A stretch of DNA of 64,000 nt from an uncultured Solirubrobacterales bacterium (lineage in GTDB: Bacteria > Actinomycetota > Thermoleophilia > Solirubrobacterales > 70-9). The position numbers were made by a program, and so were the translations under genes. Below, one piece after another: positions 1-64,000 of the stretch. The notes under the pieces are model-generated. The model saw nothing but the letters and a program-made list of their open reading frames with translations, was not told the origin of the DNA and made no database searches. The stretch's first letter is position 1. Each line of letters opens with the position of its first letter. The stretch lies in assembly GCA_963753585.1 (NCBI GenBank), contig CAVWCU010000001.1, forward strand, positions 72,959-136,958, written 5' to 3'.

Positions 1-267
1 GCTCCGATCGAGGGCCGCCACGTGTTGATCGTCGAGGACATCATCGACTCGGGCCTCACCCTGCAGTACCTGATGCGCAACCTGAAGGCTCGCAATCCCG
101 CCTCGGTCGAGGTCTGCGCCCTGCTGACCAAGCCCGAGCGGCTTCGCGTCGACCTTTCCCCACGATACGTCGGCTTCGAGATACCCAACCGCTTCGCTAT
201 CGGCTACGGCCTGGACCACGCCCAGCGCTACCGCAACCTCTCCTACGTGGCCGCGTTGGACGCCTAA
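1..267 (+). CDS. hpt: Hypoxanthine phosphoribosyltransferase, C-terminal part (5' end lies outside the window)
   Basis: Frame is open from base 1. PRPP-binding motif [14 protein letters not shown] and a C-terminal GYGLD...YRNL tail. Lies directly upstream of ftsH, as in most Gram-positives. Confidence 0.9.
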
Positions 268-317
268 GCGCATTGTCCGAGCTAGGCCGAAACGCCCTGG
301 TACGCTGAATTTTCCCT

Positions 318-2267
<1,950 letters not shown>

Positions 2268-2295
2268 GGCGCGGGGCACCTCCCGCTTGGGGTGG

Positions 2296-2386
2296 GAGCC
2301 ACGGGGTGGCTCTCGTCCTGACAAGCGCCGCGCTAATTAGCGCGGCGCTTTGAGTATCCGCCAGTCCGAGAGCCACCCCGTGGCTC
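2296..2386. repeat. Nested palindromic element G between ftsH and folP
   Basis: 20-nt arms GAGCCACGGGGTGGCTCTCG (2296-2315) and CGAGAGCCACCCCGTGGCTC (2367-2386) are perfect reverse complements. Each arm is itself a small palindrome. A perfect 28-bp central palindrome AAGCGCCGCGCTAATTAGCGCGGCGCTT lies at 2323-2350. Confidence 0.85.
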
Positions 2387-2413
2387 TTTCCCGAAGCTGG
2401 TGATACTTCGCTT

Positions 2414-3199
2414 ATGAGTCCCAAGCTCATGGGCATCGTCAACGTCACCCCGGACTCGTTCTCGGACGGGGGGCGGTATCTCGATGCGGGGGCTGCGATC
2501 GCGCATGGCGAAGAGCTTGTGGGGGACGGGGCGGACATCTTGGACATCGGCGGGGAATCGACTCGGCCGGGGGCTGAGCCCGTGGGGGCTGAGGAGGAGC
2601 TGCGACGGGTTGCGCCGGTGGTGGCGGGCTTGGCCGGGACAGCGACGCTCTCGATTGACACCTCGAAGGCGGCGGTGGCCGAGGCGGCTATCGAGGCGGG
2701 GGCGGAGATCGTCAACGACGTCACGGCGCTGCGGGGGGATCCCGGAATGGCAGCGCTCTGTGCCGAGCGGGGAGTGGGGGTTGTGCTGATGCACATGCCG
2801 GGGAGTCCGCGGACGATGCAGGATGACCCCAGGTATGGCGACGTTGTCGACGAGGTGAAGGAGTTTCTGGCGGAGCGGGTCGAGGCTGCGGTGGCCGCTG
2901 GCATCGCCGAAGACAAGATTTGGCTGGATCCGGGGATCGGGTTTGGGAAGACGCCGGAGCACAACTTGGAGCTGTTGCGGCGGCTGGGAGAGCTGCGGGA
3001 GCTGGGGCGGGCGCTGGTGATCGGGACCTCTCGCAAGAGCTTCATCGGCGCGGTCGACGGGTCGGCGGTCGAGGACCGCATCGGCGGCACGATCGCCTCC
3101 TCGATTCTCGCCGTGGTCGAGGGTGCCGACGTGCTGCGCATCCACGACGTGGCCGAGATGTCCCAGGCGGTCCGGGTCGCCCAAGCGGTCCTTGGGTAG
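2414..3199 (+). CDS. folP: Dihydropteroate synthase
   Basis: 261 aa. Motifs MGIVNVTPDSFSDGG, DIGGESTRPGA and GTSRKSF typical of the pterin-binding DHPS family. folP-folB-folK synteny. Confidence 0.95.
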   Translation: MSPKLMGIVNVTPDSFSDGGRYLDAGAAIAHGEELVGDGADILDIGGESTRPGAEPVGAEEELRRVAPVVAGLAGTATLSIDTSKAAVAEAAIEAGAEIVNDVTALRGDPGMAALCAERGVGVVLMHMPGSPRTMQDDPRYGDVVDEVKEFLAERVEAAVAAGIAEDKIWLDPGIGFGKTPEHNLELLRRLGELRELGRALVIGTSRKSFIGAVDGSAVEDRIGGTIASSILAVVEGADVLRIHDVAEMSQAVRVAQAVLG

Positions 3200-3208
3200 G
3201 TTCTTTCC

Positions 3209-3631
3209 ATGGAGTCGCATGGGAACGGGATCGAGTCGAGCGTCGAGGTCGAGCTGCACGGGCTCTCGCTCTACACCCACCATGGGGTGAGCGACTCCGA
3301 GCAGGAGGTGGGCCAGAGGCTCGAGTTCGACGTCTCCTTCGACGTTCCCGACTGCGACGCCGTGCTGACCGACCGGATCGAGGACACGGTCGACTACGGC
3401 GAAGTTTGCGACATCGTCGCCCTCGCGGCCACCGAGCGCAGCTACCGCACCCTCGAGCGCCTCGCCCAGGTGATCGGCCAGCGCCTGATGGAGCGTTATG
3501 GCTGCGCCTCGGTCCGCGTCCGCGCCGCCAAGCCCGAGCCGCCGCTTCCCTTGGCGATCCAGGAGGTCGCGGTCGAGGTCGTCCAGGAACGTGCCGAAGG
3601 GTCCGACGAAGACGAGCCCGACGAGGTCTGA
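3209..3631 (+). CDS. folB: Dihydroneopterin aldolase
   Basis: 140 aa with the FolB-like pattern (GVSDSEQEVGQRLEFDV...DTVDYGEV). Positioned between folP and folK. Confidence 0.88.
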   Translation: MESHGNGIESSVEVELHGLSLYTHHGVSDSEQEVGQRLEFDVSFDVPDCDAVLTDRIEDTVDYGEVCDIVALAATERSYRTLERLAQVIGQRLMERYGCASVRVRAAKPEPPLPLAIQEVAVEVVQERAEGSDEDEPDEV

Positions 3632-3638
3632 GTTGCCC

Positions 3639-4130
3639 ATGCGGACCGGCTATCTGGGCCTGGGCTCAAACGTGGGCGATCGCCAGTCGCACCTGAAGGC
3701 GGCCATCGAGTTGCTGGGCGAAAGGGGGGTGGAGGTCGAGGCGGTCTCCTCCGCCTATGAGACCGAGCCGGTCGGCGAGGTGCTCGACCAGCCCGACTTC
3801 CTCAACGCCGCGATCCGTATCCGCACCGAGCTGGAGCCCGAAGCGCTGCTCGACCTCTGCAAGGAGATCGAGGCTGCCCGTGGCCGCGCACTCGACGCTC
3901 CCCGCCACAGCCCCCGCCCACTCGACGTCGATCTCCTGCTGCTGGGTGACCTGCAGCTGAGTACCGACCGGCTTACGCTCCCCCACCGCGAGGTGACCAC
4001 CCGGCGCTTCGTCCTCTCCCCCCTGCTGGAGCTCGATCCGGAGCTGACCCTACCCGGCGGCAGGCGCCTCGCGGATGCCCTGGCTTCGCTCGGCCCCGGC
4101 CAGCGCGCCAGGCGCCTCAGTTCGCTCTAG
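3639..4130 (+). CDS. folK: 2-amino-4-hydroxy-6-hydroxymethyldihydropteridine pyrophosphokinase
   Basis: Internal ATG at 3639 of ORF 3498..4130 gives MRTGYLGLGSNVGDR. Also has ...PRPLDVDLLL...LTLPH, canonical HPPK motifs. Confidence 0.9.
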   Translation: MRTGYLGLGSNVGDRQSHLKAAIELLGERGVEVEAVSSAYETEPVGEVLDQPDFLNAAIRIRTELEPEALLDLCKEIEAARGRALDAPRHSPRPLDVDLLLLGDLQLSTDRLTLPHREVTTRRFVLSPLLELDPELTLPGGRRLADALASLGPGQRARRLSSL

Positions 4131-4134
4131 AGCG

Positions 4135-4890
4135 CTAGGCCGCCGCAGCGGCGCCGCGCAGCGGCTGCATCCAGGCAGGGGGGAAGGTCGGCGGGGCGTC
4201 GCCGACGTAGTCCGGGATGACGCGCCTTGCGAACCTTCCGGCGGGGCGGGCGTCGATGATCGGGCGAAGGTCCTGCATCGTCATCGCCAGTCGCAAGCTC
4301 GGCGCGATCTGGTAATCGGCGGCGTACAGCTGCTCCCCGTCCAAGACCCCGGACTCGATCCAGGCGTCGATGCGGTCGAGGAGCCCCGGCAGCTCCGCGA
4401 GGCCGCGGCGCACGTTCTCGTCGGTGGCCTGGTTGTAGTAGGCGGTTGCCACGAGGACCGGCCCCGCGGTGGCCACCGCCAAGCCGGTCGGGATCCCCAG
4501 CTTCGCCCCTTCGGTGAAGCTGCGCAGCGGTGCCTTGTCCTTGCGCAGAGTCCACCAGATCATCTGGCGGATCGGGTGCTGGAGCTCCTCGTCGCCGAAG
4601 CGCTCCGCCTCTTCGACGGCAAGTCGCTTCTCGGGATCCTCGGGGAAGAGCGGTGGCTCGGGCTGGATACGGTCCAGCTCGCGGGCGATCTCGCGCGAGC
4701 CCTGGACCTTGCGCCCGTCGATCTTCATCGCCGGCACAGTCTGTTTGGGGAAGCCCTGCACGCGAACCACGACCTTCTGCATCACCGGGAAGAGGTCGGT
4801 GCGCTTGAAGGGGATGCCCTTCGCGTTCATCATCGCCTGAACCGCCACGCCGGGATGGGAGCCGGGGATCGTGTAGAGCCGAACCTTCAT
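4135..4890 (-). CDS. Glutathione S-transferase / glutaredoxin-2-like family protein
   Basis: 251 aa. The N-terminal thioredoxin-like GST_N pattern (LYTIPGSHPG...VPAMKIDGRKVQGSREI) is followed by an alpha-helical C-domain. Convergent with folK, 4-nt gap. Confidence 0.6.
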   Translation of the reverse strand: MKVRLYTIPGSHPGVAVQAMMNAKGIPFKRTDLFPVMQKVVVRVQGFPKQTVPAMKIDGRKVQGSREIARELDRIQPEPPLFPEDPEKRLAVEEAERFGDEELQHPIRQMIWWTLRKDKAPLRSFTEGAKLGIPTGLAVATAGPVLVATAYYNQATDENVRRGLAELPGLLDRIDAWIESGVLDGEQLYAADYQIAPSLRLAMTMQDLRPIIDARPAGRFARRVIPDYVGDAPPTFPPAWMQPLRGAAAAA

Positions 4891-4928
4891 CGGGCGCTCA
4901 TCCTACGCCGTCAGCGATAATCGCCGCC

Positions 4929-5702
4929 GTGCTCCTAGCGGTCGACGTCGGCAACACCCAGACCCACCTCGGCGCCTTCGACGGCGAGCGCTTGGTCGAG
5001 CACTGGCGCTTTCAGACCCGCTCGGGGGCGACGGGCGACGAGCTGGCCGAGCGGATCGCCGGCCTGTTCGCCCTCTGTGGGATGTCGCTCGACGAAGTCG
5101 ATGCGGTCTGCGTCTCCTCGGTCGTGCCGCCGCTCGGCAGTCAGTACGAGCAGCTGACCGAGCGCTACCTCGAGGCCGATTGCCTGGCGATCGGCCCGGG
5201 GGTGAAGACAGGTATGCCGATCCGGATCGACAACCCGCTCGAGGTCGGCGCCGACCGCCTCGTCAACGCGATCGCCGCCTACGAGCGTTTCGGCGAGGCC
5301 TGCGTCTCTGTCGACTTCGGCACCGGCATCAACATCGACGCCGTCTCCGCCGAAGGCGAGTACCTCGGCGGAGCGATCGGTCCCGGCCTCGCGCCCTCGC
5401 TCAGCGCTCTGATCGAGCGGGCGGCCCGGATCACACGGATCGACCTGGAAGAGCCACAGGAAGCGATTGGTCGCTCGACCCGCGCCGCGATCCACTCCGG
5501 CTTCATCTTCGGCTTCGCCGGCCTGATCGACGGCATCGTCAGACGGATCGAAGAGGAACTCCCGAACCCGCGGCTGCTAGCCACGGGTGGGTACGCCTCG
5601 GCCGTCGTCCCCTTCACGGAGACGATCGACGAGGTGGACGACCTGCTTACCCTGAAGGGGTTGAGGTTGATCCATGCGAGGAACACGCCCACAACTGACT
5701 GA
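4929..5702 (+). CDS. coaX: Type III pantothenate kinase
   Basis: 257 aa. N-terminal LLAVDVGNTQTHLG, then DFGTGINID and ATGG motifs of the CoaX/ASKHA fold. GTG start. Confidence 0.9.
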   Translation: MLLAVDVGNTQTHLGAFDGERLVEHWRFQTRSGATGDELAERIAGLFALCGMSLDEVDAVCVSSVVPPLGSQYEQLTERYLEADCLAIGPGVKTGMPIRIDNPLEVGADRLVNAIAAYERFGEACVSVDFGTGINIDAVSAEGEYLGGAIGPGLAPSLSALIERAARITRIDLEEPQEAIGRSTRAAIHSGFIFGFAGLIDGIVRRIEEELPNPRLLATGGYASAVVPFTETIDEVDDLLTLKGLRLIHARNTPTTD

Positions 5703-6675
5703 TCCCTTCCGGATCGCCGACGTCGAGATCTCCAATCGCGTCCTGCTCGCCCCCCTGGCGGGGATCGGCAACTGGTTCGTGCGACTGCAGGCGAAGCGAT
5801 ACGGCGCCGGGCTGGCCGTCTCGGAGATGGTCTCGAGCTTCGGCCTGCACCACCGCAACGAGCGCACCCTGCGCGAGCTGATGCGCATCCACCCGGACGA
5901 GCACCCGGTCTCGCTGCAGCTCTTCGGCCACGACGCCGAGGTGATGCGCTCAGGAGCGGCGATCGCCGCCGAGGCCGGGGCGGACCTGATCGACATCAAC
6001 ATGGGATGCCCGGTGCGCAAGGTGCGCAAGACGGGGGCGGGAGCCGAGCTGCTGCGCGACCACGAGCTCGCCCTCTCGCTTGCCCGCAGCGCGGCCGAGG
6101 GCAGTGGTCTTCCCGTCACGGTGAAGCTGCGCTCGGGGATCGAAGCGGGCGATCGTTCCGGCTTCGAGCTCGCTGTCCGCCTGGCCGAGGAGGCGGGCGT
6201 CGCGGCGATCGCCTTTCACCCGAGGGCGGCCACGGTCGGTCACAAGGGAAGCCCCGACTACGAGCTCACGCACGAGCTGGTCGAGCGGGTCGAGGTGCCG
6301 GTGATCGTCTCGGGGGGGTTGAACAGCGCGGCAGCGGCCCGTGCCGCCTACGAGGAGTCGGGGGCGGCCGCGGTGATGATCGCTCGCGGCTCGCTCGGCA
6401 ACCCATGGGTCTTCGAGGAGCTGACCGGCGCTCGCACCGAGCCCCCCGACCGGGCCGAGGTCGTCGCCGAGCTGCTCTGGACGATCGACCGTGCCGAGGA
6501 GCACCTCGGCAGCGACCGGGCCAGCCGTTACCTGCGCAAGTTCTACCCCTGGTACGTCGAGCGGCTGGGTGCGGGCCCGGAGCTGACGGACGAGCTGCAC
6601 CGCAGAGCCGACCTCCCCGAGGCCCGTCGCCTGATCGCCGGTTTGGCTGCTCCAGAACCCGCTTCACGCCTCTAG
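5674..6675 (+). CDS. dus: tRNA-dihydrouridine synthase
   Basis: 333 aa. Motifs LAPLAGIGN, DINMGCPVRKV and the GNPW region typical of the Dus family. Overlaps the coaX 3' end by 29 nt. Confidence 0.9.
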   Translation: MRGTRPQLTDPFRIADVEISNRVLLAPLAGIGNWFVRLQAKRYGAGLAVSEMVSSFGLHHRNERTLRELMRIHPDEHPVSLQLFGHDAEVMRSGAAIAAEAGADLIDINMGCPVRKVRKTGAGAELLRDHELALSLARSAAEGSGLPVTVKLRSGIEAGDRSGFELAVRLAEEAGVAAIAFHPRAATVGHKGSPDYELTHELVERVEVPVIVSGGLNSAAAARAAYEESGAAAVMIARGSLGNPWVFEELTGARTEPPDRAEVVAELLWTIDRAEEHLGSDRASRYLRKFYPWYVERLGAGPELTDELHRRADLPEARRLIAGLAAPEPASRL

Positions 6676-6791
6676 CTATAATCCCGCGACTTCCGGCCCT
6701 GGTGTGGTGACTCGATGCCGCCGCACCTGGCCGTTTTTTCGGTCTAGGAGCCGGCTCTGCCGTCTCAATCCAACAAGCGAGGTCAGGACAA

Positions 6792-7271
6792 GTGAGTCGC
6801 CAGTCCGTAATCACCCCTGAGGGTCTCGAGAAACTCAAGGAGGAGATAGAGCGTCTTTCGACCGTGAAGCGGCGCGAGGTCGCCGAGCGGATCAAGGAGG
6901 CGCGCGAGTTCGGTGACATCTCTGAGAACGCCGAGTACGACGACGCCAAGAACGAGCAGGCCCTGCTCGAGCAGCGGATCGCCCAGCTCGAAGAGAGGCT
7001 GCGCCGGGCCACGGTGATCGACGAGAAGGATCTCGGCACCGACGAAGTCCAGTTCGGCTCGATCGTCCACGTCAAAGACCAGAAGACGGGCGACTCTCAA
7101 AAGTTCCAGATCGTCGGCTCGACCGAGGCCGACCCACTCGAGCACAAGCTCTCGAACGAGTCGCCGATCGGCAAAGCGCTGATTGGCCACAAGCGGAACG
7201 ACATCGTCACGGTCGAGGTTCCACGGGGGCCGAAGAAGAAACTCAAGATCACGAAGATCGAGACCGCATAG
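6792..7271 (+). CDS. greA: Transcription elongation factor GreA
   Basis: 159 aa. Has the coiled-coil N-domain with acidic tip (DISENAEYDDAK) and the C-terminal FKBP-like domain. GTG start. Confidence 0.95.
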   Translation: MSRQSVITPEGLEKLKEEIERLSTVKRREVAERIKEAREFGDISENAEYDDAKNEQALLEQRIAQLEERLRRATVIDEKDLGTDEVQFGSIVHVKDQKTGDSQKFQIVGSTEADPLEHKLSNESPIGKALIGHKRNDIVTVEVPRGPKKKLKITKIETA

Positions 7272-7283
7272 GGTCTCGCTCCA

Positions 7284-8762
7284 ATGGGCGAGACCGAAGA
7301 GCCGAAACTCTCCGACGTTCTCGCCGACAGGCGAGAGAAGCTGGAGCGCCTGAGGGAGGCGGGGATCGATCCGTTTCCCCCTGAGTTCGCCGAGCGTGAG
7401 GACATCGGTGAGGTCCGCGCCGCGCACGAGGGGCTGGCGCCGGGGATCGAGACCGAGTCGCGCCACCGGGTCGCGGGGCGGATCGTCGGCCGCCGCGGCC
7501 ACGGCAAGGCCTGCTTTCTCGACCTCCGCGACGGCAGCGGCCAGATCCAGCTCCATGCCCGCGAGGACCTCCTCGGCGAGGAGCCGTACCGCCTGCTGGT
7601 CGACCTCGACCTCGGCGACATCGTCGGCGTCGAGGGCACGGCTCTGGCGACCAGGCGCGGCGGCGAGCTTTCGCTGGCGATCGACCGCTGGCGCCTGCTC
7701 GCCAAGAGTCTGCGGCCGCCCCCAGACAAGTTCCACGGCCTCGAGGACGTCGAGACCCGCTATCGCCATCGCGAGCTGGACCTGATCGCCAACGAGGAAA
7801 GCCGGCGCCTCTTCGCACTGCGCGCCCGCACCGTCAGCGAGATCCGCCGCTGGCTCGACGAACGCGGTTTCGTCGAGGTCGAGACGCCGGTCCTGCAGCC
7901 GCTCTACGGCGGTGCCCTGGCGCGGCCGTTCACGACCCACCACAATGCCCTCGATCGCGACTTCTACCTGCGGATCGCCACCGAGCTCTACCTCAAGCGG
8001 CTCGTGGTAGGCGGCATCGACCGCGTCTACGAGCTGGGCAAGGACTTCCGCAACGAGGGCGTCTCGCACAAGCACAACCCCGAGTTCACGATGCTCGAGT
8101 GGTACGAGGCCTGTGCGGACTACGCTGCCACCGCGCACAAGGTGGAGACGATGGTCGCCGAGGTGGCCGAGCGGGTGCTGGGAACGACCGAGGTGAAGCG
8201 CGGCGAGGTGACGATCGACTTCGCCCCGCCCTGGAAGCGGGTGACCCTGCGAGAGGCGATTCGCGAGCGCACCGGCATCGACATCCTCGAGCATCCGACC
8301 CGGGAGGCGCTGGCGGCGGCGATGGGAACCGAGGCAGAGCCGGACGAGGGCTGGGGCAAGCTGGTCGACGGGCTGCTCTCCAAGTCGGTCGAGCCGGAGC
8401 TGGTCCAGCCCACCTTCGTCCTCGACTATCCGGTCGAGCTCTCGCCCTTCGCCAAGTCCCATCGCTCCGAGGAGGGGCTGGTCGAGCGCTTCGAGGCCTT
8501 TGCCGGCGGGATGGAGATCGCCAACGGGTTCAGCGAGCTCAACGACCCCGACGAGCAGCGCCGGCGCTTCGAGCAGCAAGCGGAGGAGCTGGCGCGCGGC
8601 GACGAGGAGGCCCAGCCCTACGACGAGGACTTCGTCACCGCGCTCGAACAGGGGATGCCGCCGACCGGAGGCGTCGGCATCGGGATCGACCGTCTGGTGA
8701 TGCTGCTGACCGGCGCCCAGAGCGTCCGCGAGGTCGTTCTCTACCCGGCGATGCGCAGTTGA
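7284..8762 (+). CDS. lysS: Lysine--tRNA ligase (class II)
   Basis: 492 aa. OB-fold N-domain, class II motifs (FRNEG, ELNDP, GIGIDRLVMLL). Confidence 0.97.
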   Translation: MGETEEPKLSDVLADRREKLERLREAGIDPFPPEFAEREDIGEVRAAHEGLAPGIETESRHRVAGRIVGRRGHGKACFLDLRDGSGQIQLHAREDLLGEEPYRLLVDLDLGDIVGVEGTALATRRGGELSLAIDRWRLLAKSLRPPPDKFHGLEDVETRYRHRELDLIANEESRRLFALRARTVSEIRRWLDERGFVEVETPVLQPLYGGALARPFTTHHNALDRDFYLRIATELYLKRLVVGGIDRVYELGKDFRNEGVSHKHNPEFTMLEWYEACADYAATAHKVETMVAEVAERVLGTTEVKRGEVTIDFAPPWKRVTLREAIRERTGIDILEHPTREALAAAMGTEAEPDEGWGKLVDGLLSKSVEPELVQPTFVLDYPVELSPFAKSHRSEEGLVERFEAFAGGMEIANGFSELNDPDEQRRRFEQQAEELARGDEEAQPYDEDFVTALEQGMPPTGGVGIGIDRLVMLLTGAQSVREVVLYPAMRS

Positions 8763-8916
8763 ACCGACCAAAAGGCCGCTCTGAGCGAAATTTTGCGTCC
8801 CGGGGCCGGTTGGACGCTCTCGGTATCGTTAATGGGCACATGGGCGCCTCCCGATAACCGAAGGGCGTCTGCCGATACTTACTCAGCGCAGTTGCGTTGA
8901 GTGGATAGAGAGACTT

Positions 8917-11517
<2,601 letters not shown>

Positions 11518-11634
11518 CCATAGTCTGCGGCGCGCGGGTCCTGTCGCGGCGGCCCTCCCCCATGTGCTCGGGCGCGCCGCGCCCTCCGCTATGGGGGACC
11601 CCCGCCACCGCGCCACCCGCGCGAGCTGCGGCTT

Positions 11635-12777
11635 ATGGTTCACGGCATGCGTGAGCCTGGGCGTGCTGCCATAGGAACCTGGAGTGGGGGCCGGTACTTG
11701 CGCTTCGGCGAAGCCGTTGCCGAGGAGCGGCTCGAAGGACTTCTGCGCCCTGGCGCTGGCATTGACACGCTGCTGACGGCGGATACCTATGGCCAGGGCG
11801 AGGCGGACTCGTTGCTGGGGCGGGCGTTGGCGGGGGTGCCGCGAGAGGACTACTGCCTGGTTGGGGCGGTTGGCCATGACTTCTATGAGGGAGAGCGGGA
11901 TGGGCCTCGGGGGTTTCCGCGCTTTACGGATCCGCGGCTGCGGGGGGAGGGGGAGTACGCGGAGTACCTGAGGATGGCTGCGGAGCGGAGCCTCGAGCGG
12001 ATCGGTGTTAGCTCCTTCGACCTGCTTCTGCTCCACAACCCGGACCGGATCGGCTATTCCAGCGAGGCGGTCTGGGACGGGATGGAGGCGTTGCGCGAGG
12101 CTGGGCTGACCTCGCAGATCGGGGTTGCGCCTGGGCCTGCGAACGGGTTCACACTCGACCTGATCGCTTGCCTGGAGCGCTTCGGCGAGCGGATCGATTG
12201 GGCGATGATCATCCTTAATCCGTTCGAGCCCTGGCCGGGTGAGCTCTGTCTCGACGCGGCACAGCGGCACGGGGTCAAGGTGATCACCCGCGTCGTCGAC
12301 TACGGCGGCCTCTTCTGGGGCGACCTGCGACCGGGAATGGAGCTGGCCAAGGGCGACCACCGCGCGTTTCGTCCCGAGGGCTGGATCGAGGCCGGGCTGG
12401 AGAAGCTCGGCCGGCTGGCGCCGGTTCGAGAGCGCACCGGCCTCAGCCCGATGCACCTCGCCTGCCAGTGGAACCTCGCCCACCCGGCCGTGGAGTGCGT
12501 GGTGCCGACGTTGATCCAGGAGGCCGGGGCCGGCGCCCGCCCGATCGAGGAGAAGCGGGCAGAGCTGGCGGCGGTGCCTGCCGAGCAGCGCCTCGACGGC
12601 GACGACGTCGCCGCGATACGCGCGATCGGCGACAACACGGGATGCATGGTGCTGAAGGGTGCCAATCCGCAGCACGAGGGCGAGGAGCGCCCCGATCGCT
12701 GGTCGCTCAGCGACGAGCTGGTCGAAGTTGGGGGGCGCTGGGGTATCGACCCCGATCGCGACCTCCTCGCCACATAG
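11635..12777 (+). CDS. Aldo/keto reductase family oxidoreductase
   Basis: 380 aa with an AKR-like pattern (DTADTYGQGEADSLLGRAL, LLLLHNPD). The exact start is uncertain: ATG 11635 or 11647. Confidence 0.75.
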   Translation: MVHGMREPGRAAIGTWSGGRYLRFGEAVAEERLEGLLRPGAGIDTLLTADTYGQGEADSLLGRALAGVPREDYCLVGAVGHDFYEGERDGPRGFPRFTDPRLRGEGEYAEYLRMAAERSLERIGVSSFDLLLLHNPDRIGYSSEAVWDGMEALREAGLTSQIGVAPGPANGFTLDLIACLERFGERIDWAMIILNPFEPWPGELCLDAAQRHGVKVITRVVDYGGLFWGDLRPGMELAKGDHRAFRPEGWIEAGLEKLGRLAPVRERTGLSPMHLACQWNLAHPAVECVVPTLIQEAGAGARPIEEKRAELAAVPAEQRLDGDDVAAIRAIGDNTGCMVLKGANPQHEGEERPDRWSLSDELVEVGGRWGIDPDRDLLAT

Positions 12778-12787
12778 CCTGCGCCCG

Positions 12788-14218
12788 ATGGATCGCAAGT
12801 GGTGGACCCTGATCGGGGCCTGCTCGGGCCTTTTCATCTTGATGCTCGACTCGACCGTCGTCGCCCTCGCCCTGCCCAGCATCAGGCACGACATCGGGGC
12901 GAGTGCCGAGGGCCTGCAGTGGGCGATGAACGGCTACCTGTTGGCGATCACGATCCTGGTCGTCACGGCTGGGCGGCTGGGCGACATGTTCGGTCGCAAG
13001 CGGCTGTTCCTCGCCGGCATGGCTGTCTTTGCCCTCGGTTCGGTGCTCTCCGCCAGCGCCGGCGACCAGCAGATGCTGATCGCGGGCCGGGTGCTGCAGG
13101 GCATCGGTGCGGCACCGATGCTTCCCCTCTCGCTGGCGATTGTCTGCAATGCCTTTCCGGCCGGCAAGCAGGCTCGCGCGCTGGGCATCTGGGCGGCGAT
13201 CTCGGCCCTGGCGCTGGCGATCGGGCCGCTTGTCGGCGGGCTCCTGGTCGAAATCGATTGGCGGGCGATCTTCTGGATCAACCTGCCGATCGCTGCCATT
13301 GGGATCGCGATCATGGCCCTGGCCGCGCCCGAGTCCACCGACCCCGGCTCGGGACGCCACGTCGACGTCCCCGGCCTGCTCGCGCTCAGCCTCGGCCTCA
13401 CCGCGACGATCCTGGCGCTGATCCAGAGCCAGGTGTGGAGCGGCGAGACGACGGCTGCGCTCGCGCTCGGCGGCCTGGCGGCGCTCTGGGCCTTCTGGCG
13501 GATCGAGCACCGCTCGCGCGAGCCGATCGTCGACTTCGCTCTGTTTCGCAACCGGCCCTATTTCGGTGCCTGCGCGGCGGCCTTCACCCTGGTTGGCTCC
13601 TACTGGGCCGTGATGTTCTTCCAGCCGCAATACCTCCAGGACGTACGCGGCCACTCGGCTGTGTTGAGCGGCCTGATGATCATGCCGATCACGGCGCCGA
13701 TGGTCGTCATCTCGCCCCTCTGCGGACGCCTGATCGTCCGCTTCGGCGCTCGCGGCCTGATGACGGCGGGAATGTCCTGTGGGGTTGCCGGGCTGCTCGT
13801 GCTGACCCGTCTGGAGGCCTCCAGCTCATATGGCCTGCTGCTCGCCGGCTACCTGCTGTTCGGGATCGCCTTGGGCCTCGTCTACGCGCCGATGTCGACC
13901 GCCGCGATGGCCGCGATGCCGGCTGAGAAGGTCGGCATCGCCTCCGGCGTGCTGGCGATGGACCGCGTGATGGCCGGCACGATCGCCCTCGCCGCCGCCG
14001 GGGCTGTTTTCCACGCCCTGCACGGGGGAGGCGATTCGTTTGCCACCGCGGTGGCCGGCTCGACCTGGGTCTCGGTCGCCCTCTGCGCCCTCGGAACCGT
14101 CCTGACCTGGAAGTTCGTTCGCGATCCCGGTGCGCCCGGTCCCGACCCTGCCGTGGCAGGCGAACCGCAGGGCGATGACCTCCAGCACCACCGCCATCAC
14201 CGTCGTTTCCACCTCTGA
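12788..14218 (+). CDS. MFS transporter, DHA2 (EmrB/QacA-like, 14-TM) family
   Basis: Start moved to internal ATG 12788 (MDRKWWTLIGACSGLFILMLDSTVVALALP). Motif GRLGDMFGRKR, many TM helices. Confidence 0.85.
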   Translation: MDRKWWTLIGACSGLFILMLDSTVVALALPSIRHDIGASAEGLQWAMNGYLLAITILVVTAGRLGDMFGRKRLFLAGMAVFALGSVLSASAGDQQMLIAGRVLQGIGAAPMLPLSLAIVCNAFPAGKQARALGIWAAISALALAIGPLVGGLLVEIDWRAIFWINLPIAAIGIAIMALAAPESTDPGSGRHVDVPGLLALSLGLTATILALIQSQVWSGETTAALALGGLAALWAFWRIEHRSREPIVDFALFRNRPYFGACAAAFTLVGSYWAVMFFQPQYLQDVRGHSAVLSGLMIMPITAPMVVISPLCGRLIVRFGARGLMTAGMSCGVAGLLVLTRLEASSSYGLLLAGYLLFGIALGLVYAPMSTAAMAAMPAEKVGIASGVLAMDRVMAGTIALAAAGAVFHALHGGGDSFATAVAGSTWVSVALCALGTVLTWKFVRDPGAPGPDPAVAGEPQGDDLQHHRHHRRFHL

Positions 14219-14332
14219 TCGCGGGACTTGCGGCCTTGGGTGACGAGGTTCCTTGACAACGACCATCCCGACCTGTCCACTTGGATTTGCCCAGTCCGCA
14301 TTCCAAAGCGGTTTTTGCCATCCTAGAAGGCG

Positions 14333-15445
14333 ATGTCAGCGCTTCCTGGGGATGAGCTTCATGAGTTGTCCGAACGCCAAGATCCCCGTCTACTGAGAGC
14401 TCTCGACGTGGTCGCGCCGGGCGGTGCCCTGCGCGAGGGGCTCGACAACATCGTCCACTCCCGCACCGGCGGCCTGATCGTCGTCGGCGACCCGGGCGAC
14501 ATCTCCCACCTGCTCTCCGGAGGGATCAAGCTCGACATCGACTACACGCCGGCGATGCTGTACCAGGTGGCGAAGATGGACGGCGCCATCGTGCTCAACG
14601 CCGAGGCGACGAAGATCGTCTGGGCCAACGTCCAGCTGATGCCCGACCCGACGATCCTCTCGGCCGAGACCGGCACCCGCCACCGCACGGCCGAGCGCGT
14701 CTCCAAACAGACCGAGGCGCTGGTCATCGCCATCTCCCAGCGCCGCGACGTCGTCTCCCTCTACGTCGAGGGGACGAAGTACATCCTGCAGGACATCCCC
14801 GCGGTGTTGGCCAAGGCGAACCAGGGCCTGGCGACCCTCGACAAGTACCGCGCCCGGCTCGACCAGGTCTCCAATCGGCTCACCGTGCTCGAGTTCGAGG
14901 GTGGCGGGGTGCTCTACGACGCGCTCGCCGTCCTCCAACGCGCCGAGCTGGTGACCCGGATGGCGGTCGAGGTCGAGCGCTACATCGTCGAGCTCGGCAC
15001 CGAGGGCCGCCTGATCGAGATGCAGCTGGAGGAGACGATGGTTGGCGTCGCTGCCGACAAGTCGTCCCTGATCCGCGACTACAGCGTCGAAGACTCCGAG
15101 GAGAACCTGGCGACGGTGCTGCAATCGCTGGCGCGGTTGCCGCACCAGGACGTGCTCGACTTCGGCCGCCTCGCCGAGCTGCTCGGCTACGACCGCAAGC
15201 TGAACACCCTCGACTTCCCGGTCGCCCCACGGGGCTACCGCGTGCTCGGCCGCGTGCCGCGCATCCCCAAGCTTGTCGTCCAGAAGATCATCCACGAGCT
15301 GGGTGGGCTGGAGGAGGTCCTGGCTGCCTCCGACGCCGACCTGGAGGCCGTCGAGGACGTTGGTCCGACTAGGGCAAAGGACATCCGCGAGGGTCTGCGC
15401 AGGCTTCAGGAGGTCGACATGGTTGACCGGTATCTACAGAGCTAG
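14333..15445 (+). CDS. disA: DNA integrity scanning protein DisA (diadenylate cyclase)
   Basis: 370 aa. DAC domain motifs (GGLIVVGD, DGAIVL, GTRHRTAERVS), linker, and a C-terminal HhH domain. No radA is adjacent. Confidence 0.93.
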   Translation: MSALPGDELHELSERQDPRLLRALDVVAPGGALREGLDNIVHSRTGGLIVVGDPGDISHLLSGGIKLDIDYTPAMLYQVAKMDGAIVLNAEATKIVWANVQLMPDPTILSAETGTRHRTAERVSKQTEALVIAISQRRDVVSLYVEGTKYILQDIPAVLAKANQGLATLDKYRARLDQVSNRLTVLEFEGGGVLYDALAVLQRAELVTRMAVEVERYIVELGTEGRLIEMQLEETMVGVAADKSSLIRDYSVEDSEENLATVLQSLARLPHQDVLDFGRLAELLGYDRKLNTLDFPVAPRGYRVLGRVPRIPKLVVQKIIHELGGLEEVLAASDADLEAVEDVGPTRAKDIREGLRRLQEVDMVDRYLQS

Positions 15446-15607
15446 ATGGCTGACTCAAATTTGACGCACCCACGGATGACACGCCCGGCACGGCGCTGGA
15501 CACCACCCACGGCCTCGCGCGTAGCGTTGCTACGCGCAGCGGCCGCGTGCGGCACCCAGCTTGGCCTGGCGCGTCCCCGCAGGCACGTCAAATTTGAGTC
15601 AGCCATC
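15445..15607 (+). repeat. Long-hairpin intergenic element, family A/F, copy F
   Basis: Perfect 22-nt terminal arms GATGGCTGACTCAAATTTGACG and CGTCAAATTTGAGTCAGCCATC flank 119 nt. The interior has an apical hairpin GCGCGTAGC-GTT-GCTACGCGC and the backbone motif GCTTGGCCTGGCGCG shared with A1/A2. It starts at the last base of the disA stop codon. Confidence 0.85.
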
Positions 15608-15672
15608 AGACGGCGAATCGACGCCGTCGAGAAAGAAAGGAGCACCCGATTTCTGAGCTAGCTGAGGAGGCC

Positions 15673-16215
15673 ATGGAGGTGGGCTTCGAGTCGGACGTCC
15701 CTTACGTCTGCGACTTCGAAGAGGGGGACAAGGTCGTCTATCCCCACCACGGCGCTGGCCTGGTACTGAAGAAAGAGTCTCGTGAGCTGATGGGGGAGGA
15801 GCGGGACTACCTGACGATCAAGATCCTCCACAACGAACTCACGGTGATGGTCCCCTGCGAGAACGCCGGTGTTGCCGGCCTTCGGCGGGTCATCGACGAG
15901 GTGGAAATCAAGAAGGTCACGGACGTCCTCACCGATGAGGTGTCTGACATGCCGAAGAACTGGAACCGGCGCTTCAAGTACAACCGCGAGAAGATCAAGA
16001 CCGGCGACGTGTTCGAGTTGGCCGAGGTCGTCCGCAACCTCGCGATCCGCGAGATGGAAAAGGGCCTCTCCACCGGCGAGAAGCAGATGTACACGCGGGC
16101 GAAGAAGATCCTCGCCTCGGAGTTCATGTACGCGCTCGACAAGGACGAGGAGGGCGCGGAGGAGTACCTCGACGGCCTGCTGGAGGAGCGCTTCGCCGCC
16201 ACGGCGACCGCGTAG
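15673..16215 (+). CDS. carD: CarD/CdnL family RNA polymerase-binding transcription regulator
   Basis: 180 aa. Tudor-like N-domain VVYPHHGAG...YLTIKI and a helical C-domain. GAGGAGG RBS upstream. carD-ispD synteny as in actinobacteria. Confidence 0.93.
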   Translation: MEVGFESDVPYVCDFEEGDKVVYPHHGAGLVLKKESRELMGEERDYLTIKILHNELTVMVPCENAGVAGLRRVIDEVEIKKVTDVLTDEVSDMPKNWNRRFKYNREKIKTGDVFELAEVVRNLAIREMEKGLSTGEKQMYTRAKKILASEFMYALDKDEEGAEEYLDGLLEERFAATATA

Positions 16216-16225
16216 CGCAGGTAGC

Positions 16226-16933
16226 GTCACCGCGGTCCTCGCGGCCGCCGGCTCCGGGCGCAGGCTCGGAGCCGGCGGCCCGAAGGCCTTCGTGCCGCTG
16301 GCCGGGAGGCCGATGGTCGAGTGGTCGATCGCGGCTTGCCGCGAGGCCGTCTCGGTGCGCTCGATCGTGGTCGCCTGCCCACCCGGGCATGTGCACGACC
16401 TGTCGGGGGGCGACGTGGGTGTGGTCGACGGCGGCGCGACGCGCGCCGAATCGGTCTCGAACGCCCTCGCCGTGGTCGGCACCGAGCTTGTCGCGATCCA
16501 CGACGCCGCGAGGCCGCTGGTCACGCCCCGGCTGATCGAGGACGTGGTCGCGACCCTCCTCGACGACCCCGAAGCCGCTGGCGCAATCGCCGCGACCCCG
16601 GTCGCCGACACGGTCAAGCAGGCCGATCCCGTGACGAAACGCCGATTTCCCACCCCTGACATGGAAAATCGGCGTTTGGTCGTCGAATCGACCCTGGATC
16701 GCGAGCGGTTGTGGGCGGCGCAGACGCCCCAGGTCTTCAGGGTCGAGGCGCTGCGGGCGGCGCTTGTCGGCGATCCTGAGCAGGTCGCGGCCGCGACCGA
16801 CGAGGCGATGCTGGTCGAGGCGGCCGGAGGAGAGGTTCTGATCCATCCGTCGTCGCCCGAGAACCTCAAGGTGACGACGCCGCTCGACCTGCGGCTGGCG
16901 GAGCAGCTCCTAGCGGAGCGCTCAGCTCAGTAG
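16226..16933 (+). CDS. ispD: 2-C-methyl-D-erythritol 4-phosphate cytidylyltransferase (start codon unresolved)
   Basis: Conserved N-terminus VTAVLAAAGSGRRLG...PKAFVPL, then HDAARP, DTVK and LWAAQTPQ. No ATG/GTG/TTG/CTG lies in frame between the carD stop (16213-16215) and the conserved motif. The given start is the first conserved residue, not a proven initiation codon. Confidence 0.8.
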   Translation, partial: VTAVLAAAGSGRRLGAGGPKAFVPLAGRPMVEWSIAACREAVSVRSIVVACPPGHVHDLSGGDVGVVDGGATRAESVSNALAVVGTELVAIHDAARPLVTPRLIEDVVATLLDDPEAAGAIAATPVADTVKQADPVTKRRFPTPDMENRRLVVESTLDRERLWAAQTPQVFRVEALRAALVGDPEQVAAATDEAMLVEAAGGEVLIHPSSPENLKVTTPLDLRLAEQLLAERSAQ

Positions 16934-17083
16934 GACCCAGACGAGCGCGGCGGCGAAGCAGAGTTGCCCGACCGCCAGGGCGACGCCGAGGCTGGCGGCG
17001 CCGAGCGCCCCGGCGATCGCCGCCCCGCCGAAAAAAGCGCCGGCGAGGATGCCGAGCTGGCCCGCGGCGCGACGCTCAGGCAC
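16922..17083 (-). CDS. Possible small two-TM hydrophobic protein (53 aa)
   Basis: Hand-translated minus-strand ORF VPERRAAGQLGILAGAFFGGAAIAGALGAASLGVALAVGQLCFAAALVWVLLS. GTG start overlaps the DUF389 stop and its end overlaps the ispD 3' end. Gly-zipper-like, with no independent support. Confidence 0.3.
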   Translation of the reverse strand: MPERRAAGQLGILAGAFFGGAAIAGALGAASLGVALAVGQLCFAAALVWVLLS

Positions 17084-18026
17084 GTCCGACCTCTGCAATG
17101 TGGCGCCGCCTGCGCCGCTCGAAGAGCGCTCTCTGTACGGACAGTGTGGTGACGCCGGCGAGGACGATCGCGGTCAGGTTGACGCTGAGCTGCAGCATCG
17201 CGCCCCGCCAGTCCCCCCAGTTGCCGAGCGCCGCCGCCACGCCGATGTTCGCCGCGGCGGGAATTGTCGTCACCGAGATCAGCACCCCGACCAGTGCGCC
17301 CGACTTGGCGGAGGTGAGCGAGAGCATGCCGGCGGCGCCGGCGAAGGCGGCGACGATGAAGGAGAAGGTGTCTGGCTCGGCGATGAACTGGGTCAGCGGG
17401 TTGTCGATGCTCTTGAAGCCGGAGTCGACCAAGCCGACGGAGACGCAGAAGAGCGTGAAGAGGAAGGCGGCGGTGATGCCAACCGGGAAGCCGACAGCGA
17501 GCGCGGCCAGCGAGCGCACGGCGACGCCGCGACGTCGCTCGACCGCCGCCACGCAGAGCCCGGCCAGGGGCCCGAACTCGGGCCCGACGACCATCGCGCC
17601 GATGATCAGGATCGGCGAGCCGGTGAAGATGCCGACCGAGGCGATCAGGCAGGCAAGGACCATGAAGAAGAGGAAGTTGCCGCCGAGCTCGGTGGTCTCC
17701 GAGGTGCGAGCCTCGACCTCCTCCCAGACGACGGCGTCCGAGGGCATCCCGCGGGCCGCCTTCTCGGCTCGGTCGGCGGCGTCGGAGAGCTGGGAGTCGA
17801 TCTGCTCGAGCGCGATCGAGCCGTCGCGCGCCACGCCCAGCTCCTTCAGGTCCTCGATCAGGACACTTGCTTCCTCGCGGGCGATGTCACAGAGGACCAC
17901 GTCGCCGCGGGGCTGGCGGGCGGCGCCGGGCAGAAAGACCAGGTTGGAGGTCGACGGCGCCGCTTCGAGCAGGTCGAGGACCTTCTGGCAGCGGTCTTCG
18001 GGGACGACGATCCGCAGGTGGACCAT
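17076..18026 (-). CDS. DUF389 (TIGR00341-like) integral membrane protein
   Basis: Start set to ATG 18026 (MVHLRIVVPED...), 316 aa. The soluble N-domain is followed by a multi-TM domain, the pattern typical of DUF389. The longer ORF upstream of 18026 is antisense to the PHP phosphatase gene. Confidence 0.75.
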   Translation of the reverse strand: MVHLRIVVPEDRCQKVLDLLEAAPSTSNLVFLPGAARQPRGDVVLCDIAREEASVLIEDLKELGVARDGSIALEQIDSQLSDAADRAEKAARGMPSDAVVWEEVEARTSETTELGGNFLFFMVLACLIASVGIFTGSPILIIGAMVVGPEFGPLAGLCVAAVERRRGVAVRSLAALAVGFPVGITAAFLFTLFCVSVGLVDSGFKSIDNPLTQFIAEPDTFSFIVAAFAGAAGMLSLTSAKSGALVGVLISVTTIPAAANIGVAAALGNWGDWRGAMLQLSVNLTAIVLAGVTTLSVQRALFERRRRRHIAEVGRA

Positions 18027-18071
18027 GGCGTCAGCGTATCCGCGCCCCGGGTCGCCTACTCTGCGCGTCCG

Positions 18072-18914
18072 ATGCTGACCGACTACCACCTGCACCTGCG
18101 CCCGGATGAGCCGGATACGCCGCCCAAGCGCTTCTTCACCGCCGAGAACGTCGATCGTTACCTGGCGGCTGCCCGTGAGGCCGGGATCGAGGAGCTCGGC
18201 GTCTCCGAGCACGTCTACCGCTTCACCCAGGCGCTCGACGTCTGGCGCCACCCGTTCTGGAAAGAACAGGCGCGCGACGACCTCGATGCCTACTGCGAGT
18301 TCGTCCGCGAGACGCCGCTGCGGCTCGGGATCGAGTGCGACTTCGTCCCCGGTGCCGAGGACCGCACCGCGACGATGCTGGAGGCACGCGACTTCGACTA
18401 CGTGGTCGGCTCGGTCCACTTCGTCGGCGAGGCCGCGGTCGACCACGAGGGCTGGGACGTCTGGGATCGCAAGGGGGACGCAGACGAGGTCTGGCGCCGC
18501 TACTTCGATGCCCTTGCGGAGTGCGCCCGCTCCGGCCTCTTCGACATCCTCGCCCACCCCGACCTGGTCAAGGTCTGGGGCGCCGGCCGGCCGATGCCCG
18601 AGCGCGACCCGCGTCGCTACTACGAGCCGGCGGTCGAGGCGATCGCAGAGAGCGGGATCGCGGTCGAGGTCTCCACGGCGGGGTTGCGCAAGCCGGTCGG
18701 GGAGATCTACCCCGCGCGCGCGTTTGCCGAGATGTGCGTCGAAGCGGGGGCGGTGTTCGCGCTTTCCTCCGACGCCCATCTGCCCGAGCACGTCGGCTAT
18801 CACTACGGGGAGGCGCTCGACTTCCTCGGTGACCTCGGCGTAGGGGAGATCTGCGTCTTCGAGGGACGGGAGCGCCGATTGGCGCCACTGGGCGCAGAGG
18901 TGCGAGAGGATTGA
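18072..18914 (+). CDS. PHP-family histidinol-phosphatase-like protein
   Basis: Start set to ATG 18072 (MLTDYHLHLRPD...). Metal-ligand motifs HLH, SEH, GSVH, AHPD and SSDAH of the HisJ/HisK PHP family. Confidence 0.8.
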   Translation: MLTDYHLHLRPDEPDTPPKRFFTAENVDRYLAAAREAGIEELGVSEHVYRFTQALDVWRHPFWKEQARDDLDAYCEFVRETPLRLGIECDFVPGAEDRTATMLEARDFDYVVGSVHFVGEAAVDHEGWDVWDRKGDADEVWRRYFDALAECARSGLFDILAHPDLVKVWGAGRPMPERDPRRYYEPAVEAIAESGIAVEVSTAGLRKPVGEIYPARAFAEMCVEAGAVFALSSDAHLPEHVGYHYGEALDFLGDLGVGEICVFEGRERRLAPLGAEVRED

Positions 18915-18918
18915 GACG

Positions 18919-19374
18919 ATGAGCGTCGGGATCGGTTACGACAGCCACCGCTTCGCCGAGGAACGTCGCCTGGTCCTCGGCGGGGTCGAGATCGAGCACG
19001 CGCGGGGGCTTGCCGGCCACTCCGACGCCGACGTGCTCACCCACGCGGTGATCGACGCCCTGCTCGGCGCCGCCGGCATGGGGGATATCGGCACGCTCTT
19101 TCCCGACGACGAGGATCGCTGGCGCGACGCTGACTCGATCGACCTGCTGCGCACGGTGGTCGGCACCGTCTCCGGCCGGATCGTCAACGTCGACGCGACC
19201 CTCGTCTGCGAGGAGCCGCGCATCGGCCCCTTCCGTGCGGAGATGGAGCGGATCCTGGCCGAGGCGACCTCGTCCCGGGTCAGCGTCAAGGCCACCACCA
19301 ACGAGGGCATGGGTTGGATCGGGCGCGGTGAGGGCATCGCCTGCATCGCGGTGGCCTGCGTCGATAGCGAATAA
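18919..19374 (+). CDS. ispF: 2-C-methyl-D-erythritol 2,4-cyclodiphosphate synthase
   Basis: 151 aa. Motifs IGYDSHRF, GHSDADVLTHA and ATTNEGMG. Confidence 0.95.
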   Translation: MSVGIGYDSHRFAEERRLVLGGVEIEHARGLAGHSDADVLTHAVIDALLGAAGMGDIGTLFPDDEDRWRDADSIDLLRTVVGTVSGRIVNVDATLVCEEPRIGPFRAEMERILAEATSSRVSVKATTNEGMGWIGRGEGIACIAVACVDSE

Positions 19375-19387
19375 CCTTCTCGCTCCG

Positions 19388-21040
19388 ATGGGGAAACTCG
19401 GCTCCATAGCTGCCGGCGTGCGCCAGTCCGTCTCCGACACCGTCTTCGAGGCGCGGGTGCTGCGCGAGGCCGGGATCCTAGGCCTCTCGCGGCCCGACAA
19501 GGCCGCCAAGGTCGCGGCCACATTCCTGCGCTGGGGGGCCTCGCCGGCGACCGGCGTCGCCACCGCGGCGCACAAATACCCGCACGAGACGATGTTGATC
19601 GACGAACGGGGCTCGCTCAGCTTCGAGCGGGTGCACCGCCGCACCAACGCGCTCGCCCACGCCTTCGCCGGCATGGGGATCGGGCCGGGAGACGGCATCG
19701 GGATCATGTGCCGCAACCACCGCGGCTTCGTCGAGGCGACCCTCGCTGCGGCCAAGCTCGGGGCCAGCGCGCTCTACCTGAACACGATGTTCGCCGGGCC
19801 GCAGCTGGTCGAGGTGATGCGGCGCGAGGGGCCGAAGGCGCTGGTCTATGACGAAGAGTTCACCGGCCTGCTCGACGGCGTCGACGCCGGCATCGCGCGC
19901 ATCGTCGCCTGGACCGACGGGGAGCCGGAGGAGCAGACGCTGGAGGCGCTGATCGCCGCCAACGGCGAGTCCAACCACAAGCCTCCGCCCGACAAACCTC
20001 GTTTCGTCATCCTCACCTCCGGCACCACCGGGGCCCCCAAGGGCGCGCAGCGCTCCAGCCCCGACGGGCTGCTGGTAATGGCGGCGCTGATCGAGAAGAT
20101 TCCCTACCGCGCTCGCGAGACGATGATGGTCGCGGCGCCGCTCTTCCATTCCTGGGGCTTCTTCCACTTCGTGATGAGCCTGCCGACGGCCTCGACGATG
20201 ATCCTGCGGCGCCGCTTCGACGAGGAGGAGACCCTGCGTGCCGTGCAGGAGCACCGCGCCGAGGTCCTTGCCGTGGTTCCGGTGATGCTGCAGCGCATCC
20301 TCCGCCTCCCGCCCGAGACGCTCGATGCCTACGATCTCTCCTCGCTGCGGATCACCGCTGCGTCGGGATCTGCGCTACCCGGTGAGATGGCGATCGAGTG
20401 GATGGACCGTTTCGGCGACACCGTCTACAACCTCTACGGCTCGACCGAGGTCGCCTACGCGACGGTCGCCACCCCGGAGGACCTTCGGGCGGCGCCGGGC
20501 ACGGCGGGGCGAGCGCCGCGCGGCACGGTGGTCAAGCTCTACAACGAGGCGGGGCTGGAGGTCCCGACCGGCGAGGTCGGGCGGATTTTCGTCGGCAACG
20601 AAATGTCCTTCGAGGGCTACACAGGCGGTGGCGGCAAAGAGGCCATCGACGGGCTGCTCTGCAGCGGCGACGTCGGCCATCTCGACTCCGACGGCCACCT
20701 CTTCATCGACGGCCGCGACGACGAGATGATCGTCTCCGGCGGGGAGAACGTGTTCCCGCGCGAGGTCGAGGACCTGCTCGCCGACCACGGTGCGGTGGTC
20801 GAGGTCGCGGTGATCGGGGTCGAGGACGAGGAGTTCGGCCAGCGGCTGAAGGCGTTCGTCGTCAGGGCCCCCGAGGTCGACGTCACCGAGGAGGAGCTGC
20901 AGGCGCACGTCAAGGCCAACCTCGCCGGCTACAAGTCGCCGCGCGAGGTCGAGTTCATGGACGAGCTGCCGCGAAACGCGACCGGGAAGATCCTCAAGAG
21001 GGTGTTGCGGGAGAGGGCGGACAAGAGCCCGTCTCGGTAG
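19388..21040 (+). CDS. AMP-dependent acyl-CoA synthetase/ligase
   Basis: Start set to ATG 19388. AMP-binding signature ILTSGTTGAPKGA, YGSTE, and a C-terminal GKILKR. Confidence 0.85.
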   Translation: MGKLGSIAAGVRQSVSDTVFEARVLREAGILGLSRPDKAAKVAATFLRWGASPATGVATAAHKYPHETMLIDERGSLSFERVHRRTNALAHAFAGMGIGPGDGIGIMCRNHRGFVEATLAAAKLGASALYLNTMFAGPQLVEVMRREGPKALVYDEEFTGLLDGVDAGIARIVAWTDGEPEEQTLEALIAANGESNHKPPPDKPRFVILTSGTTGAPKGAQRSSPDGLLVMAALIEKIPYRARETMMVAAPLFHSWGFFHFVMSLPTASTMILRRRFDEEETLRAVQEHRAEVLAVVPVMLQRILRLPPETLDAYDLSSLRITAASGSALPGEMAIEWMDRFGDTVYNLYGSTEVAYATVATPEDLRAAPGTAGRAPRGTVVKLYNEAGLEVPTGEVGRIFVGNEMSFEGYTGGGGKEAIDGLLCSGDVGHLDSDGHLFIDGRDDEMIVSGGENVFPREVEDLLADHGAVVEVAVIGVEDEEFGQRLKAFVVRAPEVDVTEEELQAHVKANLAGYKSPREVEFMDELPRNATGKILKRVLRERADKSPSR

Positions 21041-21057
21041 GTCGCGTTTGGGTCGAA

Positions 21058-21129
21058 GGGGCGTCGGGGGTGGGTCCCCCGGGCCGGCCTTCGGCCGGGA
21101 GTTCCCGGGGGACCCACCCCCGACGCCCC
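21058..21129. repeat. GC-rich hairpin H (26-nt perfect arms) after the acyl-CoA synthetase gene
   Basis: GGGGCGTCGGGGGTGGGTCCCCCGGG (21058-21083) is the exact reverse complement of 21104-21129. The 20-nt loop holds the mini-hairpin CCGGCC-TTC-GGCCGG. No T-tract follows. Confidence 0.85.
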
Positions 21130-21243
21130 AGCTGCTCCCGATCGCTGGCTGGGACGGGCTCTTGCGCGATCCTCCCTATTTGCAGCTTTGTGGGGACGGA
21201 AGGGTGGAAGGGGCTCCGATGGCGGTAGTAGGTTGGAGCGCCG

Positions 21244-22113
21244 ATGGGCGAACCTGCGAGGCACTTGAAAGCGGTCGGGGCGGCGAACGAGGAGCTGCGC
21301 GAGACGGCTAGTCAGGCTCTCGAGTGGGTCCGGGTGAGCGAGGAGCGGGTCGCCAAGGCCGAAGCGCGCAACGAGGAGATCCGCGCCGAGCTGAAGGAAC
21401 GGGCAATGGCGACCCTGCGCAAGCTCGGCGAGGAGGGCCGCGAGCGCATTGCAACCGAGCGCGACCGCAGGCGTGAGGCCGAGGCCCGGGCGGCTCGGGC
21501 AGAGGCGGCCCGCAACCGTGCCGAGAAGGGATTCGAGCAGGCGCAGAAGCGCGCGCAAGGCGAACGGGAAGCGCTTGCAGTGGAGCTGACATCCCTTCGC
21601 GCCGGGGCAGAGGAGTCGCTGGCCGCTGAGATCGAGAAGGCAGAACGTGAGGCGGAGAAGCGCTACGAAGAGGCGTTCGACCGGGCCAAGCTCGATGCGG
21701 ATCAGCGCGTGGCGGCGGCCGAGCAGCGCGCCGCCGAAGCCGAGGCCGCCGCGAGCGAGGCGCACGAGCTCGCCCTGCGCCTCGAGGCCGAGATCGAGGA
21801 GCGCGTGATGCAGGGCACCGAGGACGTGCGGCGCGAAGCCGAGGAGCGCGTGCGATCGCTGGTCGAGAAAGTCGAAGGCGAGGCGGCCGAGCAGGCACGA
21901 GCACGGGCCGAGGGGGCGCTGAAGGCCGAGTCCGAGCGGATCAGGGTGCAGGCCGAGCAGCGCGAGGAGCGGGTCCGCGAGGCCGCCGAGGAGGAGATCA
22001 AGGCGACCGCTTCGCGGGCACGCCGCGAGGCTCTCGCCGCCGCCGATGCAACGGCCCCCTCCTGGGCCCGGCGAGAGTCCGCCGGCACGGGCTCCGGATA
22101 CCGAACCTTCTAG
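21244..22113 (+). CDS. Ala/Glu/Arg-rich coiled-coil protein, function unknown
   Basis: 289 aa of almost continuous heptad-like AEAR/EERV repeats. No TM segment or enzymatic motif. Coding is supported only by ORF length and position. Confidence 0.5.
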   Translation: MGEPARHLKAVGAANEELRETASQALEWVRVSEERVAKAEARNEEIRAELKERAMATLRKLGEEGRERIATERDRRREAEARAARAEAARNRAEKGFEQAQKRAQGEREALAVELTSLRAGAEESLAAEIEKAEREAEKRYEEAFDRAKLDADQRVAAAEQRAAEAEAAASEAHELALRLEAEIEERVMQGTEDVRREAEERVRSLVEKVEGEAAEQARARAEGALKAESERIRVQAEQREERVREAAEEEIKATASRARREALAAADATAPSWARRESAGTGSGYRTF

Positions 22114-22136
22114 ACCCGTTTAGCATTCCGCACCCC

Positions 22137-23552
22137 ATGCGAGAGGTGCGGATCAGGGACACGCTCAGCGGAGAGCTGAGGGCGCTCGACCCCGGAGAGG
22201 AGGTCGGGATCTATGCCTGCGGGCCGACCGTCTACAGCCGGATCCACATCGGGAACGCTCGGCCGTTCGTTGTTTTTTCGCTGCTTGCCCGGTTCTTGAA
22301 GTCGGAGGACTATGCGGCGAAGCTCGTTGTCAACGTCACCGACATCAACGACAAGATCTACGTGGCGGCGCGGGAGGCGGGGGAGCGCTCGGCGGGGTTC
22401 GCGCAGCGGATGACCCGGGCCTACCTCGGGGACACCGATCGCCTCGGCCTCGGCAGGCCCGATGCGGAGCCGCTTGCAACCGAGACGATCGACGGGATCG
22501 TTGCGCTGATCGCCGACCTGGTCGAGGCGGGCCGCGCCTACGAGTCAGGCGGCGACGTCTACTTCCGGGTGCGCAGCTTCGAGGGCTACGGCAAGCTCTC
22601 CAACCGTCGCACCGAGGACATGGATCAGGGCGAGGAGGCCGGTTCGGAGTCGCTCAAGGAAGACCCGCTCGACTTCGCGCTGTGGAAGGCGCACAAGCCC
22701 GACGAGGACACCTCCTGGGACTCGCCCTGGGGACCGGGGCGCCCTGCCTGGCACATCGAGTGCTCGGTGATGGCCGAGCAGGAGCTGGGGCCCTCCTTCG
22801 CGATCCACGGCGGCGGCTCGGACCTGATTTTCCCCCACCACGAGAATGAGATCGCCCAGTCGGAGGGGGCGGGGCGGTCGTTCGCCAAGGTCTGGATGCA
22901 CAACGGGATGATCGAGACCGGGGCGGAGAAGATGTCGAAATCGGACGGCAACATCTTTCAGCTGTCCGAGGCGCTGGATCGCTACGGGCGCGAGGCGGTC
23001 GTTGCGTACCTGATCTCGGGGCATTACCGGCAGCCGCTTGCCTTCGGACCAGATGAGATGCAGCAGGCGGTGGCGCAGGTCGAGAGGCTCAAGAACTTCT
23101 TTCGTGAGCACCCCTTTGAGGGAGACTCGGGGGAGGGTCCGTCGGAGCAACAGCGGGGAGGCTCCGCCAGACCCTCCCCCGAGTCTCCGGACAACGCGGC
23201 GGCCTCCCGTTCCGAGAGCTTCCGCGAGGCGCTTGCCGACGATTTCAACACGCCGAAAGCCATGGCCGAGGTGTTTGAGCTTGTGGGAGAAGCGAATCGA
23301 GAAGAGGTTGGAAAGGACGAAGCTTCTGAGATCCTGGCGGAGATGCTCGACCTCGTCGGCCTTAGCTCCCTTACCCAGCCGGATGAGGGAGCTGAGGCCG
23401 ACGAGGGGGCTGAGAAGCTGCTTGAGGAGCGGCAGGTGGCTCGGGCGGCTAAGGACTTTGCTCGAGCCGACGAGATTCGAGACGAGCTTGCGGCTCTCGG
23501 GTGGGAAGTGCGGGACTCGGCTGAGGGTGCGAAGCTCGTGCCCAGGGGCTAG
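22137..23552 (+). CDS. cysS: Cysteine--tRNA ligase
   Basis: 471 aa. HIGN and KMSKS class I motifs plus zinc-binding Cys residues. Contains a low-complexity insert (GDSGEGPSEQQRGGSARPSPESPDN). Confidence 0.97.
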   Translation: MREVRIRDTLSGELRALDPGEEVGIYACGPTVYSRIHIGNARPFVVFSLLARFLKSEDYAAKLVVNVTDINDKIYVAAREAGERSAGFAQRMTRAYLGDTDRLGLGRPDAEPLATETIDGIVALIADLVEAGRAYESGGDVYFRVRSFEGYGKLSNRRTEDMDQGEEAGSESLKEDPLDFALWKAHKPDEDTSWDSPWGPGRPAWHIECSVMAEQELGPSFAIHGGGSDLIFPHHENEIAQSEGAGRSFAKVWMHNGMIETGAEKMSKSDGNIFQLSEALDRYGREAVVAYLISGHYRQPLAFGPDEMQQAVAQVERLKNFFREHPFEGDSGEGPSEQQRGGSARPSPESPDNAAASRSESFREALADDFNTPKAMAEVFELVGEANREEVGKDEASEILAEMLDLVGLSSLTQPDEGAEADEGAEKLLEERQVARAAKDFARADEIRDELAALGWEVRDSAEGAKLVPRG

Positions 23553-24203
23553 ATGGCTTCTCAGCTGATCTACGGCAAGCAGCCGGTTGCCGAGGCGGAG
23601 CGGGGGCGGCGTCGGGTGCACCGGGTTTGGCGGGCGCCCGAGACTTCCGGGGAGGAGCTGGAGCGGCTCTGCGGGTCGCCGGACCACCAGGGGGTGGTGG
23701 CCGAGGTCGATCCCTATCCCTACGTGGGGGAGGGGGAGCTGTTGCGCAAGGAGGACGCCCTGCTGGTCGCGCTGGACCAGGTGCAGGACCCCCGCAACCT
23801 CGGCGCGGTCTGCCGTTCCGCCGAGGCGGCCGGCGCCGCCGGCCTCGTCATCCCCGATCGCCGCTCCGCCGAGGTGACCCCGACCGTCTGCAAGACCTCG
23901 GCCGGCGCCGTCGAGCACCTCCCGATCGCCCGAGTCCGCAACCTTGCCGACTGGCTCACAGAGGCCAAGCAGGCCAACTTCTGGATCTGGGGCGCCGACG
24001 CCGACGCAAGCCAAGCCCCCTGGGACACAGACCTGACCGGCCCCACCGTCCTGGTCTTGGGCGGCGAGGGCAAAGGCCTGCGGCCCCGCGTCTCATCCGC
24101 CTGCGACGGTCTCATTGCTCTTCCTCGGCAGGGTCGAACGGCTTCCCTGAACGTGTCTGCCGCGGCTGCGGCGCTGCTTTTCGAGGCTGTTCGGCAGCGG
24201 TAG
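23553..24203 (+). CDS. rlmB: TrmH/SpoU-family 23S rRNA 2'-O-methyltransferase (RlmB-like)
   Basis: 216 aa. SpoU motifs DQVQDPRNLGAVCRSAEAAG, LVLGGEGKGL and SLNVSAAAA. ATG directly abuts the cysS stop. Confidence 0.85.
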   Translation: MASQLIYGKQPVAEAERGRRRVHRVWRAPETSGEELERLCGSPDHQGVVAEVDPYPYVGEGELLRKEDALLVALDQVQDPRNLGAVCRSAEAAGAAGLVIPDRRSAEVTPTVCKTSAGAVEHLPIARVRNLADWLTEAKQANFWIWGADADASQAPWDTDLTGPTVLVLGGEGKGLRPRVSSACDGLIALPRQGRTASLNVSAAAAALLFEAVRQR

Positions 24204-24240
24204 CAACTGCAACCGCAGCCATACGAACGTCAGTTCGGGG

Positions 24241-24268
24241 TTGACAGAACTCCGCGCAGCCGTAAACT
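24241..24268 (+). promoter_or_regulatory. Candidate sigma-70 type promoter upstream of the SigH-like gene
   Basis: TTGACA (24241-24246), a 16-nt spacer, then TAAACT (24263-24268), about 110 nt upstream of the GTG start. A near-consensus hexamer pair is rare in this GC-rich sequence. Confidence 0.45.
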
Positions 24269-24379
24269 ACCCGCGCACAACAAGGGTGAACCTCAGCTTG
24301 AGTCTGAGCTTACCCGGTCAATAAGGGGCGCCCCAGGGGAGGTACGGCGCCACGAACCCTTCGTCAAGGAGAAGGATCC

Positions 24380-25084
24380 GTGGCTCTATCTTCGCCTACC
24401 CAGGAAATGCAACTCCCCACCGGCCGTCTCAACGGCTCGCTCAGGCCGGCCGACTCTAACCCTCAACCCGAGCTTGATGACCATTATCTGGTCGCCCTCG
24501 CCAAGGACGGCCGCGCCGATGCCTACGACGCGATCGTGCGACGCTACCGCGGCTTCGTCCGCCTCAAGGCCTCGTCCTACTTCCTGCTCGGGGGCGAGTC
24601 CGACGACCTGATCCAGGAAGGTCTGCTCGGCCTCTACAAGGCGATCCGCGACTATCGCACCGACCGCGAGTCGAGCTTCCGCAACTTCGCCGAGCTTTGC
24701 ATCACGCGCCAGATCATCACCGCGGTCAAGACCGCAACCCGCAACAAGCACACGCCGCTCAACCAGTACGTCTCCTTCAGTCAGACCCCGGCTGCGGCGG
24801 GCGACTCCGACACCACGCTCGACGAGATCCTGCCCGGGCCAACCGTCCACGACCCGGTCAACCAGGTGATCGCCTCCGAAGAGCTGGAGAGCCTCGTCTC
24901 CTGTCTCTCGGGCGTCTCCGGTGTGCTCTCCGACCTCGAGAGCCGGGTTCTCTCGCTCTACCTCGACGGGCACTCCTACGAGGCGACGGCAGAGCGGCTG
25001 GAGTGCGACACCAAGACCGTCGACAACGCCCTCCAGCGCGTCAAGCGCAAGGTAGGCGCCCACCTCACCTCCCGCGAGGCCTGA
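24380..25084 (+). CDS. sigH: Sigma-70 family sigma factor of the Bacillus SigH (Spo0H) type
   Basis: 234 aa. The stretch DDLIQEGLLGLYKAIRDYRTDRESSFRNFAELCITRQIITAVKTATRNKHTPLNQYVSF and the C-terminal LSDLESRVLSLYLDGHSYEATAERLECDTKTVDNALQRVKRK match my recollection of B. subtilis SigH almost motif for motif. AAGGAG RBS, GTG start. Confidence 0.85.
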   Translation: MALSSPTQEMQLPTGRLNGSLRPADSNPQPELDDHYLVALAKDGRADAYDAIVRRYRGFVRLKASSYFLLGGESDDLIQEGLLGLYKAIRDYRTDRESSFRNFAELCITRQIITAVKTATRNKHTPLNQYVSFSQTPAAAGDSDTTLDEILPGPTVHDPVNQVIASEELESLVSCLSGVSGVLSDLESRVLSLYLDGHSYEATAERLECDTKTVDNALQRVKRKVGAHLTSREA

Positions 25085-25182
25085 GGCAGTCCGGCCGGCG
25101 CATATCGGCGTCCTCGGTCGCTCGCGTGCGGAGCACGCCACGCTCCCTGCGTCCTTGATCTGCTTGGCCGGACAGCCTCAGG
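25080..25182 (+). repeat. Long-hairpin element, family A/F, short copy A3
   Basis: Imperfect 17-nt arms CCTGAGGCAGTCCGGCC and GGCCGGACAGCCTCAGG. The interior shares GCGTCCTCGG ... CTCCCTGCGTCCTTG ... GCTTGGCCGG with A2. Spans from the sigH-like stop (25082-25084) to the stop of the convergent GNAT gene (25178-25180). Confidence 0.7.
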
Positions 25183-26167
25183 GGAGATCGGAGAGCACAT
25201 AGTCGAGCAGTTCCCGGCCGTGCTCGGAGGCGACGGAGACGTCGTCGGCCTTGATCCGGGCACGGTGCAGAGACTGCATGCGCAGCACGTCGCCGTCGCA
25301 GTGGCTGTTGGGAAAGACGCCGGCGTAGGAGACGCCCAGCCGCTCCAGGTGGTCGGCTACGAGGGCGGTGGCCGGCGTGTCGAGCGGCAGGTCGAGGTAG
25401 ACGGCGTCGAGGCCGAGGCGGTGGAAGAGGTGGTGGCGCTCGGCGGCGACCGCGGTCTCGAGGTCGGCGCCGGGGGTGTGAACCGTGATCAGCGCCAGGT
25501 TGTGGTCGGCGTCGACCGCCACGTGCAGCTCGGTCCGGTCCCGCAGCGCTGCATCCGCGGCGGGCTCGGCGAGCGTGCCGCGTAGCTCGCAGAGCTCCAG
25601 CGTCCGGCCGACGATCTCCCGGTGGCGCTCCGGAGCGTAGACCGGTCGCTCATGGCCGTCGTTCAGCTTCGTGTAGAAGAGCGCCGCCGACTGGCGTCCG
25701 CGCGGCCCGTCGCCGGCGGCATCGTTCGAGACCGAGGCCGGGATCCAGCCAAGCAGGAAGCCGGTCTCGTGAGCGCCCAGCTCGACGTTGGCGCGCTGGC
25801 TGTAGGGGTGTGCGGCGGTCGCCTCGCTGTACATGCCCGCCATCCCCTGGCCCGCCGCCCAGTCCATGAGAAAGCGCTTGGTCCTGGTGAAGAGGTGCTG
25901 CCCCCGCGCCGCCGGCATCGTCACCGCCTGCCCGGAGTGACCGACCGCATCGCCTGCTGCCGCCAGGCTCATCCCCTCGTGGCAGAGCAGCTCCCCCGCG
26001 GCTGTCTCGGCGACGCACGAGACGTACGTTCCCGCCGCCAGCCGGGCCGAGACCTCCTCCGGGTCGTAGACCCAGCGCACGTCATAGCTCTCCCCGTAGG
26101 CGACCCGGATCGCCTCGCTGAGCACCGCCCCCTCGTTGGGCTCGAGGAAGCGGAAAAGTACGTCCAT
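25178..26167 (-). CDS. GNAT-family N-acetyltransferase-like protein (two-lobed)
   Basis: Start set to ATG 26167 (MDVLFRFLEP...), 329 aa. Has an acetyl-CoA-pocket-like segment (VTMPAARGQHLFTR). The assignment rests on pattern only. Confidence 0.5.
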   Translation of the reverse strand: MDVLFRFLEPNEGAVLSEAIRVAYGESYDVRWVYDPEEVSARLAAGTYVSCVAETAAGELLCHEGMSLAAAGDAVGHSGQAVTMPAARGQHLFTRTKRFLMDWAAGQGMAGMYSEATAAHPYSQRANVELGAHETGFLLGWIPASVSNDAAGDGPRGRQSAALFYTKLNDGHERPVYAPERHREIVGRTLELCELRGTLAEPAADAALRDRTELHVAVDADHNLALITVHTPGADLETAVAAERHHLFHRLGLDAVYLDLPLDTPATALVADHLERLGVSYAGVFPNSHCDGDVLRMQSLHRARIKADDVSVASEHGRELLDYVLSDLP

Positions 26168-26239
26168 AGGGGGCACGATGTCATAGACGGCAGTGCATTG
26201 CCGAAATGTTCTGTCTGCAGCGAGGGCTATGCTGCCGAT

Positions 26240-26677
26240 ATGTCTCTGGCTCTGCCCAAACCGACCCTCACCTCTCATCCGGTTGACGTGGGACACCGGG
26301 CGGAGGCCGCAATCCTCGCTGAGCTGGTCAAGCGCGGCTATCGCGTTCTACTGCCGTTTGGCGTCAATCAGCGCTACGACTTGGTTCTCGACTGCGACGG
26401 CCGATTCCTCAGGGCGCAGTGCAAGACAGGGCGCCTTCGCGAAGGCGTTATCCAGTGCAGCACTCAGAGCATCCAGTCGAACACCCGGGGCACCCGCTGG
26501 CGCAGCTATACCGGGGATATAGACCTCTTCATCGTCTATTGCCCACAGAATGATTCTGTCTACGTCATACCTGCGGACGAGGTGCCGAGTAGAGAGATGT
26601 ACCTGCGTGTGAATCCTCCACGCAATCGACAGGACAAGCGCGTACGCTGGGCAAAGGATTACAAGCTGCCCGCCTAG
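26240..26677 (+). CDS. PD-(D/E)xK endonuclease of the group-I-intron-associated (PDDEXK_5 / I-Ssp6803I-like) type
   Basis: 145 aa from internal ATG 26240. Core GHRAEAAILAELVKRGYRVLLPFGVNQRYDLVLDCDGRFLRAQCKTG (D...D...QxK) and the tail RVRWAKDYKL resemble that family as I recall it. Third-codon-position GC is visibly lower than in neighbours. The stop codon lies inside the tRNA-Thr acceptor stem. Confidence 0.6.
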   Translation: MSLALPKPTLTSHPVDVGHRAEAAILAELVKRGYRVLLPFGVNQRYDLVLDCDGRFLRAQCKTGRLREGVIQCSTQSIQSNTRGTRWRSYTGDIDLFIVYCPQNDSVYVIPADEVPSREMYLRVNPPRNRQDKRVRWAKDYKLPA

Positions 26678-26740
26678 CTCAATTGGTAGAGCACTTCCCT
26701 TGTAAGGAAGATGTTTCCGGTTCGAGTCCGGAGGCGGGCT
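26668..26740 (+). tRNA. tRNA-Thr (anticodon UGU)
   Basis: Folded by hand: 7-bp acceptor GCCCGCC/GGCGGGC, D-arm GCTC/GAGC, anticodon stem CTTCC/GGAAG with loop CTTGTAA, T-arm TCCGG-TTCGAGT-CCGGA. Discriminator T, no encoded CCA. Confidence 0.95.
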
Positions 26741-26980
26741 TGTGTCGGGACGGCCGTAGGCCTAGCTTTGAGTTGTCACCGGGGCGCTATGTCCACCCAG
26801 AATATTGCTCTGAGGGATCCATCTTGGAGACTCCTGGGGCATCAGAACGAGAAACTCGGTTTCGCCCGTCTCGGTCTCCATGCGGACGGCGAGCAGCTCT
26901 TTGAGGCCATCCGTAGTGATGACATACATTGCCCTACCGGGTGAAGTTATCTGCCAGGGCATCGGCGCCAGGAGCGTAGC

Positions 26981-28357
26981 TCACTTGTCTAGCACCCGCG
27001 CCTTCTCGGCCGCCAGCTCCTCGTCGTCGAGGATTCCCTTCTCGTGCAGGGTGGCGAGGCGCTCGAGGTGGGCGATGCGAGTGTCGTCGTCGAGAGCCTG
27101 GGTGGGGGCTTCCGAGGGCGCGGCTGCGGACTCGGGCTTGCGCATCTCCGGCAGCCGCAATTTCGAGGCCCGCTCTCCCAGGTTGGCGTCCTTGACGGCG
27201 TCGACGACGCGCTCCTTGGTGCGGCCGAAGAAGTCGCCGTACTCGGCGTCGGGGAATTCCTCGGCGGCCTGCTTGCGCAGCTCGCGGATGCCGAAGGCGG
27301 CCAGCCCGGCGATGAGGAGGGTCGTCAGGAAGGAGCGCAGGTTCTGGGTCGGGGCCTGGATGAAGTAGATGCCGACGACGATCGCCAGCGCGGCGTAGAC
27401 GTAGGCGGGGTACTCGCGCAGGGCAGGTGCCACGAATTTGCGGGTCGACCGAGCCGAGGACGTCGGCGAGGCCAGCCAGCCGGCGATCCCGAAGAGGACC
27501 CCGACCACGATCACGGTCGTGGAGATGCTGGTCATCAGCGAGGTGCCGATCGACCAGGCCGATTCCGCCGCCGGCCGCGCGCTTTCTTCGACCACGAGCT
27601 GGTCGACGACGATCCCGCCGGCGATCTCCCGGGCGACGATCACGGCGAAGCCCGCCGCGATCAGCCCGACGCCGCAGAAGAGCACGGTCACCCAGCGTTC
27701 CTCCCGCGCGAGGTAGATCGCCAGGCCGAAGCAGAGGAAGGTGAGCAGCGAGAGCACCAGGGCAAGGCCCTTGATCGCGACGACGATGTCCTGCGCCGTC
27801 TTCAGCTGGTCGGACCGCAGAATCGTGAACCTGCCCGCGTCGGGCGGCAGCTTTTCGGCCAGGTCGGCGCCGATCCCAACCTGGTCGGCGAGGTTGGTGA
27901 CGAGGCTGCCGAGGTTGAGGCTGACTTCGCCTTCTTCGGTCGAGACCGTCCCCTCCTTTTCCTCGAGGACGGCGATGAGTTCTTCGTGGGCGGTTCGGTT
28001 GGCCCCCTTCCAGAGTTCCTGGGCGGTCGACGTTTCCAGCACCCGGTTGGCGCCGTCGCCGGCCACCTGGCGCAGGCCGCCGGAGATCGGCCCGGCGAGG
28101 TCCTTGGTCTCGCCGGGCAGGATGTCGCTGAGTTCTTCCTCGACGTCGACGTTTTCGTAGAGCTGGTCGACCAGGTAGTCGCCCACTGCTTCGCGGATCG
28201 TCGGGTTCTGGATCAGGCGGCCGCTGGTGTCGACCCAGTCGTCGGTGTTGAGCGCCTGCCGCTCGGTCCAGATCGCGAAGACGCTGAGGAAGGCCATCAC
28301 GGCACCCAGTACGACCAACACTCGGACCAAGCGTCGTCTTCCACGGGTCATTCGCAT
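26981..28357 (-). CDS. Multi-TM membrane protein with C-terminal SHOCT domain
   Basis: 458 aa. N-terminal signal anchor, several TM helices in the C-half, and the final 25 aa LATLHEKGILDDEELAAEKARVLDK match the SHOCT short C-terminal domain pattern. Confidence 0.65.
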   Translation of the reverse strand: MRMTRGRRRLVRVLVVLGAVMAFLSVFAIWTERQALNTDDWVDTSGRLIQNPTIREAVGDYLVDQLYENVDVEEELSDILPGETKDLAGPISGGLRQVAGDGANRVLETSTAQELWKGANRTAHEELIAVLEEKEGTVSTEEGEVSLNLGSLVTNLADQVGIGADLAEKLPPDAGRFTILRSDQLKTAQDIVVAIKGLALVLSLLTFLCFGLAIYLAREERWVTVLFCGVGLIAAGFAVIVAREIAGGIVVDQLVVEESARPAAESAWSIGTSLMTSISTTVIVVGVLFGIAGWLASPTSSARSTRKFVAPALREYPAYVYAALAIVVGIYFIQAPTQNLRSFLTTLLIAGLAAFGIRELRKQAAEEFPDAEYGDFFGRTKERVVDAVKDANLGERASKLRLPEMRKPESAAAPSEAPTQALDDDTRIAHLERLATLHEKGILDDEELAAEKARVLDK

Positions 28358-29297
28358 GGATGCTATACGTGAAGTAGTGAGGCTCGAGGGAATTCACCAC
28401 ATCACCGCGATCACGGCCGACGCCCAGAGCAACGTCGACTTCTACGCGGGGACGATGGGCCTGCGCCTGGTCAAGAAGACGGTCAACCAGGACAACCCAA
28501 CCGTCTACCACCTCTTCTTCGCCGACGAGAAGGGCAGCGCCGGCTCCGACCTCACCTTCTTCGAGTTCCCGGGCGTGCCACCGGGGAGGGCGGGCGCGGG
28601 TGACGTGCACCGGATCGTCTGGCGCGTGGCCTCACATGCCGCGCTCGACTTCTGGCAGGAGCGACTTGCCGCGAGCGGGATCGAGTCGGAGCGAGCCGGG
28701 GGAGGGCTGCGCTTCGCCGATCCGGAGGGCCTCGCGCATGAGCTGGCCGTGGTCGAGGTCGCCGACGAGCCGCTGGTCGCCGACCACCCCGAGGTTCCGG
28801 CCGATCACGCGCTTCGCGGCTTCCACGCGGTCTGCGCCTACAGCGGGTCACCCGACGCCAGCCACTCGCTGCTGGAAGCGCTCGAGTTCGAGTCCCTCGG
28901 CGAGGAGACCTGGGAGGCGCGCGGGGCAAGTCGGGGCGGTTTCTACGTCTACGAACGGCCCCCCGAGGAGCCGTCGCGCCAGGGCGCCGGCAGCGTCCAT
29001 CACGTCGCCTGGGCGTCGACCCTCGACGAGCACGAGCAATGGCGGGACCGCGCGATCTCGGCCGGTGCCCACCCGACCCCCGTGATCGACCGCTTCTACT
29101 TCCGCTCGATCTATTTCCGCGAGCCGAGCGGGGTCCTCTTCGAGATCGCCACCCTCGGTCCCGGCTTCACCGTCGACGAGCCACTCGAGCACCTGGGCGA
29201 GAAGCTCTCCTTGCCTCCCGACTTCGAGCACCTGAGGGCGGAGGTCGAACCGAACTTGCGCCCGGTGGTCAATCCGCGCACGGTCTCCGCAGGGTGA
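28356..29297 (+). CDS. VOC-superfamily ring-cleaving (extradiol, MhqO/hydroquinone-type) dioxygenase
   Basis: Start ATG 28356 (alternative GTG 28377). Motif GIHHITAITADAQSNVDFYAGTMGLRLVKKTVNQDNPTVYHLFFAD, and the second half repeats the fold (HHVAW...FYFRSIYFREPSGVLFEIAT). Confidence 0.8.
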   Translation: MDAIREVVRLEGIHHITAITADAQSNVDFYAGTMGLRLVKKTVNQDNPTVYHLFFADEKGSAGSDLTFFEFPGVPPGRAGAGDVHRIVWRVASHAALDFWQERLAASGIESERAGGGLRFADPEGLAHELAVVEVADEPLVADHPEVPADHALRGFHAVCAYSGSPDASHSLLEALEFESLGEETWEARGASRGGFYVYERPPEEPSRQGAGSVHHVAWASTLDEHEQWRDRAISAGAHPTPVIDRFYFRSIYFREPSGVLFEIATLGPGFTVDEPLEHLGEKLSLPPDFEHLRAEVEPNLRPVVNPRTVSAG

Positions 29298-30310
29298 GCG
29301 GGAATTTCGTCTGGCGCGACGCGGGTCGCGTCGTGGTCTTCCGCGGCGGCGGGGTGCAGGACGCACCCAAGCTGCTTGCCGAACACGGGCTGGAGAGCTT
29401 CGAGCTGCTCTCGACCTCACGGCACCTGGAGCAGGCGGGGGAGTTGGCAAGAGCCGCCCTGGCTGTGCATGAGGTCGCGGCAGGCGTCCCGGCGTCCGCG
29501 GTTCCCGAGGCAGCCGCGGAGCTGCTCGGGTCTGTCCGGGCCCCGACCCTCGTCGCCCTCGGCGGCGGCCGCACGATCGACACGGCGAAGGCCATCGCCT
29601 CGGTCGCCGGCGCCCGCGTCGCCGCGATCCCGACGACGATGTCCGGGGCCGAGATGACCGGCATCCACCGCCTGCCGGCGGGAGCGGAGGGCCGGGTGCG
29701 TGCCCTCGTTCGCCCCTCGCTGGTGATCGCCGACCCCGGGGCGATGACCAGCGCCCCCGAGCCGGAGTTGCGGGCGAGCTCGATGAACGCCCTCGCCCAC
29801 GGTGCCGACTCGCTCTACACCCCCTTCGCCAGCCCTGTCTCCGAGATGACCGCCTTGCGCGGGGCCGAGCTGATCGCCAGCTCGCTTGACGAAGAGGCCG
29901 CGTCGCGCAATCGCGCCGCCCTCGCCCTTGGCTCGATCCTCTGCGGCTACGCGATCGACTCCGGCGCCTTCGCCCTCCACCACGTCGTCTGCCAGACGCT
30001 CGCCCGCGTCTGCGGCACCCCCCACGCCGCCACCAACGCCACGATCCTCCCTCGAGCAATGGCCTTCATGGTCCCCCGAGCCCCCGACCAGCTCCAACCA
30101 CTCGCGGCGGCGATCGGCACTGACCCCGACCACGTCGAGGCTCGCATCCTCGACCTCGGCGGCAACCCACCCGGATTGGGAAAGCTCGGCGCAGACCAGA
30201 CCAAGCTTCCCCAGGCTCTCGAATCGATGCTGATGCGCCCCGAGCTCGCCTTCACGCCGGAACCTCCGACGCGCGCCGACCTGGAGAAGCTCATCCAAGC
30301 GGCCTGGTAA
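29294..30310 (+). CDS. Iron-containing alcohol dehydrogenase family protein, maleylacetate reductase-like
   Basis: GTG 29294 overlaps the upstream stop (GTGA). Motifs GGGRTIDTAKAIA, IPTTMSGAEMT and conserved His residues in the C-domain. Confidence 0.7.
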   Translation: MSGNFVWRDAGRVVVFRGGGVQDAPKLLAEHGLESFELLSTSRHLEQAGELARAALAVHEVAAGVPASAVPEAAAELLGSVRAPTLVALGGGRTIDTAKAIASVAGARVAAIPTTMSGAEMTGIHRLPAGAEGRVRALVRPSLVIADPGAMTSAPEPELRASSMNALAHGADSLYTPFASPVSEMTALRGAELIASSLDEEAASRNRAALALGSILCGYAIDSGAFALHHVVCQTLARVCGTPHAATNATILPRAMAFMVPRAPDQLQPLAAAIGTDPDHVEARILDLGGNPPGLGKLGADQTKLPQALESMLMRPELAFTPEPPTRADLEKLIQAAW

Positions 30311-30345
30311 CCCGGCTCGGGGCAAACCGTTCCTCGGGTGGGTGG

Positions 30346-30404
30346 CCGGGGGTAGGGGGGTCGAGGACGGACCGTGGCCCGCCCGCAGTGCCCCCCTACC
30401 CCGG
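30346..30404. repeat. GC-rich hairpin I downstream of the reductase gene
   Basis: CCGGGGGTAGGGGGG (30346-30360) pairs with CCCCCCTACCCCGG (30391-30404) with one bulged G. 30-nt loop. Confidence 0.6.
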
Positions 30405-30475
30405 ACAGGACCCGCCCGCCAGTACGGCCGGATCAACGGGGTAACCGGACCCCGCCCATCGTGTAGCCATCAGCG

Positions 30476-32140
30476 ATGGACCCCTCTCGCCTTCAGGCGT
30501 ACCACCAGTACACCCGCGATCACGGGGTCAACCCGATCCTGTATCTGCTGGCCCGGGTTTTCATGACCCCCTTCTTCCTCGTCTACTTCCGCTACTCGAG
30601 GACCGGCCGCGAGCACGGACGCATCAAGGGCGGCCTGATTGTCGCCGCCAACCACCGCAGCTTCCTCGACCCGTTCGCGATCGGTGGCGCCCTCCCCTGG
30701 CGGCGGCCGATGAACTACGTCGCCAAGGTCGAGCTCTTCGAGCGGCGCTGGCAGGGGTGGATCCTCTCTCGCCTCGGCGCCTTCCCGATCCGGCGTGGCG
30801 AGTCCGACGAGGACTCGGTGGAGACGGCGCGCCTCCTCGTCGAACGGGGCGGCGCCGTCTGCATCTTTCCGGAGGGCACCCGGATTCGCCGCGGCTCGCT
30901 GGCCGAGCCCAAGCGCGGCGTCGGCCGCCTGGCGTTGATGACCGGTGCCCCCGTCATTCCGGCTGCCGTTCTCGGTACAGAACGCGTGCGCCGCGGCTGG
31001 CGGATCCGCCCCCACAAGATCAGGGTCCGCCTCGGCAAGGCGATGACCTTCCCCCGGGCGGAGGATCCCTCGCACGGGCTTGCCGCAACGGCGACCGGGC
31101 GGATCTGGCCCAACGTCGAGCTCCAGTGGGAGGACCTCGGCGGCCTGCCCCCGATGCGCCGTGCGGCGGTGATCGGGGCCGGCAGCTGGGGCACCGCCCT
31201 CGCAGTGCTTCTCGCACGCAGCGGCCTCGAAGTCCAGCTGGCGACCCGCACCGCGGAGCAGGCGACCGAGCTCGGCGAGGTACGCGAGAACCGCCGTTAC
31301 CTGGAGGGCGTGCGCCTGCCCGACTCGGTCCAAGTTCGGCAGGCCTCAGAAGTCGAGCTGGCAGGCCTCGACCTGGTTTGTCTGGCGATCCCTTCGGGTT
31401 CGCTGCCGCAGGCGGTCGGGGGCATCGCCGACCGGATTGGCACGCGCGCAGCGGTGCTGCTTCTGACCAAGGGACTGGTCGCGCCGCAGGGCCTGCTTCC
31501 TGCCGAGTACGTCGGCGAGCGGGTGCGGGCGCGCGCGATCGCCTCCCTGGGTGGGCCGGCCCACGCCCGTGAGGCCGTTTCCGGCTCGGCGGCGCTCGTG
31601 CTCAGCTCAGACGACGACGACCTGCGCGACCAGCTCGGCGGGGTTTTCGATCGTGCCGGCTTGTTCTGCGAGCGCTCGCGCGACGTGGCTGGGGTCGAGA
31701 TGGCCGGAGCCGCGAAGAACGCCGCGGCTCTCGCCGCCGCCGCCGCCGAGCCGCACGGGCTCAACGCGGCGGGGATCGCCGCTGCTCAGGTCTGGCGCGA
31801 GTGCATCGACCATGCGATCGATCGCGGCGCCGAGCTCGAGACGTTCGCCGGCCTCGCCGGGGTCGGTGACCTCACCGCAACGGTGATGGCGCCGGAGGGC
31901 CGCAACCGGCGCGCCGGCGAGCTGCTTGGGCGCGGCACCCCGGCGAGCGAGATACCGGGAATCATCGGTCAGGCTTCGGAGGGCCTAGACGCGGTTCCGC
32001 TGCTGGCAGCGGCGACCGCGGCGGGGGGCGGTAAGGCGGAGGCGCTGTCCCGCCTCGCCGCGCTGATCCGCGGAGAGATCGACGCCGATGCATGGGTCGC
32101 GGGCCTGCGCCGGGTCGAGCGCGCGCGGGAGGCAGCGTGA
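30476..32140 (+). CDS. plsC/gpsA: Fusion protein: 1-acyl-sn-glycerol-3-phosphate acyltransferase (PlsC) domain + NAD(P)H-dependent glycerol-3-phosphate dehydrogenase (GpsA) domain
   Basis: One uninterrupted 554-aa frame. The N-part has acyltransferase motifs NHRSFLDP and FPEGTR. From about residue 222 it reads MRRAAVIGAGSWGTALAVLLA, then a full GpsA-like sequence (NxxYL, GGPAHA, KN..A). Confidence 0.85.
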   Translation: MDPSRLQAYHQYTRDHGVNPILYLLARVFMTPFFLVYFRYSRTGREHGRIKGGLIVAANHRSFLDPFAIGGALPWRRPMNYVAKVELFERRWQGWILSRLGAFPIRRGESDEDSVETARLLVERGGAVCIFPEGTRIRRGSLAEPKRGVGRLALMTGAPVIPAAVLGTERVRRGWRIRPHKIRVRLGKAMTFPRAEDPSHGLAATATGRIWPNVELQWEDLGGLPPMRRAAVIGAGSWGTALAVLLARSGLEVQLATRTAEQATELGEVRENRRYLEGVRLPDSVQVRQASEVELAGLDLVCLAIPSGSLPQAVGGIADRIGTRAAVLLLTKGLVAPQGLLPAEYVGERVRARAIASLGGPAHAREAVSGSAALVLSSDDDDLRDQLGGVFDRAGLFCERSRDVAGVEMAGAAKNAAALAAAAAEPHGLNAAGIAAAQVWRECIDHAIDRGAELETFAGLAGVGDLTATVMAPEGRNRRAGELLGRGTPASEIPGIIGQASEGLDAVPLLAAATAAGGGKAEALSRLAALIRGEIDADAWVAGLRRVERAREAA

Positions 32141-32169
32141 GCGTGCGCGATCCATTTCTTCCAGTGCAA

Positions 32170-32338
32170 CTAGTAGGGATTGGCGAAACCCATGTGTGCG
32201 GGCCAGCGAGCGCCGGACCAAGCGGAGCAAGGACGCAGGGGACCCGAATAGCGCTGCTATTCGGGTCCCCGAGGACGCAGCCCCGCGCCGTGTCCGCCGC
32301 CGCTGGACGCGTGCGGGGGTTTCGCCAATTCCTACTAG
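32170..32338 (-). repeat. Long-hairpin intergenic element, family A/F, copy A1 (inverted relative to A2)
   Basis: 22-nt arms CTAGTAGGGATTGGCGAAACCC and GGGTTTCGCCAATTCCTACTAG (1 mismatch). Apical hairpin GGGGACCCGAATAGC-GCT-GCTATTCGGGTCCCC. The interior aligns along its length to the reverse complement of 46048-46214. Confidence 0.9.
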
Positions 32339-32347
32339 GCTTGAACC

Positions 32348-32908
32348 GTGAGCGGCGCAGCGGAGAACGTCGAGCCGGCAAGTCTCGACCCGGCCGCCAA
32401 GGCGGAGCTGGACCGGGCTTTCGAGGATCTCTACCGGGCGCACCTGCGCGACGTCTACTCCTACGCCTACTACCGGGTCGGCAACCAGCACGACGCCGAG
32501 GACCTCACCGAGCAGGCCTTCCTGCAGGCCTACCGGCACTTCGATCGCGCTCGCCGCGAGTCCGACGGCCGACCGCTGCGTCCCTGGCTGATCCGCATCG
32601 CCCACAACCTCGCCTCGAACTACTACCGCGACCGTTCGCGCCGGCCGCAGACCTCGTTGGAGGTTGCCGACCCGATTCCCACACGGCACGGCACCGAGGC
32701 GATCGCCGAGGGGCGCGAGGAGCTTCGACAGGTGATGGCGAACCTCGAGAACCTCTCCGACGACCGCCGCGAGGTGCTGATCATGCGCTTCGCGCTCGGC
32801 ATGGACAATCGCGAGATCGCACGCGCCCTGGGCCGGAGCGACGGGGCCACCAAGGTGCTCATACACCGGGCGATCAAGCAGCTCCAGGAGGAGATGGCCG
32901 ATGAGTGA
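32348..32908 (+). CDS. ECF-type RNA polymerase sigma factor
   Basis: 186 aa. Region 2 (DAEDLTEQAFLQAY, PWLIRIAHN) and region 4 (REVLIMRFALGMDNREIARALGRSDGATKVLIHRA). GTG start. Confidence 0.85.
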   Translation: MSGAAENVEPASLDPAAKAELDRAFEDLYRAHLRDVYSYAYYRVGNQHDAEDLTEQAFLQAYRHFDRARRESDGRPLRPWLIRIAHNLASNYYRDRSRRPQTSLEVADPIPTRHGTEAIAEGREELRQVMANLENLSDDRREVLIMRFALGMDNREIARALGRSDGATKVLIHRAIKQLQEEMADE

Positions 32909-33245
32909 GGCCCAAGGACTGGGCGGCACCACCTGGGACGTCGAGCACCTCCTTGCCGATGCGCTGCGGCCGATGGAGCCTCCCGAGCGCCTCTCCGGCC
33001 GGCTCGAGGACACCCTCTCCGCAGTCACGCAGGCGGCTGCGGAGGAGCTCTCGGACTGGGCCGAGGAGCTTTCCGAGAGCGAGCTGCGCGCACTCCGCGA
33101 TCCGCGTAACTGGGTCCGTCCGGTGTTCGCTGTCGGCGCGGGGGGAGCGGCGGCCGGTGCCCTGGTCCTGCTCGAGGTCCGCCGCCGCGGTCGCCACCAG
33201 GCCAAGGGCGGCCTGCGGTCCCTGGCCGGCCGGGTCAGGCTGTAG
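32901..33245 (+). CDS. Putative anti-sigma factor (single C-proximal TM)
   Basis: 114 aa. ATG overlaps the sigma gene stop (ATGAGTGA). One hydrophobic segment, VFAVGAGGAAAGALVLL. Assignment is by position only. Confidence 0.4.
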   Translation: MSEAQGLGGTTWDVEHLLADALRPMEPPERLSGRLEDTLSAVTQAAAEELSDWAEELSESELRALRDPRNWVRPVFAVGAGGAAAGALVLLEVRRRGRHQAKGGLRSLAGRVRL

Positions 33246-33645
33246 TCGGCTCACCCTTTCTCTCTGCCGGCGTTGCCAGCGCGGCGCCGACGCCCAGCGC
33301 GCCGGCGAAGAGGTGGAGGAGGTTGCCGGCCGTGTCGACCGGAAGGAAGCCGAGGATCGCCTCGCCGCTGCCGATCGCGAATCCCCAGAGGGCCACGGCA
33401 AGGTAGAAGCACCCGAGCCAGAGCGAGTACTGGCGTGACGCGTAGCCGGCCATGTACAGCCCGAGCCCCCCCGTGAGGACGTGCAGGACGTTGACCCAGG
33501 CGTTGACCGCCAGGAGGCCGAAGACCTCGCCGACATCCCCGGGGGAGCCGAACGCGGCGCTGTAGAAGAAGCCGACTATGCCGATGACCACAAGCGTCCA
33601 TCCGGCGAGGGTGGCGTAGAGCCGTGCGGGGCTGGGTGCGTCCAT
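33235..33645 (-). CDS. DUF4383-like small membrane protein
   Basis: 136 aa, four TM helices. Duplicated signature VNAWVNVLHVLTG and AGNLLHLFAG, as in DUF4383. Confidence 0.65.
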   Translation of the reverse strand: MDAPSPARLYATLAGWTLVVIGIVGFFYSAAFGSPGDVGEVFGLLAVNAWVNVLHVLTGGLGLYMAGYASRQYSLWLGCFYLAVALWGFAIGSGEAILGFLPVDTAGNLLHLFAGALGVGAALATPAERKGEPTTA

Positions 33646-33673
33646 CGGCCGCGATTGTAGGCTGCCCCTCCCG

Positions 33674-34498
33674 ATGGCCCAGACCTGTTACCGGCACCCG
33701 AACCGCGAGACGGCAGTCTCCTGCTCCTCCTGCGGGCGGCCGATCTGTCCCGACTGCATGACGCCGACGCCGGTCGGGATGCGCTGCCCGGAGTGCGCCA
33801 GCCAGCGCACCCGCGTCGTCAGGGGCGTCGGCGAGGCGGGCCTGTTCGCCAGCGCTCCGGCGACCTTCATCCTGATTGCGCTTAACGCGGCTGCCTTTCT
33901 CGCTGAGATAGTCGGCGCCAGCGGCGGGCTCACGGTTGGCAACAGCTCGGTCGTCTTCGACTTCGGCCTCTACGGGCCACTTGTCGCCGAAGGCGAGTGG
34001 TACCGGCTCCTCACCGGCGGGTTCCTCCACGCCAGCCTCGTCCACATCGGCTTCAACATGTTCGCGCTCTATTTCCTCGGCAGGCTGCTGGAGCCGTCGA
34101 TCGGCACACCGCGCTTTCTCGCCGTCTATTTCGCCTCGCTCTTCGGCGGTGCCTTCGGCGCCCTCCTGCTCAGCCCGGAGGCGCTCACGGTCGGCGCTTC
34201 GGGGGCGATCTTCGGCCTCTTCGGCGCGGCCTTCCTGATCGCCCGCGACCGCGGCTTCGATGCGGTCGCCTCGTCGATCGGGGTCATCCTCCTGCTCAAC
34301 CTCGCCTTCAGCTTCTACGGCCCAGGCCACATCAGCCTCGGCGGCCACCTCGGCGGGCTGGTGGCCGGGGTCCTATGCGCCGGAGCGATCCTGGCGGGAG
34401 ATCGCGGGATGCTCGGTCAGCGCCGATTTCCCGCCGGGATGATCGCGATGACGGCCGTGGCCGTGCTCGCGATCGTCGGTGCGCTGGCGATCGCCTAG
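33674..34498 (+). CDS. Rhomboid-family intramembrane serine protease with N-terminal zinc ribbon
   Basis: 274 aa. CYRHP...CSSCGRPICPDC...CPEC zinc ribbon. Rhomboid motifs WYRLLTGGFLHAS, GASGAIFGL (catalytic Ser) and GHLGGL (catalytic His). Confidence 0.9.
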   Translation: MAQTCYRHPNRETAVSCSSCGRPICPDCMTPTPVGMRCPECASQRTRVVRGVGEAGLFASAPATFILIALNAAAFLAEIVGASGGLTVGNSSVVFDFGLYGPLVAEGEWYRLLTGGFLHASLVHIGFNMFALYFLGRLLEPSIGTPRFLAVYFASLFGGAFGALLLSPEALTVGASGAIFGLFGAAFLIARDRGFDAVASSIGVILLLNLAFSFYGPGHISLGGHLGGLVAGVLCAGAILAGDRGMLGQRRFPAGMIAMTAVAVLAIVGALAIA

Positions 34499-35412
34499 GC
34501 CCGGCCACCTCGCGCGTGTGAGGAGCGCAGCTCGGCGAAGCCGATGTTTCCCGGCGCGTCGACTAAATCGGGGTGCAGCAGATGACCGAGCAGCTCGACG
34601 CCATCGACGAGTCGCGGCCCGGGCCGCGAGAAGGTCGATGCGGCGTCGACCGCGAACACCCGCTGGGGGCCGAGCTCCTCGATGCGGAACCAGTGTTCGA
34701 GCGCCTGGGTTCGAGCGCCGTCGACGTACCAGCCGCAGGGCATCGCGATCACCACGTCGGGGTTGAGGCCCGAAAGCTCGCCCCAGGAGACCTCGGGCGA
34801 CTTCAGCCCCGGCGGGCCGGCGACGTCCTCGCCCCCCGCGATCGAGATCATCTCGGGGATCCAGTGTCCCCCGACGTAAGGCGGGTCGAGCCACTCCAGG
34901 GCGATCACCCGGGGTAGCGCCGTCCCCGAGACCGCGGCGCGGACCGTCGCCAGCCTGCCCTCCAGGTCACCGCGTAGCTCGTGCGCCTGGCGCGGAATCC
35001 CGGCCGCCTCTCCCAGCCGGATCACGTCCTCGAGCATCTCTCCGAGCGTGCTCGGGTCCTGCTGCAAGACCCGCGGCCTGCTGGAGAGGCGGGCGGCCAC
35101 CTCGAGCACGTCCTCGAAGGAGACGGCGCACACGGCGCAGACCGCCTGGGTGACGATCAGGTCCGGGGCCAGTGTCTCGAGCAGCTCCTCGTCGAGCTCG
35201 TACAGCGCCAGTCCCTCGGCGACCCTCGTCTTCACCGCCCGGTCGATCTCGGCGGCGCTGAGGTTCGGCTGCAGCACGGTTCTGGTCAGATCGGGAAGCG
35301 AGCGCGCCTCGGGCGGGTAGTCGCACTCATGCGTGACCGCGACGACACTGTCGCCGAGCCCGAGTGCGTAGAGCATCTCGGTCGCAGAGGGAACGAGGCT
35401 TGCGATGCGCAT
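34495..35412 (-). CDS. BtuF/FhuD-fold (Peripla_BP_2) binding protein lacking a signal peptide
   Basis: Start set to ATG 35412 (MRIASLVPSATEMLYALGLGDSVVAVTHECDYP...), 305 aa. The pattern is typical of cobalamin/siderophore-binding protein homologues. No N-terminal hydrophobic segment. Confidence 0.7.
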   Translation of the reverse strand: MRIASLVPSATEMLYALGLGDSVVAVTHECDYPPEARSLPDLTRTVLQPNLSAAEIDRAVKTRVAEGLALYELDEELLETLAPDLIVTQAVCAVCAVSFEDVLEVAARLSSRPRVLQQDPSTLGEMLEDVIRLGEAAGIPRQAHELRGDLEGRLATVRAAVSGTALPRVIALEWLDPPYVGGHWIPEMISIAGGEDVAGPPGLKSPEVSWGELSGLNPDVVIAMPCGWYVDGARTQALEHWFRIEELGPQRVFAVDAASTFSRPGPRLVDGVELLGHLLHPDLVDAPGNIGFAELRSSHARGGRA

Positions 35413-35521
35413 CCTGTGGGCAATATCGCACCCTCTCGCCGGCGCCGCGGAACGGAAAGCTATATTGCGTAGGCCGAATGGCCGACGACGAACTCCCCCG
35501 AAGTACCGGGCCAAATAGACG

Positions 35522-36820
35522 ATGAGCGCCCTGCTGCTCGTCCTCCTGCTCCTGCTGTTGGCCATCAACGGCTTCTTCGTCGCGGCCGAGTTCGCGCTCG
35601 TGCGCAGCCGCCGCGGCAAGATCGAACAGCTCGCCGAGGAAGGCGAAAGCGGCGCCGAGGAGGTGATCGAGCAGCTCGACAAGATCGACGAATCGCTTTC
35701 CGCCTGCCAGATCGGCATCACGATGGCCTCAATCGGCATCGGCTTCCTCGGCGAGCCCGCGCTGGCCGTGCTGCTCGAGCCGGTCTTCGGCGGCCTCTCC
35801 CACGGTGTCGCGGTCGGGCTCTCGGTGGCGATTGCCTTCACCATCGTCACCGCGCTGCACATCAGCGTCGGCGAGCAGGTGCCGAAGATGCTGGCGATCA
35901 GCCATGCCGAGCGAACCGCCCGCCGCGTCTCCCGGCCGCTCAACTGGTTCCGCATCGCGACCGCGCCGGTGACCTACTCGCTGAGCGCGTTCTCGAATGC
36001 GATCGTGCGGCTCTTCGGCGTCGACCCGACCGACATCGAGGTGCGCCACACCGCCGAGGATCTGAAGCAGATCATCGACAGCTCGCGGATCGGCGGCACG
36101 CTCGACCCGGGCGAGGCGGGAATGCTGGGCGGGGTCTTCCACCTGCATGAGCAGGAGGCCCGCGAGGTGATGACCCCGATTCCCGCGGTGGTCACCGTCG
36201 ATGCCTCCGAGGCGGTCGAGATTGCGCTGCGACGCTGTGTCACCTCGGGCCACACCCGCCTGGTCGTGATCGAGGACGAGAACCCCGACCGCGTGAAGGG
36301 GATCGTCCACAACAACAGCCTCGCCCGCCTCTACATGAGCGACGGTCCCCAGGCGGAGATCTCCCCGGCGATCCGCGACGCCGTGATCGTCCCCGAGACC
36401 CGGCCGCTCGACGACCTCCTGCACGACCTCCAAGTCCAGCGAACCTCGCTCTCTGTCGTCGTCGACGAGTACGGGCGGACGGTCGGGATCGTCACCGTCG
36501 AGGACATCCTCGAGGAGGTGGTCGGCGAGATCGAGGACGAGACCGACCCGCGCGCCGCGGCGCTGCGCCAGCTCGCCGGCGGCGAGTGGTTCGTCCGCGG
36601 TCACGTCTCGCTCGGCGACCTCTCCGACGCGGGGATCGAGCTGCCGGTCGACACCGACGCCTACAACTCGGTCGGCGGTTACGTCTTCGGCGAGCTCGGC
36701 CGCCTGCCCAAGCGCGGCGACACGATCGTCGCCAACGGCTACACGATCCGGGTCGAGTCGGTGCGCGAGAACAGGATCGAGGCGGTCCGGATCAGCGGTT
36801 CCGTCCGCCAGGGCTCCTAG
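35522..36820 (+). CDS. CNNM/TlyC-family protein (DUF21 - CBS pair - CorC_HlyC)
   Basis: 432 aa. N-terminal DUF21 TM domain ([10 protein letters not shown]), a CBS pair, and a C-terminal CorC/HlyC transporter-associated domain. Confidence 0.9.
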
Positions 36821-36864
36821 CTTCTTCGGGCAACCCGCGTTTCACCGAACCACGGAGGTCTCGC

Positions 36865-37092
36865 ATGTGGGTTGTGCGCATGAGCGACAAGCAGCTTGAG
36901 GTTCTCAGGGCACTGTTGCGATCCGAGCAGCACCTCGGCCCCGCGCTCAAAGGCGCGGTCGAGGCACTGGACTTGGCGCGCTGGGACGATCTTCCCGAGG
37001 CCGAGCTCCCCTGGGACGAAGTCGAGGCGATCGCCCGCCGTCAGGGCATCTCGCCCGCCGACGTGATCTGGGACCTGTCTAAGAAGAATTAA
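36865..37092 (+). CDS. Small hypothetical protein (75 aa)
   Basis: ATG 36865 lies 5 nt after a GGAGG RBS. No recognisable motif. Confidence 0.45.
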   Translation: MWVVRMSDKQLEVLRALLRSEQHLGPALKGAVEALDLARWDDLPEAELPWDEVEAIARRQGISPADVIWDLSKKN

Positions 37093-37093
37093 C

Positions 37094-37116
37094 TAGCTAC
37101 GGCTAGACCCGAGGGT

Positions 37117-37129
<13 letters not shown>
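37094..37129. terminator. Bidirectional hairpin between convergent genes
   Basis: TAGCTACGGCTAGACCC (37094-37110) and GGGTCTAGCCGTAGCTA (37113-37129) are 17-nt perfect arms. The right arm includes the stop codon and the last codons of the minus-strand hbd-like gene. Confidence 0.55.
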
Positions 37130-37941
<812 letters not shown>

Positions 37942-38051
37942 GAGCGGGTTCCTATCACGACGCCACTCGGGTGGGTTGCCTGGGAGTCCAGCGAGTCTCG
38001 GTAAAAGCGTGTAACTTCTTCCATCAGTCAAAGTGATTGGAGGGAAAAGGG

Positions 38052-38525
38052 ATGCGTGGTAGGGGTTTGATTTTGACGTTCGTCGGAGCGCTGGCGATTG
38101 CCGCGATTGGAGTGGGGTGCGGCGACAGCGGTGACAGCAGCCAGGCCAGCGATGAGATCACCAAGCCGACCTTCATCGCGAAGGCAGACGCGATCTGCAA
38201 CCGGAACTACGAAAACGTCAGGGCCGAGTACGAAGACTTCACCAAGGAGAACGGCGGGCCTGAAAACGCGTTCAACGACGAGCAGCGCCGGGCCGAATAC
38301 GTGGACACGGTGATCGTCCCCGAGAAGAAGGAGACGGTTGAGGAACTTCAGGAGCTCGGGGCGCCGAGCGGGGAAGAGCAGAAAGTGGAAGAACTTCTGG
38401 ACGCTTACGAGGAAGGCATCGAGGTCGCCGAAGAAGACCCGGAGAGGGCGATGGCCACCGGAGGCGTGTTCGTCTACGCCTCCAGCGTCGCCTCAAAATA
38501 CGGCCTCAATAACTGCCGTTACTAG
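38052..38525 (+). CDS. Lipoprotein, function unknown
   Basis: ATG 38052 lies 7 nt after GGAGGG. Signal peptide with lipobox IGVGC. Acidic mature part. Confidence 0.6.
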   Translation: MRGRGLILTFVGALAIAAIGVGCGDSGDSSQASDEITKPTFIAKADAICNRNYENVRAEYEDFTKENGGPENAFNDEQRRAEYVDTVIVPEKKETVEELQELGAPSGEEQKVEELLDAYEEGIEVAEEDPERAMATGGVFVYASSVASKYGLNNCRY

Positions 38526-38606
38526 GCCTCGCCACACGGTTCGGGGAGGGTCGCCGGCACCAGGTTCCTGGCTAGGCGGCCAGTCTCCCGATATGCTGCC
38601 CGCCCG

Positions 38607-39785
38607 ATGGACCTGACCCTCTCGCCATCCGAGCAGCAGTTCCGCGAAGAGGTTCGCGACTGGATCGAAGCGAACCATCCGGGCCCCGAGCCGGAAGCAG
38701 GCCTGGAGGAGGTGATGGCCTTCCGCCGCGAGTGGCAGCAGAAGATGCACGCCGCCGGCTGGGCGGGCATCTCCTGGCCGAAGGAGTACGGCGGCCGCGG
38801 TTCCACCATGATCGAGCAGGCGATCTTCGTCGGCGAGGCCTCGCGGCTGGAGGCGCCCAGCCCGGCCAACGTCCTCGGCCTGGCGATGGGCGGCCCGGTG
38901 GTGATCGCCCATGGCACGGACGCGCAGAAGCAGCGTTACCTGGAGCCGATCCTCACCGCCGAGGAGATCTGGTGCCAGGGCTTCTCGGAGCCCGAGTCGG
39001 GCTCCGACCTCGCCTCGCTGAAGACCAGGGCGGTCAAAGACGGAGACGAATGGGTGGTCACCGGGCAGAAGGTCTGGACCACGTTCGCCCAGTACGCCAA
39101 GTGGTGCATGCTCGTCGCCCGAACCGACCCCGACGCCCCCAAGCACAAGGGGCTCACCTACTTCCTGATGGACATGGAGCAACCCGGGGTGGAGGCCAAG
39201 CCCCTGGTGCAGATCACCGGCGAGGGGGAGTTCAACGAGGTCTTCATCGAGGAGGCGCGCATCCCGCATGAGAACGTCATCGGCGAGGTCGGCGACGGCT
39301 GGTCGGTGGCGATCACGACCCTGATGAACGAGCGCGCGGGGCTTGCCTTCGGTGCCATCGCCCAGGTCGCCAACGGCCTCAAGCGGCTCGGGGCCCTGGC
39401 CACGGAGACCCGGACGAACGGCGGCACCGCCGCCGAGGACCCGGTTATCCGCCAGCGGCTGGCACAGCTTCACATCGAGGCGGAGACGATGCGCCTGAAC
39501 GCCTACCGCGGCTTGACCAAGACGATGCAGTCGGGGATCCCGGGCCCCGAGGGCTCGCTGGGCAAGTGGCAGTGGGCGGACATCAACCAGCGCATGGCCG
39601 AGCTCGCGCTCGACATCGAGGGCGCATACGCGCCGCTGGCGCGCGGGGACGAGCACGCGATCGCCGGCGGTGCCTGGCAGTACAGCTTCCTCCGCTCGCG
39701 CGCCAACTCGATCGAGGGCGGCACCACCGACATCCTCAAGAACATCATCGCCGAGCGCGTGCTCGGCCTTCCCAAGATGCGTTAG
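38607..39785 (+). CDS. Acyl-CoA dehydrogenase
   Basis: 392 aa. Has the N, middle beta-barrel (CQGFSEPESGSDL) and C-terminal helical domains, with a catalytic-base region near the C-terminus (IEGGTTDI). Confidence 0.9.
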   Translation: MDLTLSPSEQQFREEVRDWIEANHPGPEPEAGLEEVMAFRREWQQKMHAAGWAGISWPKEYGGRGSTMIEQAIFVGEASRLEAPSPANVLGLAMGGPVVIAHGTDAQKQRYLEPILTAEEIWCQGFSEPESGSDLASLKTRAVKDGDEWVVTGQKVWTTFAQYAKWCMLVARTDPDAPKHKGLTYFLMDMEQPGVEAKPLVQITGEGEFNEVFIEEARIPHENVIGEVGDGWSVAITTLMNERAGLAFGAIAQVANGLKRLGALATETRTNGGTAAEDPVIRQRLAQLHIEAETMRLNAYRGLTKTMQSGIPGPEGSLGKWQWADINQRMAELALDIEGAYAPLARGDEHAIAGGAWQYSFLRSRANSIEGGTTDILKNIIAERVLGLPKMR

Positions 39786-39800
39786 GGGCTCTCACCGAAC

Positions 39801-40925
39801 ATGTATTTCGACCTCACAGACGAGCAGCAGGCGATCAAGTCGACGGCGCACGACTTTCTCGCCGCCCGCTACAAGTCCGAGCGCATCCGCGAGCTGGCCG
39901 ACAGCGAGCACGGCTTCGAGCAGGCCGACTGGGAGGAGATGGCCGACCTCGGATGGCAGGGGCTTGCCCTGCCCGAGGAGTGGGGCGGACAGGGGCTCGG
40001 CATCGTCGAGCTCGCCGTCCTCTTCGAGGAGATGGGCTACGCGCTTGCCCCCTCGCCGCTCTTCTCCAACACGATCGCCGGCCTCGCGCTGGCCCACGGC
40101 GGATCGGAGGACCAGTGCGAGCGCTTCCTGCGCCCGCTGGCCACCGGTCAGCTGCGCGGCACTCCGGCGCTCTGGGACGCCGGCTCTCCCGCGACGATCG
40201 GCGAGTTCACCATGGAGGCCCGTGCTGACGGCGACGGAGTCGTCCTCGACGGCGAAAAGGTGCTGGTGATGGACGCCGCGGCCGCGGACTTCCTTCTCGT
40301 GGCCACCGCAGACGGGCACCGACACGTGGTCGAGCGCGGCGCGCCGGGCGTGACGGTTGCGCCTGCGACGTCGATCGACCTCACCCGCCGTCTCTCTTCG
40401 GTTCGCTTCGAGGGAGTTCGCGTCGCTCCCGAGAACTCGCTTCCCGGGGGCGACGATGAATACTTTCCGGTCTTCCACCGTGTCTGCGTGGCCCTCGCCG
40501 CGGAGTCGACCGGGATCGCGCAGCGGACGATGGAGATGGCCGTCGAGTACGCCAAGGACCGCCAGCAGTTCGGGCGGCCCATCGGCTCCTACCAGGCCGT
40601 CTCGCACCGCTGTGCGCAGATGCTGCTCGAGACCGAGAACGCGCGCTCGGCCGTCTACGGAGCCGCCTGGGCGGCAGATGCTGAGCCCGAGTCGCTGCCC
40701 ACGGCTGCATCGATGGCAAAGGCCTACGCCTCCGATGCGGGCTGGCGGGTGCCCGACGCCTCGCTCCAGGTTCACGGCGGGATCGGCTTCACCTGGGAGC
40801 ACGACCTGCACTTCTTCCTCAAGCGCGGCAAGGCGAACGCGGCGATGTTCGGCGACACCAAGTGGCATCGCGAGCGCGTGGCCGACGCGGTCCTCACCAA
40901 GGCCGCCGACCGGGTTTCGGCGTAG
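39801..40925 (+). CDS. Acyl-CoA dehydrogenase family protein
   Basis: 374 aa. ACAD fold pattern (QFGRPIGSYQAVSHRCA, HGGIGFTWEHDLHFFLKR). Likely partner subunit of the preceding gene. Confidence 0.85.
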   Translation: MYFDLTDEQQAIKSTAHDFLAARYKSERIRELADSEHGFEQADWEEMADLGWQGLALPEEWGGQGLGIVELAVLFEEMGYALAPSPLFSNTIAGLALAHGGSEDQCERFLRPLATGQLRGTPALWDAGSPATIGEFTMEARADGDGVVLDGEKVLVMDAAAADFLLVATADGHRHVVERGAPGVTVAPATSIDLTRRLSSVRFEGVRVAPENSLPGGDDEYFPVFHRVCVALAAESTGIAQRTMEMAVEYAKDRQQFGRPIGSYQAVSHRCAQMLLETENARSAVYGAAWAADAEPESLPTAASMAKAYASDAGWRVPDASLQVHGGIGFTWEHDLHFFLKRGKANAAMFGDTKWHRERVADAVLTKAADRVSA

Positions 40926-40935
40926 GGCGGGGCCG

Positions 40936-41964
40936 GTGGGCGCGCTCGACCGCATCTCCGTCGCTGCGATCGGGGTCTCGGTCGCCGACCTGGAGGCAGA
41001 GGCCAAGCGCGCCGAGGCCGCCGGGGTCGAGTGCGTCTGGGCGCCCGAGCTCTTCCGCTCCTCGGTCACGCAGGCGGCCTATCTGGCGGGTCGCACCGAG
41101 AAGATCGACGTCGCCACCGGGATCGCCTGGGCCTTCACGCGCAGCCCCTTCATCCTCGCGGTCAGCGCGCTCGACATCGACGAGATGTCGGGCGGGCGCT
41201 TCCGGCTCGGCCTCGGCTCCGGCGTCAAACGACTGAACGAGACCTGGCACAACGCCGAGTACGGCCGTCCGGCACCGCACCTGCGCGAGGCGATCGAGGC
41301 GACGCGGCTGATCATGCAGCAGGCCGGCAAGGGCGAGCCGATCCGCTACGAGGGCTCCTACTACGACATCGACATCAAGGGATGGATCAGGCCGCACCCT
41401 GCACCCCGCGAGTCGGTGCCGATCTACACGGCCGGGATCCAGAGCGGCATGTGCCGGATGGCGGGCGACGTCGCCGACGGGTTGATCGGGCACCCGATCC
41501 AGAGCCTGCGCTGGATCGACGAGGTCGTGGTCAGCTCCTTCGAGGAGGGCCTTGCCCGCTCGGGCCGCGAGCGCTCGAGCTTCGACTACCTGCCCACGGT
41601 CTGCTGCGCGATCGACGACGACGAGGCGCGGGCGATCGACATGGCGCGGCGCACGATCTCCTTCTACGCCACGGTCAAGACCTACATGCCGCTCTGGGAG
41701 CTGCACGGCTTCGCCGACAACGCGGTCGCGGCCGGGGAGGCCTTCCGCCGCGGCGATCTCGCCGGCGTCCCGGCGGCGATCAGCGACGAGATGGTCGAGG
41801 CCTACTGCGCCGCCGGCCCCCTCGACAAGGTGCGCGCCCGGGTCGAAGCGACCGCCGAGCGCGCCGACGGCCTCTTTCTCACACCGCCCACCTACTTCAT
41901 CTCCCCCGAAGAGCTCTCAGAGTTCCAGAACCGCATCATCGACGCCTTCGGGCCGGCGAGCTGA
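40936..41964 (+). CDS. Luciferase-like monooxygenase (LLM) class, probably F420-dependent oxidoreductase
   Basis: GTG 40936. TIM-barrel LLM pattern (ECVWAPELF, RFRLGLGSGVK, YTAGI). Confidence 0.78.
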   Translation: MGALDRISVAAIGVSVADLEAEAKRAEAAGVECVWAPELFRSSVTQAAYLAGRTEKIDVATGIAWAFTRSPFILAVSALDIDEMSGGRFRLGLGSGVKRLNETWHNAEYGRPAPHLREAIEATRLIMQQAGKGEPIRYEGSYYDIDIKGWIRPHPAPRESVPIYTAGIQSGMCRMAGDVADGLIGHPIQSLRWIDEVVVSSFEEGLARSGRERSSFDYLPTVCCAIDDDEARAIDMARRTISFYATVKTYMPLWELHGFADNAVAAGEAFRRGDLAGVPAAISDEMVEAYCAAGPLDKVRARVEATAERADGLFLTPPTYFISPEELSEFQNRIIDAFGPAS

Positions 41965-42242
41965 CGCTCTCCGCGGAATCCCGCCTGCTCGAAGTCCTCT
42001 CCCGCGTCCGCGAGATCCCGCCGGGCTTCGTCCGCACCTACGGCGACGTCTCACCCGGCTCCCCCCGCTTCGCGGGTTCGGTCCTCTTCGAGTGCGACGA
42101 CCCCGATCTGCCTTGGTGGCGAGTCGTCCGCGCCGACGGCTCGCTGGCAAAGGGCGCCCGCCAGCGGGAGCGCCTCGAAGCCGAGGGTGTCCCGTTTCGG
42201 GGCGACCGCGTCGATATGGAAGGCGCCAGGCTTCCGCACTGA
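41961..42242 (+). CDS. MGMT-family DNA-binding protein lacking the catalytic Cys (alkyltransferase-like, ATL)
   Basis: EIPPGFVRTYGDV...LPWWRVVRADGSL has Trp in place of the PCHR cysteine. The only plausible initiation codon is CTG 41961, which overlaps the LLM stop (CTGA). Confidence 0.6.
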   Translation: MTLSAESRLLEVLSRVREIPPGFVRTYGDVSPGSPRFAGSVLFECDDPDLPWWRVVRADGSLAKGARQRERLEAEGVPFRGDRVDMEGARLPH

Positions 42243-42244
42243 TC

Positions 42245-42730
42245 TCAAGAGCCGCTCGGCCAGATCCTTTCGCGGCCGTCTGACTCCGGCATGGCAGCGC
42301 AGAACTCGGGGCCAGGGCCAAGCACCATCTGGCGCTGCCAGACCGTGGTCTCGGGAAGCGACGCGATGAGGCTCTCGCTCGACTCGCCTCGGGGCTTGTG
42401 GAGCCAGCGAACCCCATTGGGGATCGATGCCGGCTCGCGCACCAGCGAGTAGACGGCACCCCAGCCAGTGATCGATTGCGATGCGGCGAGGTCGTGGTCG
42501 GGGCGCCTCGCCAGATCCACGGCGGTCCGGTTCAGATTCCCCAGACGCTCCCAGCTCTGGACGAGGTACCAGTCCTCATAGCCGCTCTCTCCGTCGCCGA
42601 AAGGCAGCTCGGCAACGCGGAAGGAGGCCGACATCGCGTTGAGCGATGCGTGGAACGCCTGCTGTGCATCCTCATAAGCCCCAAGATCGACGCCGGGACG
42701 TGGTCGGTGCCAGAAGACGTAGGCGAGCAT
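42245..42730 (-). CDS. Hypothetical protein (161 aa)
   Basis: Start set to ATG 42730 (MLAYVFWHRPRPG...). The longer ORF start would run into the AT-rich vapB promoter region. No motif recognised. Confidence 0.5.
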   Translation of the reverse strand: MLAYVFWHRPRPGVDLGAYEDAQQAFHASLNAMSASFRVAELPFGDGESGYEDWYLVQSWERLGNLNRTAVDLARRPDHDLAASQSITGWGAVYSLVREPASIPNGVRWLHKPRGESSESLIASLPETTVWQRQMVLGPGPEFCAAMPESDGRERIWPSGS

Positions 42731-42851
42731 TTCGCGACCATACAGTCGGAATGTGGCCGATGCCCAGGTACCGCCAGGTCGGCCACACCGAATATCTGCC
42801 ATCTCAAAAATTGTTGCCATTTTATTTGGCTTATGCCACATTTATCTCTTG

Positions 42852-43124
42852 ATGGCAGAGGTCCGAGTCGGTAAACAAGGACGCATCGTGATTCCATCGC
42901 AGATGCGCGAAGAGCTTGGCCTCGGCGAGGGCGACATCCTCAATGTCCGCGTCGAGGACGATCGGCTGTTGATGGAAACCCGCCTGGCCGCGCTCGAACG
43001 CCTTCGGCGGAGATTTCGGGAGGGAGCAGCAGGCCGGGATCTGGTGGCCGAGCTGATCGCCGAGCGGCGAGCGGAAGCACGCCGGGAGGAGGAAGAGTTC
43101 GATGAGTTCCGGCGTAGTCATTGA
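42852..43124 (+). CDS. vapB: AbrB/SpoVT-MazE fold antitoxin (VapB-like)
   Basis: ATG 42852. The swapped-hairpin motif VGKQGRIVIPSQMREELGLGEGD is followed by a charged tail. Overlaps the PIN gene by 23 nt. Confidence 0.75.
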   Translation: MAEVRVGKQGRIVIPSQMREELGLGEGDILNVRVEDDRLLMETRLAALERLRRRFREGAAGRDLVAELIAERRAEARREEEEFDEFRRSH

Positions 43125-43488
43125 TGCCTCTGCCGCTCTCGCGTATGTCCTCGAAGAGCGGGGAAGCGAGCAGGTGCTCGATGTGATCGACGGGGCCGCC
43201 ATCTCGACCGTCAACTGGGCCGAGGTGGTCGAGAAGGCGATTTCCGCCGATGTCGACGACCGGTCGTTGCGGTCGATCTTCGAAGGTCTAGGGGCAGCCG
43301 TGCTGCCAGTCGACGCCGACCAGGCTGAGTACGCGGCGCGTCTCCACAAACCCACGAGGGGCCTTGGCCTCTCCCTCGCCGACCGCATTTGCTTCGCGCT
43401 TGCCGCGAGCCGCAATGCGCCCGTGATGACGGCCGATAAGGCCTGGGTCGAGGTCGACGTCGGGGTCGAGGTTCAGCTGATTCGCTGA
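43102..43488 (+). CDS. vapC: PIN-domain ribonuclease toxin (VapC-like)
   Basis: 128 aa. Starts VVIDASA (first acidic residue), with later D/E residues spaced as in PIN domains (SLADRICFALA, MTADKAW). Confidence 0.8.
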   Translation: MSSGVVIDASAALAYVLEERGSEQVLDVIDGAAISTVNWAEVVEKAISADVDDRSLRSIFEGLGAAVLPVDADQAEYAARLHKPTRGLGLSLADRICFALAASRNAPVMTADKAWVEVDVGVEVQLIR

Positions 43489-43500
43489 ACAGCGGTGGCG

Positions 43501-43728
43501 TTACTCCTCGCGCGGGGTGATGCGGAAGGTCGAGACGACCTCGGCCTGTTTGGCCTCGGGGTGGACCACGTAAGCGCTGGGACCGCCGCCGAACCAGCCG
43601 GAGCTCTCGTTGTCGGCGACGAAGATCCCGGGGTGGTGACGACCGTCGCCGTCCTCGACCCAGACCTTGTCGCCCTCCTTGAACCCGTGTTCGATCTCGC
43701 TCACGGCGTCGGAGCCTAGCCGGTCCAC
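43501..43728 (-). CDS. Small hypothetical protein (75 aa), possibly SH3/Tudor-like beta barrel
   Basis: GTG start at 43728. Motif GDKVWVEDGDGRHHPGIFV. No database-level support is possible here. Confidence 0.4.
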   Translation of the reverse strand: MDRLGSDAVSEIEHGFKEGDKVWVEDGDGRHHPGIFVADNESSGWFGGGPSAYVVHPEAKQAEVVSTFRITPREE

Positions 43729-43731
43729 CCG

Positions 43732-43778
43732 CCGACGGGCCGAAATGTCAACTATGCATTGACATTTCGGCCCGTCGG
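43732..43778. promoter_or_regulatory. Perfect 20-nt inverted repeat with 7-nt loop
   Basis: CCGACGGGCCGAAATGTCAA-CTATGCA-TTGACATTTCGGCCCGTCGG lies between two minus-strand genes. It ends 3 nt before the GTG of the small ORF. Confidence 0.5.
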
Positions 43779-43789
43779 GGGCCTTTGGG

Positions 43790-44314
43790 CTATGGACAGA
43801 CGACGATCAGGTGGAAGTCGGCGTCCGCGTCGAGCCCTTTCTCGTCGCGAGTGCGAACCTCGATCGCGTTGGCGTTGGCCGGCGAGGTGTTCGTCTGCGC
43901 GTACCCTGCGCCCGGAACCGACGTGCCCGCGTTGTCGCGACCGGCGACGTTGGCGCAGCCGCTGATGTTCGCCGGGAACGCCACCGTGACGGCACCGCCG
44001 CCCTCGGTCGCGGTCACCCCCGCGTCGCTGGTCCGCGCCAGGGCGGCATTACCGGCACCAGCCGGGTTGTTGACCACCGCCCAGTACGTGTGGGCCGCTC
44101 TCTGTGCGATCGGCACGACGCCCAGCTTGTTGGTGTTGATCTGGAACCCGGTCAGGGTCTTTTTCTTGAGCTTCCCCCCGCCGATCGTCTGCTTCTTGAT
44201 CGCCCCTCCGTTGATCGTCTGTGCCGCATAGGCGGTCCCGGCCAGCGCGACGAGGAGTGCCACGAGGGCGACGATCATCGCCGGCGACGGCAGCCTCTGC
44301 TTGAGCGCGTCCAT
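43790..44314 (-). CDS. Secreted/anchored protein of unknown function
   Basis: Start set to ATG 44314 (MDALKQRLPSPAMIVALVALLVALAGTAYA). Signal-peptide-like N-terminus, Gly/Lys-rich repeats, then a beta-rich domain ending in Cys-Pro. Confidence 0.55.
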   Translation of the reverse strand: MDALKQRLPSPAMIVALVALLVALAGTAYAAQTINGGAIKKQTIGGGKLKKKTLTGFQINTNKLGVVPIAQRAAHTYWAVVNNPAGAGNAALARTSDAGVTATEGGGAVTVAFPANISGCANVAGRDNAGTSVPGAGYAQTNTSPANANAIEVRTRDEKGLDADADFHLIVVCP

Positions 44315-44429
44315 GGAAATCCCCCTTCTGTTTCGAGGACGTGTCTGGTCTACCCACAAATAGTGGGCATAAGCTCAGACACATAAGGCCGCGCGAGTTT
44401 CGGCCGACGCGACGAACGGTTGTCGGCTC

Positions 44430-44681
44430 CTAGTGGTGGGCGATGCCCATGGTGCCGCGGGGATCGCCGCTGTGCTCGGCGAGATCCTCGAGCTCGGCGA
44501 TCTTGCGCTCCCCTTCGATCCGGGCCGGGTCCTCGGCGGCCAGCGGCGCGATCAGCCGGCGGATCCGGTTGCGGACCTGGAGGGCGAAGTGTGGGGTGGA
44601 GGCTCCGGCGAGCGCCCGGATGTCCTCGGCGGTGACCGGATCGGTTGCTCCCAGCAGGGCGGGGCTCTCGGCTTCGCTCAC
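44430..44681 (-). CDS. Small hypothetical protein (83 aa)
   Basis: GTG 44681 overlaps the stop of the upstream CWB2 gene (GTGA), suggesting translational coupling. No motif recognised. Confidence 0.4.
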   Translation of the reverse strand: MSEAESPALLGATDPVTAEDIRALAGASTPHFALQVRNRIRRLIAPLAAEDPARIEGERKIAELEDLAEHSGDPRGTMGIAHH

Positions 44682-46018
44682 GGTTCCGTCCCTCCGATCC
44701 TGGCCAGTTCGGCCAGCTGGTCGATCTCGGCTTGCTGGTTCACGTCGATGGCCTCCTGATCTCCGATCACCCACACGTGGTTGTAGAAGGCGCGGGTCGG
44801 ATCTGTCGTGTACCCCGGCTTGACGTCGAGCAGGTACTCGCGCAGCGCCGCCGGCAGCGTACCGGCGTCGTCGGTGAGCAGCAACGGACCCCACGTCCCC
44901 GATGCCGAGAGCGGCGAGGCGACGGCCGCGGCCAGCGGCGCGTCGCTGCGTGCGACGACGAAGCCGTGGCCGGGGTCGTTGACGTTCCAGCCGAAGCCGC
45001 CGCCGGCGTAGCGGGCGAGCGCGATCGCGTTCGCGACCGGATCCTCGCCGGAGACGCGCCGGACGCGCCCGCCGAGCTTGCCGACTTCCCGCACCACGCT
45101 CGAGGAGATCGCCGAAGACGGGCCGAGCACGTAGACGGGGACCTTCGGGTGCGTGCGCAGCGCCTGCGCGGTCGGCGTCGGCAGCTTCTCGGCCCCGCTG
45201 AAGAGCACCGGGTCGCCTGAGCGTGCCGCCCAGGCAGCGGCTGGGATGGCGAGCTCCGGCTTGGCTTCGGGAGCAAGGATGAAATGGGCCGGGGGACCGT
45301 CGAAGAGCTTGTCGCGCTCGGCTGCGATCGAGGCCGCGAGCGCAGCGGCCCCGGGTGCATCGACCCGGTTGGCCTTCAGCTCGCCCGGAGTTGCCGCGTC
45401 GCCGATGACGAACGCCTGGGTGCCGCCGGCCTCGACGCTGCCGCGCGGGGCCAGCGCGGCGAGGGCCTGCTCGGTCGGCTCGGGCAGGTCGTCTCCAGAG
45501 GAGACCAGAAGCGGCGAGCGCAGCGGTTCCGCCATCAGCACCGAGGCCGCGACCGCCCCCTGCCAGTCGTCCTCGTCGACGATCGTGACCGACGTGGGCC
45601 GCTGTGCCGCGGTCGCCGAGGGGAAGACGGCGAGGGTCACCGCCGCGGCGATCGCGACGGGGTCCGACCCGCCGACCCGCGTCGTGTTGTTGGTCGCGAA
45701 GGAGGGGTACCCCAGCTCTTCGGCCGCCTCGGCCGCGGGAGTCTCCACCTCCTCGGCAGTCGTCTCGGGGGAGCCCTGCGTGGGTGCCGGCGCGGGCTCG
45801 GGCGCGTCCTCGTTCGACCCACCGCCTCCGAGCACGGCCGCGACGAGGAATACGACCGCGACCGCGACCAGGCCGGCAACCGCCTTCAGGGCCGCGGGCA
45901 CCGGCCTGCGGCGGCGTCTGGGTTGCTTTTTCGCCGGGGGTGGCGGTTTTGGCTGGGACTCGCTCGTCTCCGCCGATGCCGACGGGAGGTCGGCGTTGAT
46001 GGGGCGCTTCCCGGGCAC
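44678..46018 (-). CDS. Membrane-anchored protein with putative cell-wall-binding (CWB2-like) repeats
   Basis: 446 aa. Basic cytoplasmic N-tail, one TM, a Pro/Glu linker, then three similar modules (RVGGSDPVAIAAAV..., LKANRVDAPGAAALAASIA..., VSGEDPVANAIALARY...) reminiscent of CWB2 repeats. Confidence 0.65.
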   Translation of the reverse strand: MPGKRPINADLPSASAETSESQPKPPPPAKKQPRRRRRPVPAALKAVAGLVAVAVVFLVAAVLGGGGSNEDAPEPAPAPTQGSPETTAEEVETPAAEAAEELGYPSFATNNTTRVGGSDPVAIAAAVTLAVFPSATAAQRPTSVTIVDEDDWQGAVAASVLMAEPLRSPLLVSSGDDLPEPTEQALAALAPRGSVEAGGTQAFVIGDAATPGELKANRVDAPGAAALAASIAAERDKLFDGPPAHFILAPEAKPELAIPAAAWAARSGDPVLFSGAEKLPTPTAQALRTHPKVPVYVLGPSSAISSSVVREVGKLGGRVRRVSGEDPVANAIALARYAGGGFGWNVNDPGHGFVVARSDAPLAAAVASPLSASGTWGPLLLTDDAGTLPAALREYLLDVKPGYTTDPTRAFYNHVWVIGDQEAIDVNQQAEIDQLAELARIGGTEP

Positions 46019-46047
46019 GGACCGGAAAGCTACAGCGGGGCGGTGGC

Positions 46048-46214
46048 CAGGAGGGACTAGCGAAACCCCCGCCCACGCCTGGCGGCGGCGGACACTGCGC
46101 GGTACAGCGTCCTCGGGAGGCCGAATAGCGCTGCTATTCGGCCTCCCTGCGTCCTTGTCCCGCTTGGTCCGGCGCTCGCCAGCCGCCCACGCGGGTTTCG
46201 CTAGTCCCTCCTGG
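46048..46214 (+). repeat. Long-hairpin intergenic element, family A/F, copy A2
   Basis: Perfect 22-nt arms CCAGGAGGGACTAGCGAAACCC and GGGTTTCGCTAGTCCCTCCTGG. Apical hairpin GGGAGGCCGAATAGC-GCT-GCTATTCGGCCTCCC. Lies in a divergent intergenic region. Confidence 0.9.
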
Positions 46215-46235
46215 CTGGTCAGCTAATCTTCATTC

Positions 46236-46257
46236 GACTGGTTGACTGACCAGTCAA
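46236..46257. promoter_or_regulatory. Operator-like overlapping palindromes upstream of an acyl-CoA dehydrogenase gene
   Basis: GACTGGTTGACTGACCAGTCAA contains GACTGGT-N6-ACCAGTC and TTGACTG-N2-CAGTCAA. It lies about 40 nt upstream of ATG 46296 and is low-GC for this genome. Confidence 0.5.
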
Positions 46258-46295
46258 TCAAGACCGGTGAGAGGCGCCGACCAAGAGGGGACCCA

Positions 46296-47561
46296 ATGGA
46301 TTTCGCACTTAACGAGGAGCAGCAGGAGTTCAAGGAGCGCTGCCGGACCTTCGCCCGCGAGGTGATCCGGCCCGCGGCCCGCAAGCACGACGAAGAGGAG
46401 AGCATTCCCTGGGAGGTGATCAAAGAGGCGCGCAAGCAGGGCTTCGGCGGCCTCGAGGCGATCCAGCGCTCGGCCGGGGACGGCGAGGGCCAGATGCAGG
46501 TGATCTCGGCCGAAGAGTTCCACTGGGGCTGCGCCGGCATCGCCCTGGCGATCTCCGGCTCCGGTCTTGCGGCGGCTGGGATCGCGTCCTCGGGCACGCC
46601 GGAGCAGATCGGCCAGTGGGTTCCCGAGTGCTTCGGCAGTGGCGACGAGATCAAGCTCGGCGCCTACGCGGTCACCGAGCCGCAGGCCGGCTCCGACGTG
46701 AAGAGCCTGAAGACGACGGCGAAGCGCGACGGTGACGAGTGGGTCCTCAACGGGACCAAGGTCTTCATCACCAACGGTGGGATTGCCGACGTCCACGTCG
46801 TCGTCGCCACTGTCGACCCGGCGCTTGGCACCCGCGGCCAGGCCTCCTTCGTCGTCGGCAAGGACACCCCTGGCCTGACCCAGGGAAAGAAGGAGTCCAA
46901 GCTCGGCATCCGCGCCTCCCACACGGCCGAGATCGTGCTCGACGACTGCCGCATCCCGATCGAGAACCTGCTCGGCGGCGAGGAGAAGCTGGAGCGCAAG
47001 CTGCAGCGTGGGCGGGAAGGAAAGAAGTCGCGTGGCGCCGACGCGCTCGCGACCTTCGAGATCACCCGCCCGCTGGTCGGCGCCTCGGCGCTCGGCATCG
47101 CCCAGGCCGCCTACGAGTGGACGCTCGAGTACCTCGACGGCCAGACCGAGGACGGCAGGCCGCTGCTCGGAGAGCAGCGCATCCAGCAGACCCTGGCCGA
47201 CGTCGCCACCGAGATCGAGGCCGCGCGCCTGCTTGTCCAGCGCGCCGCCTGGATGGGACGCAACGGCATCCCGATGACGGGGGGCCAGGGCTCGATGTCG
47301 AAGCTCAAGGGTGGCGACGTGACGATGTGGGCGACGACCACGCTGATGGACCTCGTCGGCCCCTATGCCTGGAGCAAGGACTGCCCGCTGGAGAAGTTCT
47401 TCCGCGACGCGAAGATCTACCAGCTCTTCGAGGGCACCGCCGAGATCCAGCGCATGGTCATCTCGCGCATGCAGGCCCGCGAGTACGCCGACCGCCTCGG
47501 GTATGCCGCTGAAGTCGCTGACCAGGCGATGGCGGAGAAGAAGGAGCCAGTTCCCGCTTAA
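46296..47561 (+). CDS. Acyl-CoA dehydrogenase
   Basis: Start set to ATG 46296 (MDFALNEEQQEF...). Motifs YAVTEPQAGSDV and QLFEGTAEIQR. Confidence 0.9.
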   Translation: MDFALNEEQQEFKERCRTFAREVIRPAARKHDEEESIPWEVIKEARKQGFGGLEAIQRSAGDGEGQMQVISAEEFHWGCAGIALAISGSGLAAAGIASSGTPEQIGQWVPECFGSGDEIKLGAYAVTEPQAGSDVKSLKTTAKRDGDEWVLNGTKVFITNGGIADVHVVVATVDPALGTRGQASFVVGKDTPGLTQGKKESKLGIRASHTAEIVLDDCRIPIENLLGGEEKLERKLQRGREGKKSRGADALATFEITRPLVGASALGIAQAAYEWTLEYLDGQTEDGRPLLGEQRIQQTLADVATEIEAARLLVQRAAWMGRNGIPMTGGQGSMSKLKGGDVTMWATTTLMDLVGPYAWSKDCPLEKFFRDAKIYQLFEGTAEIQRMVISRMQAREYADRLGYAAEVADQAMAEKKEPVPA

Positions 47562-47627
47562 GCGCAGCCTCTAAGGACCGGGACCCCCGAGGGCTCCCAA
47601 GGGTCGTGAAGGCCCTAATCTCGGGGC

Positions 47628-48536
47628 GTGCACTCCCACTCGCATGCTCTTGACGCGCGGCGCGGCGACAGCCGGCGGCGGATGTGGGTTGCGCTTGGGA
47701 TCAACGGTGCGATGCTCATTGCGGAGGCGGTCGGCGGGGTGCTTACCGGGTCGCTAGCTGTGCTTGCCGACGCAGGGCACCTGCTGTCCGACGTCGGGGC
47801 GATTGCGCTGGCGCTGTTTGCGGCTTCGCTTGCTGCCCGGCCCGCCGGTGGGCGGATGACCTTCGGGTACCACCGCTCGGAGATTCTCGCTGCCCTGCTC
47901 AACGGGCTGCTGTTGGTGGCGGTGGCGCTCGCCGTCGCCTATGCCGCCGTCGGCCGGCTCGGCGATCCCCCCGAGATCGACGGTCTTGGGGTGCTGGCCC
48001 TCGGTCTCTTCGGCCTCCTCGGAAATGTGGCGGCGACCGTGGTCCTCGCCCGCGGCGAGCGCGCCGACGTCAACCTCGAGGGCGTCCTGCGCCACAGCGC
48101 CGCCGACGCGCTCGGCTCGGTCGGCGTCGTCCTCGCCGGCGCCTTCGTCCTCGCAGGCGGCTCGTCCATCGTCGACCCCGTCGTCAGCCTCCTGATCGCC
48201 GCGCTGATCCTCGCCTCCTCCTGGCGCTTGATCGCCGAGCCGCTCGGCGTGCTGATGGAGGCCGCCCCGCCAGGCGTCGACGTCGACGAGGCGGGGGCCG
48301 CCATCTGCGAAGAGGAGGGGGTGCGCTCGGTCCACGACCTGCACGTATGGACGGTCACCTCAGGATTCGGCGCCCTCGCGGCTCACGTCGTCGTCTCGCC
48401 CGAGTGCGATCGGGACCTGGTGCGGCGCCGGCTCGAGCTGTTGCTGCACGAGCGCTTCGGCATCGATCACACCACCCTGCAGATGGAGGAGCAGGTGCCC
48501 GAAGCCCTACTGCGGGTCGAGAACGCACCCCGCTAG
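47628..48536 (+). CDS. czcD: Cation diffusion facilitator family metal efflux transporter
   Basis: 302 aa. Six TM helices, HLLSDVGA and HSAADALGSV metal-site motifs, and a C-terminal cytoplasmic domain (VHDLHVW). Confidence 0.9.
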   Translation: MHSHSHALDARRGDSRRRMWVALGINGAMLIAEAVGGVLTGSLAVLADAGHLLSDVGAIALALFAASLAARPAGGRMTFGYHRSEILAALLNGLLLVAVALAVAYAAVGRLGDPPEIDGLGVLALGLFGLLGNVAATVVLARGERADVNLEGVLRHSAADALGSVGVVLAGAFVLAGGSSIVDPVVSLLIAALILASSWRLIAEPLGVLMEAAPPGVDVDEAGAAICEEEGVRSVHDLHVWTVTSGFGALAAHVVVSPECDRDLVRRRLELLLHERFGIDHTTLQMEEQVPEALLRVENAPR

Positions 48537-48570
48537 ATGGTTGATCCACGGCCGTGGATCAACCATCTAG
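48533..48570. repeat. Perfect 38-bp palindrome spanning the czcD stop codon
   Basis: CTAGATGGTTGATCCACGG/CCGTGGATCAACCATCTAG has 19+19 nt with no spacer. The TAG stop of czcD is bases 2-4 of the palindrome. Confidence 0.85.
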
Positions 48571-48647
48571 GCTTGATCGCAAGCTCGGTTGCACGGCTAA
48601 TGCCCTGCAAGGAAGCGATTCTTCGGCTCCGCTAGCCTGATTCGACG

Positions 48648-49829
48648 ATGCGCAAGACTCGCCCTGCCCTGGCGGCTCTCCTGGCCGCTGCGGCGGCGCT
48701 GCTCGTGCTGCTCGCAGCCGGTATCGCTTCCGCCGACGAACTCGAATCGAAGCTCGACCGCACCGAATCGAAGCTCTCCGAGGTGCGCGAGCGCAGCGGC
48801 GTGCTGACGACGACGATCTCCCGCTACAAGGACCGGATCGACAGGCTGACCCGCGAGGTTGCGGTACTGCGCGGTCGCGAGGCCGCGGTCGAGGTGCGGC
48901 TCGACGCAAAGCAGGCCGAGCTCGACCGCGCAGTCGCCGAGCTCGATACCGCCAAGAGGCACCTGGCCGTGGTCCGCGCCCGCCTCAAGCGCGCGTTGGT
49001 GGCGCTGCGCGAGCGGCTGATCGCGATCTATGAGACCGGCACCCCGGACGTGCTCAGCGTCATCGTCGGTGCCGACGGATACGACGACCTGATCGGCCGC
49101 ACCGAATACCTCAACCACATACGCGGCATGGACGAAGCCATCGTCGGCCGCGTGCGCGACCTGCGTGACCAGGTGAAGAACACCGTCTTCCGTCTGCGCA
49201 CGGCGAAGAACCGGATCGAGGCCGCGCGCGACGCTATCGCCGCCGAAGAGCGGGCGCTCGCAGGTGCCCGCGCCGCCGTGGAGCGGCGCCAGTCGGCGCT
49301 GGTCGCGGCGCGAGGCGAGCGCGTGGCGGCCCTGGAGAGGATCCGCGAGACCGAGCAGGAGCTCCACGGAGAGGTGACCGAGATCCAGGCCGAGCTCGCT
49401 GCCCGGCTGGGCGAAACGGCTTCCGCGCCCCTCCCGGCGGGACCGATCCGATACGGCTCCGGCCAGCTGATCTGGCCGGTGGACGGACCTGTCGTCTCGA
49501 CCTTCGGAATGCGCTGGGGTCGCATGCACGAGGGCATCGACATCGCGGTTCCGGCGGGGACCCCGATTCGCGCGGCCGCTGCCGGATCCGTCGTCCTGGT
49601 CCAGTCCGACGCCGAAAGCGGCGGCTACGGCAACTTCACCTGCCTCGACCACGGCGGCGGTCTGCAGACGTGCTATGCCCACCAGTCGTCCTTTGCGGTG
49701 ACGTCGGGGAGTGTCTCCCAGGGCGACGTGATCGGGTACGTCGGCTGCACCGGGCACTGCTTCGGCGACCATCTGCACTTCGAGGTACGGGTCGGGGGCG
49801 GTCCGACCGACCCCCTGGGCTATCTGTAG
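48648..49829 (+). CDS. M23-family peptidoglycan DD-endopeptidase with N-terminal coiled coil (EnvC-like)
   Basis: 393 aa. Signal peptide, long coiled coil, and C-terminal HEGIDIA...GTPI...GHLHFEV M23 motifs. Confidence 0.87.
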   Translation: MRKTRPALAALLAAAAALLVLLAAGIASADELESKLDRTESKLSEVRERSGVLTTTISRYKDRIDRLTREVAVLRGREAAVEVRLDAKQAELDRAVAELDTAKRHLAVVRARLKRALVALRERLIAIYETGTPDVLSVIVGADGYDDLIGRTEYLNHIRGMDEAIVGRVRDLRDQVKNTVFRLRTAKNRIEAARDAIAAEERALAGARAAVERRQSALVAARGERVAALERIRETEQELHGEVTEIQAELAARLGETASAPLPAGPIRYGSGQLIWPVDGPVVSTFGMRWGRMHEGIDIAVPAGTPIRAAAAGSVVLVQSDAESGGYGNFTCLDHGGGLQTCYAHQSSFAVTSGSVSQGDVIGYVGCTGHCFGDHLHFEVRVGGGPTDPLGYL

Positions 49830-49933
49830 GAGCGCCTAGCGACTACCTACCTAAAATCGATCAAAAATTCGACTATTAGGTATGGCGTGACGGTTCTCCC
49901 CTGCGACTCTGGGTACCAAGCGACCAGGAGGCA

Positions 49934-50596
49934 ATGTCGATGGTTCGCCAGGCCCAGACCTATCTCGCGGGCGCCGTTTCGGCTACGGCGCTCGTCGCGG
50001 CTGCTGTCGTCGCCTTCGTCCTGCTCGTCTCCCTCCAGGCCCTGAAGGACTGGCCGCTGGCCGCTCTCGGCGGCGGCGAGGAGACGACCCTCTCTCCGGC
50101 TCGCCCAGTGGGCTCCGGCGGCGTTCCATCCTCTGCGGCGGCAGGGGGAGCCGCCTCGGTTCGGGCTGACGTCGGCGCTCAGGGAAGAGGGGGCACCGGC
50201 GCCGGGCAGCGCGGTGGAAACGCGGCTCTGGGCGAAGCCCCGGGTGAGGCACCGGTCGCCGCCGCGCCGACGGCAGGTCCTGTGGGCGGAGGCGGCTCCG
50301 AGGGTTCCGCCCCGTCCGGGTCGACGCCCTCCGCGGCGAGCGGTAGCACTGGCGGCGGCGCGGGATCCGGGGCGGGGGGCAGCTCTGGCCAATCCACCTC
50401 GGGGGCCGTCACCGGAACGGTCAACGACACCGTCTCCGGGGTCGACGAAGCCCTCGGCGGCGTTCTTGGCGACACCGGGGTGACCGAGGTGACCGAAACG
50501 ACTGTGAACGGTGTGGCCGGGTCCGAATCCACAGTCGGGAAAACGGTCGACAAAGTGGCCGAAACCGTCGGCGGCATCCTCGGCGGCGGCAAATAG
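49934..50596 (+). CDS. Gly/Ala/Ser-rich secreted or anchored protein
   Basis: 220 aa. AGGAGG RBS, one N-terminal TM, low-complexity G/S/A region, then a Thr/Val/Gly-rich tail. Confidence 0.5.
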   Translation: MSMVRQAQTYLAGAVSATALVAAAVVAFVLLVSLQALKDWPLAALGGGEETTLSPARPVGSGGVPSSAAAGGAASVRADVGAQGRGGTGAGQRGGNAALGEAPGEAPVAAAPTAGPVGGGGSEGSAPSGSTPSAASGSTGGGAGSGAGGSSGQSTSGAVTGTVNDTVSGVDEALGGVLGDTGVTEVTETTVNGVAGSESTVGKTVDKVAETVGGILGGGK

Positions 50597-50620
50597 CCGG
50601 TTTCACTTTCGAGTTGAGGT

Positions 50621-50698
50621 GGGCTGTCGGGTGCCCCTCCCCAAAACGCGCGGCGGGAGCCGCGCTTGAGTGTTTTGGGGAGGGGCATCCGACAGCCC
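50621..50698 (+). repeat. Hairpin unit C, copy C1
   Basis: 27-nt arms GGGCTGTCGGGTGCCCCTCCCCAAAAC and GTTTTGGGGAGGGGCATCCGACAGCCC (1 mismatch) around a 24-nt loop. Homologous to 63642-63717 on the opposite strand. Confidence 0.85.
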
Positions 50699-50862
50699 TT
50701 CTCGAAGCACAAAGCTCCGAAAAGCTTCTTGCAACCGAGGCGCCACCGGCTCCCCGAAAGCCCCACATGCCCTAGCGCCTGTTACGGGCGCCCCAAGCTT
50801 TAAAAAAAGCTTGGGGACCCTGGAGCCGGCTTCGCAGTCTGGGCGTAGCTCGGTGACGTGTT

Positions 50863-51007
50863 GGGAGGAGCCTGGCCGTCCTCCAGACGAATGTCGCGAA
50901 GCGGCGGAAATGCAATCCGGTGATTGCGCGGCCGTCAAGGCCGCGCTCCTGGTTGCACCGCGCTCGCGCGCGGTGCTCAATTCGACTGGAGGACGGCCAG
51001 GCTCCCC
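50863..51007 (+). repeat. Hairpin unit B, copy B1
   Basis: Arms GAGCCTGGCCGTCCTCCAG and CTGGAGGACGGCCAGGCTC flank 99 nt that hold two internal stem-loops. The reverse complement differs from 63402-63500 at about 8 positions by eye. Confidence 0.9.
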
Positions 51008-51047
51008 ACCATCCGCCCTTGTCACGCAACCGTCACAATGCCCGCCT

Positions 51048-52352
51048 ATGGCGGAGCGTGGACAGGCAGGTGCGGTGGTCGACCCGATCGCGGGTTCGCC
51101 GGTGTATCCGAGCGGCAGCCGCGTCAACGAGCGCGGGCACCTCGAGATCGGCGGCTGCGACGTGGTCGATCTGGCGGCGGAGTTCGGCACGCCGGCCTAC
51201 GTCTACGCCGAAGACGACATGCGGGGGCGGGCCCGCAGCTACCGCGCGGCCTTCGAACGCGGTGGGATGGGGTTCGAGGTCCTCTTCGCCAGTAAGTCTT
51301 TTCCCTGCACGGCCGCGTACCGGCTCTTCGCCGAGGAGGGCCTCTCGGTCGACGTCGCCTCGGGCGGCGAGCTGCACATGGCGCTGCGCGCCGGCTTCGA
51401 TCCGCACCGCATCCACATGCACGGCAACAACAAGACCGATGAGGAGATCCTCTTCGCGGCGCGCTCGGGCGTCGGCCACCTGATCCTCGACTCCTTCGAC
51501 GAGATCGAGCGCTGCGAGCGACTGCTGGAGGAGCCCCAGGACGTGCTGATCCGGGTCACGCCCGGGATCAAGCCCTCGACCCACGACTACGTCCAGACCG
51601 GGCAACTCGACTCCAAGTTCGGCTTCGGGATCGAGGACGGCCTCGCTGCGCGGGCGATCGAGCGAGTGCTGAGCTCCGACGTCCTGCGGCTCACCGGGCT
51701 GCATGCCCACATCGGCTCGCAGATCTTCGAGCTGGAGCCCTACACGTTGGCGATCCGCGCGATTGGCGAGCTCGCCGGCGAGTGGTGCAAGGTGGTCAAC
51801 GTCGGCGGCGGCCTCGGCATCGCCTACGCCGCGGAGGACGAGCCACCCGCGATCGACGCCTACGTCGACGTCAAGGTCCGCGGCGTCGCCGAGGTCTTCG
51901 GCAAGGACGTGCGCATCCTGGTCGAGCCGGGTCGCTCGCTGGTTGGCAACGCGGGGATCACCGCCTACCGCGTCGGCACGGTCAAGGAGATCCCCGGCGT
52001 TCGCACCTACGTCGCCGTCGACGGCGGCATGTCGGACAACATGCGGCCGATGCTCTACGGGTCCCGCTACGAAGCGCTGATCGCCGATCGGGCCGCCGCC
52101 GTGCCCGGCAGCCTGGCGACGGTTGCCGGCATGCACTGCGAGTCCGGCGACGTCCTCGTCCGCGATGCGGTGCTGGCGGAGCCGGCCGTCGGCGACGTCC
52201 TCGTGACCCCCGCGACCGGTGCCTACGGACACGCGATGGCCAGCAACTACAACGGCGTGACCCGCCCACCCGTCGTCTTCTGCCGGGACGGCGACGCCCG
52301 CCTCGTCGTGCGGCGCGAGACCTACGAGGACCTGACTGCGCGGGATGTCTGA
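51048..52352 (+). CDS. lysA: Diaminopimelate decarboxylase
   Basis: Start set to ATG 51048. Fold-III PLP decarboxylase motifs (FASKSF with the PLP Lys, GGGLGI, EPGRSLV, CESGD). Confidence 0.93.
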   Translation: MAERGQAGAVVDPIAGSPVYPSGSRVNERGHLEIGGCDVVDLAAEFGTPAYVYAEDDMRGRARSYRAAFERGGMGFEVLFASKSFPCTAAYRLFAEEGLSVDVASGGELHMALRAGFDPHRIHMHGNNKTDEEILFAARSGVGHLILDSFDEIERCERLLEEPQDVLIRVTPGIKPSTHDYVQTGQLDSKFGFGIEDGLAARAIERVLSSDVLRLTGLHAHIGSQIFELEPYTLAIRAIGELAGEWCKVVNVGGGLGIAYAAEDEPPAIDAYVDVKVRGVAEVFGKDVRILVEPGRSLVGNAGITAYRVGTVKEIPGVRTYVAVDGGMSDNMRPMLYGSRYEALIADRAAAVPGSLATVAGMHCESGDVLVRDAVLAEPAVGDVLVTPATGAYGHAMASNYNGVTRPPVVFCRDGDARLVVRRETYEDLTARDV

Positions 52353-53580
52353 GGACCCCTCCAAAGTCGTTCGCATCGGGCTGCTGGGACGCGGCACGGT
52401 CGGTGGCGCCTTCGCCGACCTCCTCGCCGCCCGAGCCGGCGCCGTCGAGGCCGCGACAGGGCGTCGTCCCGAGATCTCCGGCGTCCTCACCCGCGAGAGC
52501 GGCGACTTCGATGCGATCCTCGAGCGCTCCGACGTGATCGTCGAGCTGATGGGTGGGACAGATCCGGCACGGGATCATGTGCTCGACGCGTTGCGCGCCA
52601 AGCGGCCGGTGGTCACCGCCAACAAGCAGCTCCTGGCCAAGCACGGCGACGAGCTCTTCGACGTCGCCCGCGAGGCCGGCGTGCAGCTGCGCTTCGAGGC
52701 GGCCGTGGCGGGCGTCATCCCGATCGTCCGCGCGATCCAGGAGAGCTTCGGCGTCACCGAGATCGCCAAGGTCTTCGGCATCGTCAACGGCACCACCAAC
52801 TTCATCCTCACCGAGATGGCCGCCAGCGGCGCCCCCTTCGAGGAGGTGCTGGCCCGCGCCCAGGAGCTGGGATACGCCGAGGCCGACCCGACCGACGACG
52901 TCAACGGCGCCGACGCCGCGGCGAAGATGGCGATCCTCGCCCGCCTCGCCTTCCACACGCCGGTGACGTTAGACGGGGTCTCCTACGAGGGGATCGAGCA
53001 GGTCAAGCCCGACGACATCGCCTACGCCGAAGAGCTCGGCCTCACGTTGAAGCTGCTCGGCGTCGCCGAGCGCCGCGAGGGCGGGATCAGCGTGCGCGTC
53101 TTCCCCTGCTTCCTTTCGCCGGGCCACCCGCTGGCGCCCGTCGAGGGCCCGTTCAACGCGGTGATGGTGGAGGCGCCCGAGATCACCGAGGTGACGATGT
53201 CGGGGCCTGGGGCCGGGGGAGTTCAGACAGCGTCGGCCGTGCTCGGCGACCTGGTGTCCATTCTCAACGGCGACGCACCGGTTCACGAGACCCGCGAGCG
53301 GCTGCCGATCGTCACCGACGTGGCCTCCTCCTTCTACCTGCACCTGGAGGTCGCCGACCGCCCCGGCGTGCTTGCCCAGATCGCTCAGGTGCTCGGCGAC
53401 AAGGAGGTCTCGGTCAAGAGCGTCGTCCAGCGCGGCGCCGGCGACGACGCACGCCTGGTGATGGTCGTCCACGAGTGCCTGGAGTCGCGCTTCGCCGAGG
53501 CGTTGGAGGCGATCGACGCGCTGGACGTGCTGCGCGCGCCGCCGCGGGCCATACGCGTGATCGAAGAGGAGTTCGTTTGA
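52345..53580 (+). CDS. hom: Homoserine dehydrogenase
   Basis: 411 aa. NAD-binding [10 protein letters not shown], catalytic domain ([23 protein letters not shown]) and a C-terminal ACT domain. Overlaps lysA by 8 nt. Confidence 0.93.
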
Positions 53581-54614
53581 GCCCCGCTCCCCTGATCGAG
53601 AGATACAGGGAGCGTCTCTCGCTGGAGCCCGGGGACCCGGTCGTGACCCTGAACGAGGGCTCGACCCCGCTGGTCGAGGCACCGCGGCTCTCCGAGCGGC
53701 TCGGGGTGCGGGCCTACCTGAAGTTCGAGGGGGCGAACCCGACCGGCAGCTTCAAGGACCGCGGGATGACGGTCGCCGTCTCCCGGGCGAAGGGCAGGGG
53801 GGCCGAGGCCGTGATCTGCGCCTCGACGGGCAACACCGCCGCCAGCGCCGCCGCCTACGCTGCGCGGGCCGGCCTGCGCGGCGCCGTGATCGTGCCCGAG
53901 GGCAAGATCGCGATCGGCAAGCTCGCCCAGGCGCTGATGCACGGGGCGCGGGTCGTCGCCCTGCAGGGCAACTTCGACGACGCTCTGCGGATCGTCCGCG
54001 AGCTGGCGGCGAAGCACCCGATCGAGCTGGTCAACTCGGTCAACCCGCACCGGATCGAAGGCCAGAAGACGGCTGCCTTTGAGGTGATCGAGGAGCTCGG
54101 CGGGGCGCCCGGGGCCCTGGCGATCCCGGTCGGCAACGCCGGCAACGTCACCGCCTACTGGCGCGGCTTCCAGGAGGTCGGCGCGGCGCCGGTGCTCTAC
54201 GGCTTCCAGGCCGAGGGGGCGGCACCGCTCGTCCACGGCGAGCCCGTCGCCAGTCCCGAGACGGTTGCCTCGGCGATCCGGATCGGCAACCCCGCCCGCT
54301 GGGAGGAGGCGATGGCTGCCTTCACGGCGTCGCGAGGGCGCGTCGTTGCAGTCTCCGACGAGCAGATCCTCGACGCCTATCGCTGGCTCGCCGCCGGCGA
54401 GGGAGTCTTCTGCGAGCCCGCCTCGGCGGCCTCGGTCGCAGGCCTGTTGGCCCATGGTCTGCCCACGGTCGAGGACGGCGCGCCGCCCGAGTCGGTCGTC
54501 TGCGTCCTCACCGGCCACGGCCTCAAGGACCCCGACACCGCGCTCTCCAAGGCGCCGGCGGTGATCAACTGCGAGAACGACCTCAGCGCCGTGGAGCGGG
54601 CGGTATTCGAGTGA
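53577..54614 (+). CDS. thrC: Threonine synthase
   Basis: TTG 53577 overlaps the hom stop (TTGA). PLP-Lys motif [10 protein letters not shown] and STGNTAAS. Confidence 0.92.
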
Positions 54615-55492
54615 CCGCGCGGCACCGCCTGGTCCGGGTCCCGGCCTCCTCGGCCAACCTCGGGCCGGGCTATGACGTGCTGGCCGCCGCCGTTTCGCTC
54701 TTCCTCGAGTTGGAGGTCGAGGAGACGGGGGAGTTCTCGTTCGACCCGGGCGGCCTCGACGTCTCCACCGGGCGCGACAACCTGATTGTCCGCGCCTTCG
54801 AGAGCCTCCACCCAGCGGATGGCATTGCTTTCCGGTTGCGCAGCGAGATCCCCCTGGCGCGCGGTCTCGGCTCCAGCGCCGCCGCGATCGTCGCCGGCCT
54901 GCACGCCGCCGATCACCTCTTCGAGCTGGCGCTGTCCAAGCAGGAGATGCTGGCGCGGGCGACCGAGCTGGAGGGGCACCCCGACAACGTCGCGGCTGCG
55001 ATCTACGGCGGCTTCGTGATCTGCGGCGCGGGGGAGGGCGATGCGCCGAGCGCGACCCGCTTCGACCCGCCGGGCGGCCTCGAGGGCATCGCGGTGATCC
55101 CCGCCGAGGAGGTCTCGACCGAGCGCGCCCGTGAGGCGATCCCGGCCGAGATCCCGCTCGCCGACGCCGTCGCCAACGTCTCAGCTGCCTCCCGCCTCGT
55201 CCTCGGCCTTCAGACCGCTGACCTCGACCTCCTCGCGGCCGGTCTCGCCGATCGCATCCACCAGGACCGTCGCCGCGAGCTCTACCCGCGCTCGATGGAC
55301 CTGGTCGACGCGGCGACGGACCTCGGCGCTCTCGGCGCGACGATCTCCGGCGCCGGTCCCACGGTTCTCGTCTGGACCACCTGGCAGGACGCCGGCAAGG
55401 TCGCCGAGGCGCTCGAGGACCGTTGTGTCGGCTGGGCCGAGGTCCACCGCCTCCCCTTTTGCCCCCACGGGGCCGACGTCCCCGAGCTCTGA
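54611..55492 (+). CDS. thrB: Homoserine kinase
   Basis: GTG 54611 overlaps the thrC stop. GHMP kinase motifs [12 protein letters not shown] and [11 protein letters not shown]. Confidence 0.9.
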
Positions 55493-55590
55493 GGTCGCCA
55501 ACTAGGCTCGTACCCCAGGCTGAGTTTGTACTTTGTTCCGCTATCCGGAACGAAAGGCGAACTCACGTAGCGCTAGCGAAGGAGATTGAG

Positions 55591-55962
55591 ATGGCCAGCT
55601 ACACGATCAAGCACCGCGACGAGTTCGAGACGATGGAGGGGTCGGGGGACGCGACCTGGCTGCTCGCGCGCAAGGCGCTGGGCACTTCGGACTTCGGTTT
55701 CAACTTGGTCGAGATCGGTCCTGGGGGTCAGATCCCCGAGCACGACGAGGCCGAGAGCGGTCAGGTCGAGCTCTTCATCGTGCTCGAGGGCGAGGCGGTG
55801 ATGAGGCTCGAGGGCGAGGATCACCCGGCACCCGCCGGCACCTTCGCCTCGATCGAGCCGCCGGCCAGCCGCACGATCCTCAACCGCTCCGACGCCCCCG
55901 TCACCGCCCTCCTCCTCGGCGTCCACCCGGCGGGCGACTACAGCGCTCCGAGCTGGGCCTGA
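55591..55962 (+). CDS. Cupin-domain protein
   Basis: ATG 55591 after an AAGGAG RBS. Cupin motifs G.QIPEHDE...GQVELFIVLEGEA and P.GTF. Confidence 0.7.
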   Translation: MASYTIKHRDEFETMEGSGDATWLLARKALGTSDFGFNLVEIGPGGQIPEHDEAESGQVELFIVLEGEAVMRLEGEDHPAPAGTFASIEPPASRTILNRSDAPVTALLLGVHPAGDYSAPSWA

Positions 55963-55972
55963 CTCGCTCGAA

Positions 55973-56015
55973 CCCGCATTTACCCCGCATAGTGCGGGTA
56001 AATGCGGGTAAATGC
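55973..56015. repeat. Inverted plus tandem direct repeat upstream of gltB
   Basis: CCCGCATTTACCCCGC-ATAGT-GCGGGTAAATGCGGG, with the decamer GCGGGTAAAT repeated in tandem (55994-56003, 56004-56013). Confidence 0.6.
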
Positions 56016-56114
56016 AGATTTGTCCTGAGCGGGCCTCGATCGGCTCTATAATTCGCCGACTTGTCAACCCGTCGCGCGCCCGCTCGGAGAAGGCGTGGAA
56101 ACCGGGAGGTCAGC

Positions 56115-59100
56115 TTGTCCGATACCCAGTCCCGTGAGCTTCACGGCGAGGGCCCCGTCCGCTACTCGCCAGAGCGCGCCTACCGGCCGCTTGTCTCTCC
56201 GCCCAGCGTCGAGGACAAGGACGCGTGCGCGATCTATGCGTCCGTGCGCAAGGACGCGACGCCGAGCCACGCGCCCATCGAGCTGGCGATCCCGGCCCTG
56301 CAGAAGATGCTCCACCGTGCCGGCAACGTCGACGGCGAGGGCGACGGCTGCGGGCTGCTGCTCGACCTGCCGCGCAAGATCTGGGCCGAGGAGGTCCGCT
56401 CGGGGGGGCACGACCCCTCGCTCACCCTTGACGACGCCTTCGCCGTCGCCCACGTCTTCATTGAGCGCTCCCAGGACCGCGAGCGGATCCAGCACGATGC
56501 CCGCGAGCTGCTCGGCCAGGGCGGCTTCCGCATCCTTGCCGAGCGGATCGGCGTCGTCGACTCCTCGGCGCTCGGCCCGACCGCGCGCGAGGAGGAGCCC
56601 CACTTCTGGCAGCTCGCCGGCCTCGTCGCCGATGCCTCTCGCCGCGACCGCGTCCTCTTCGACCTGCTGATCGAGCTGGAGGAGAGGCTGGGGGTCCACG
56701 TTCCCTCCTTCTCCGCCACCACCTGCGTCTACAAGGTGATGGGGGCGCCCAGGGTGCTCGGCGCGTACTACCCGGACCTCCTCGACGAGCGCTTCGAGAC
56801 GATCGGCTGCTTCGGCCACAACCGCTACTCGACCAACACCTGGCCCTCGTTCAAGCGCGTGCAGCCGTTCTCGGTGCTCGGCCACAACGGCGAGATCAAC
56901 ACGATCGCGCAGCTGCGCCAGGAGGCGAAGATGCTCGGCGTGCCGATCCATCCCGACGGCTCGGACTCCCAGGACCTCAATCGCACGATCGACACCCTCG
57001 TCAGCCGTGACGGCCTCAGCCTCGCCGAGGCGATGGAGATGGTGGTGCCGCCGATCGTCGAGGAGATCCGCTCGCTGCCCGAGGACCTGCGCCCGTTCTA
57101 CATGTACCTGCGCCAGGCGATGGGCCCGTTCGCCCAGGGCCCTGTCGCGCTGATCGCCCGCCACGCCGAGGAGTGCGTGTTCTCCTCCGACGCTCTCGGC
57201 CTGCGGCCGCTGTGGCAGGTCGAGACCGGTGAGGACTTCGTCTTCAGCTCCGAGCCTGGCGTCGTCCCCGTCGCGGCGATGGTCTCCGAGCCCAAGCCGC
57301 TCGCCCCGGGCGAGAAGGCGCTGGTGCTGATCAACCGCTCCGCCAAGCGCTCCACCCTCCACGCCCATGACGAGATGTTGCGCATCGTCCGCAAGAGCTG
57401 GCTGCGCCGAAACGGCATCGAGGCGCTCGCCGACTACGGTCGCGCCCTGGAGTCCGGCGGCCCGCTCGAGGGCGAAGAGGTCCCCGGCTACTCCGACGCC
57501 GGCCCCGAGGAGCCGGTCAAGGTTGCAGACCGCGTCCTCGCCGGCTTCGGCTGGCAGCGCGACGACGTCAAACTCGTCCAGCAGATGGCCTCCAACGGGT
57601 CCGAGCCGGTTGGCTCGCTCGGCTACGACGGTCCTCTGGCCGCGCTCTCGCCGGAGCGCCAGAACCTCGCCGACTACTTCAAGGAGACGGTCGCCGTCGT
57701 CACCAACCCGGCGATCGACCGCGAACGCGAGATGGAGCACTTCTCGACCCGAACGGTCTTCGGCCGCCGCCCCTCGATCGACGCCGCCGGCGTGGACACG
57801 GGCACGGTCGAGACCGCGTTCCCGGTGATCCTCGGCGGCCACCACGGCCTGGCGCCGCTCTCCGACAAGACCTACCGGGCGATCGCGCGCAAGCACCGGA
57901 CCTACCTGCTCGAGGATCTCTGGGAGGAGTTCCGCGGTCGCGCCGACGCGCTCGACATCTCCCTGCTCGAGTCCGAGACCACGCAGGGCGCGATCGAGCG
58001 GATCAAGCAGGAAGCGGTGAAGAAGGTTCGCGACGGAGCCGAGCTGCTCGTGCTCACCGATCGCACCGTCTATGACGCCGACCGCCGCTACCTCGACCCC
58101 CACCTGGCCACCTCGGCGGTCGACCAGGCGCTGAAGGGATTCAGGGTCGAGGCCGGCGAAGAGAACCTGCGCCGGCGCTGCGGCGTCGTCCTGCGCTCGG
58201 CGGCGATCCGCAACGTCCACGACACGATGCTCGCCCTCGGTCTCGGCGCCAACGGCGTCTGCCCGTACACGATGGTCGAGGTCGTCTGCGTCGAGGACTA
58301 CGAGAAAGACGTCTCCAACCTCTGTGACGCGCTCACCAAGGGGATGGAGAAAGTGATCTCGACGATCGGGATCCACGAGGTGCGCGGCTATGCGCGCCAG
58401 TTCTCCTCCATCGGCGTCAAGCCGGAGCTGGCCGAGATCTTCATGACCGAGGCCTTCGCCGCCTCGGAGTCCGGCGGCGTCGGCTTCACCGGCCTCGACG
58501 AGGACACCAACGAGCGCGCTCGCATCCTCGCCGGCGAGGGGGAGGCCAAACCGGCGAAGACGTTCCGCTTCTACCCCAAGGTCTACAAGGCCGCGATAGC
58601 CACCGCGAACGGTTCGGGCTCCTACGAGGAATACTCGGAGAAAGTGCGCGATCTCGAGCGGCAGAGCCCGATCTCGATGCGCCACGTCATGGGCCTGAAG
58701 GGAGACCGCGACCCGGTCGACCCGGCCGGCGTCGACGCCGGGGTCGGCCGCCACGACTACCCGGTCGTGATCTCCTCGATGAGCTTCGGCTCGCAGTCCG
58801 AGCCGGCCTTCCGCGCCTACGCCGAGGCGGCGAAGGCGATCAACGTCCTCTGCGTCAACGGCGAGGGCGGCGAGATCCGCGACATGTACGGCCACTACCG
58901 CAAGTGGCGTGGCCAGCAGGTCGCCTCCGGCCGCTTCGGCGTCTCGGCGGAGATGCTCAACTCCTCCTACCTCGCCGAGATCAAGATCGGCCAGGGCGCG
59001 AAGCCCGGTGAGGGCGGCCACCTGCCCGGCAAGAAGGTCTCCGAGAAGGTCGCCGCTGCCCGTAACGCGGCGCCCGGCACCGACCTGATTTCTCCCTCCA

Positions 59101-60785
59101 ACAACCACGACCTCTACTCGATCGAGGACCTCGCCGAGCTGATCGACGAGCTGAAGACCGTCAATCCCGACGTGCGGGTCTCGGTCAAGGTCCCGGTGGT
59201 GCCGAACATCGGCACGATCGGCCTCGGCATCGCCAAGGCCGGTGCCGACATCATCACCCTCTCGGGCTTCGAGGGCGGCACCGGCGCCGCTCGCCAGCAC
59301 GCGCTGCGTCACGTCGGCCTGCCCTCCGACATCGGCACCCGGGCGGTGCACAGGGCGCTGATGGAGGCCGGCATCCGCAACCGGGTCGAGATCTGGGCCG
59401 ACGGTGGCTACCGCCACGGCCACGACATCGTCAAGCTGCACTGCCTCGGCGCCAACCGGGTCGGCTTCGGCACCCTGGCGATGGTCAGCCTCGGCTGCAC
59501 GATCTGCCGCGGTTGCCAGCTCGACACCTGTCACGTCGGCATCGCGACGCAGATCGAGACGGTCGAGCAGGCGCAGGAGCACGGCCTGAAGAAGTTCACG
59601 CCGCAGGAGATCGACACGGCCGCGGAGAGCTGCGCCCGTTTCTTCTCGGCGATGGGCGAGGAGGTCAAGCAGGTCGTCGCCTCGCTCGGCTACGAGCGTG
59701 CCCAGGACCTGGTCGGCCGCTACGACCTGCTCGAGCAGGTCTCCCACCACGAGACCCTTGACCTGGCGTCGCTGATCACGCCGCTGGAGGAGTTCCTCGA
59801 CCTCGAGCCGCTCGATCTGCCGGTGGCGGAGGAGATGGCGGAGGAGCGGGCCGAGGCGGGCCTAGTCGTTGCCCGGCCGATCCGCATGGAGCCCAAGCAG
59901 GCCTCGACCCAGATCGCTGGCCTGGCCGGCGATATCTGCTCCGGCCGCACGATCCGCAACGAGTTCCCTCGCGCTACCGACGCCAACGACCGTGTGCTCG
60001 GCACCGAGCTGTCGGGTGCGATCGCGCGCTCGCGGATCTTCGAGGACGGGCCGGAATCGAATGACGACGTGCTCGCCAGCCTCGAGTTCAACGGCGGCTC
60101 GGTCGCCGGCCAGGGCTTCGGCGCCTTCAACGCCTACGGTGTCTCGATCCGGGTCGAGGGCGGTGCCCAGGACGGCGTCGGCAAGACCATGCTCGGCGGC
60201 AGCGTCGCCGTGCTGAAGGGCAAGGGCGCAAAGGGCAAGCGGCTGAACGGGTCGGTCGGCAAGTCCTTCGCCTACGGCGCCCAGCGCGGCCGCCTCTTCG
60301 TCCAAGGGTCTGCCGACTCGCGCTTCTGCATCCGCCTCTCCGGTGCCGACGTCGTCCTCGCCGGGGAGCCCGAGGAGGACATCGACGACGGCCGCGGCTG
60401 CATCGTCGACCGCGCCAATGCCAAGGGCTTCGCCTTCGAGTACATGACCTCGGGCCGGGCGATCGTCCTCGGCGACCTCGGTCCCTGGGCCTGCGCGGGC
60501 ATGACCGGCGGCCGCGTCTACGTCCGCCACAACGCCTTCGGCATCGACCGCGAGGCGATTGTGCGGCGCCTGGGCGAGGGGGCCAAGGTCGAGCTGAAAG
60601 AGCTCGACGCCGAGGGCCTGCTCGACGTCGACGACCTGCTCGCCGGCTACGCGAAGGAACTGCGGGCGACCGGACAGGACGAGGAGGCTGAGCGAGTCGT
60701 CGGCCTCGCGGCCGACGCGGCCGAGAACTTCCTCATGGTCGTACCGCACAAGGTCCAGGCTGACCCCAGCATCTCGACCGAGTAG
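56115..60785 (+). CDS. gltB: Glutamate synthase large-subunit-like protein (GATase-2, central, FMN/Fe-S and GXGXG domains)
   Basis: The ORF is open from 56061. TTG 56115 lies 5 nt after GGGAGG and is preferred. Amidotransferase Cys in DACAIYASV, NRYSTNT, the FMN domain (ISSMSFG, GEGG), CxxxxxC...C cluster residues, and the C-terminal GXGXG beta-helix. No gltD is adjacent. Confidence 0.88.
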   Translation: MSDTQSRELHGEGPVRYSPERAYRPLVSPPSVEDKDACAIYASVRKDATPSHAPIELAIPALQKMLHRAGNVDGEGDGCGLLLDLPRKIWAEEVRSGGHDPSLTLDDAFAVAHVFIERSQDRERIQHDARELLGQGGFRILAERIGVVDSSALGPTAREEEPHFWQLAGLVADASRRDRVLFDLLIELEERLGVHVPSFSATTCVYKVMGAPRVLGAYYPDLLDERFETIGCFGHNRYSTNTWPSFKRVQPFSVLGHNGEINTIAQLRQEAKMLGVPIHPDGSDSQDLNRTIDTLVSRDGLSLAEAMEMVVPPIVEEIRSLPEDLRPFYMYLRQAMGPFAQGPVALIARHAEECVFSSDALGLRPLWQVETGEDFVFSSEPGVVPVAAMVSEPKPLAPGEKALVLINRSAKRSTLHAHDEMLRIVRKSWLRRNGIEALADYGRALESGGPLEGEEVPGYSDAGPEEPVKVADRVLAGFGWQRDDVKLVQQMASNGSEPVGSLGYDGPLAALSPERQNLADYFKETVAVVTNPAIDREREMEHFSTRTVFGRRPSIDAAGVDTGTVETAFPVILGGHHGLAPLSDKTYRAIARKHRTYLLEDLWEEFRGRADALDISLLESETTQGAIERIKQEAVKKVRDGAELLVLTDRTVYDADRRYLDPHLATSAVDQALKGFRVEAGEENLRRRCGVVLRSAAIRNVHDTMLALGLGANGVCPYTMVEVVCVEDYEKDVSNLCDALTKGMEKVISTIGIHEVRGYARQFSSIGVKPELAEIFMTEAFAASESGGVGFTGLDEDTNERARILAGEGEAKPAKTFRFYPKVYKAAIATANGSGSYEEYSEKVRDLERQSPISMRHVMGLKGDRDPVDPAGVDAGVGRHDYPVVISSMSFGSQSEPAFRAYAEAAKAINVLCVNGEGGEIRDMYGHYRKWRGQQVASGRFGVSAEMLNSSYLAEIKIGQGAKPGEGGHLPGKKVSEKVAAARNAAPGTDLISPSNNHDLYSIEDLAELIDELKTVNPDVRVSVKVPVVPNIGTIGLGIAKAGADIITLSGFEGGTGAARQHALRHVGLPSDIGTRAVHRALMEAGIRNRVEIWADGGYRHGHDIVKLHCLGANRVGFGTLAMVSLGCTICRGCQLDTCHVGIATQIETVEQAQEHGLKKFTPQEIDTAAESCARFFSAMGEEVKQVVASLGYERAQDLVGRYDLLEQVSHHETLDLASLITPLEEFLDLEPLDLPVAEEMAEERAEAGLVVARPIRMEPKQASTQIAGLAGDICSGRTIRNEFPRATDANDRVLGTELSGAIARSRIFEDGPESNDDVLASLEFNGGSVAGQGFGAFNAYGVSIRVEGGAQDGVGKTMLGGSVAVLKGKGAKGKRLNGSVGKSFAYGAQRGRLFVQGSADSRFCIRLSGADVVLAGEPEEDIDDGRGCIVDRANAKGFAFEYMTSGRAIVLGDLGPWACAGMTGGRVYVRHNAFGIDREAIVRRLGEGAKVELKELDAEGLLDVDDLLAGYAKELRATGQDEEAERVVGLAADAAENFLMVVPHKVQADPSISTE

Positions 60786-60789
60786 TCCT

Positions 60790-60898
60790 CAGAGAACAGC
60801 GGGCACCCCTCCGACGGAACACGCTGCCCGGACTTGATGAAGCTATCGGCGCCTTCTCAGCTCACAAGTTCCGCTGGAGGGGTGCCCGCTGTTCTCTG
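60790..60898 (+). repeat. Hairpin element E, copy E1
   Basis: Perfect 23-nt arms CAGAGAACAGCGGGCACCCCTCC and GGAGGGGTGCCCGCTGTTCTCTG around a 63-nt loop. Begins 5 nt after the gltB stop. Confidence 0.88.
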
Positions 60899-61005
60899 GC
60901 GCTGCGGTTGAGATGCTCAGGCTCCTGGGCTGTTCAGCTTGCGTCGCGAGATGGCTTTCACGCGAGCTGGAGCCGTCACGTCCGGCCTTTGTCGAGAGCT
61001 TGGGA

Positions 61006-61104
61006 GGGCCGGGGAGGGCCCTTCTGAGGAACTTGTGAGACAACGGCGGTTGGAGGTCCACCATGTCCTGGTGGCGTGTTCCGCAGAAGGGCCCTCCCCG
61101 GCCC
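61006..61104 (-). repeat. Hairpin element E, copy E2 (inverted relative to E1)
   Basis: Perfect 21-nt arms GGGCCGGGGAGGGCCCTTCTG and CAGAAGGGCCCTCCCCGGCCC. The loop starts GGAACTTGTGAG, the reverse complement of CTCACAAGTTCC in the E1 loop. Confidence 0.85.
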
Positions 61105-61107
61105 CTG

Positions 61108-61530
61108 CTACCGCGCAGCTGTCAACAAATCCGCGATCGCGCGGATCTCGAGGAGGAGGCCGTCGAGCATCTTCTCGGTGTTGGTGTGAATGCGCCACTC
61201 GGCGTACTGGCGGTCTTGCTCGACTTGGTCCAAGCGTTGCTCCAGGGCTTCGGCGTGGGCGGCGACTTTGTCGATGCGCTTGCCGAGGCGCTTCTCGGCC
61301 TTGCGGATGCGGCGCTTCAGCAGAGCGTTGCTCTCGTCGCGGATCGCATCCAGCTCGCGGCGGAGATCCGGGCCGTTGATCGTGTGCTCCTGCTCGGCGA
61401 GCATCTCCTCGACGCCGACGCGAACCCGCTCGATCTCCTCATGGAGGCGTTCTCGCGCCCGCTCGGCGGCCACCTCGGGTGGCTCGGGTGCGGGGTCGCC
61501 TGGGGTCGGGTACCGGTCCACCACCCCCAT
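61108..61530 (-). CDS. Coiled-coil protein of unknown function
   Basis: 140 aa, charged heptad-rich sequence. Lies directly downstream of the FHA gene on the same strand. Confidence 0.5.
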   Translation of the reverse strand: MGVVDRYPTPGDPAPEPPEVAAERARERLHEEIERVRVGVEEMLAEQEHTINGPDLRRELDAIRDESNALLKRRIRKAEKRLGKRIDKVAAHAEALEQRLDQVEQDRQYAEWRIHTNTEKMLDGLLLEIRAIADLLTAAR

Positions 61531-61570
61531 GCTAGGGGCGGCGGTGGCCGGAAACTCGGTTTGGCCGGCG

Positions 61571-62206
61571 CTAGCGTTCCAGCGCGAACAGGCGGAAGCG
61601 GCCGATGGCCACCTCGTCGCCGTCCTCGACCCGTGCCCAATCGACGATCTCGCCGTTGAGGAAGACGCCGTTGAGGCTGCGGTCGTCGAGGATCCGCAGC
61701 GAGTCGGGCAGCTCCGAGACGATCAGGGCGTGGCGCCGAGACACGCTGGGGTCGTCGAGGCGGATGTCGGCGGCCGCGCTGCGGCCGATCCGCGTCCAGC
61801 CCTGCGCGATCGGCTGGACCTGGATGTCGCCGCCGTCCCCGCGCCATGCGAGGTGGCGGCCCGGGTGCGGCAGCATCTCTCGCGCCATGGCCAGCCAGCC
61901 GGAGCCGGTGGCAGCGCTCGGGATCGCCAGCTCCGCGGTTTGGCCGTGGCCGTGGTCCTGCATCTGCTCGAAGATCGAGTCGCGCTGGAACTCGGATCTC
62001 CCACAGCGGGGGCACTCGGGCATGCGATCGTTCTCGCGCAGCGAGAGCTGCGAACCGCACGAGGCACAGAAGTACGTTCCCGAACCTGGGATCGCACCCT
62101 CGTCGATGCTGTCAACGCTGATGCCGGGACTGACACTGGTAACGATGGGGTCTCCTTCCCGGCGCCTCCGGACGAAAATACTAGCGTTATGGCCGAGGTG
62201 CTGCAT
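61571..62206 (-). CDS. FHA-domain protein with N-terminal zinc ribbon
   Basis: Start set to ATG 62206 (MQHLGHN...). CASCG...CPRCG zinc ribbon. C-terminal FHA signature TRIGRS...DPSVSRRHALI...DDRSLNGVFLNG. Confidence 0.8.
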   Translation of the reverse strand: MQHLGHNASIFVRRRREGDPIVTSVSPGISVDSIDEGAIPGSGTYFCASCGSQLSLRENDRMPECPRCGRSEFQRDSIFEQMQDHGHGQTAELAIPSAATGSGWLAMAREMLPHPGRHLAWRGDGGDIQVQPIAQGWTRIGRSAAADIRLDDPSVSRRHALIVSELPDSLRILDDRSLNGVFLNGEIVDWARVEDGDEVAIGRFRLFALER

Positions 62207-62267
62207 CGGGGATTTTCCGCAGTGAGCGGGGTCGGCGGGCGCTAGCGCGCATAGAATCGCCCTCTCC

Positions 62268-62786
62268 ATGGGTCCCGTCAGCGCAGAGATCGAGATCGAC
62301 GTTCCACGCCAGAGCGCCTTCGACGCGATCGCCGATCTCTCCCTTCGGCCGGCTTTCACCGATCATTTCCTGACCGGTTTTCGCCTCACGCGGATCGAGT
62401 CCACGGGTGTTGGCGCCGGCGCGCGGTTTCGCATCGCCGTAAGGCCGAGGCGCGTCTGGGCGGACACGACGATCGTCGAGGCCGACGACCCCCACCGGCT
62501 GGTCGAGCATGGTCGCGGCGGTCGCGCCAACCGCATTCCGTCGACCACGCTCTGGGAGCTCACCGAGGGGCCGGGATCGCTGACGAAGGTCCGCGTCTCC
62601 TACTGGACCGAGCCCACGAGCCCCGTCGATCGCGCGCTCGAGATCCTCTCCGCCGCCTCGATCCCCTACGAGCGACGCTGGCGTCAGGCACTGCGCCGGC
62701 TGCGCGAGCAGCTCGAGTCCGGCGAGTTGGCCGCTCCGCGCATGGCCGTCGCCGGCGGCAACCCTCACGCGACCGGTATTCCCTGA
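62268..62786 (+). CDS. SRPBCC (START/polyketide cyclase-like) family protein
   Basis: 172 aa. N-terminal pattern SAEIEIDVPRQSAFDAIADL, typical of the SRPBCC fold. Confidence 0.68.
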   Translation: MGPVSAEIEIDVPRQSAFDAIADLSLRPAFTDHFLTGFRLTRIESTGVGAGARFRIAVRPRRVWADTTIVEADDPHRLVEHGRGGRANRIPSTTLWELTEGPGSLTKVRVSYWTEPTSPVDRALEILSAASIPYERRWRQALRRLREQLESGELAAPRMAVAGGNPHATGIP

Positions 62787-62816
62787 TCAAAAGCTTTCTA
62801 TAGGCTCTCGCCGCCG

Positions 62817-63365
62817 ATGTCCCGCCGTCACCGACTCGTCCAGCCTCTGCTCGCCGCGCTCGTCCTGGCTGCGCTGGTGCTCCTCGTTTCGGCGTGCGGC
62901 TACGAGAGCCATGAGACCGAGGTGGTCGAGGGCGAGCCGGTTGAGCTCGGAGAGCTCAGCTACAACGTGACCTTCTCCCGCTTCCTCAACCCGAACGACA
63001 ACGAGGACTCGGCGTATCTCGTCGGCCAGCCGCCCGCGCCCGAGGGCTCCTCCTACTTCGGCGTCTTCTTCGAAGTCCAGAACGAGAGCGAAGAGCCGCA
63101 GACCCTCGCCAAGTCGCTGACGATCGAAGACACCGACCACGAGACCTTCGACGCGATTCCGAGCGAGAGCCTCTACGCCCTGCCGCTCGGCGGCGAGGTC
63201 GAATCCCAGGAACAGATCCCGGTCCTCGACTCAACCCCCGAGCAGGGCCCGATCGAGGGCGCTCTGGTCCTCTTCGAGCTGCCCGAATCGGCCTCGCAAA
63301 ACCGCCCCCTGATCCTCCACATCCCAGGCCCCGGCGGCCCCGCAGAGGTCACCCTCGACCTGTAA
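62817..63365 (+). CDS. Lipoprotein, DUF4352-like
   Basis: 182 aa. Signal peptide with lipobox LVSAC. Beta-rich mature domain. Confidence 0.6.
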   Translation: MSRRHRLVQPLLAALVLAALVLLVSACGYESHETEVVEGEPVELGELSYNVTFSRFLNPNDNEDSAYLVGQPPAPEGSSYFGVFFEVQNESEEPQTLAKSLTIEDTDHETFDAIPSESLYALPLGGEVESQEQIPVLDSTPEQGPIEGALVLFELPESASQNRPLILHIPGPGGPAEVTLDL

Positions 63366-63379
63366 GCGGTGAGGGTTGG

Positions 63380-63522
63380 GGGGAGCCTGGCCGTCCTCCA
63401 GTCGAATTGAGCACCGCGCGTAAGCGCGGTGCAACAAGGAGCGCGGCCTAAACGGCCGCGCAAGCATCGGATTGCATTTCCGCCGCTTCGCGACATTCGC
63501 CTGGAGGACGGCCAGGCTCCCC
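63380..63522 (-). repeat. Hairpin unit B, copy B2 (inverted relative to B1)
   Basis: Perfect 22-nt arms GGGGAGCCTGGCCGTCCTCCAG and CTGGAGGACGGCCAGGCTCCCC. The interior matches the reverse complement of B1. Confidence 0.9.
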
Positions 63523-63641
63523 TCGACAGCTCCCGTGCCCCGGGCTGCGAGTTCCCAACGGGCACTACGAGCTAAGGACGCAAGAAGTCACGCGCCGGGG
63601 TTCCCGAGGCCTTGGGCTTTGAGCTTGCGTATGCCGTGAAG

Positions 63642-63717
63642 GGGCCGGCGGGTGCCCTCCCAAAAACACTCAAGCGAGGCTTCTGCCGAGCGTTTTTGGG
63701 AGGGCACCCGCCGGCCC
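63642..63717 (-). repeat. Hairpin unit C, copy C2 (inverted relative to C1)
   Basis: Perfect 26-nt arms GGGCCGGCGGGTGCCCTCCCAAAAAC and GTTTTTGGGAGGGCACCCGCCGGCCC. The loop ACTCAAGCG... is the reverse complement of the C1 loop end ...CGCTTGAGT. Confidence 0.88.
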
Positions 63718-63723
63718 AATCCC

Positions 63724-64000
63724 CTAGAGCCCAGCCGAGAGCACAGCGCTTGCGGCCGGCGCCGCGACTTCGCCGCCGGCCGCTTCGGCCTCGATCAGCA
63801 GCACCCCGACCGCAAGCCTCGGCTTTTCGGCGGGGGCAAAGGCGATGAACCATGCGTCTTTGCGCTGTTCGGGGTTCTCCGCGTCCTCTTGGCCCGGCTT
63901 GGGGCCGAGCTCGGCCGTGCCGGTCTTGCCCGCCACCTGTGCCTCGGCGATCGCGCCCGCGTAGCCGGTGCCGCCGGCCACGACGCCGACCATCAGTTCG
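63724..64000 (-). CDS. Penicillin-binding protein transpeptidase domain, C-terminal part (5' end outside window)
   Basis: KTGTA motif followed by AWFIAFAP, typical of class B PBPs. The frame stays open to the window edge. Confidence 0.8.
   Translation of the reverse strand, partial: ELMVGVVAGGTGYAGAIAEAQVAGKTGTAELGPKPGQEDAENPEQRKDAWFIAFAPAEKPRLAVGVLLIEAEAAGGEVAAPAASAVLSAGL

Follow-up and report, generated by a model that had tools for sequence, protein, structure and literature searches.

A family of non-coding hairpin elements with conserved centres and variable arms at gene ends in Thermoleophilia genomes

Between two tandem genes of an uncultured Solirubrobacterales bacterium lies a 169-base hairpin, here called A1, which is best read as a member of an undescribed family of non-coding hairpins, about 100-170 nt in length, in the genomes of soil Thermoleophilia. 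The window, meaning the whole stretch of 64,000 nucleotides that was analysed, holds A1, two further members (A2 and A4), and an element of similar build (A3), whose positions are collected in Table 1. The observed features together with the general reading placed on them, that of a mobile, non-autonomous hairpin family selected for its structure, are given a probability of roughly 0.48, and the specific single-strand, enzyme-mediated mechanism described below is, taken by itself, a more tentative proposal. On the best reading, the closest known elements are REPIN, MITE, and ERIC elements. Searches of the literature found no description of the family, Rfam 15 at its gathering threshold returned only tRNA from the window, and Rfam at E values up to 10 gave nothing relevant for the A4 and A1 regions.

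Table 1. Positions of the hairpin elements and of the parts of A1 within the window
Feature	Position	Strand	Remarks
A1, long-form element	32170..32338	+	169-base hairpin; purine-rich core strand on +
A1 left CTAG junction	32170..32173	.	right CTAG at 32335-32338; relatives carry one CTAG
A1 outer arm TAGGGATTGGCGAAACCC	32174..32191	+	paired with 32317-32334 (GGGTTTCGCCAATTCCTA)
A1 core region	32203..32306	+	match to covariance model R1, 59.8 bits
A1 helix P2, 5' strand GCGGAGC	32222..32228	+	paired with 32280-32286 (GCCCCGC)
A1 5' conserved loop repeat AAGGACGCAG	32229..32238	+	columns invariant
A1 apical hairpin GGGGACCCGAATAGC-GCT-GCTATTCGGGTCCCC	32238..32270	+	from fold and alignment
A1 3' conserved loop repeat GAGGACGCAG	32271..32280	+	from alignment columns
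A2, long-form element	46046..46215	-	core strand on the - strand; R1 62 bits at 46079-46182
A4, short-form element	25080..25182	-	R1 121.3 bits
A3, palindromic element of similar build	15442..15607	-	R1 match at 15475-15578, E = 0.024

A1 starts 29 nt past the stop codon of the gene at 30476-32140 and ends 9 nt ahead of the GTG of the sigma-factor gene at 32348-32908; its core strand is sense to these tandem genes, which is the rare orientation in the family. A re-reading of the sequence agreed with the first-pass annotation of this DNA, and the element folds into a single long three-tier hairpin (-121.1 kcal/mol for a 179-nt stretch, z = -9.7), with none of 200 shuffles reaching the native energy. 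Within the outer arm, the 6-bp window ATTGGC differs among copies and the partner arm compensates. The core region takes in an inner shell, helix P2, both loops, and the apex; P2 contains tandem G.A, covaries family-wide, and is accompanied by purine-rich internal loops. The 3' loop repeat matches the 5' loop as a direct repeat rather than as its complement, and the previously noticed direct repeat GGACGCAG was confirmed on either side of the apical hairpin, at 32231-32238 and 32273-32280. The apical hairpin itself is an exchangeable module within the family.

The second long form, A2, occupies the divergent gap between the genes at 44678-46018 (-) and 46242-47561 (+), folds at -134.9 kcal/mol (z = -11.9), and ends in CCAG...CTGG where A1 has CTAG...CTAG. 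The two elements are indeed mutually inverted, with arms at 32201-32336 and 46049-46184 that are 81% complementary over 136 nt, and in alignment 134 of 172 positions are identical (~78%). Placed on the A1 fold, 53 pairs are the same, one has a one-sided change, and two are broken; about nine compensated pairs had been claimed, and the count of pairs changed on both sides yet still paired came to 10 (four in the outer stem, two in the middle stem, one in the helix beside the loops, and three in the apical stem). A4 represents the short form of ~103 nt, the family's most frequent type, and shares with A1 and A2 the ~72-nt centre, or inner backbone. The pattern CCAAGCNGNNCAAGGACGCAGG matches exactly these three elements, against a chance expectation of 0.03. 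The first-pass annotation had placed four copies on one backbone, and this holds for A1, A2, and A4, while A3, which reaches only 20.6 bits, is not a clear member. What A3 has in common with the others is its build, the CTAG-type ends, the TAGCGTTGCTA at the apex, and some remains of the core, and it is a distant relative at most. The three-tier form of roughly 165 nt describes the fold of A1 well and does not serve to define a family in which an asymmetric centre is conserved and the form of ~103 nt is commonest.

A pattern derived from the centre was found at 118 or more loci, nearly all of them in metagenome-assembled genomes (MAGs) labelled Thermoleophilia, and the covariance model finds 136 copies across ~0.93 Mb; 14 of the 136 model matches lack the ascertaining pattern, and a second pattern match occurs in five loci. 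The tips of the elements read CTGAGG or CTAG(G/T)AGGG. Beyond a loose CTGA(G/C)G tip, the arms of the short forms differ in every copy, even inside one MAG. The arms of the long forms consist of a consensus and a hypervariable, compensated 6-bp window, with unrelated arms in some copies, and many long forms have CTAG on both sides and the consensus end (G/T)AGGGATTGGCGAAACCC. Apical loops are mostly 3 nt long. One long form (L092, 5350-5655) carries another hairpin nested in its apex.

The evidence that the fold is kept while the arms change comes from covariation. A covariance model had been proposed as a check; once built, it showed double changes in 28 of its 31 pairs on 98 copies, a statistic that, like the others for the family, is somewhat inflated because each orthologous locus is counted separately. 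In the same 98 copies, 93.5% of cells are paired, compared to 66.7% after shuffling and 27-43% when the partners are slid, which supports the earlier argument from the folded structure: the fold is retained, and the arm sequence is not. Compensation is seen at 32 of 62 pairs among the 22 long forms. At orthologous sites, identity is 60% in the arms, 92% in the 5' half of the core, and 75% in the coding flank, so the centre is more strongly conserved than the neighbouring coding DNA. This centre consists of the direct repeats AAGGACGCAGG and GAGGACGC on either side of the exchangeable hairpin of the apex, and a short helix next to them covaries. Templated regeneration of the arms, the other explanation offered at first, does not agree with arms that bear strand-biased G:T mismatches and loops that are asymmetric; for P2, copying from arm to arm is ruled out, since the helix covaries between conserved, non-complementary loops. 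Two other origins of the arms were rejected. The empty sites of A1, A3, and A4 carry no hairpin, meaning that the arms arrive with the element rather than being taken from flanking DNA, and that the core did not enter pre-existing terminator hairpins.

The two strands of the hairpin are not equivalent. Mismatches of the G:T type outnumber those of the A:C type by 55:19 with a strand-symmetric method and by 117:39 in the model alignment, and the excess is seen whether the context is convergent (30:10) or tandem with an antisense core (19:7). Deamination was rejected as the source of this excess because its transcription- and replication-linked forms predict the opposite sign and because the excess persists in both contexts. 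The long form also has fixed G.U pairs. RNA folding favours the core strand over its complement by 3 kcal/mol among the short forms (47 versus 19 copies) and by 14 kcal/mol among the long forms (24 versus 0); the better-folding strand is the purine-rich one, which runs antisense to the gene it adjoins. Under DNA energy parameters, A1 folds equally well on either strand (-65.2 and -65.5 kcal/mol), so the asymmetry is more natural for RNA than for a DNA intermediate, and the G.U-type pairs likewise favour RNA over single-stranded DNA. However, the orientation of the elements relative to the genes counts against a simple sense-RNA role.

This orientation is tied to the neighbouring gene, whose stop codon usually lies inside an element arm. 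In A4, for example, the terminal CCTGAGG/CCTCAGG holds the TGA stops of the convergent genes at 24380-25084 (+) and 25178-26296 (-), and the terminal CTAG of A3 contains the TAG stop of disA (14333-15445). Convergent genes flank half of the copies, and there the stop is inside the element for 28 of 29 genes on the 3'-arm side and for 13 of 29 on the 5'-arm side. Stop offsets peak at +2 and +12, and the tips of the element usually supply or restore the stop of the abutted gene, the target giving a T and the element GA, AA, or AG. Gene orientations were called with a codon-phase test on 300-nt flanks that was validated on known genes. On the 3'-arm side, genes next to the element run antisense rather than sense to the core by 98:19, and tandem contexts are antisense in 40 cases versus sense in 6. 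Replication direction was excluded as the cause of this bias, since distant genes (300-nt tiles) are antisense to the core in only 54% of cases and the replication-linked GC3 skew in the orientation of the core is small (-0.019).

Comparison of close relatives shows presence or absence of A1, A3, and A4 at otherwise collinear sites. A1 is missing in four relatives (L001-L004), which have a single CTAG at the site; A4 is missing in L001 and L002; and A3 is missing in L123, where the sequence was read, the gap between disA and carD being just 63 nt in L123, L124, and L125. Empty sites in close relatives read CTAG or CTGA. The elements have thus been gained or lost between close relatives, a pattern that is compatible with precise deletion in the relatives as well. 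The search for insertion polymorphism that had been recommended turned it up at CTAG-type sites, so the elements are mobile or removable repeats and not merely structured RNAs. Near-identical copies were not observed at separate sites, and recent transposition is inferred from presence and absence only. For A2, a look-up of the flanking acyl-CoA dehydrogenase gave no identical protein from which an empty site could be read. The A1 junction fits insertion into CT|AG without duplication, duplication of TA, or duplication of CTAG. The A4 junctions (CTGAGG...CCTCAG) form an inverted and not a direct repeat, that of A3 reads CTAG...CAG, and both require an extra substitution or a diverged ancestor. 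At one orthologous site (L057 versus L122), the whole element is inverted between two species, its own arm mismatches included.

No transposase gene was found near the elements. A Pfam scan of 20 window ORFs agrees, for those ORFs, with the earlier statement that the window lacks such genes, and it showed no integrase either; no transposase gene appears in the gene lists of syntenic relatives, no Y1-transposase domain in the 20 ORFs or in the Pfam lists of the neighbours, and no RAYT gene in the window and 8-kb flanks examined. When 880 ORFs from the loci were clustered all against all, only housekeeping families emerged, so a neighbouring partner gene was rejected. Neither a parent insertion sequence nor a full-length one with the ends of the shell was found in ~1 Mb of loci. 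In addition, there is no T enrichment in the 12 nt past either arm, which excludes an intrinsic (Rho-independent) terminator, and no conserved promoter upstream of the core strand, where the 5' flank varies. A hammerhead, twister, or other ribozyme was considered because CUGAGGA resembles the CUGANGA box, but most copies have CCGAGGA, stem II is lacking, and Rfam gave no match at E values up to 10.

These observations could be explained by a structure-specific enzyme, acting in trans and encoded elsewhere in the genome, that would recognise the folded centre of one strand. Such an enzyme would read the loops together with a small number of fixed base pairs, would ignore the sequence of the arms, and would insert the hairpin at CT|AG-like sites. 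Surviving insertions would mainly be those that regenerate a stop codon, in the orientation that places the weaker-folding, pyrimidine-rich strand in the host mRNA. By itself the mechanism does not explain why the strand that folds runs antisense to the adjoining gene, and for this it needs an added assumption, namely selection on orientation. A broader possibility, as tentative as the mechanism itself, is that the elements form a new class of bacterial hairpin whose active form is the fold of one particular strand, the one antisense to the adjoining gene. This class may be mobile, with a structure-reading enzyme inserting a single strand at stop-codon sites that the tips of the element themselves repair, or it may work as RNA, with a domesticated hairpin shielding the 3' ends of genes from antisense or convergent transcription.

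One could also consider the elements primarily as functional structured RNAs made from the core strand, with mobility secondary, either as hairpins that halt or process transcripts entering the 3' end of a gene from the opposite side or as protein-binding RNAs with three GGA/SD-like purine loops. The covariation, the tolerance of G.U, and the fixed G.U pairs exclusive to the core strand all point this way, as do the purine-rich loops with the tandem G.A of P2, the conservation of the core above its coding flanks, the precise anchoring on the stop of the gene to be shielded, and the convergent half of the copies, in which the transcript of the other gene would include the core strand. However, the core strand in 40 tandem contexts is transcribed from no annotated gene and has no conserved promoter ahead of it, the T-tract is absent, apical loops are mostly 3 nt, the elements come and go among close relatives, and Rfam has no matching family, all of which make this reading rather unlikely. 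A folded single-strand recombination site is less probable again. Integron attC sites conserve fold over sequence, recombine through a folded strand antisense to the upstream ORF, and often have that ORF's stop codon inside them. The hairpins described here share a variable sequence on a conserved fold, non-equivalent strands, the antisense folded strand, the stop codon within the site, and junctions compatible with no target duplication, as would be expected if a tyrosine recombinase or HUH enzyme cut and joined the antisense strand. Yet their ends are unlike the attC boxes RYYYAAC/GTTRRRY, the conserved part is central where that of attC is terminal, the window ORFs that were scanned include no integrase, and the unit that comes and goes, dispersed among housekeeping genes without cassette arrays, is the hairpin alone and not a gene with its site.

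An ordinary MITE derived from an element of the IS630/Tc1 type, with TA duplicated in CTAG, or of the IS5 type, with CTAG duplicated, is about as improbable as the attC-like site. IS630 prefers CTAG and duplicates TA, IS5 yields 4-bp CTAG-type duplications, and the insertion polymorphism at CTAG and the CTAG-flanked long forms with their common end would suit either; the seeming covariation would then reflect sub-families, each folded back from the ends of a different parent. Against this stand the arms of the short forms, different in every copy even in one MAG, as well as the inverted junctions of A4, the covariation of P2 between asymmetric conserved loops, the strand-biased mismatches, and ~1 Mb of loci without a longer element with matching ends. 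The conservation lies at the centre and the ends vary, so the earlier argument that the family is not an ordinary fixed-TIR MITE stands. The least probable reading is that of passive palindromes, produced by template switching, gene conversion between arms, or repeated fold-back with no selection on the folded molecule. Near-perfect arms that drift fast, to 60% identity at orthologous sites and thus below the coding flanks, would be expected of such palindromes, as would the inversion of a whole element at one site and other hairpins nested in apices. But copying from arm to arm would wipe out the asymmetric loops and give no bias of G:T over A:C, and it predicts neither G.U pairs retained in most copies from many genomes nor the covariation of P2 between conserved, non-complementary loops.

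The preferred reading, a mobile and structure-selected hairpin family, concerns the Thermoleophilia, abundant and barely cultured soil Actinomycetota for whose repeat families no account was found in the searchable literature. The family reverses the usual logic of small repeats, in that the centre is conserved and the ends vary freely, and it couples insertion to stop codons so that the host gene is preserved. It also offers an unusually clean natural experiment in compensatory evolution, with hundreds of copies whose paired arms outpace coding DNA. The conflict between the folding strand and the transcribed strand would mean either unrecognised single-strand mobility or strand-specific control of transcription at gene ends. 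If true, the new-class reading, in either version, would describe a class-wide system without a described counterpart, beyond another MITE, and both possibilities are testable in cultured Solirubrobacter or Conexibacter. In practice, the elements disrupt short-read assemblies and misguide the annotation of gene ends in Thermoleophilia MAGs.

Among known systems, the REP/REPIN-RAYT elements are also short, abundant, extragenic, and non-coding hairpin repeats near the 3' ends of genes, built of two inverted halves and presumably mobilised in trans, through an enzyme present in one copy that recognises a folded single strand. In REPINs, however, the arms are conserved (REP with 5' GTAG/GTGG) and the loop varies, the opposite of the arrangement seen here, and REPs lack the stop-codon anchoring and gene-linked orientation of the A1 family. 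The MITEs known as Correia in Neisseria, RUP, and ERIC/IRU in enterobacteria are likewise long imperfect palindromes of 100-170 nt, polymorphic for insertion at a short specific target and lying beside or overlapping gene ends, and the central inverted repeat of ERIC is described as conserved. The A1 family differs from this type in having no fixed terminal inverted repeats or demonstrable target duplication, compensatory change in all helices, and non-equivalent strands; no sequence similarity to these families was detected via Rfam.

Integron attC sites resemble the family in conserving the fold more than the sequence, in a functional folded strand that is antisense to the upstream ORF, and in a stop codon often placed within the site, and they differ in their box sequences, whereas the A1 family has its conservation at the centre and consists of single copies without arrays or intI. 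The "peel and paste" elements derived from IS200/IS605 (PATEs) share hairpin-dependent, strand-specific, and target-specific insertion, possibly without duplication. They carry a separate subterminal hairpin at each end in place of the one long hairpin of the A1 family, and their orientation tracks replication, whereas that of the A1 family tracks the adjacent gene (98:19, versus 54% for distant genes).

The hairpin A1 and its relatives form a class-wide family of non-coding repeats that is polymorphic for gain and loss and combines a conserved asymmetric centre, compensated arms, anchoring at stop codons, gene-linked orientation and unequal strands. The window has a G+C content of about 70% and holds the actinobacterial ftsH-folP-clpC-disA-carD-cysS region. 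A1, a near-perfect palindrome of 169 nt, folds at -121.1 kcal/mol over a 179-nt stretch (shuffles -76.4 +/- 4.6; z = -9.7), and A2, inverted relative to it, at -134.9 kcal/mol (z = -11.9). A repeat finder pairs 32201-32336 with 46049-46184 (136 nt, 81% complementarity), and A1 aligned with the reverse complement of A2 is identical at 134 of 172 positions. The first-pass annotation had claimed about nine compensated pairs between them, and this is borne out: on the minimum-energy structure of A1 there are 10 pairs changed on both sides and still paired, with 53 the same, 1 changed on one side and 2 broken. It had also given four copies a common backbone. This stands for A1, A2 and A4, which has its inner part in common with the other two; these three are the only window matches to the pattern CCAAGCNGNNCAAGGACGCAGG (chance expectation 0.03). 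It does not stand for A3, which has the build of A1 and a similar apex (the exchangeable apical hairpin) and a core reduced to remnants.

Hairpin elements and associated sites; model scores are from the covariance model, and L numbers denote fetched loci of other genomes or contigs
Feature	Position	Model score (bits)	Junction in window	Empty site in relatives
A1	32170-32338 (+)	60	CTAG[TAGGG...CCCTA]CTAG	single CTAG, four contigs
A2	46046-46215 (-)	62		
A4	25080-25182 (-)	121	ggCCTGAGG...CCTCAGGgga	ccggtCTAGGgga in L001; diverged sequence in L002
A3	15442-15607 (-)	20.6 (E = 0.024)	agCTAG[ATGG...CCAT]CAGacgg	agCTGAacgg in L123
Site orthologous to A4	L001 3205-3215			
Operator-like palindrome	46220-46262			
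156-nt family	50859-51014; 63373-63528			
Third family	50616-50703; 63642-63717			
31-nt-arm inverted repeat	60790-60898			
50-nt-arm inverted repeat	2271-2411			
Apex exchange	L037 2794-2896; L121 7530-7653			
Whole-element inversion	L057 5238-5340; L122 4847-4949			
Nested insertion	L092 5350-5655			
Metagenome long forms	L128 580-612; 1289-1321			

Scanned over species-representative genomes, the pattern is found in at least 118 stretches. Among the matches listed, nearly all are labeled as MAGs of Solirubrobacterales, Conexibacter, Thermoleophilaceae, Gaiellales or unclassified Actinomycetes, and one stretch, L117 (JBLMYD010000042.1), is labeled Chloroflexota. This contig is probably mis-binned, since its flank has 87-90% identity to the Solirubrobacterales loci L037 and L121. 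Conservation across copies falls on about 72 nt at the centre and not on the ends. The centre reads (A/G)CCAAGC(A/G)GNNC-AAGGACGCAGGGAG, then the apical hairpin, then CGAC(C/T)GAGGACGC(C/A)G-NNN(T/C)GCGCCGG. The commonest form, of about 103 nt (the A4 type), consists of this centre and a closing stem of about 15 bp, the sequence of which differs in each copy, also inside a single MAG. The long form of A1 and A2 adds another apex (GAATAGC...GCTATTC), a conserved inner shell, and an outer arm, (G/T)AGGG-NNNNNN-GAAACCC, with a central 6 bp that is variable and compensated. An additional shell type, CTAGATGRTYGATTCCACGG..., is similar to the ends of A3, and a metagenome scan found other shells in which nothing but the minimal module, GCAAGGACGCAGG-hairpin-CCGAGGACGCCG, is shared. 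A covariance model made from 38 short forms finds 136 copies in the fetched loci (about 0.93 Mb). The ascertaining pattern is missing from fourteen of these, and a second match to it occurs in five loci; additional copies therefore occur roughly once per 50-60 kb, and extrapolation suggests some tens to about 100 copies per genome, with copy counts and statistics somewhat inflated by orthologous sites. The elements have no match in Rfam, whether at gathering thresholds or with E allowed up to 10, and literature searches gave no description of this hairpin family.

Compensated change in the stems, as first claimed from the window copies, extends to the family. In 98 copies aligned to the covariance model, and so fitted to the model itself, 93.5% of cells are paired compared to 66.7 +/- 0.6% in shuffles, 771 cells are changed on both sides compared to 235, and 28 of 31 pairs include a two-sided change. 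When the 3' partners are shifted by 1-3 columns, pairing falls to 27-43% of cells. RNAalifold on an independent MAFFT alignment recovers these helices, and 21 of its 33 pairs are compensated; in the long forms (n = 22) the figure is 32 of 62. P2, the short helix beside both conserved loops, has the consensus GCNGNNC / GNN(A/C)NGC and covaries through AT/AT, TT/AA, AC/GT, GC/GC, AG/CT and others, and the loops that flank it are direct repeats of each other, not complements. Because P2 covaries between conserved loops that are not complementary, the pairing itself is under selection; copying from arm to arm cannot yield this pattern. At ten pairs of orthologous sites, identity is 60% in the arms, 92% in the 5' half of the core, 82.5% in its 3' half and 75% in the coding flank. 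The metagenome contig L128 (Ga0207700_10000027) has two long-form copies 709 nt apart with private interior variants in common; their outer-arm windows read CTTGTT and ACTGGT, and the partner arm changes to match, the core strand (the purine-rich strand of the element) showing T.G wobbles. Within this one genome, divergence seems to be faster in the 6-bp window than in the interior.

The two strands are not equivalent. A strand-symmetric, ungapped count of closing-stem mismatches gives 55 G:T and 19 A:C on the core strand (p = 3e-5), and the model alignment gives 117:39; the ratio is 30:10 between convergent genes and 19:7 in antisense-tandem contexts. The opposite sign would be expected if the non-template or lagging-template strand were deaminated. 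Long forms retain G.U pairs in most copies and many genomes, for example, three inside one 7-bp segment of the inner shell. In RNA folding, short forms favour the core strand over its complement by 3.0 kcal/mol (47 vs 19 copies) and long forms by 14.0 kcal/mol (24 vs 0); with DNA parameters, the strands of A1 are equal (-65.2 and -65.5 kcal/mol). The core-strand loops, AAGGACGCAGGGAG and GAGGACGC, are purine-rich, tandem G.A is frequent in P2, and no T-tract follows the hairpin.

Coding strands of the 300-nt flanks were inferred from codon-phase G+C, a method verified on known genes. Fifty copies lie between convergent genes, 40 in tandem with the core strand antisense to both genes, 6 in tandem with it sense, and 9 between divergent genes. 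Of 117 assignable genes at the 3'-arm side (arms named on the core strand), 98 point into the element, and the gene at the 5'-arm side has no orientation bias (64:59). Orientation is linked to the abutted gene and not to replication, because tiles more than 1.5 kb distant lie on the strand of the 3'-arm-side gene in only 54% of cases; the GC3-skew component of core orientation is -0.019. Since the core strand folds better as RNA and is antisense to the abutted gene, the best-folding strand is the one missing from that gene's mRNA. In 29 convergent short forms, the stop lies inside the element for 28 of the 3'-arm-side genes compared to 13 of the 5'-arm-side genes (Fisher p = 2e-5). The stop offsets have two peaks, one at +2, which is the TGA of CCTGAGG, and one at +12, where a second TGA is read in a different frame; the stop of long forms is usually their terminal CTAG. 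Within the window, A4 and A3 follow the common pattern, their tips containing the sigma-factor and disA stops. A1 is among the rare sense-oriented copies, with a stop 29 nt before it and the next start 9 nt after it, and A2 lies between divergent genes. Directly adjoining A2, and upstream of an acyl-CoA dehydrogenase gene (46242-47561), is TTGACTGACCAGTCAA, a perfect palindrome that resembles an operator and is not related to the A-family repeats.

Relatives located by identical proteins (the sigma factor, 32348-32908, and CarD, 15673-16215) are collinear with the window, yet without the elements. The insertion polymorphism that the first-pass annotation proposed to look for is thus present, with A1, A3 and A4 missing at collinear sites; a 63-nt gap at the A3 site is also found in L124 and L125. 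The arms are part of the element, because no empty site of the three has a pre-existing hairpin. The junctions fit insertion in the middle of CT|AG without duplication, and tips starting GA, AA or AG would then restore TGA, TAA or TAG at both sides; that of A1 is also compatible with duplication of TA or CTAG, and that of A3 needs one additional change. CTAG stops common to both convergent genes look like preferred landing sites. At the A4 site of L001, the convergent genes overlap, and a palindromic CTAG is the stop on both strands.

Orthologous sites also point to turnover. The apex differs between species at the orthologous site of L037 and L121; the arms there are kept with compensated changes, and one apex is longer, GGGGAGCGCAC...GTGCGTGACCC, and similar to a nested partial core copy. 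At the orthologous site of L057 and L122, again in different species, a whole element is inverted and its private T.G arm mismatches have moved along. A long form with a degenerate core in L092 has an insertion of about 150 nt nested in its apex, and this contains a further perfect hairpin, CCCCGCATCCGACATTGACCC...GGGTCAATGTCGGATGCGGG. Landing or exchange appears to take place preferentially at apices. Near the copies, transposase or recombinase genes do not recur, and none turned up among 20 scanned window ORFs or in the Pfam lists of neighbours.

Several hairpin families that are unrelated to each other abound at gene ends in this genome. Two mutually inverted 156-nt copies (91% complementary) have terminal arms of about 33 nt of their own type (GTTGGGGGGAGCCTGGCCGTCCTCCAG...) and lack the AAGGACGC core. 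A third family, GGGTGCCCCTCCCCAAAAC...GTTTTGGGGAGGGGCA, has arms of 30-32 nt that are 91-97% complementary; its copies lie about 130-150 nt from a 156-nt copy, upstream near 50.7 kb and downstream near 63.6 kb, and the pairing may be a composite unit. Of two other intergenic inverted repeats, one (94% complementarity) comes right after the stop of a 1574-aa ORF (56061-60785) and the other (76%) lies 3' of ftsH.

Our best guess is that the elements are non-autonomous mobile hairpins. An enzyme acting in trans would read the folded centre of one strand, not the arm sequence, and the elements would go into CT|AG-like sites. Insertions would persist where a stop codon is restored, and the surviving orientation would be the one that keeps a strong, SD-like purine hairpin away from the host mRNA. 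The first-ranked rival is a functional RNA of the core strand, for example, a hairpin halting transcripts that enter the 3' end of a gene from the opposite side. The G.U signal, stop anchoring and orientation all fit such an RNA, but it would be without a promoter in the 40 tandem contexts and without a U-tract.

Second comes an attC-like recombination site acting as a folded strand; the elements share its logic but not its sequence or genomic organisation. An ordinary MITE from IS630 or IS5, third, agrees with the target but not with ends that vary, a centre that is conserved and a bias between the strands. Ranked last, passive palindromes kept up by copying at the DNA level are contradicted by the asymmetric loops and strand-biased mismatches.

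The functionally nearest systems are REPINs, ERIC and MITEs of the Correia kind, and the family departs from each in its defining features. Unlike MITEs, it has no fixed terminal repeats; unlike REPINs, no REP arm with GTAG; and unlike integron attC sites, no attC boxes. Neither a replication-linked orientation nor a U-tract was found in the family. It is filed among the bacterial interspersed palindromic mobile repeats, with a real chance that its mechanism is new.
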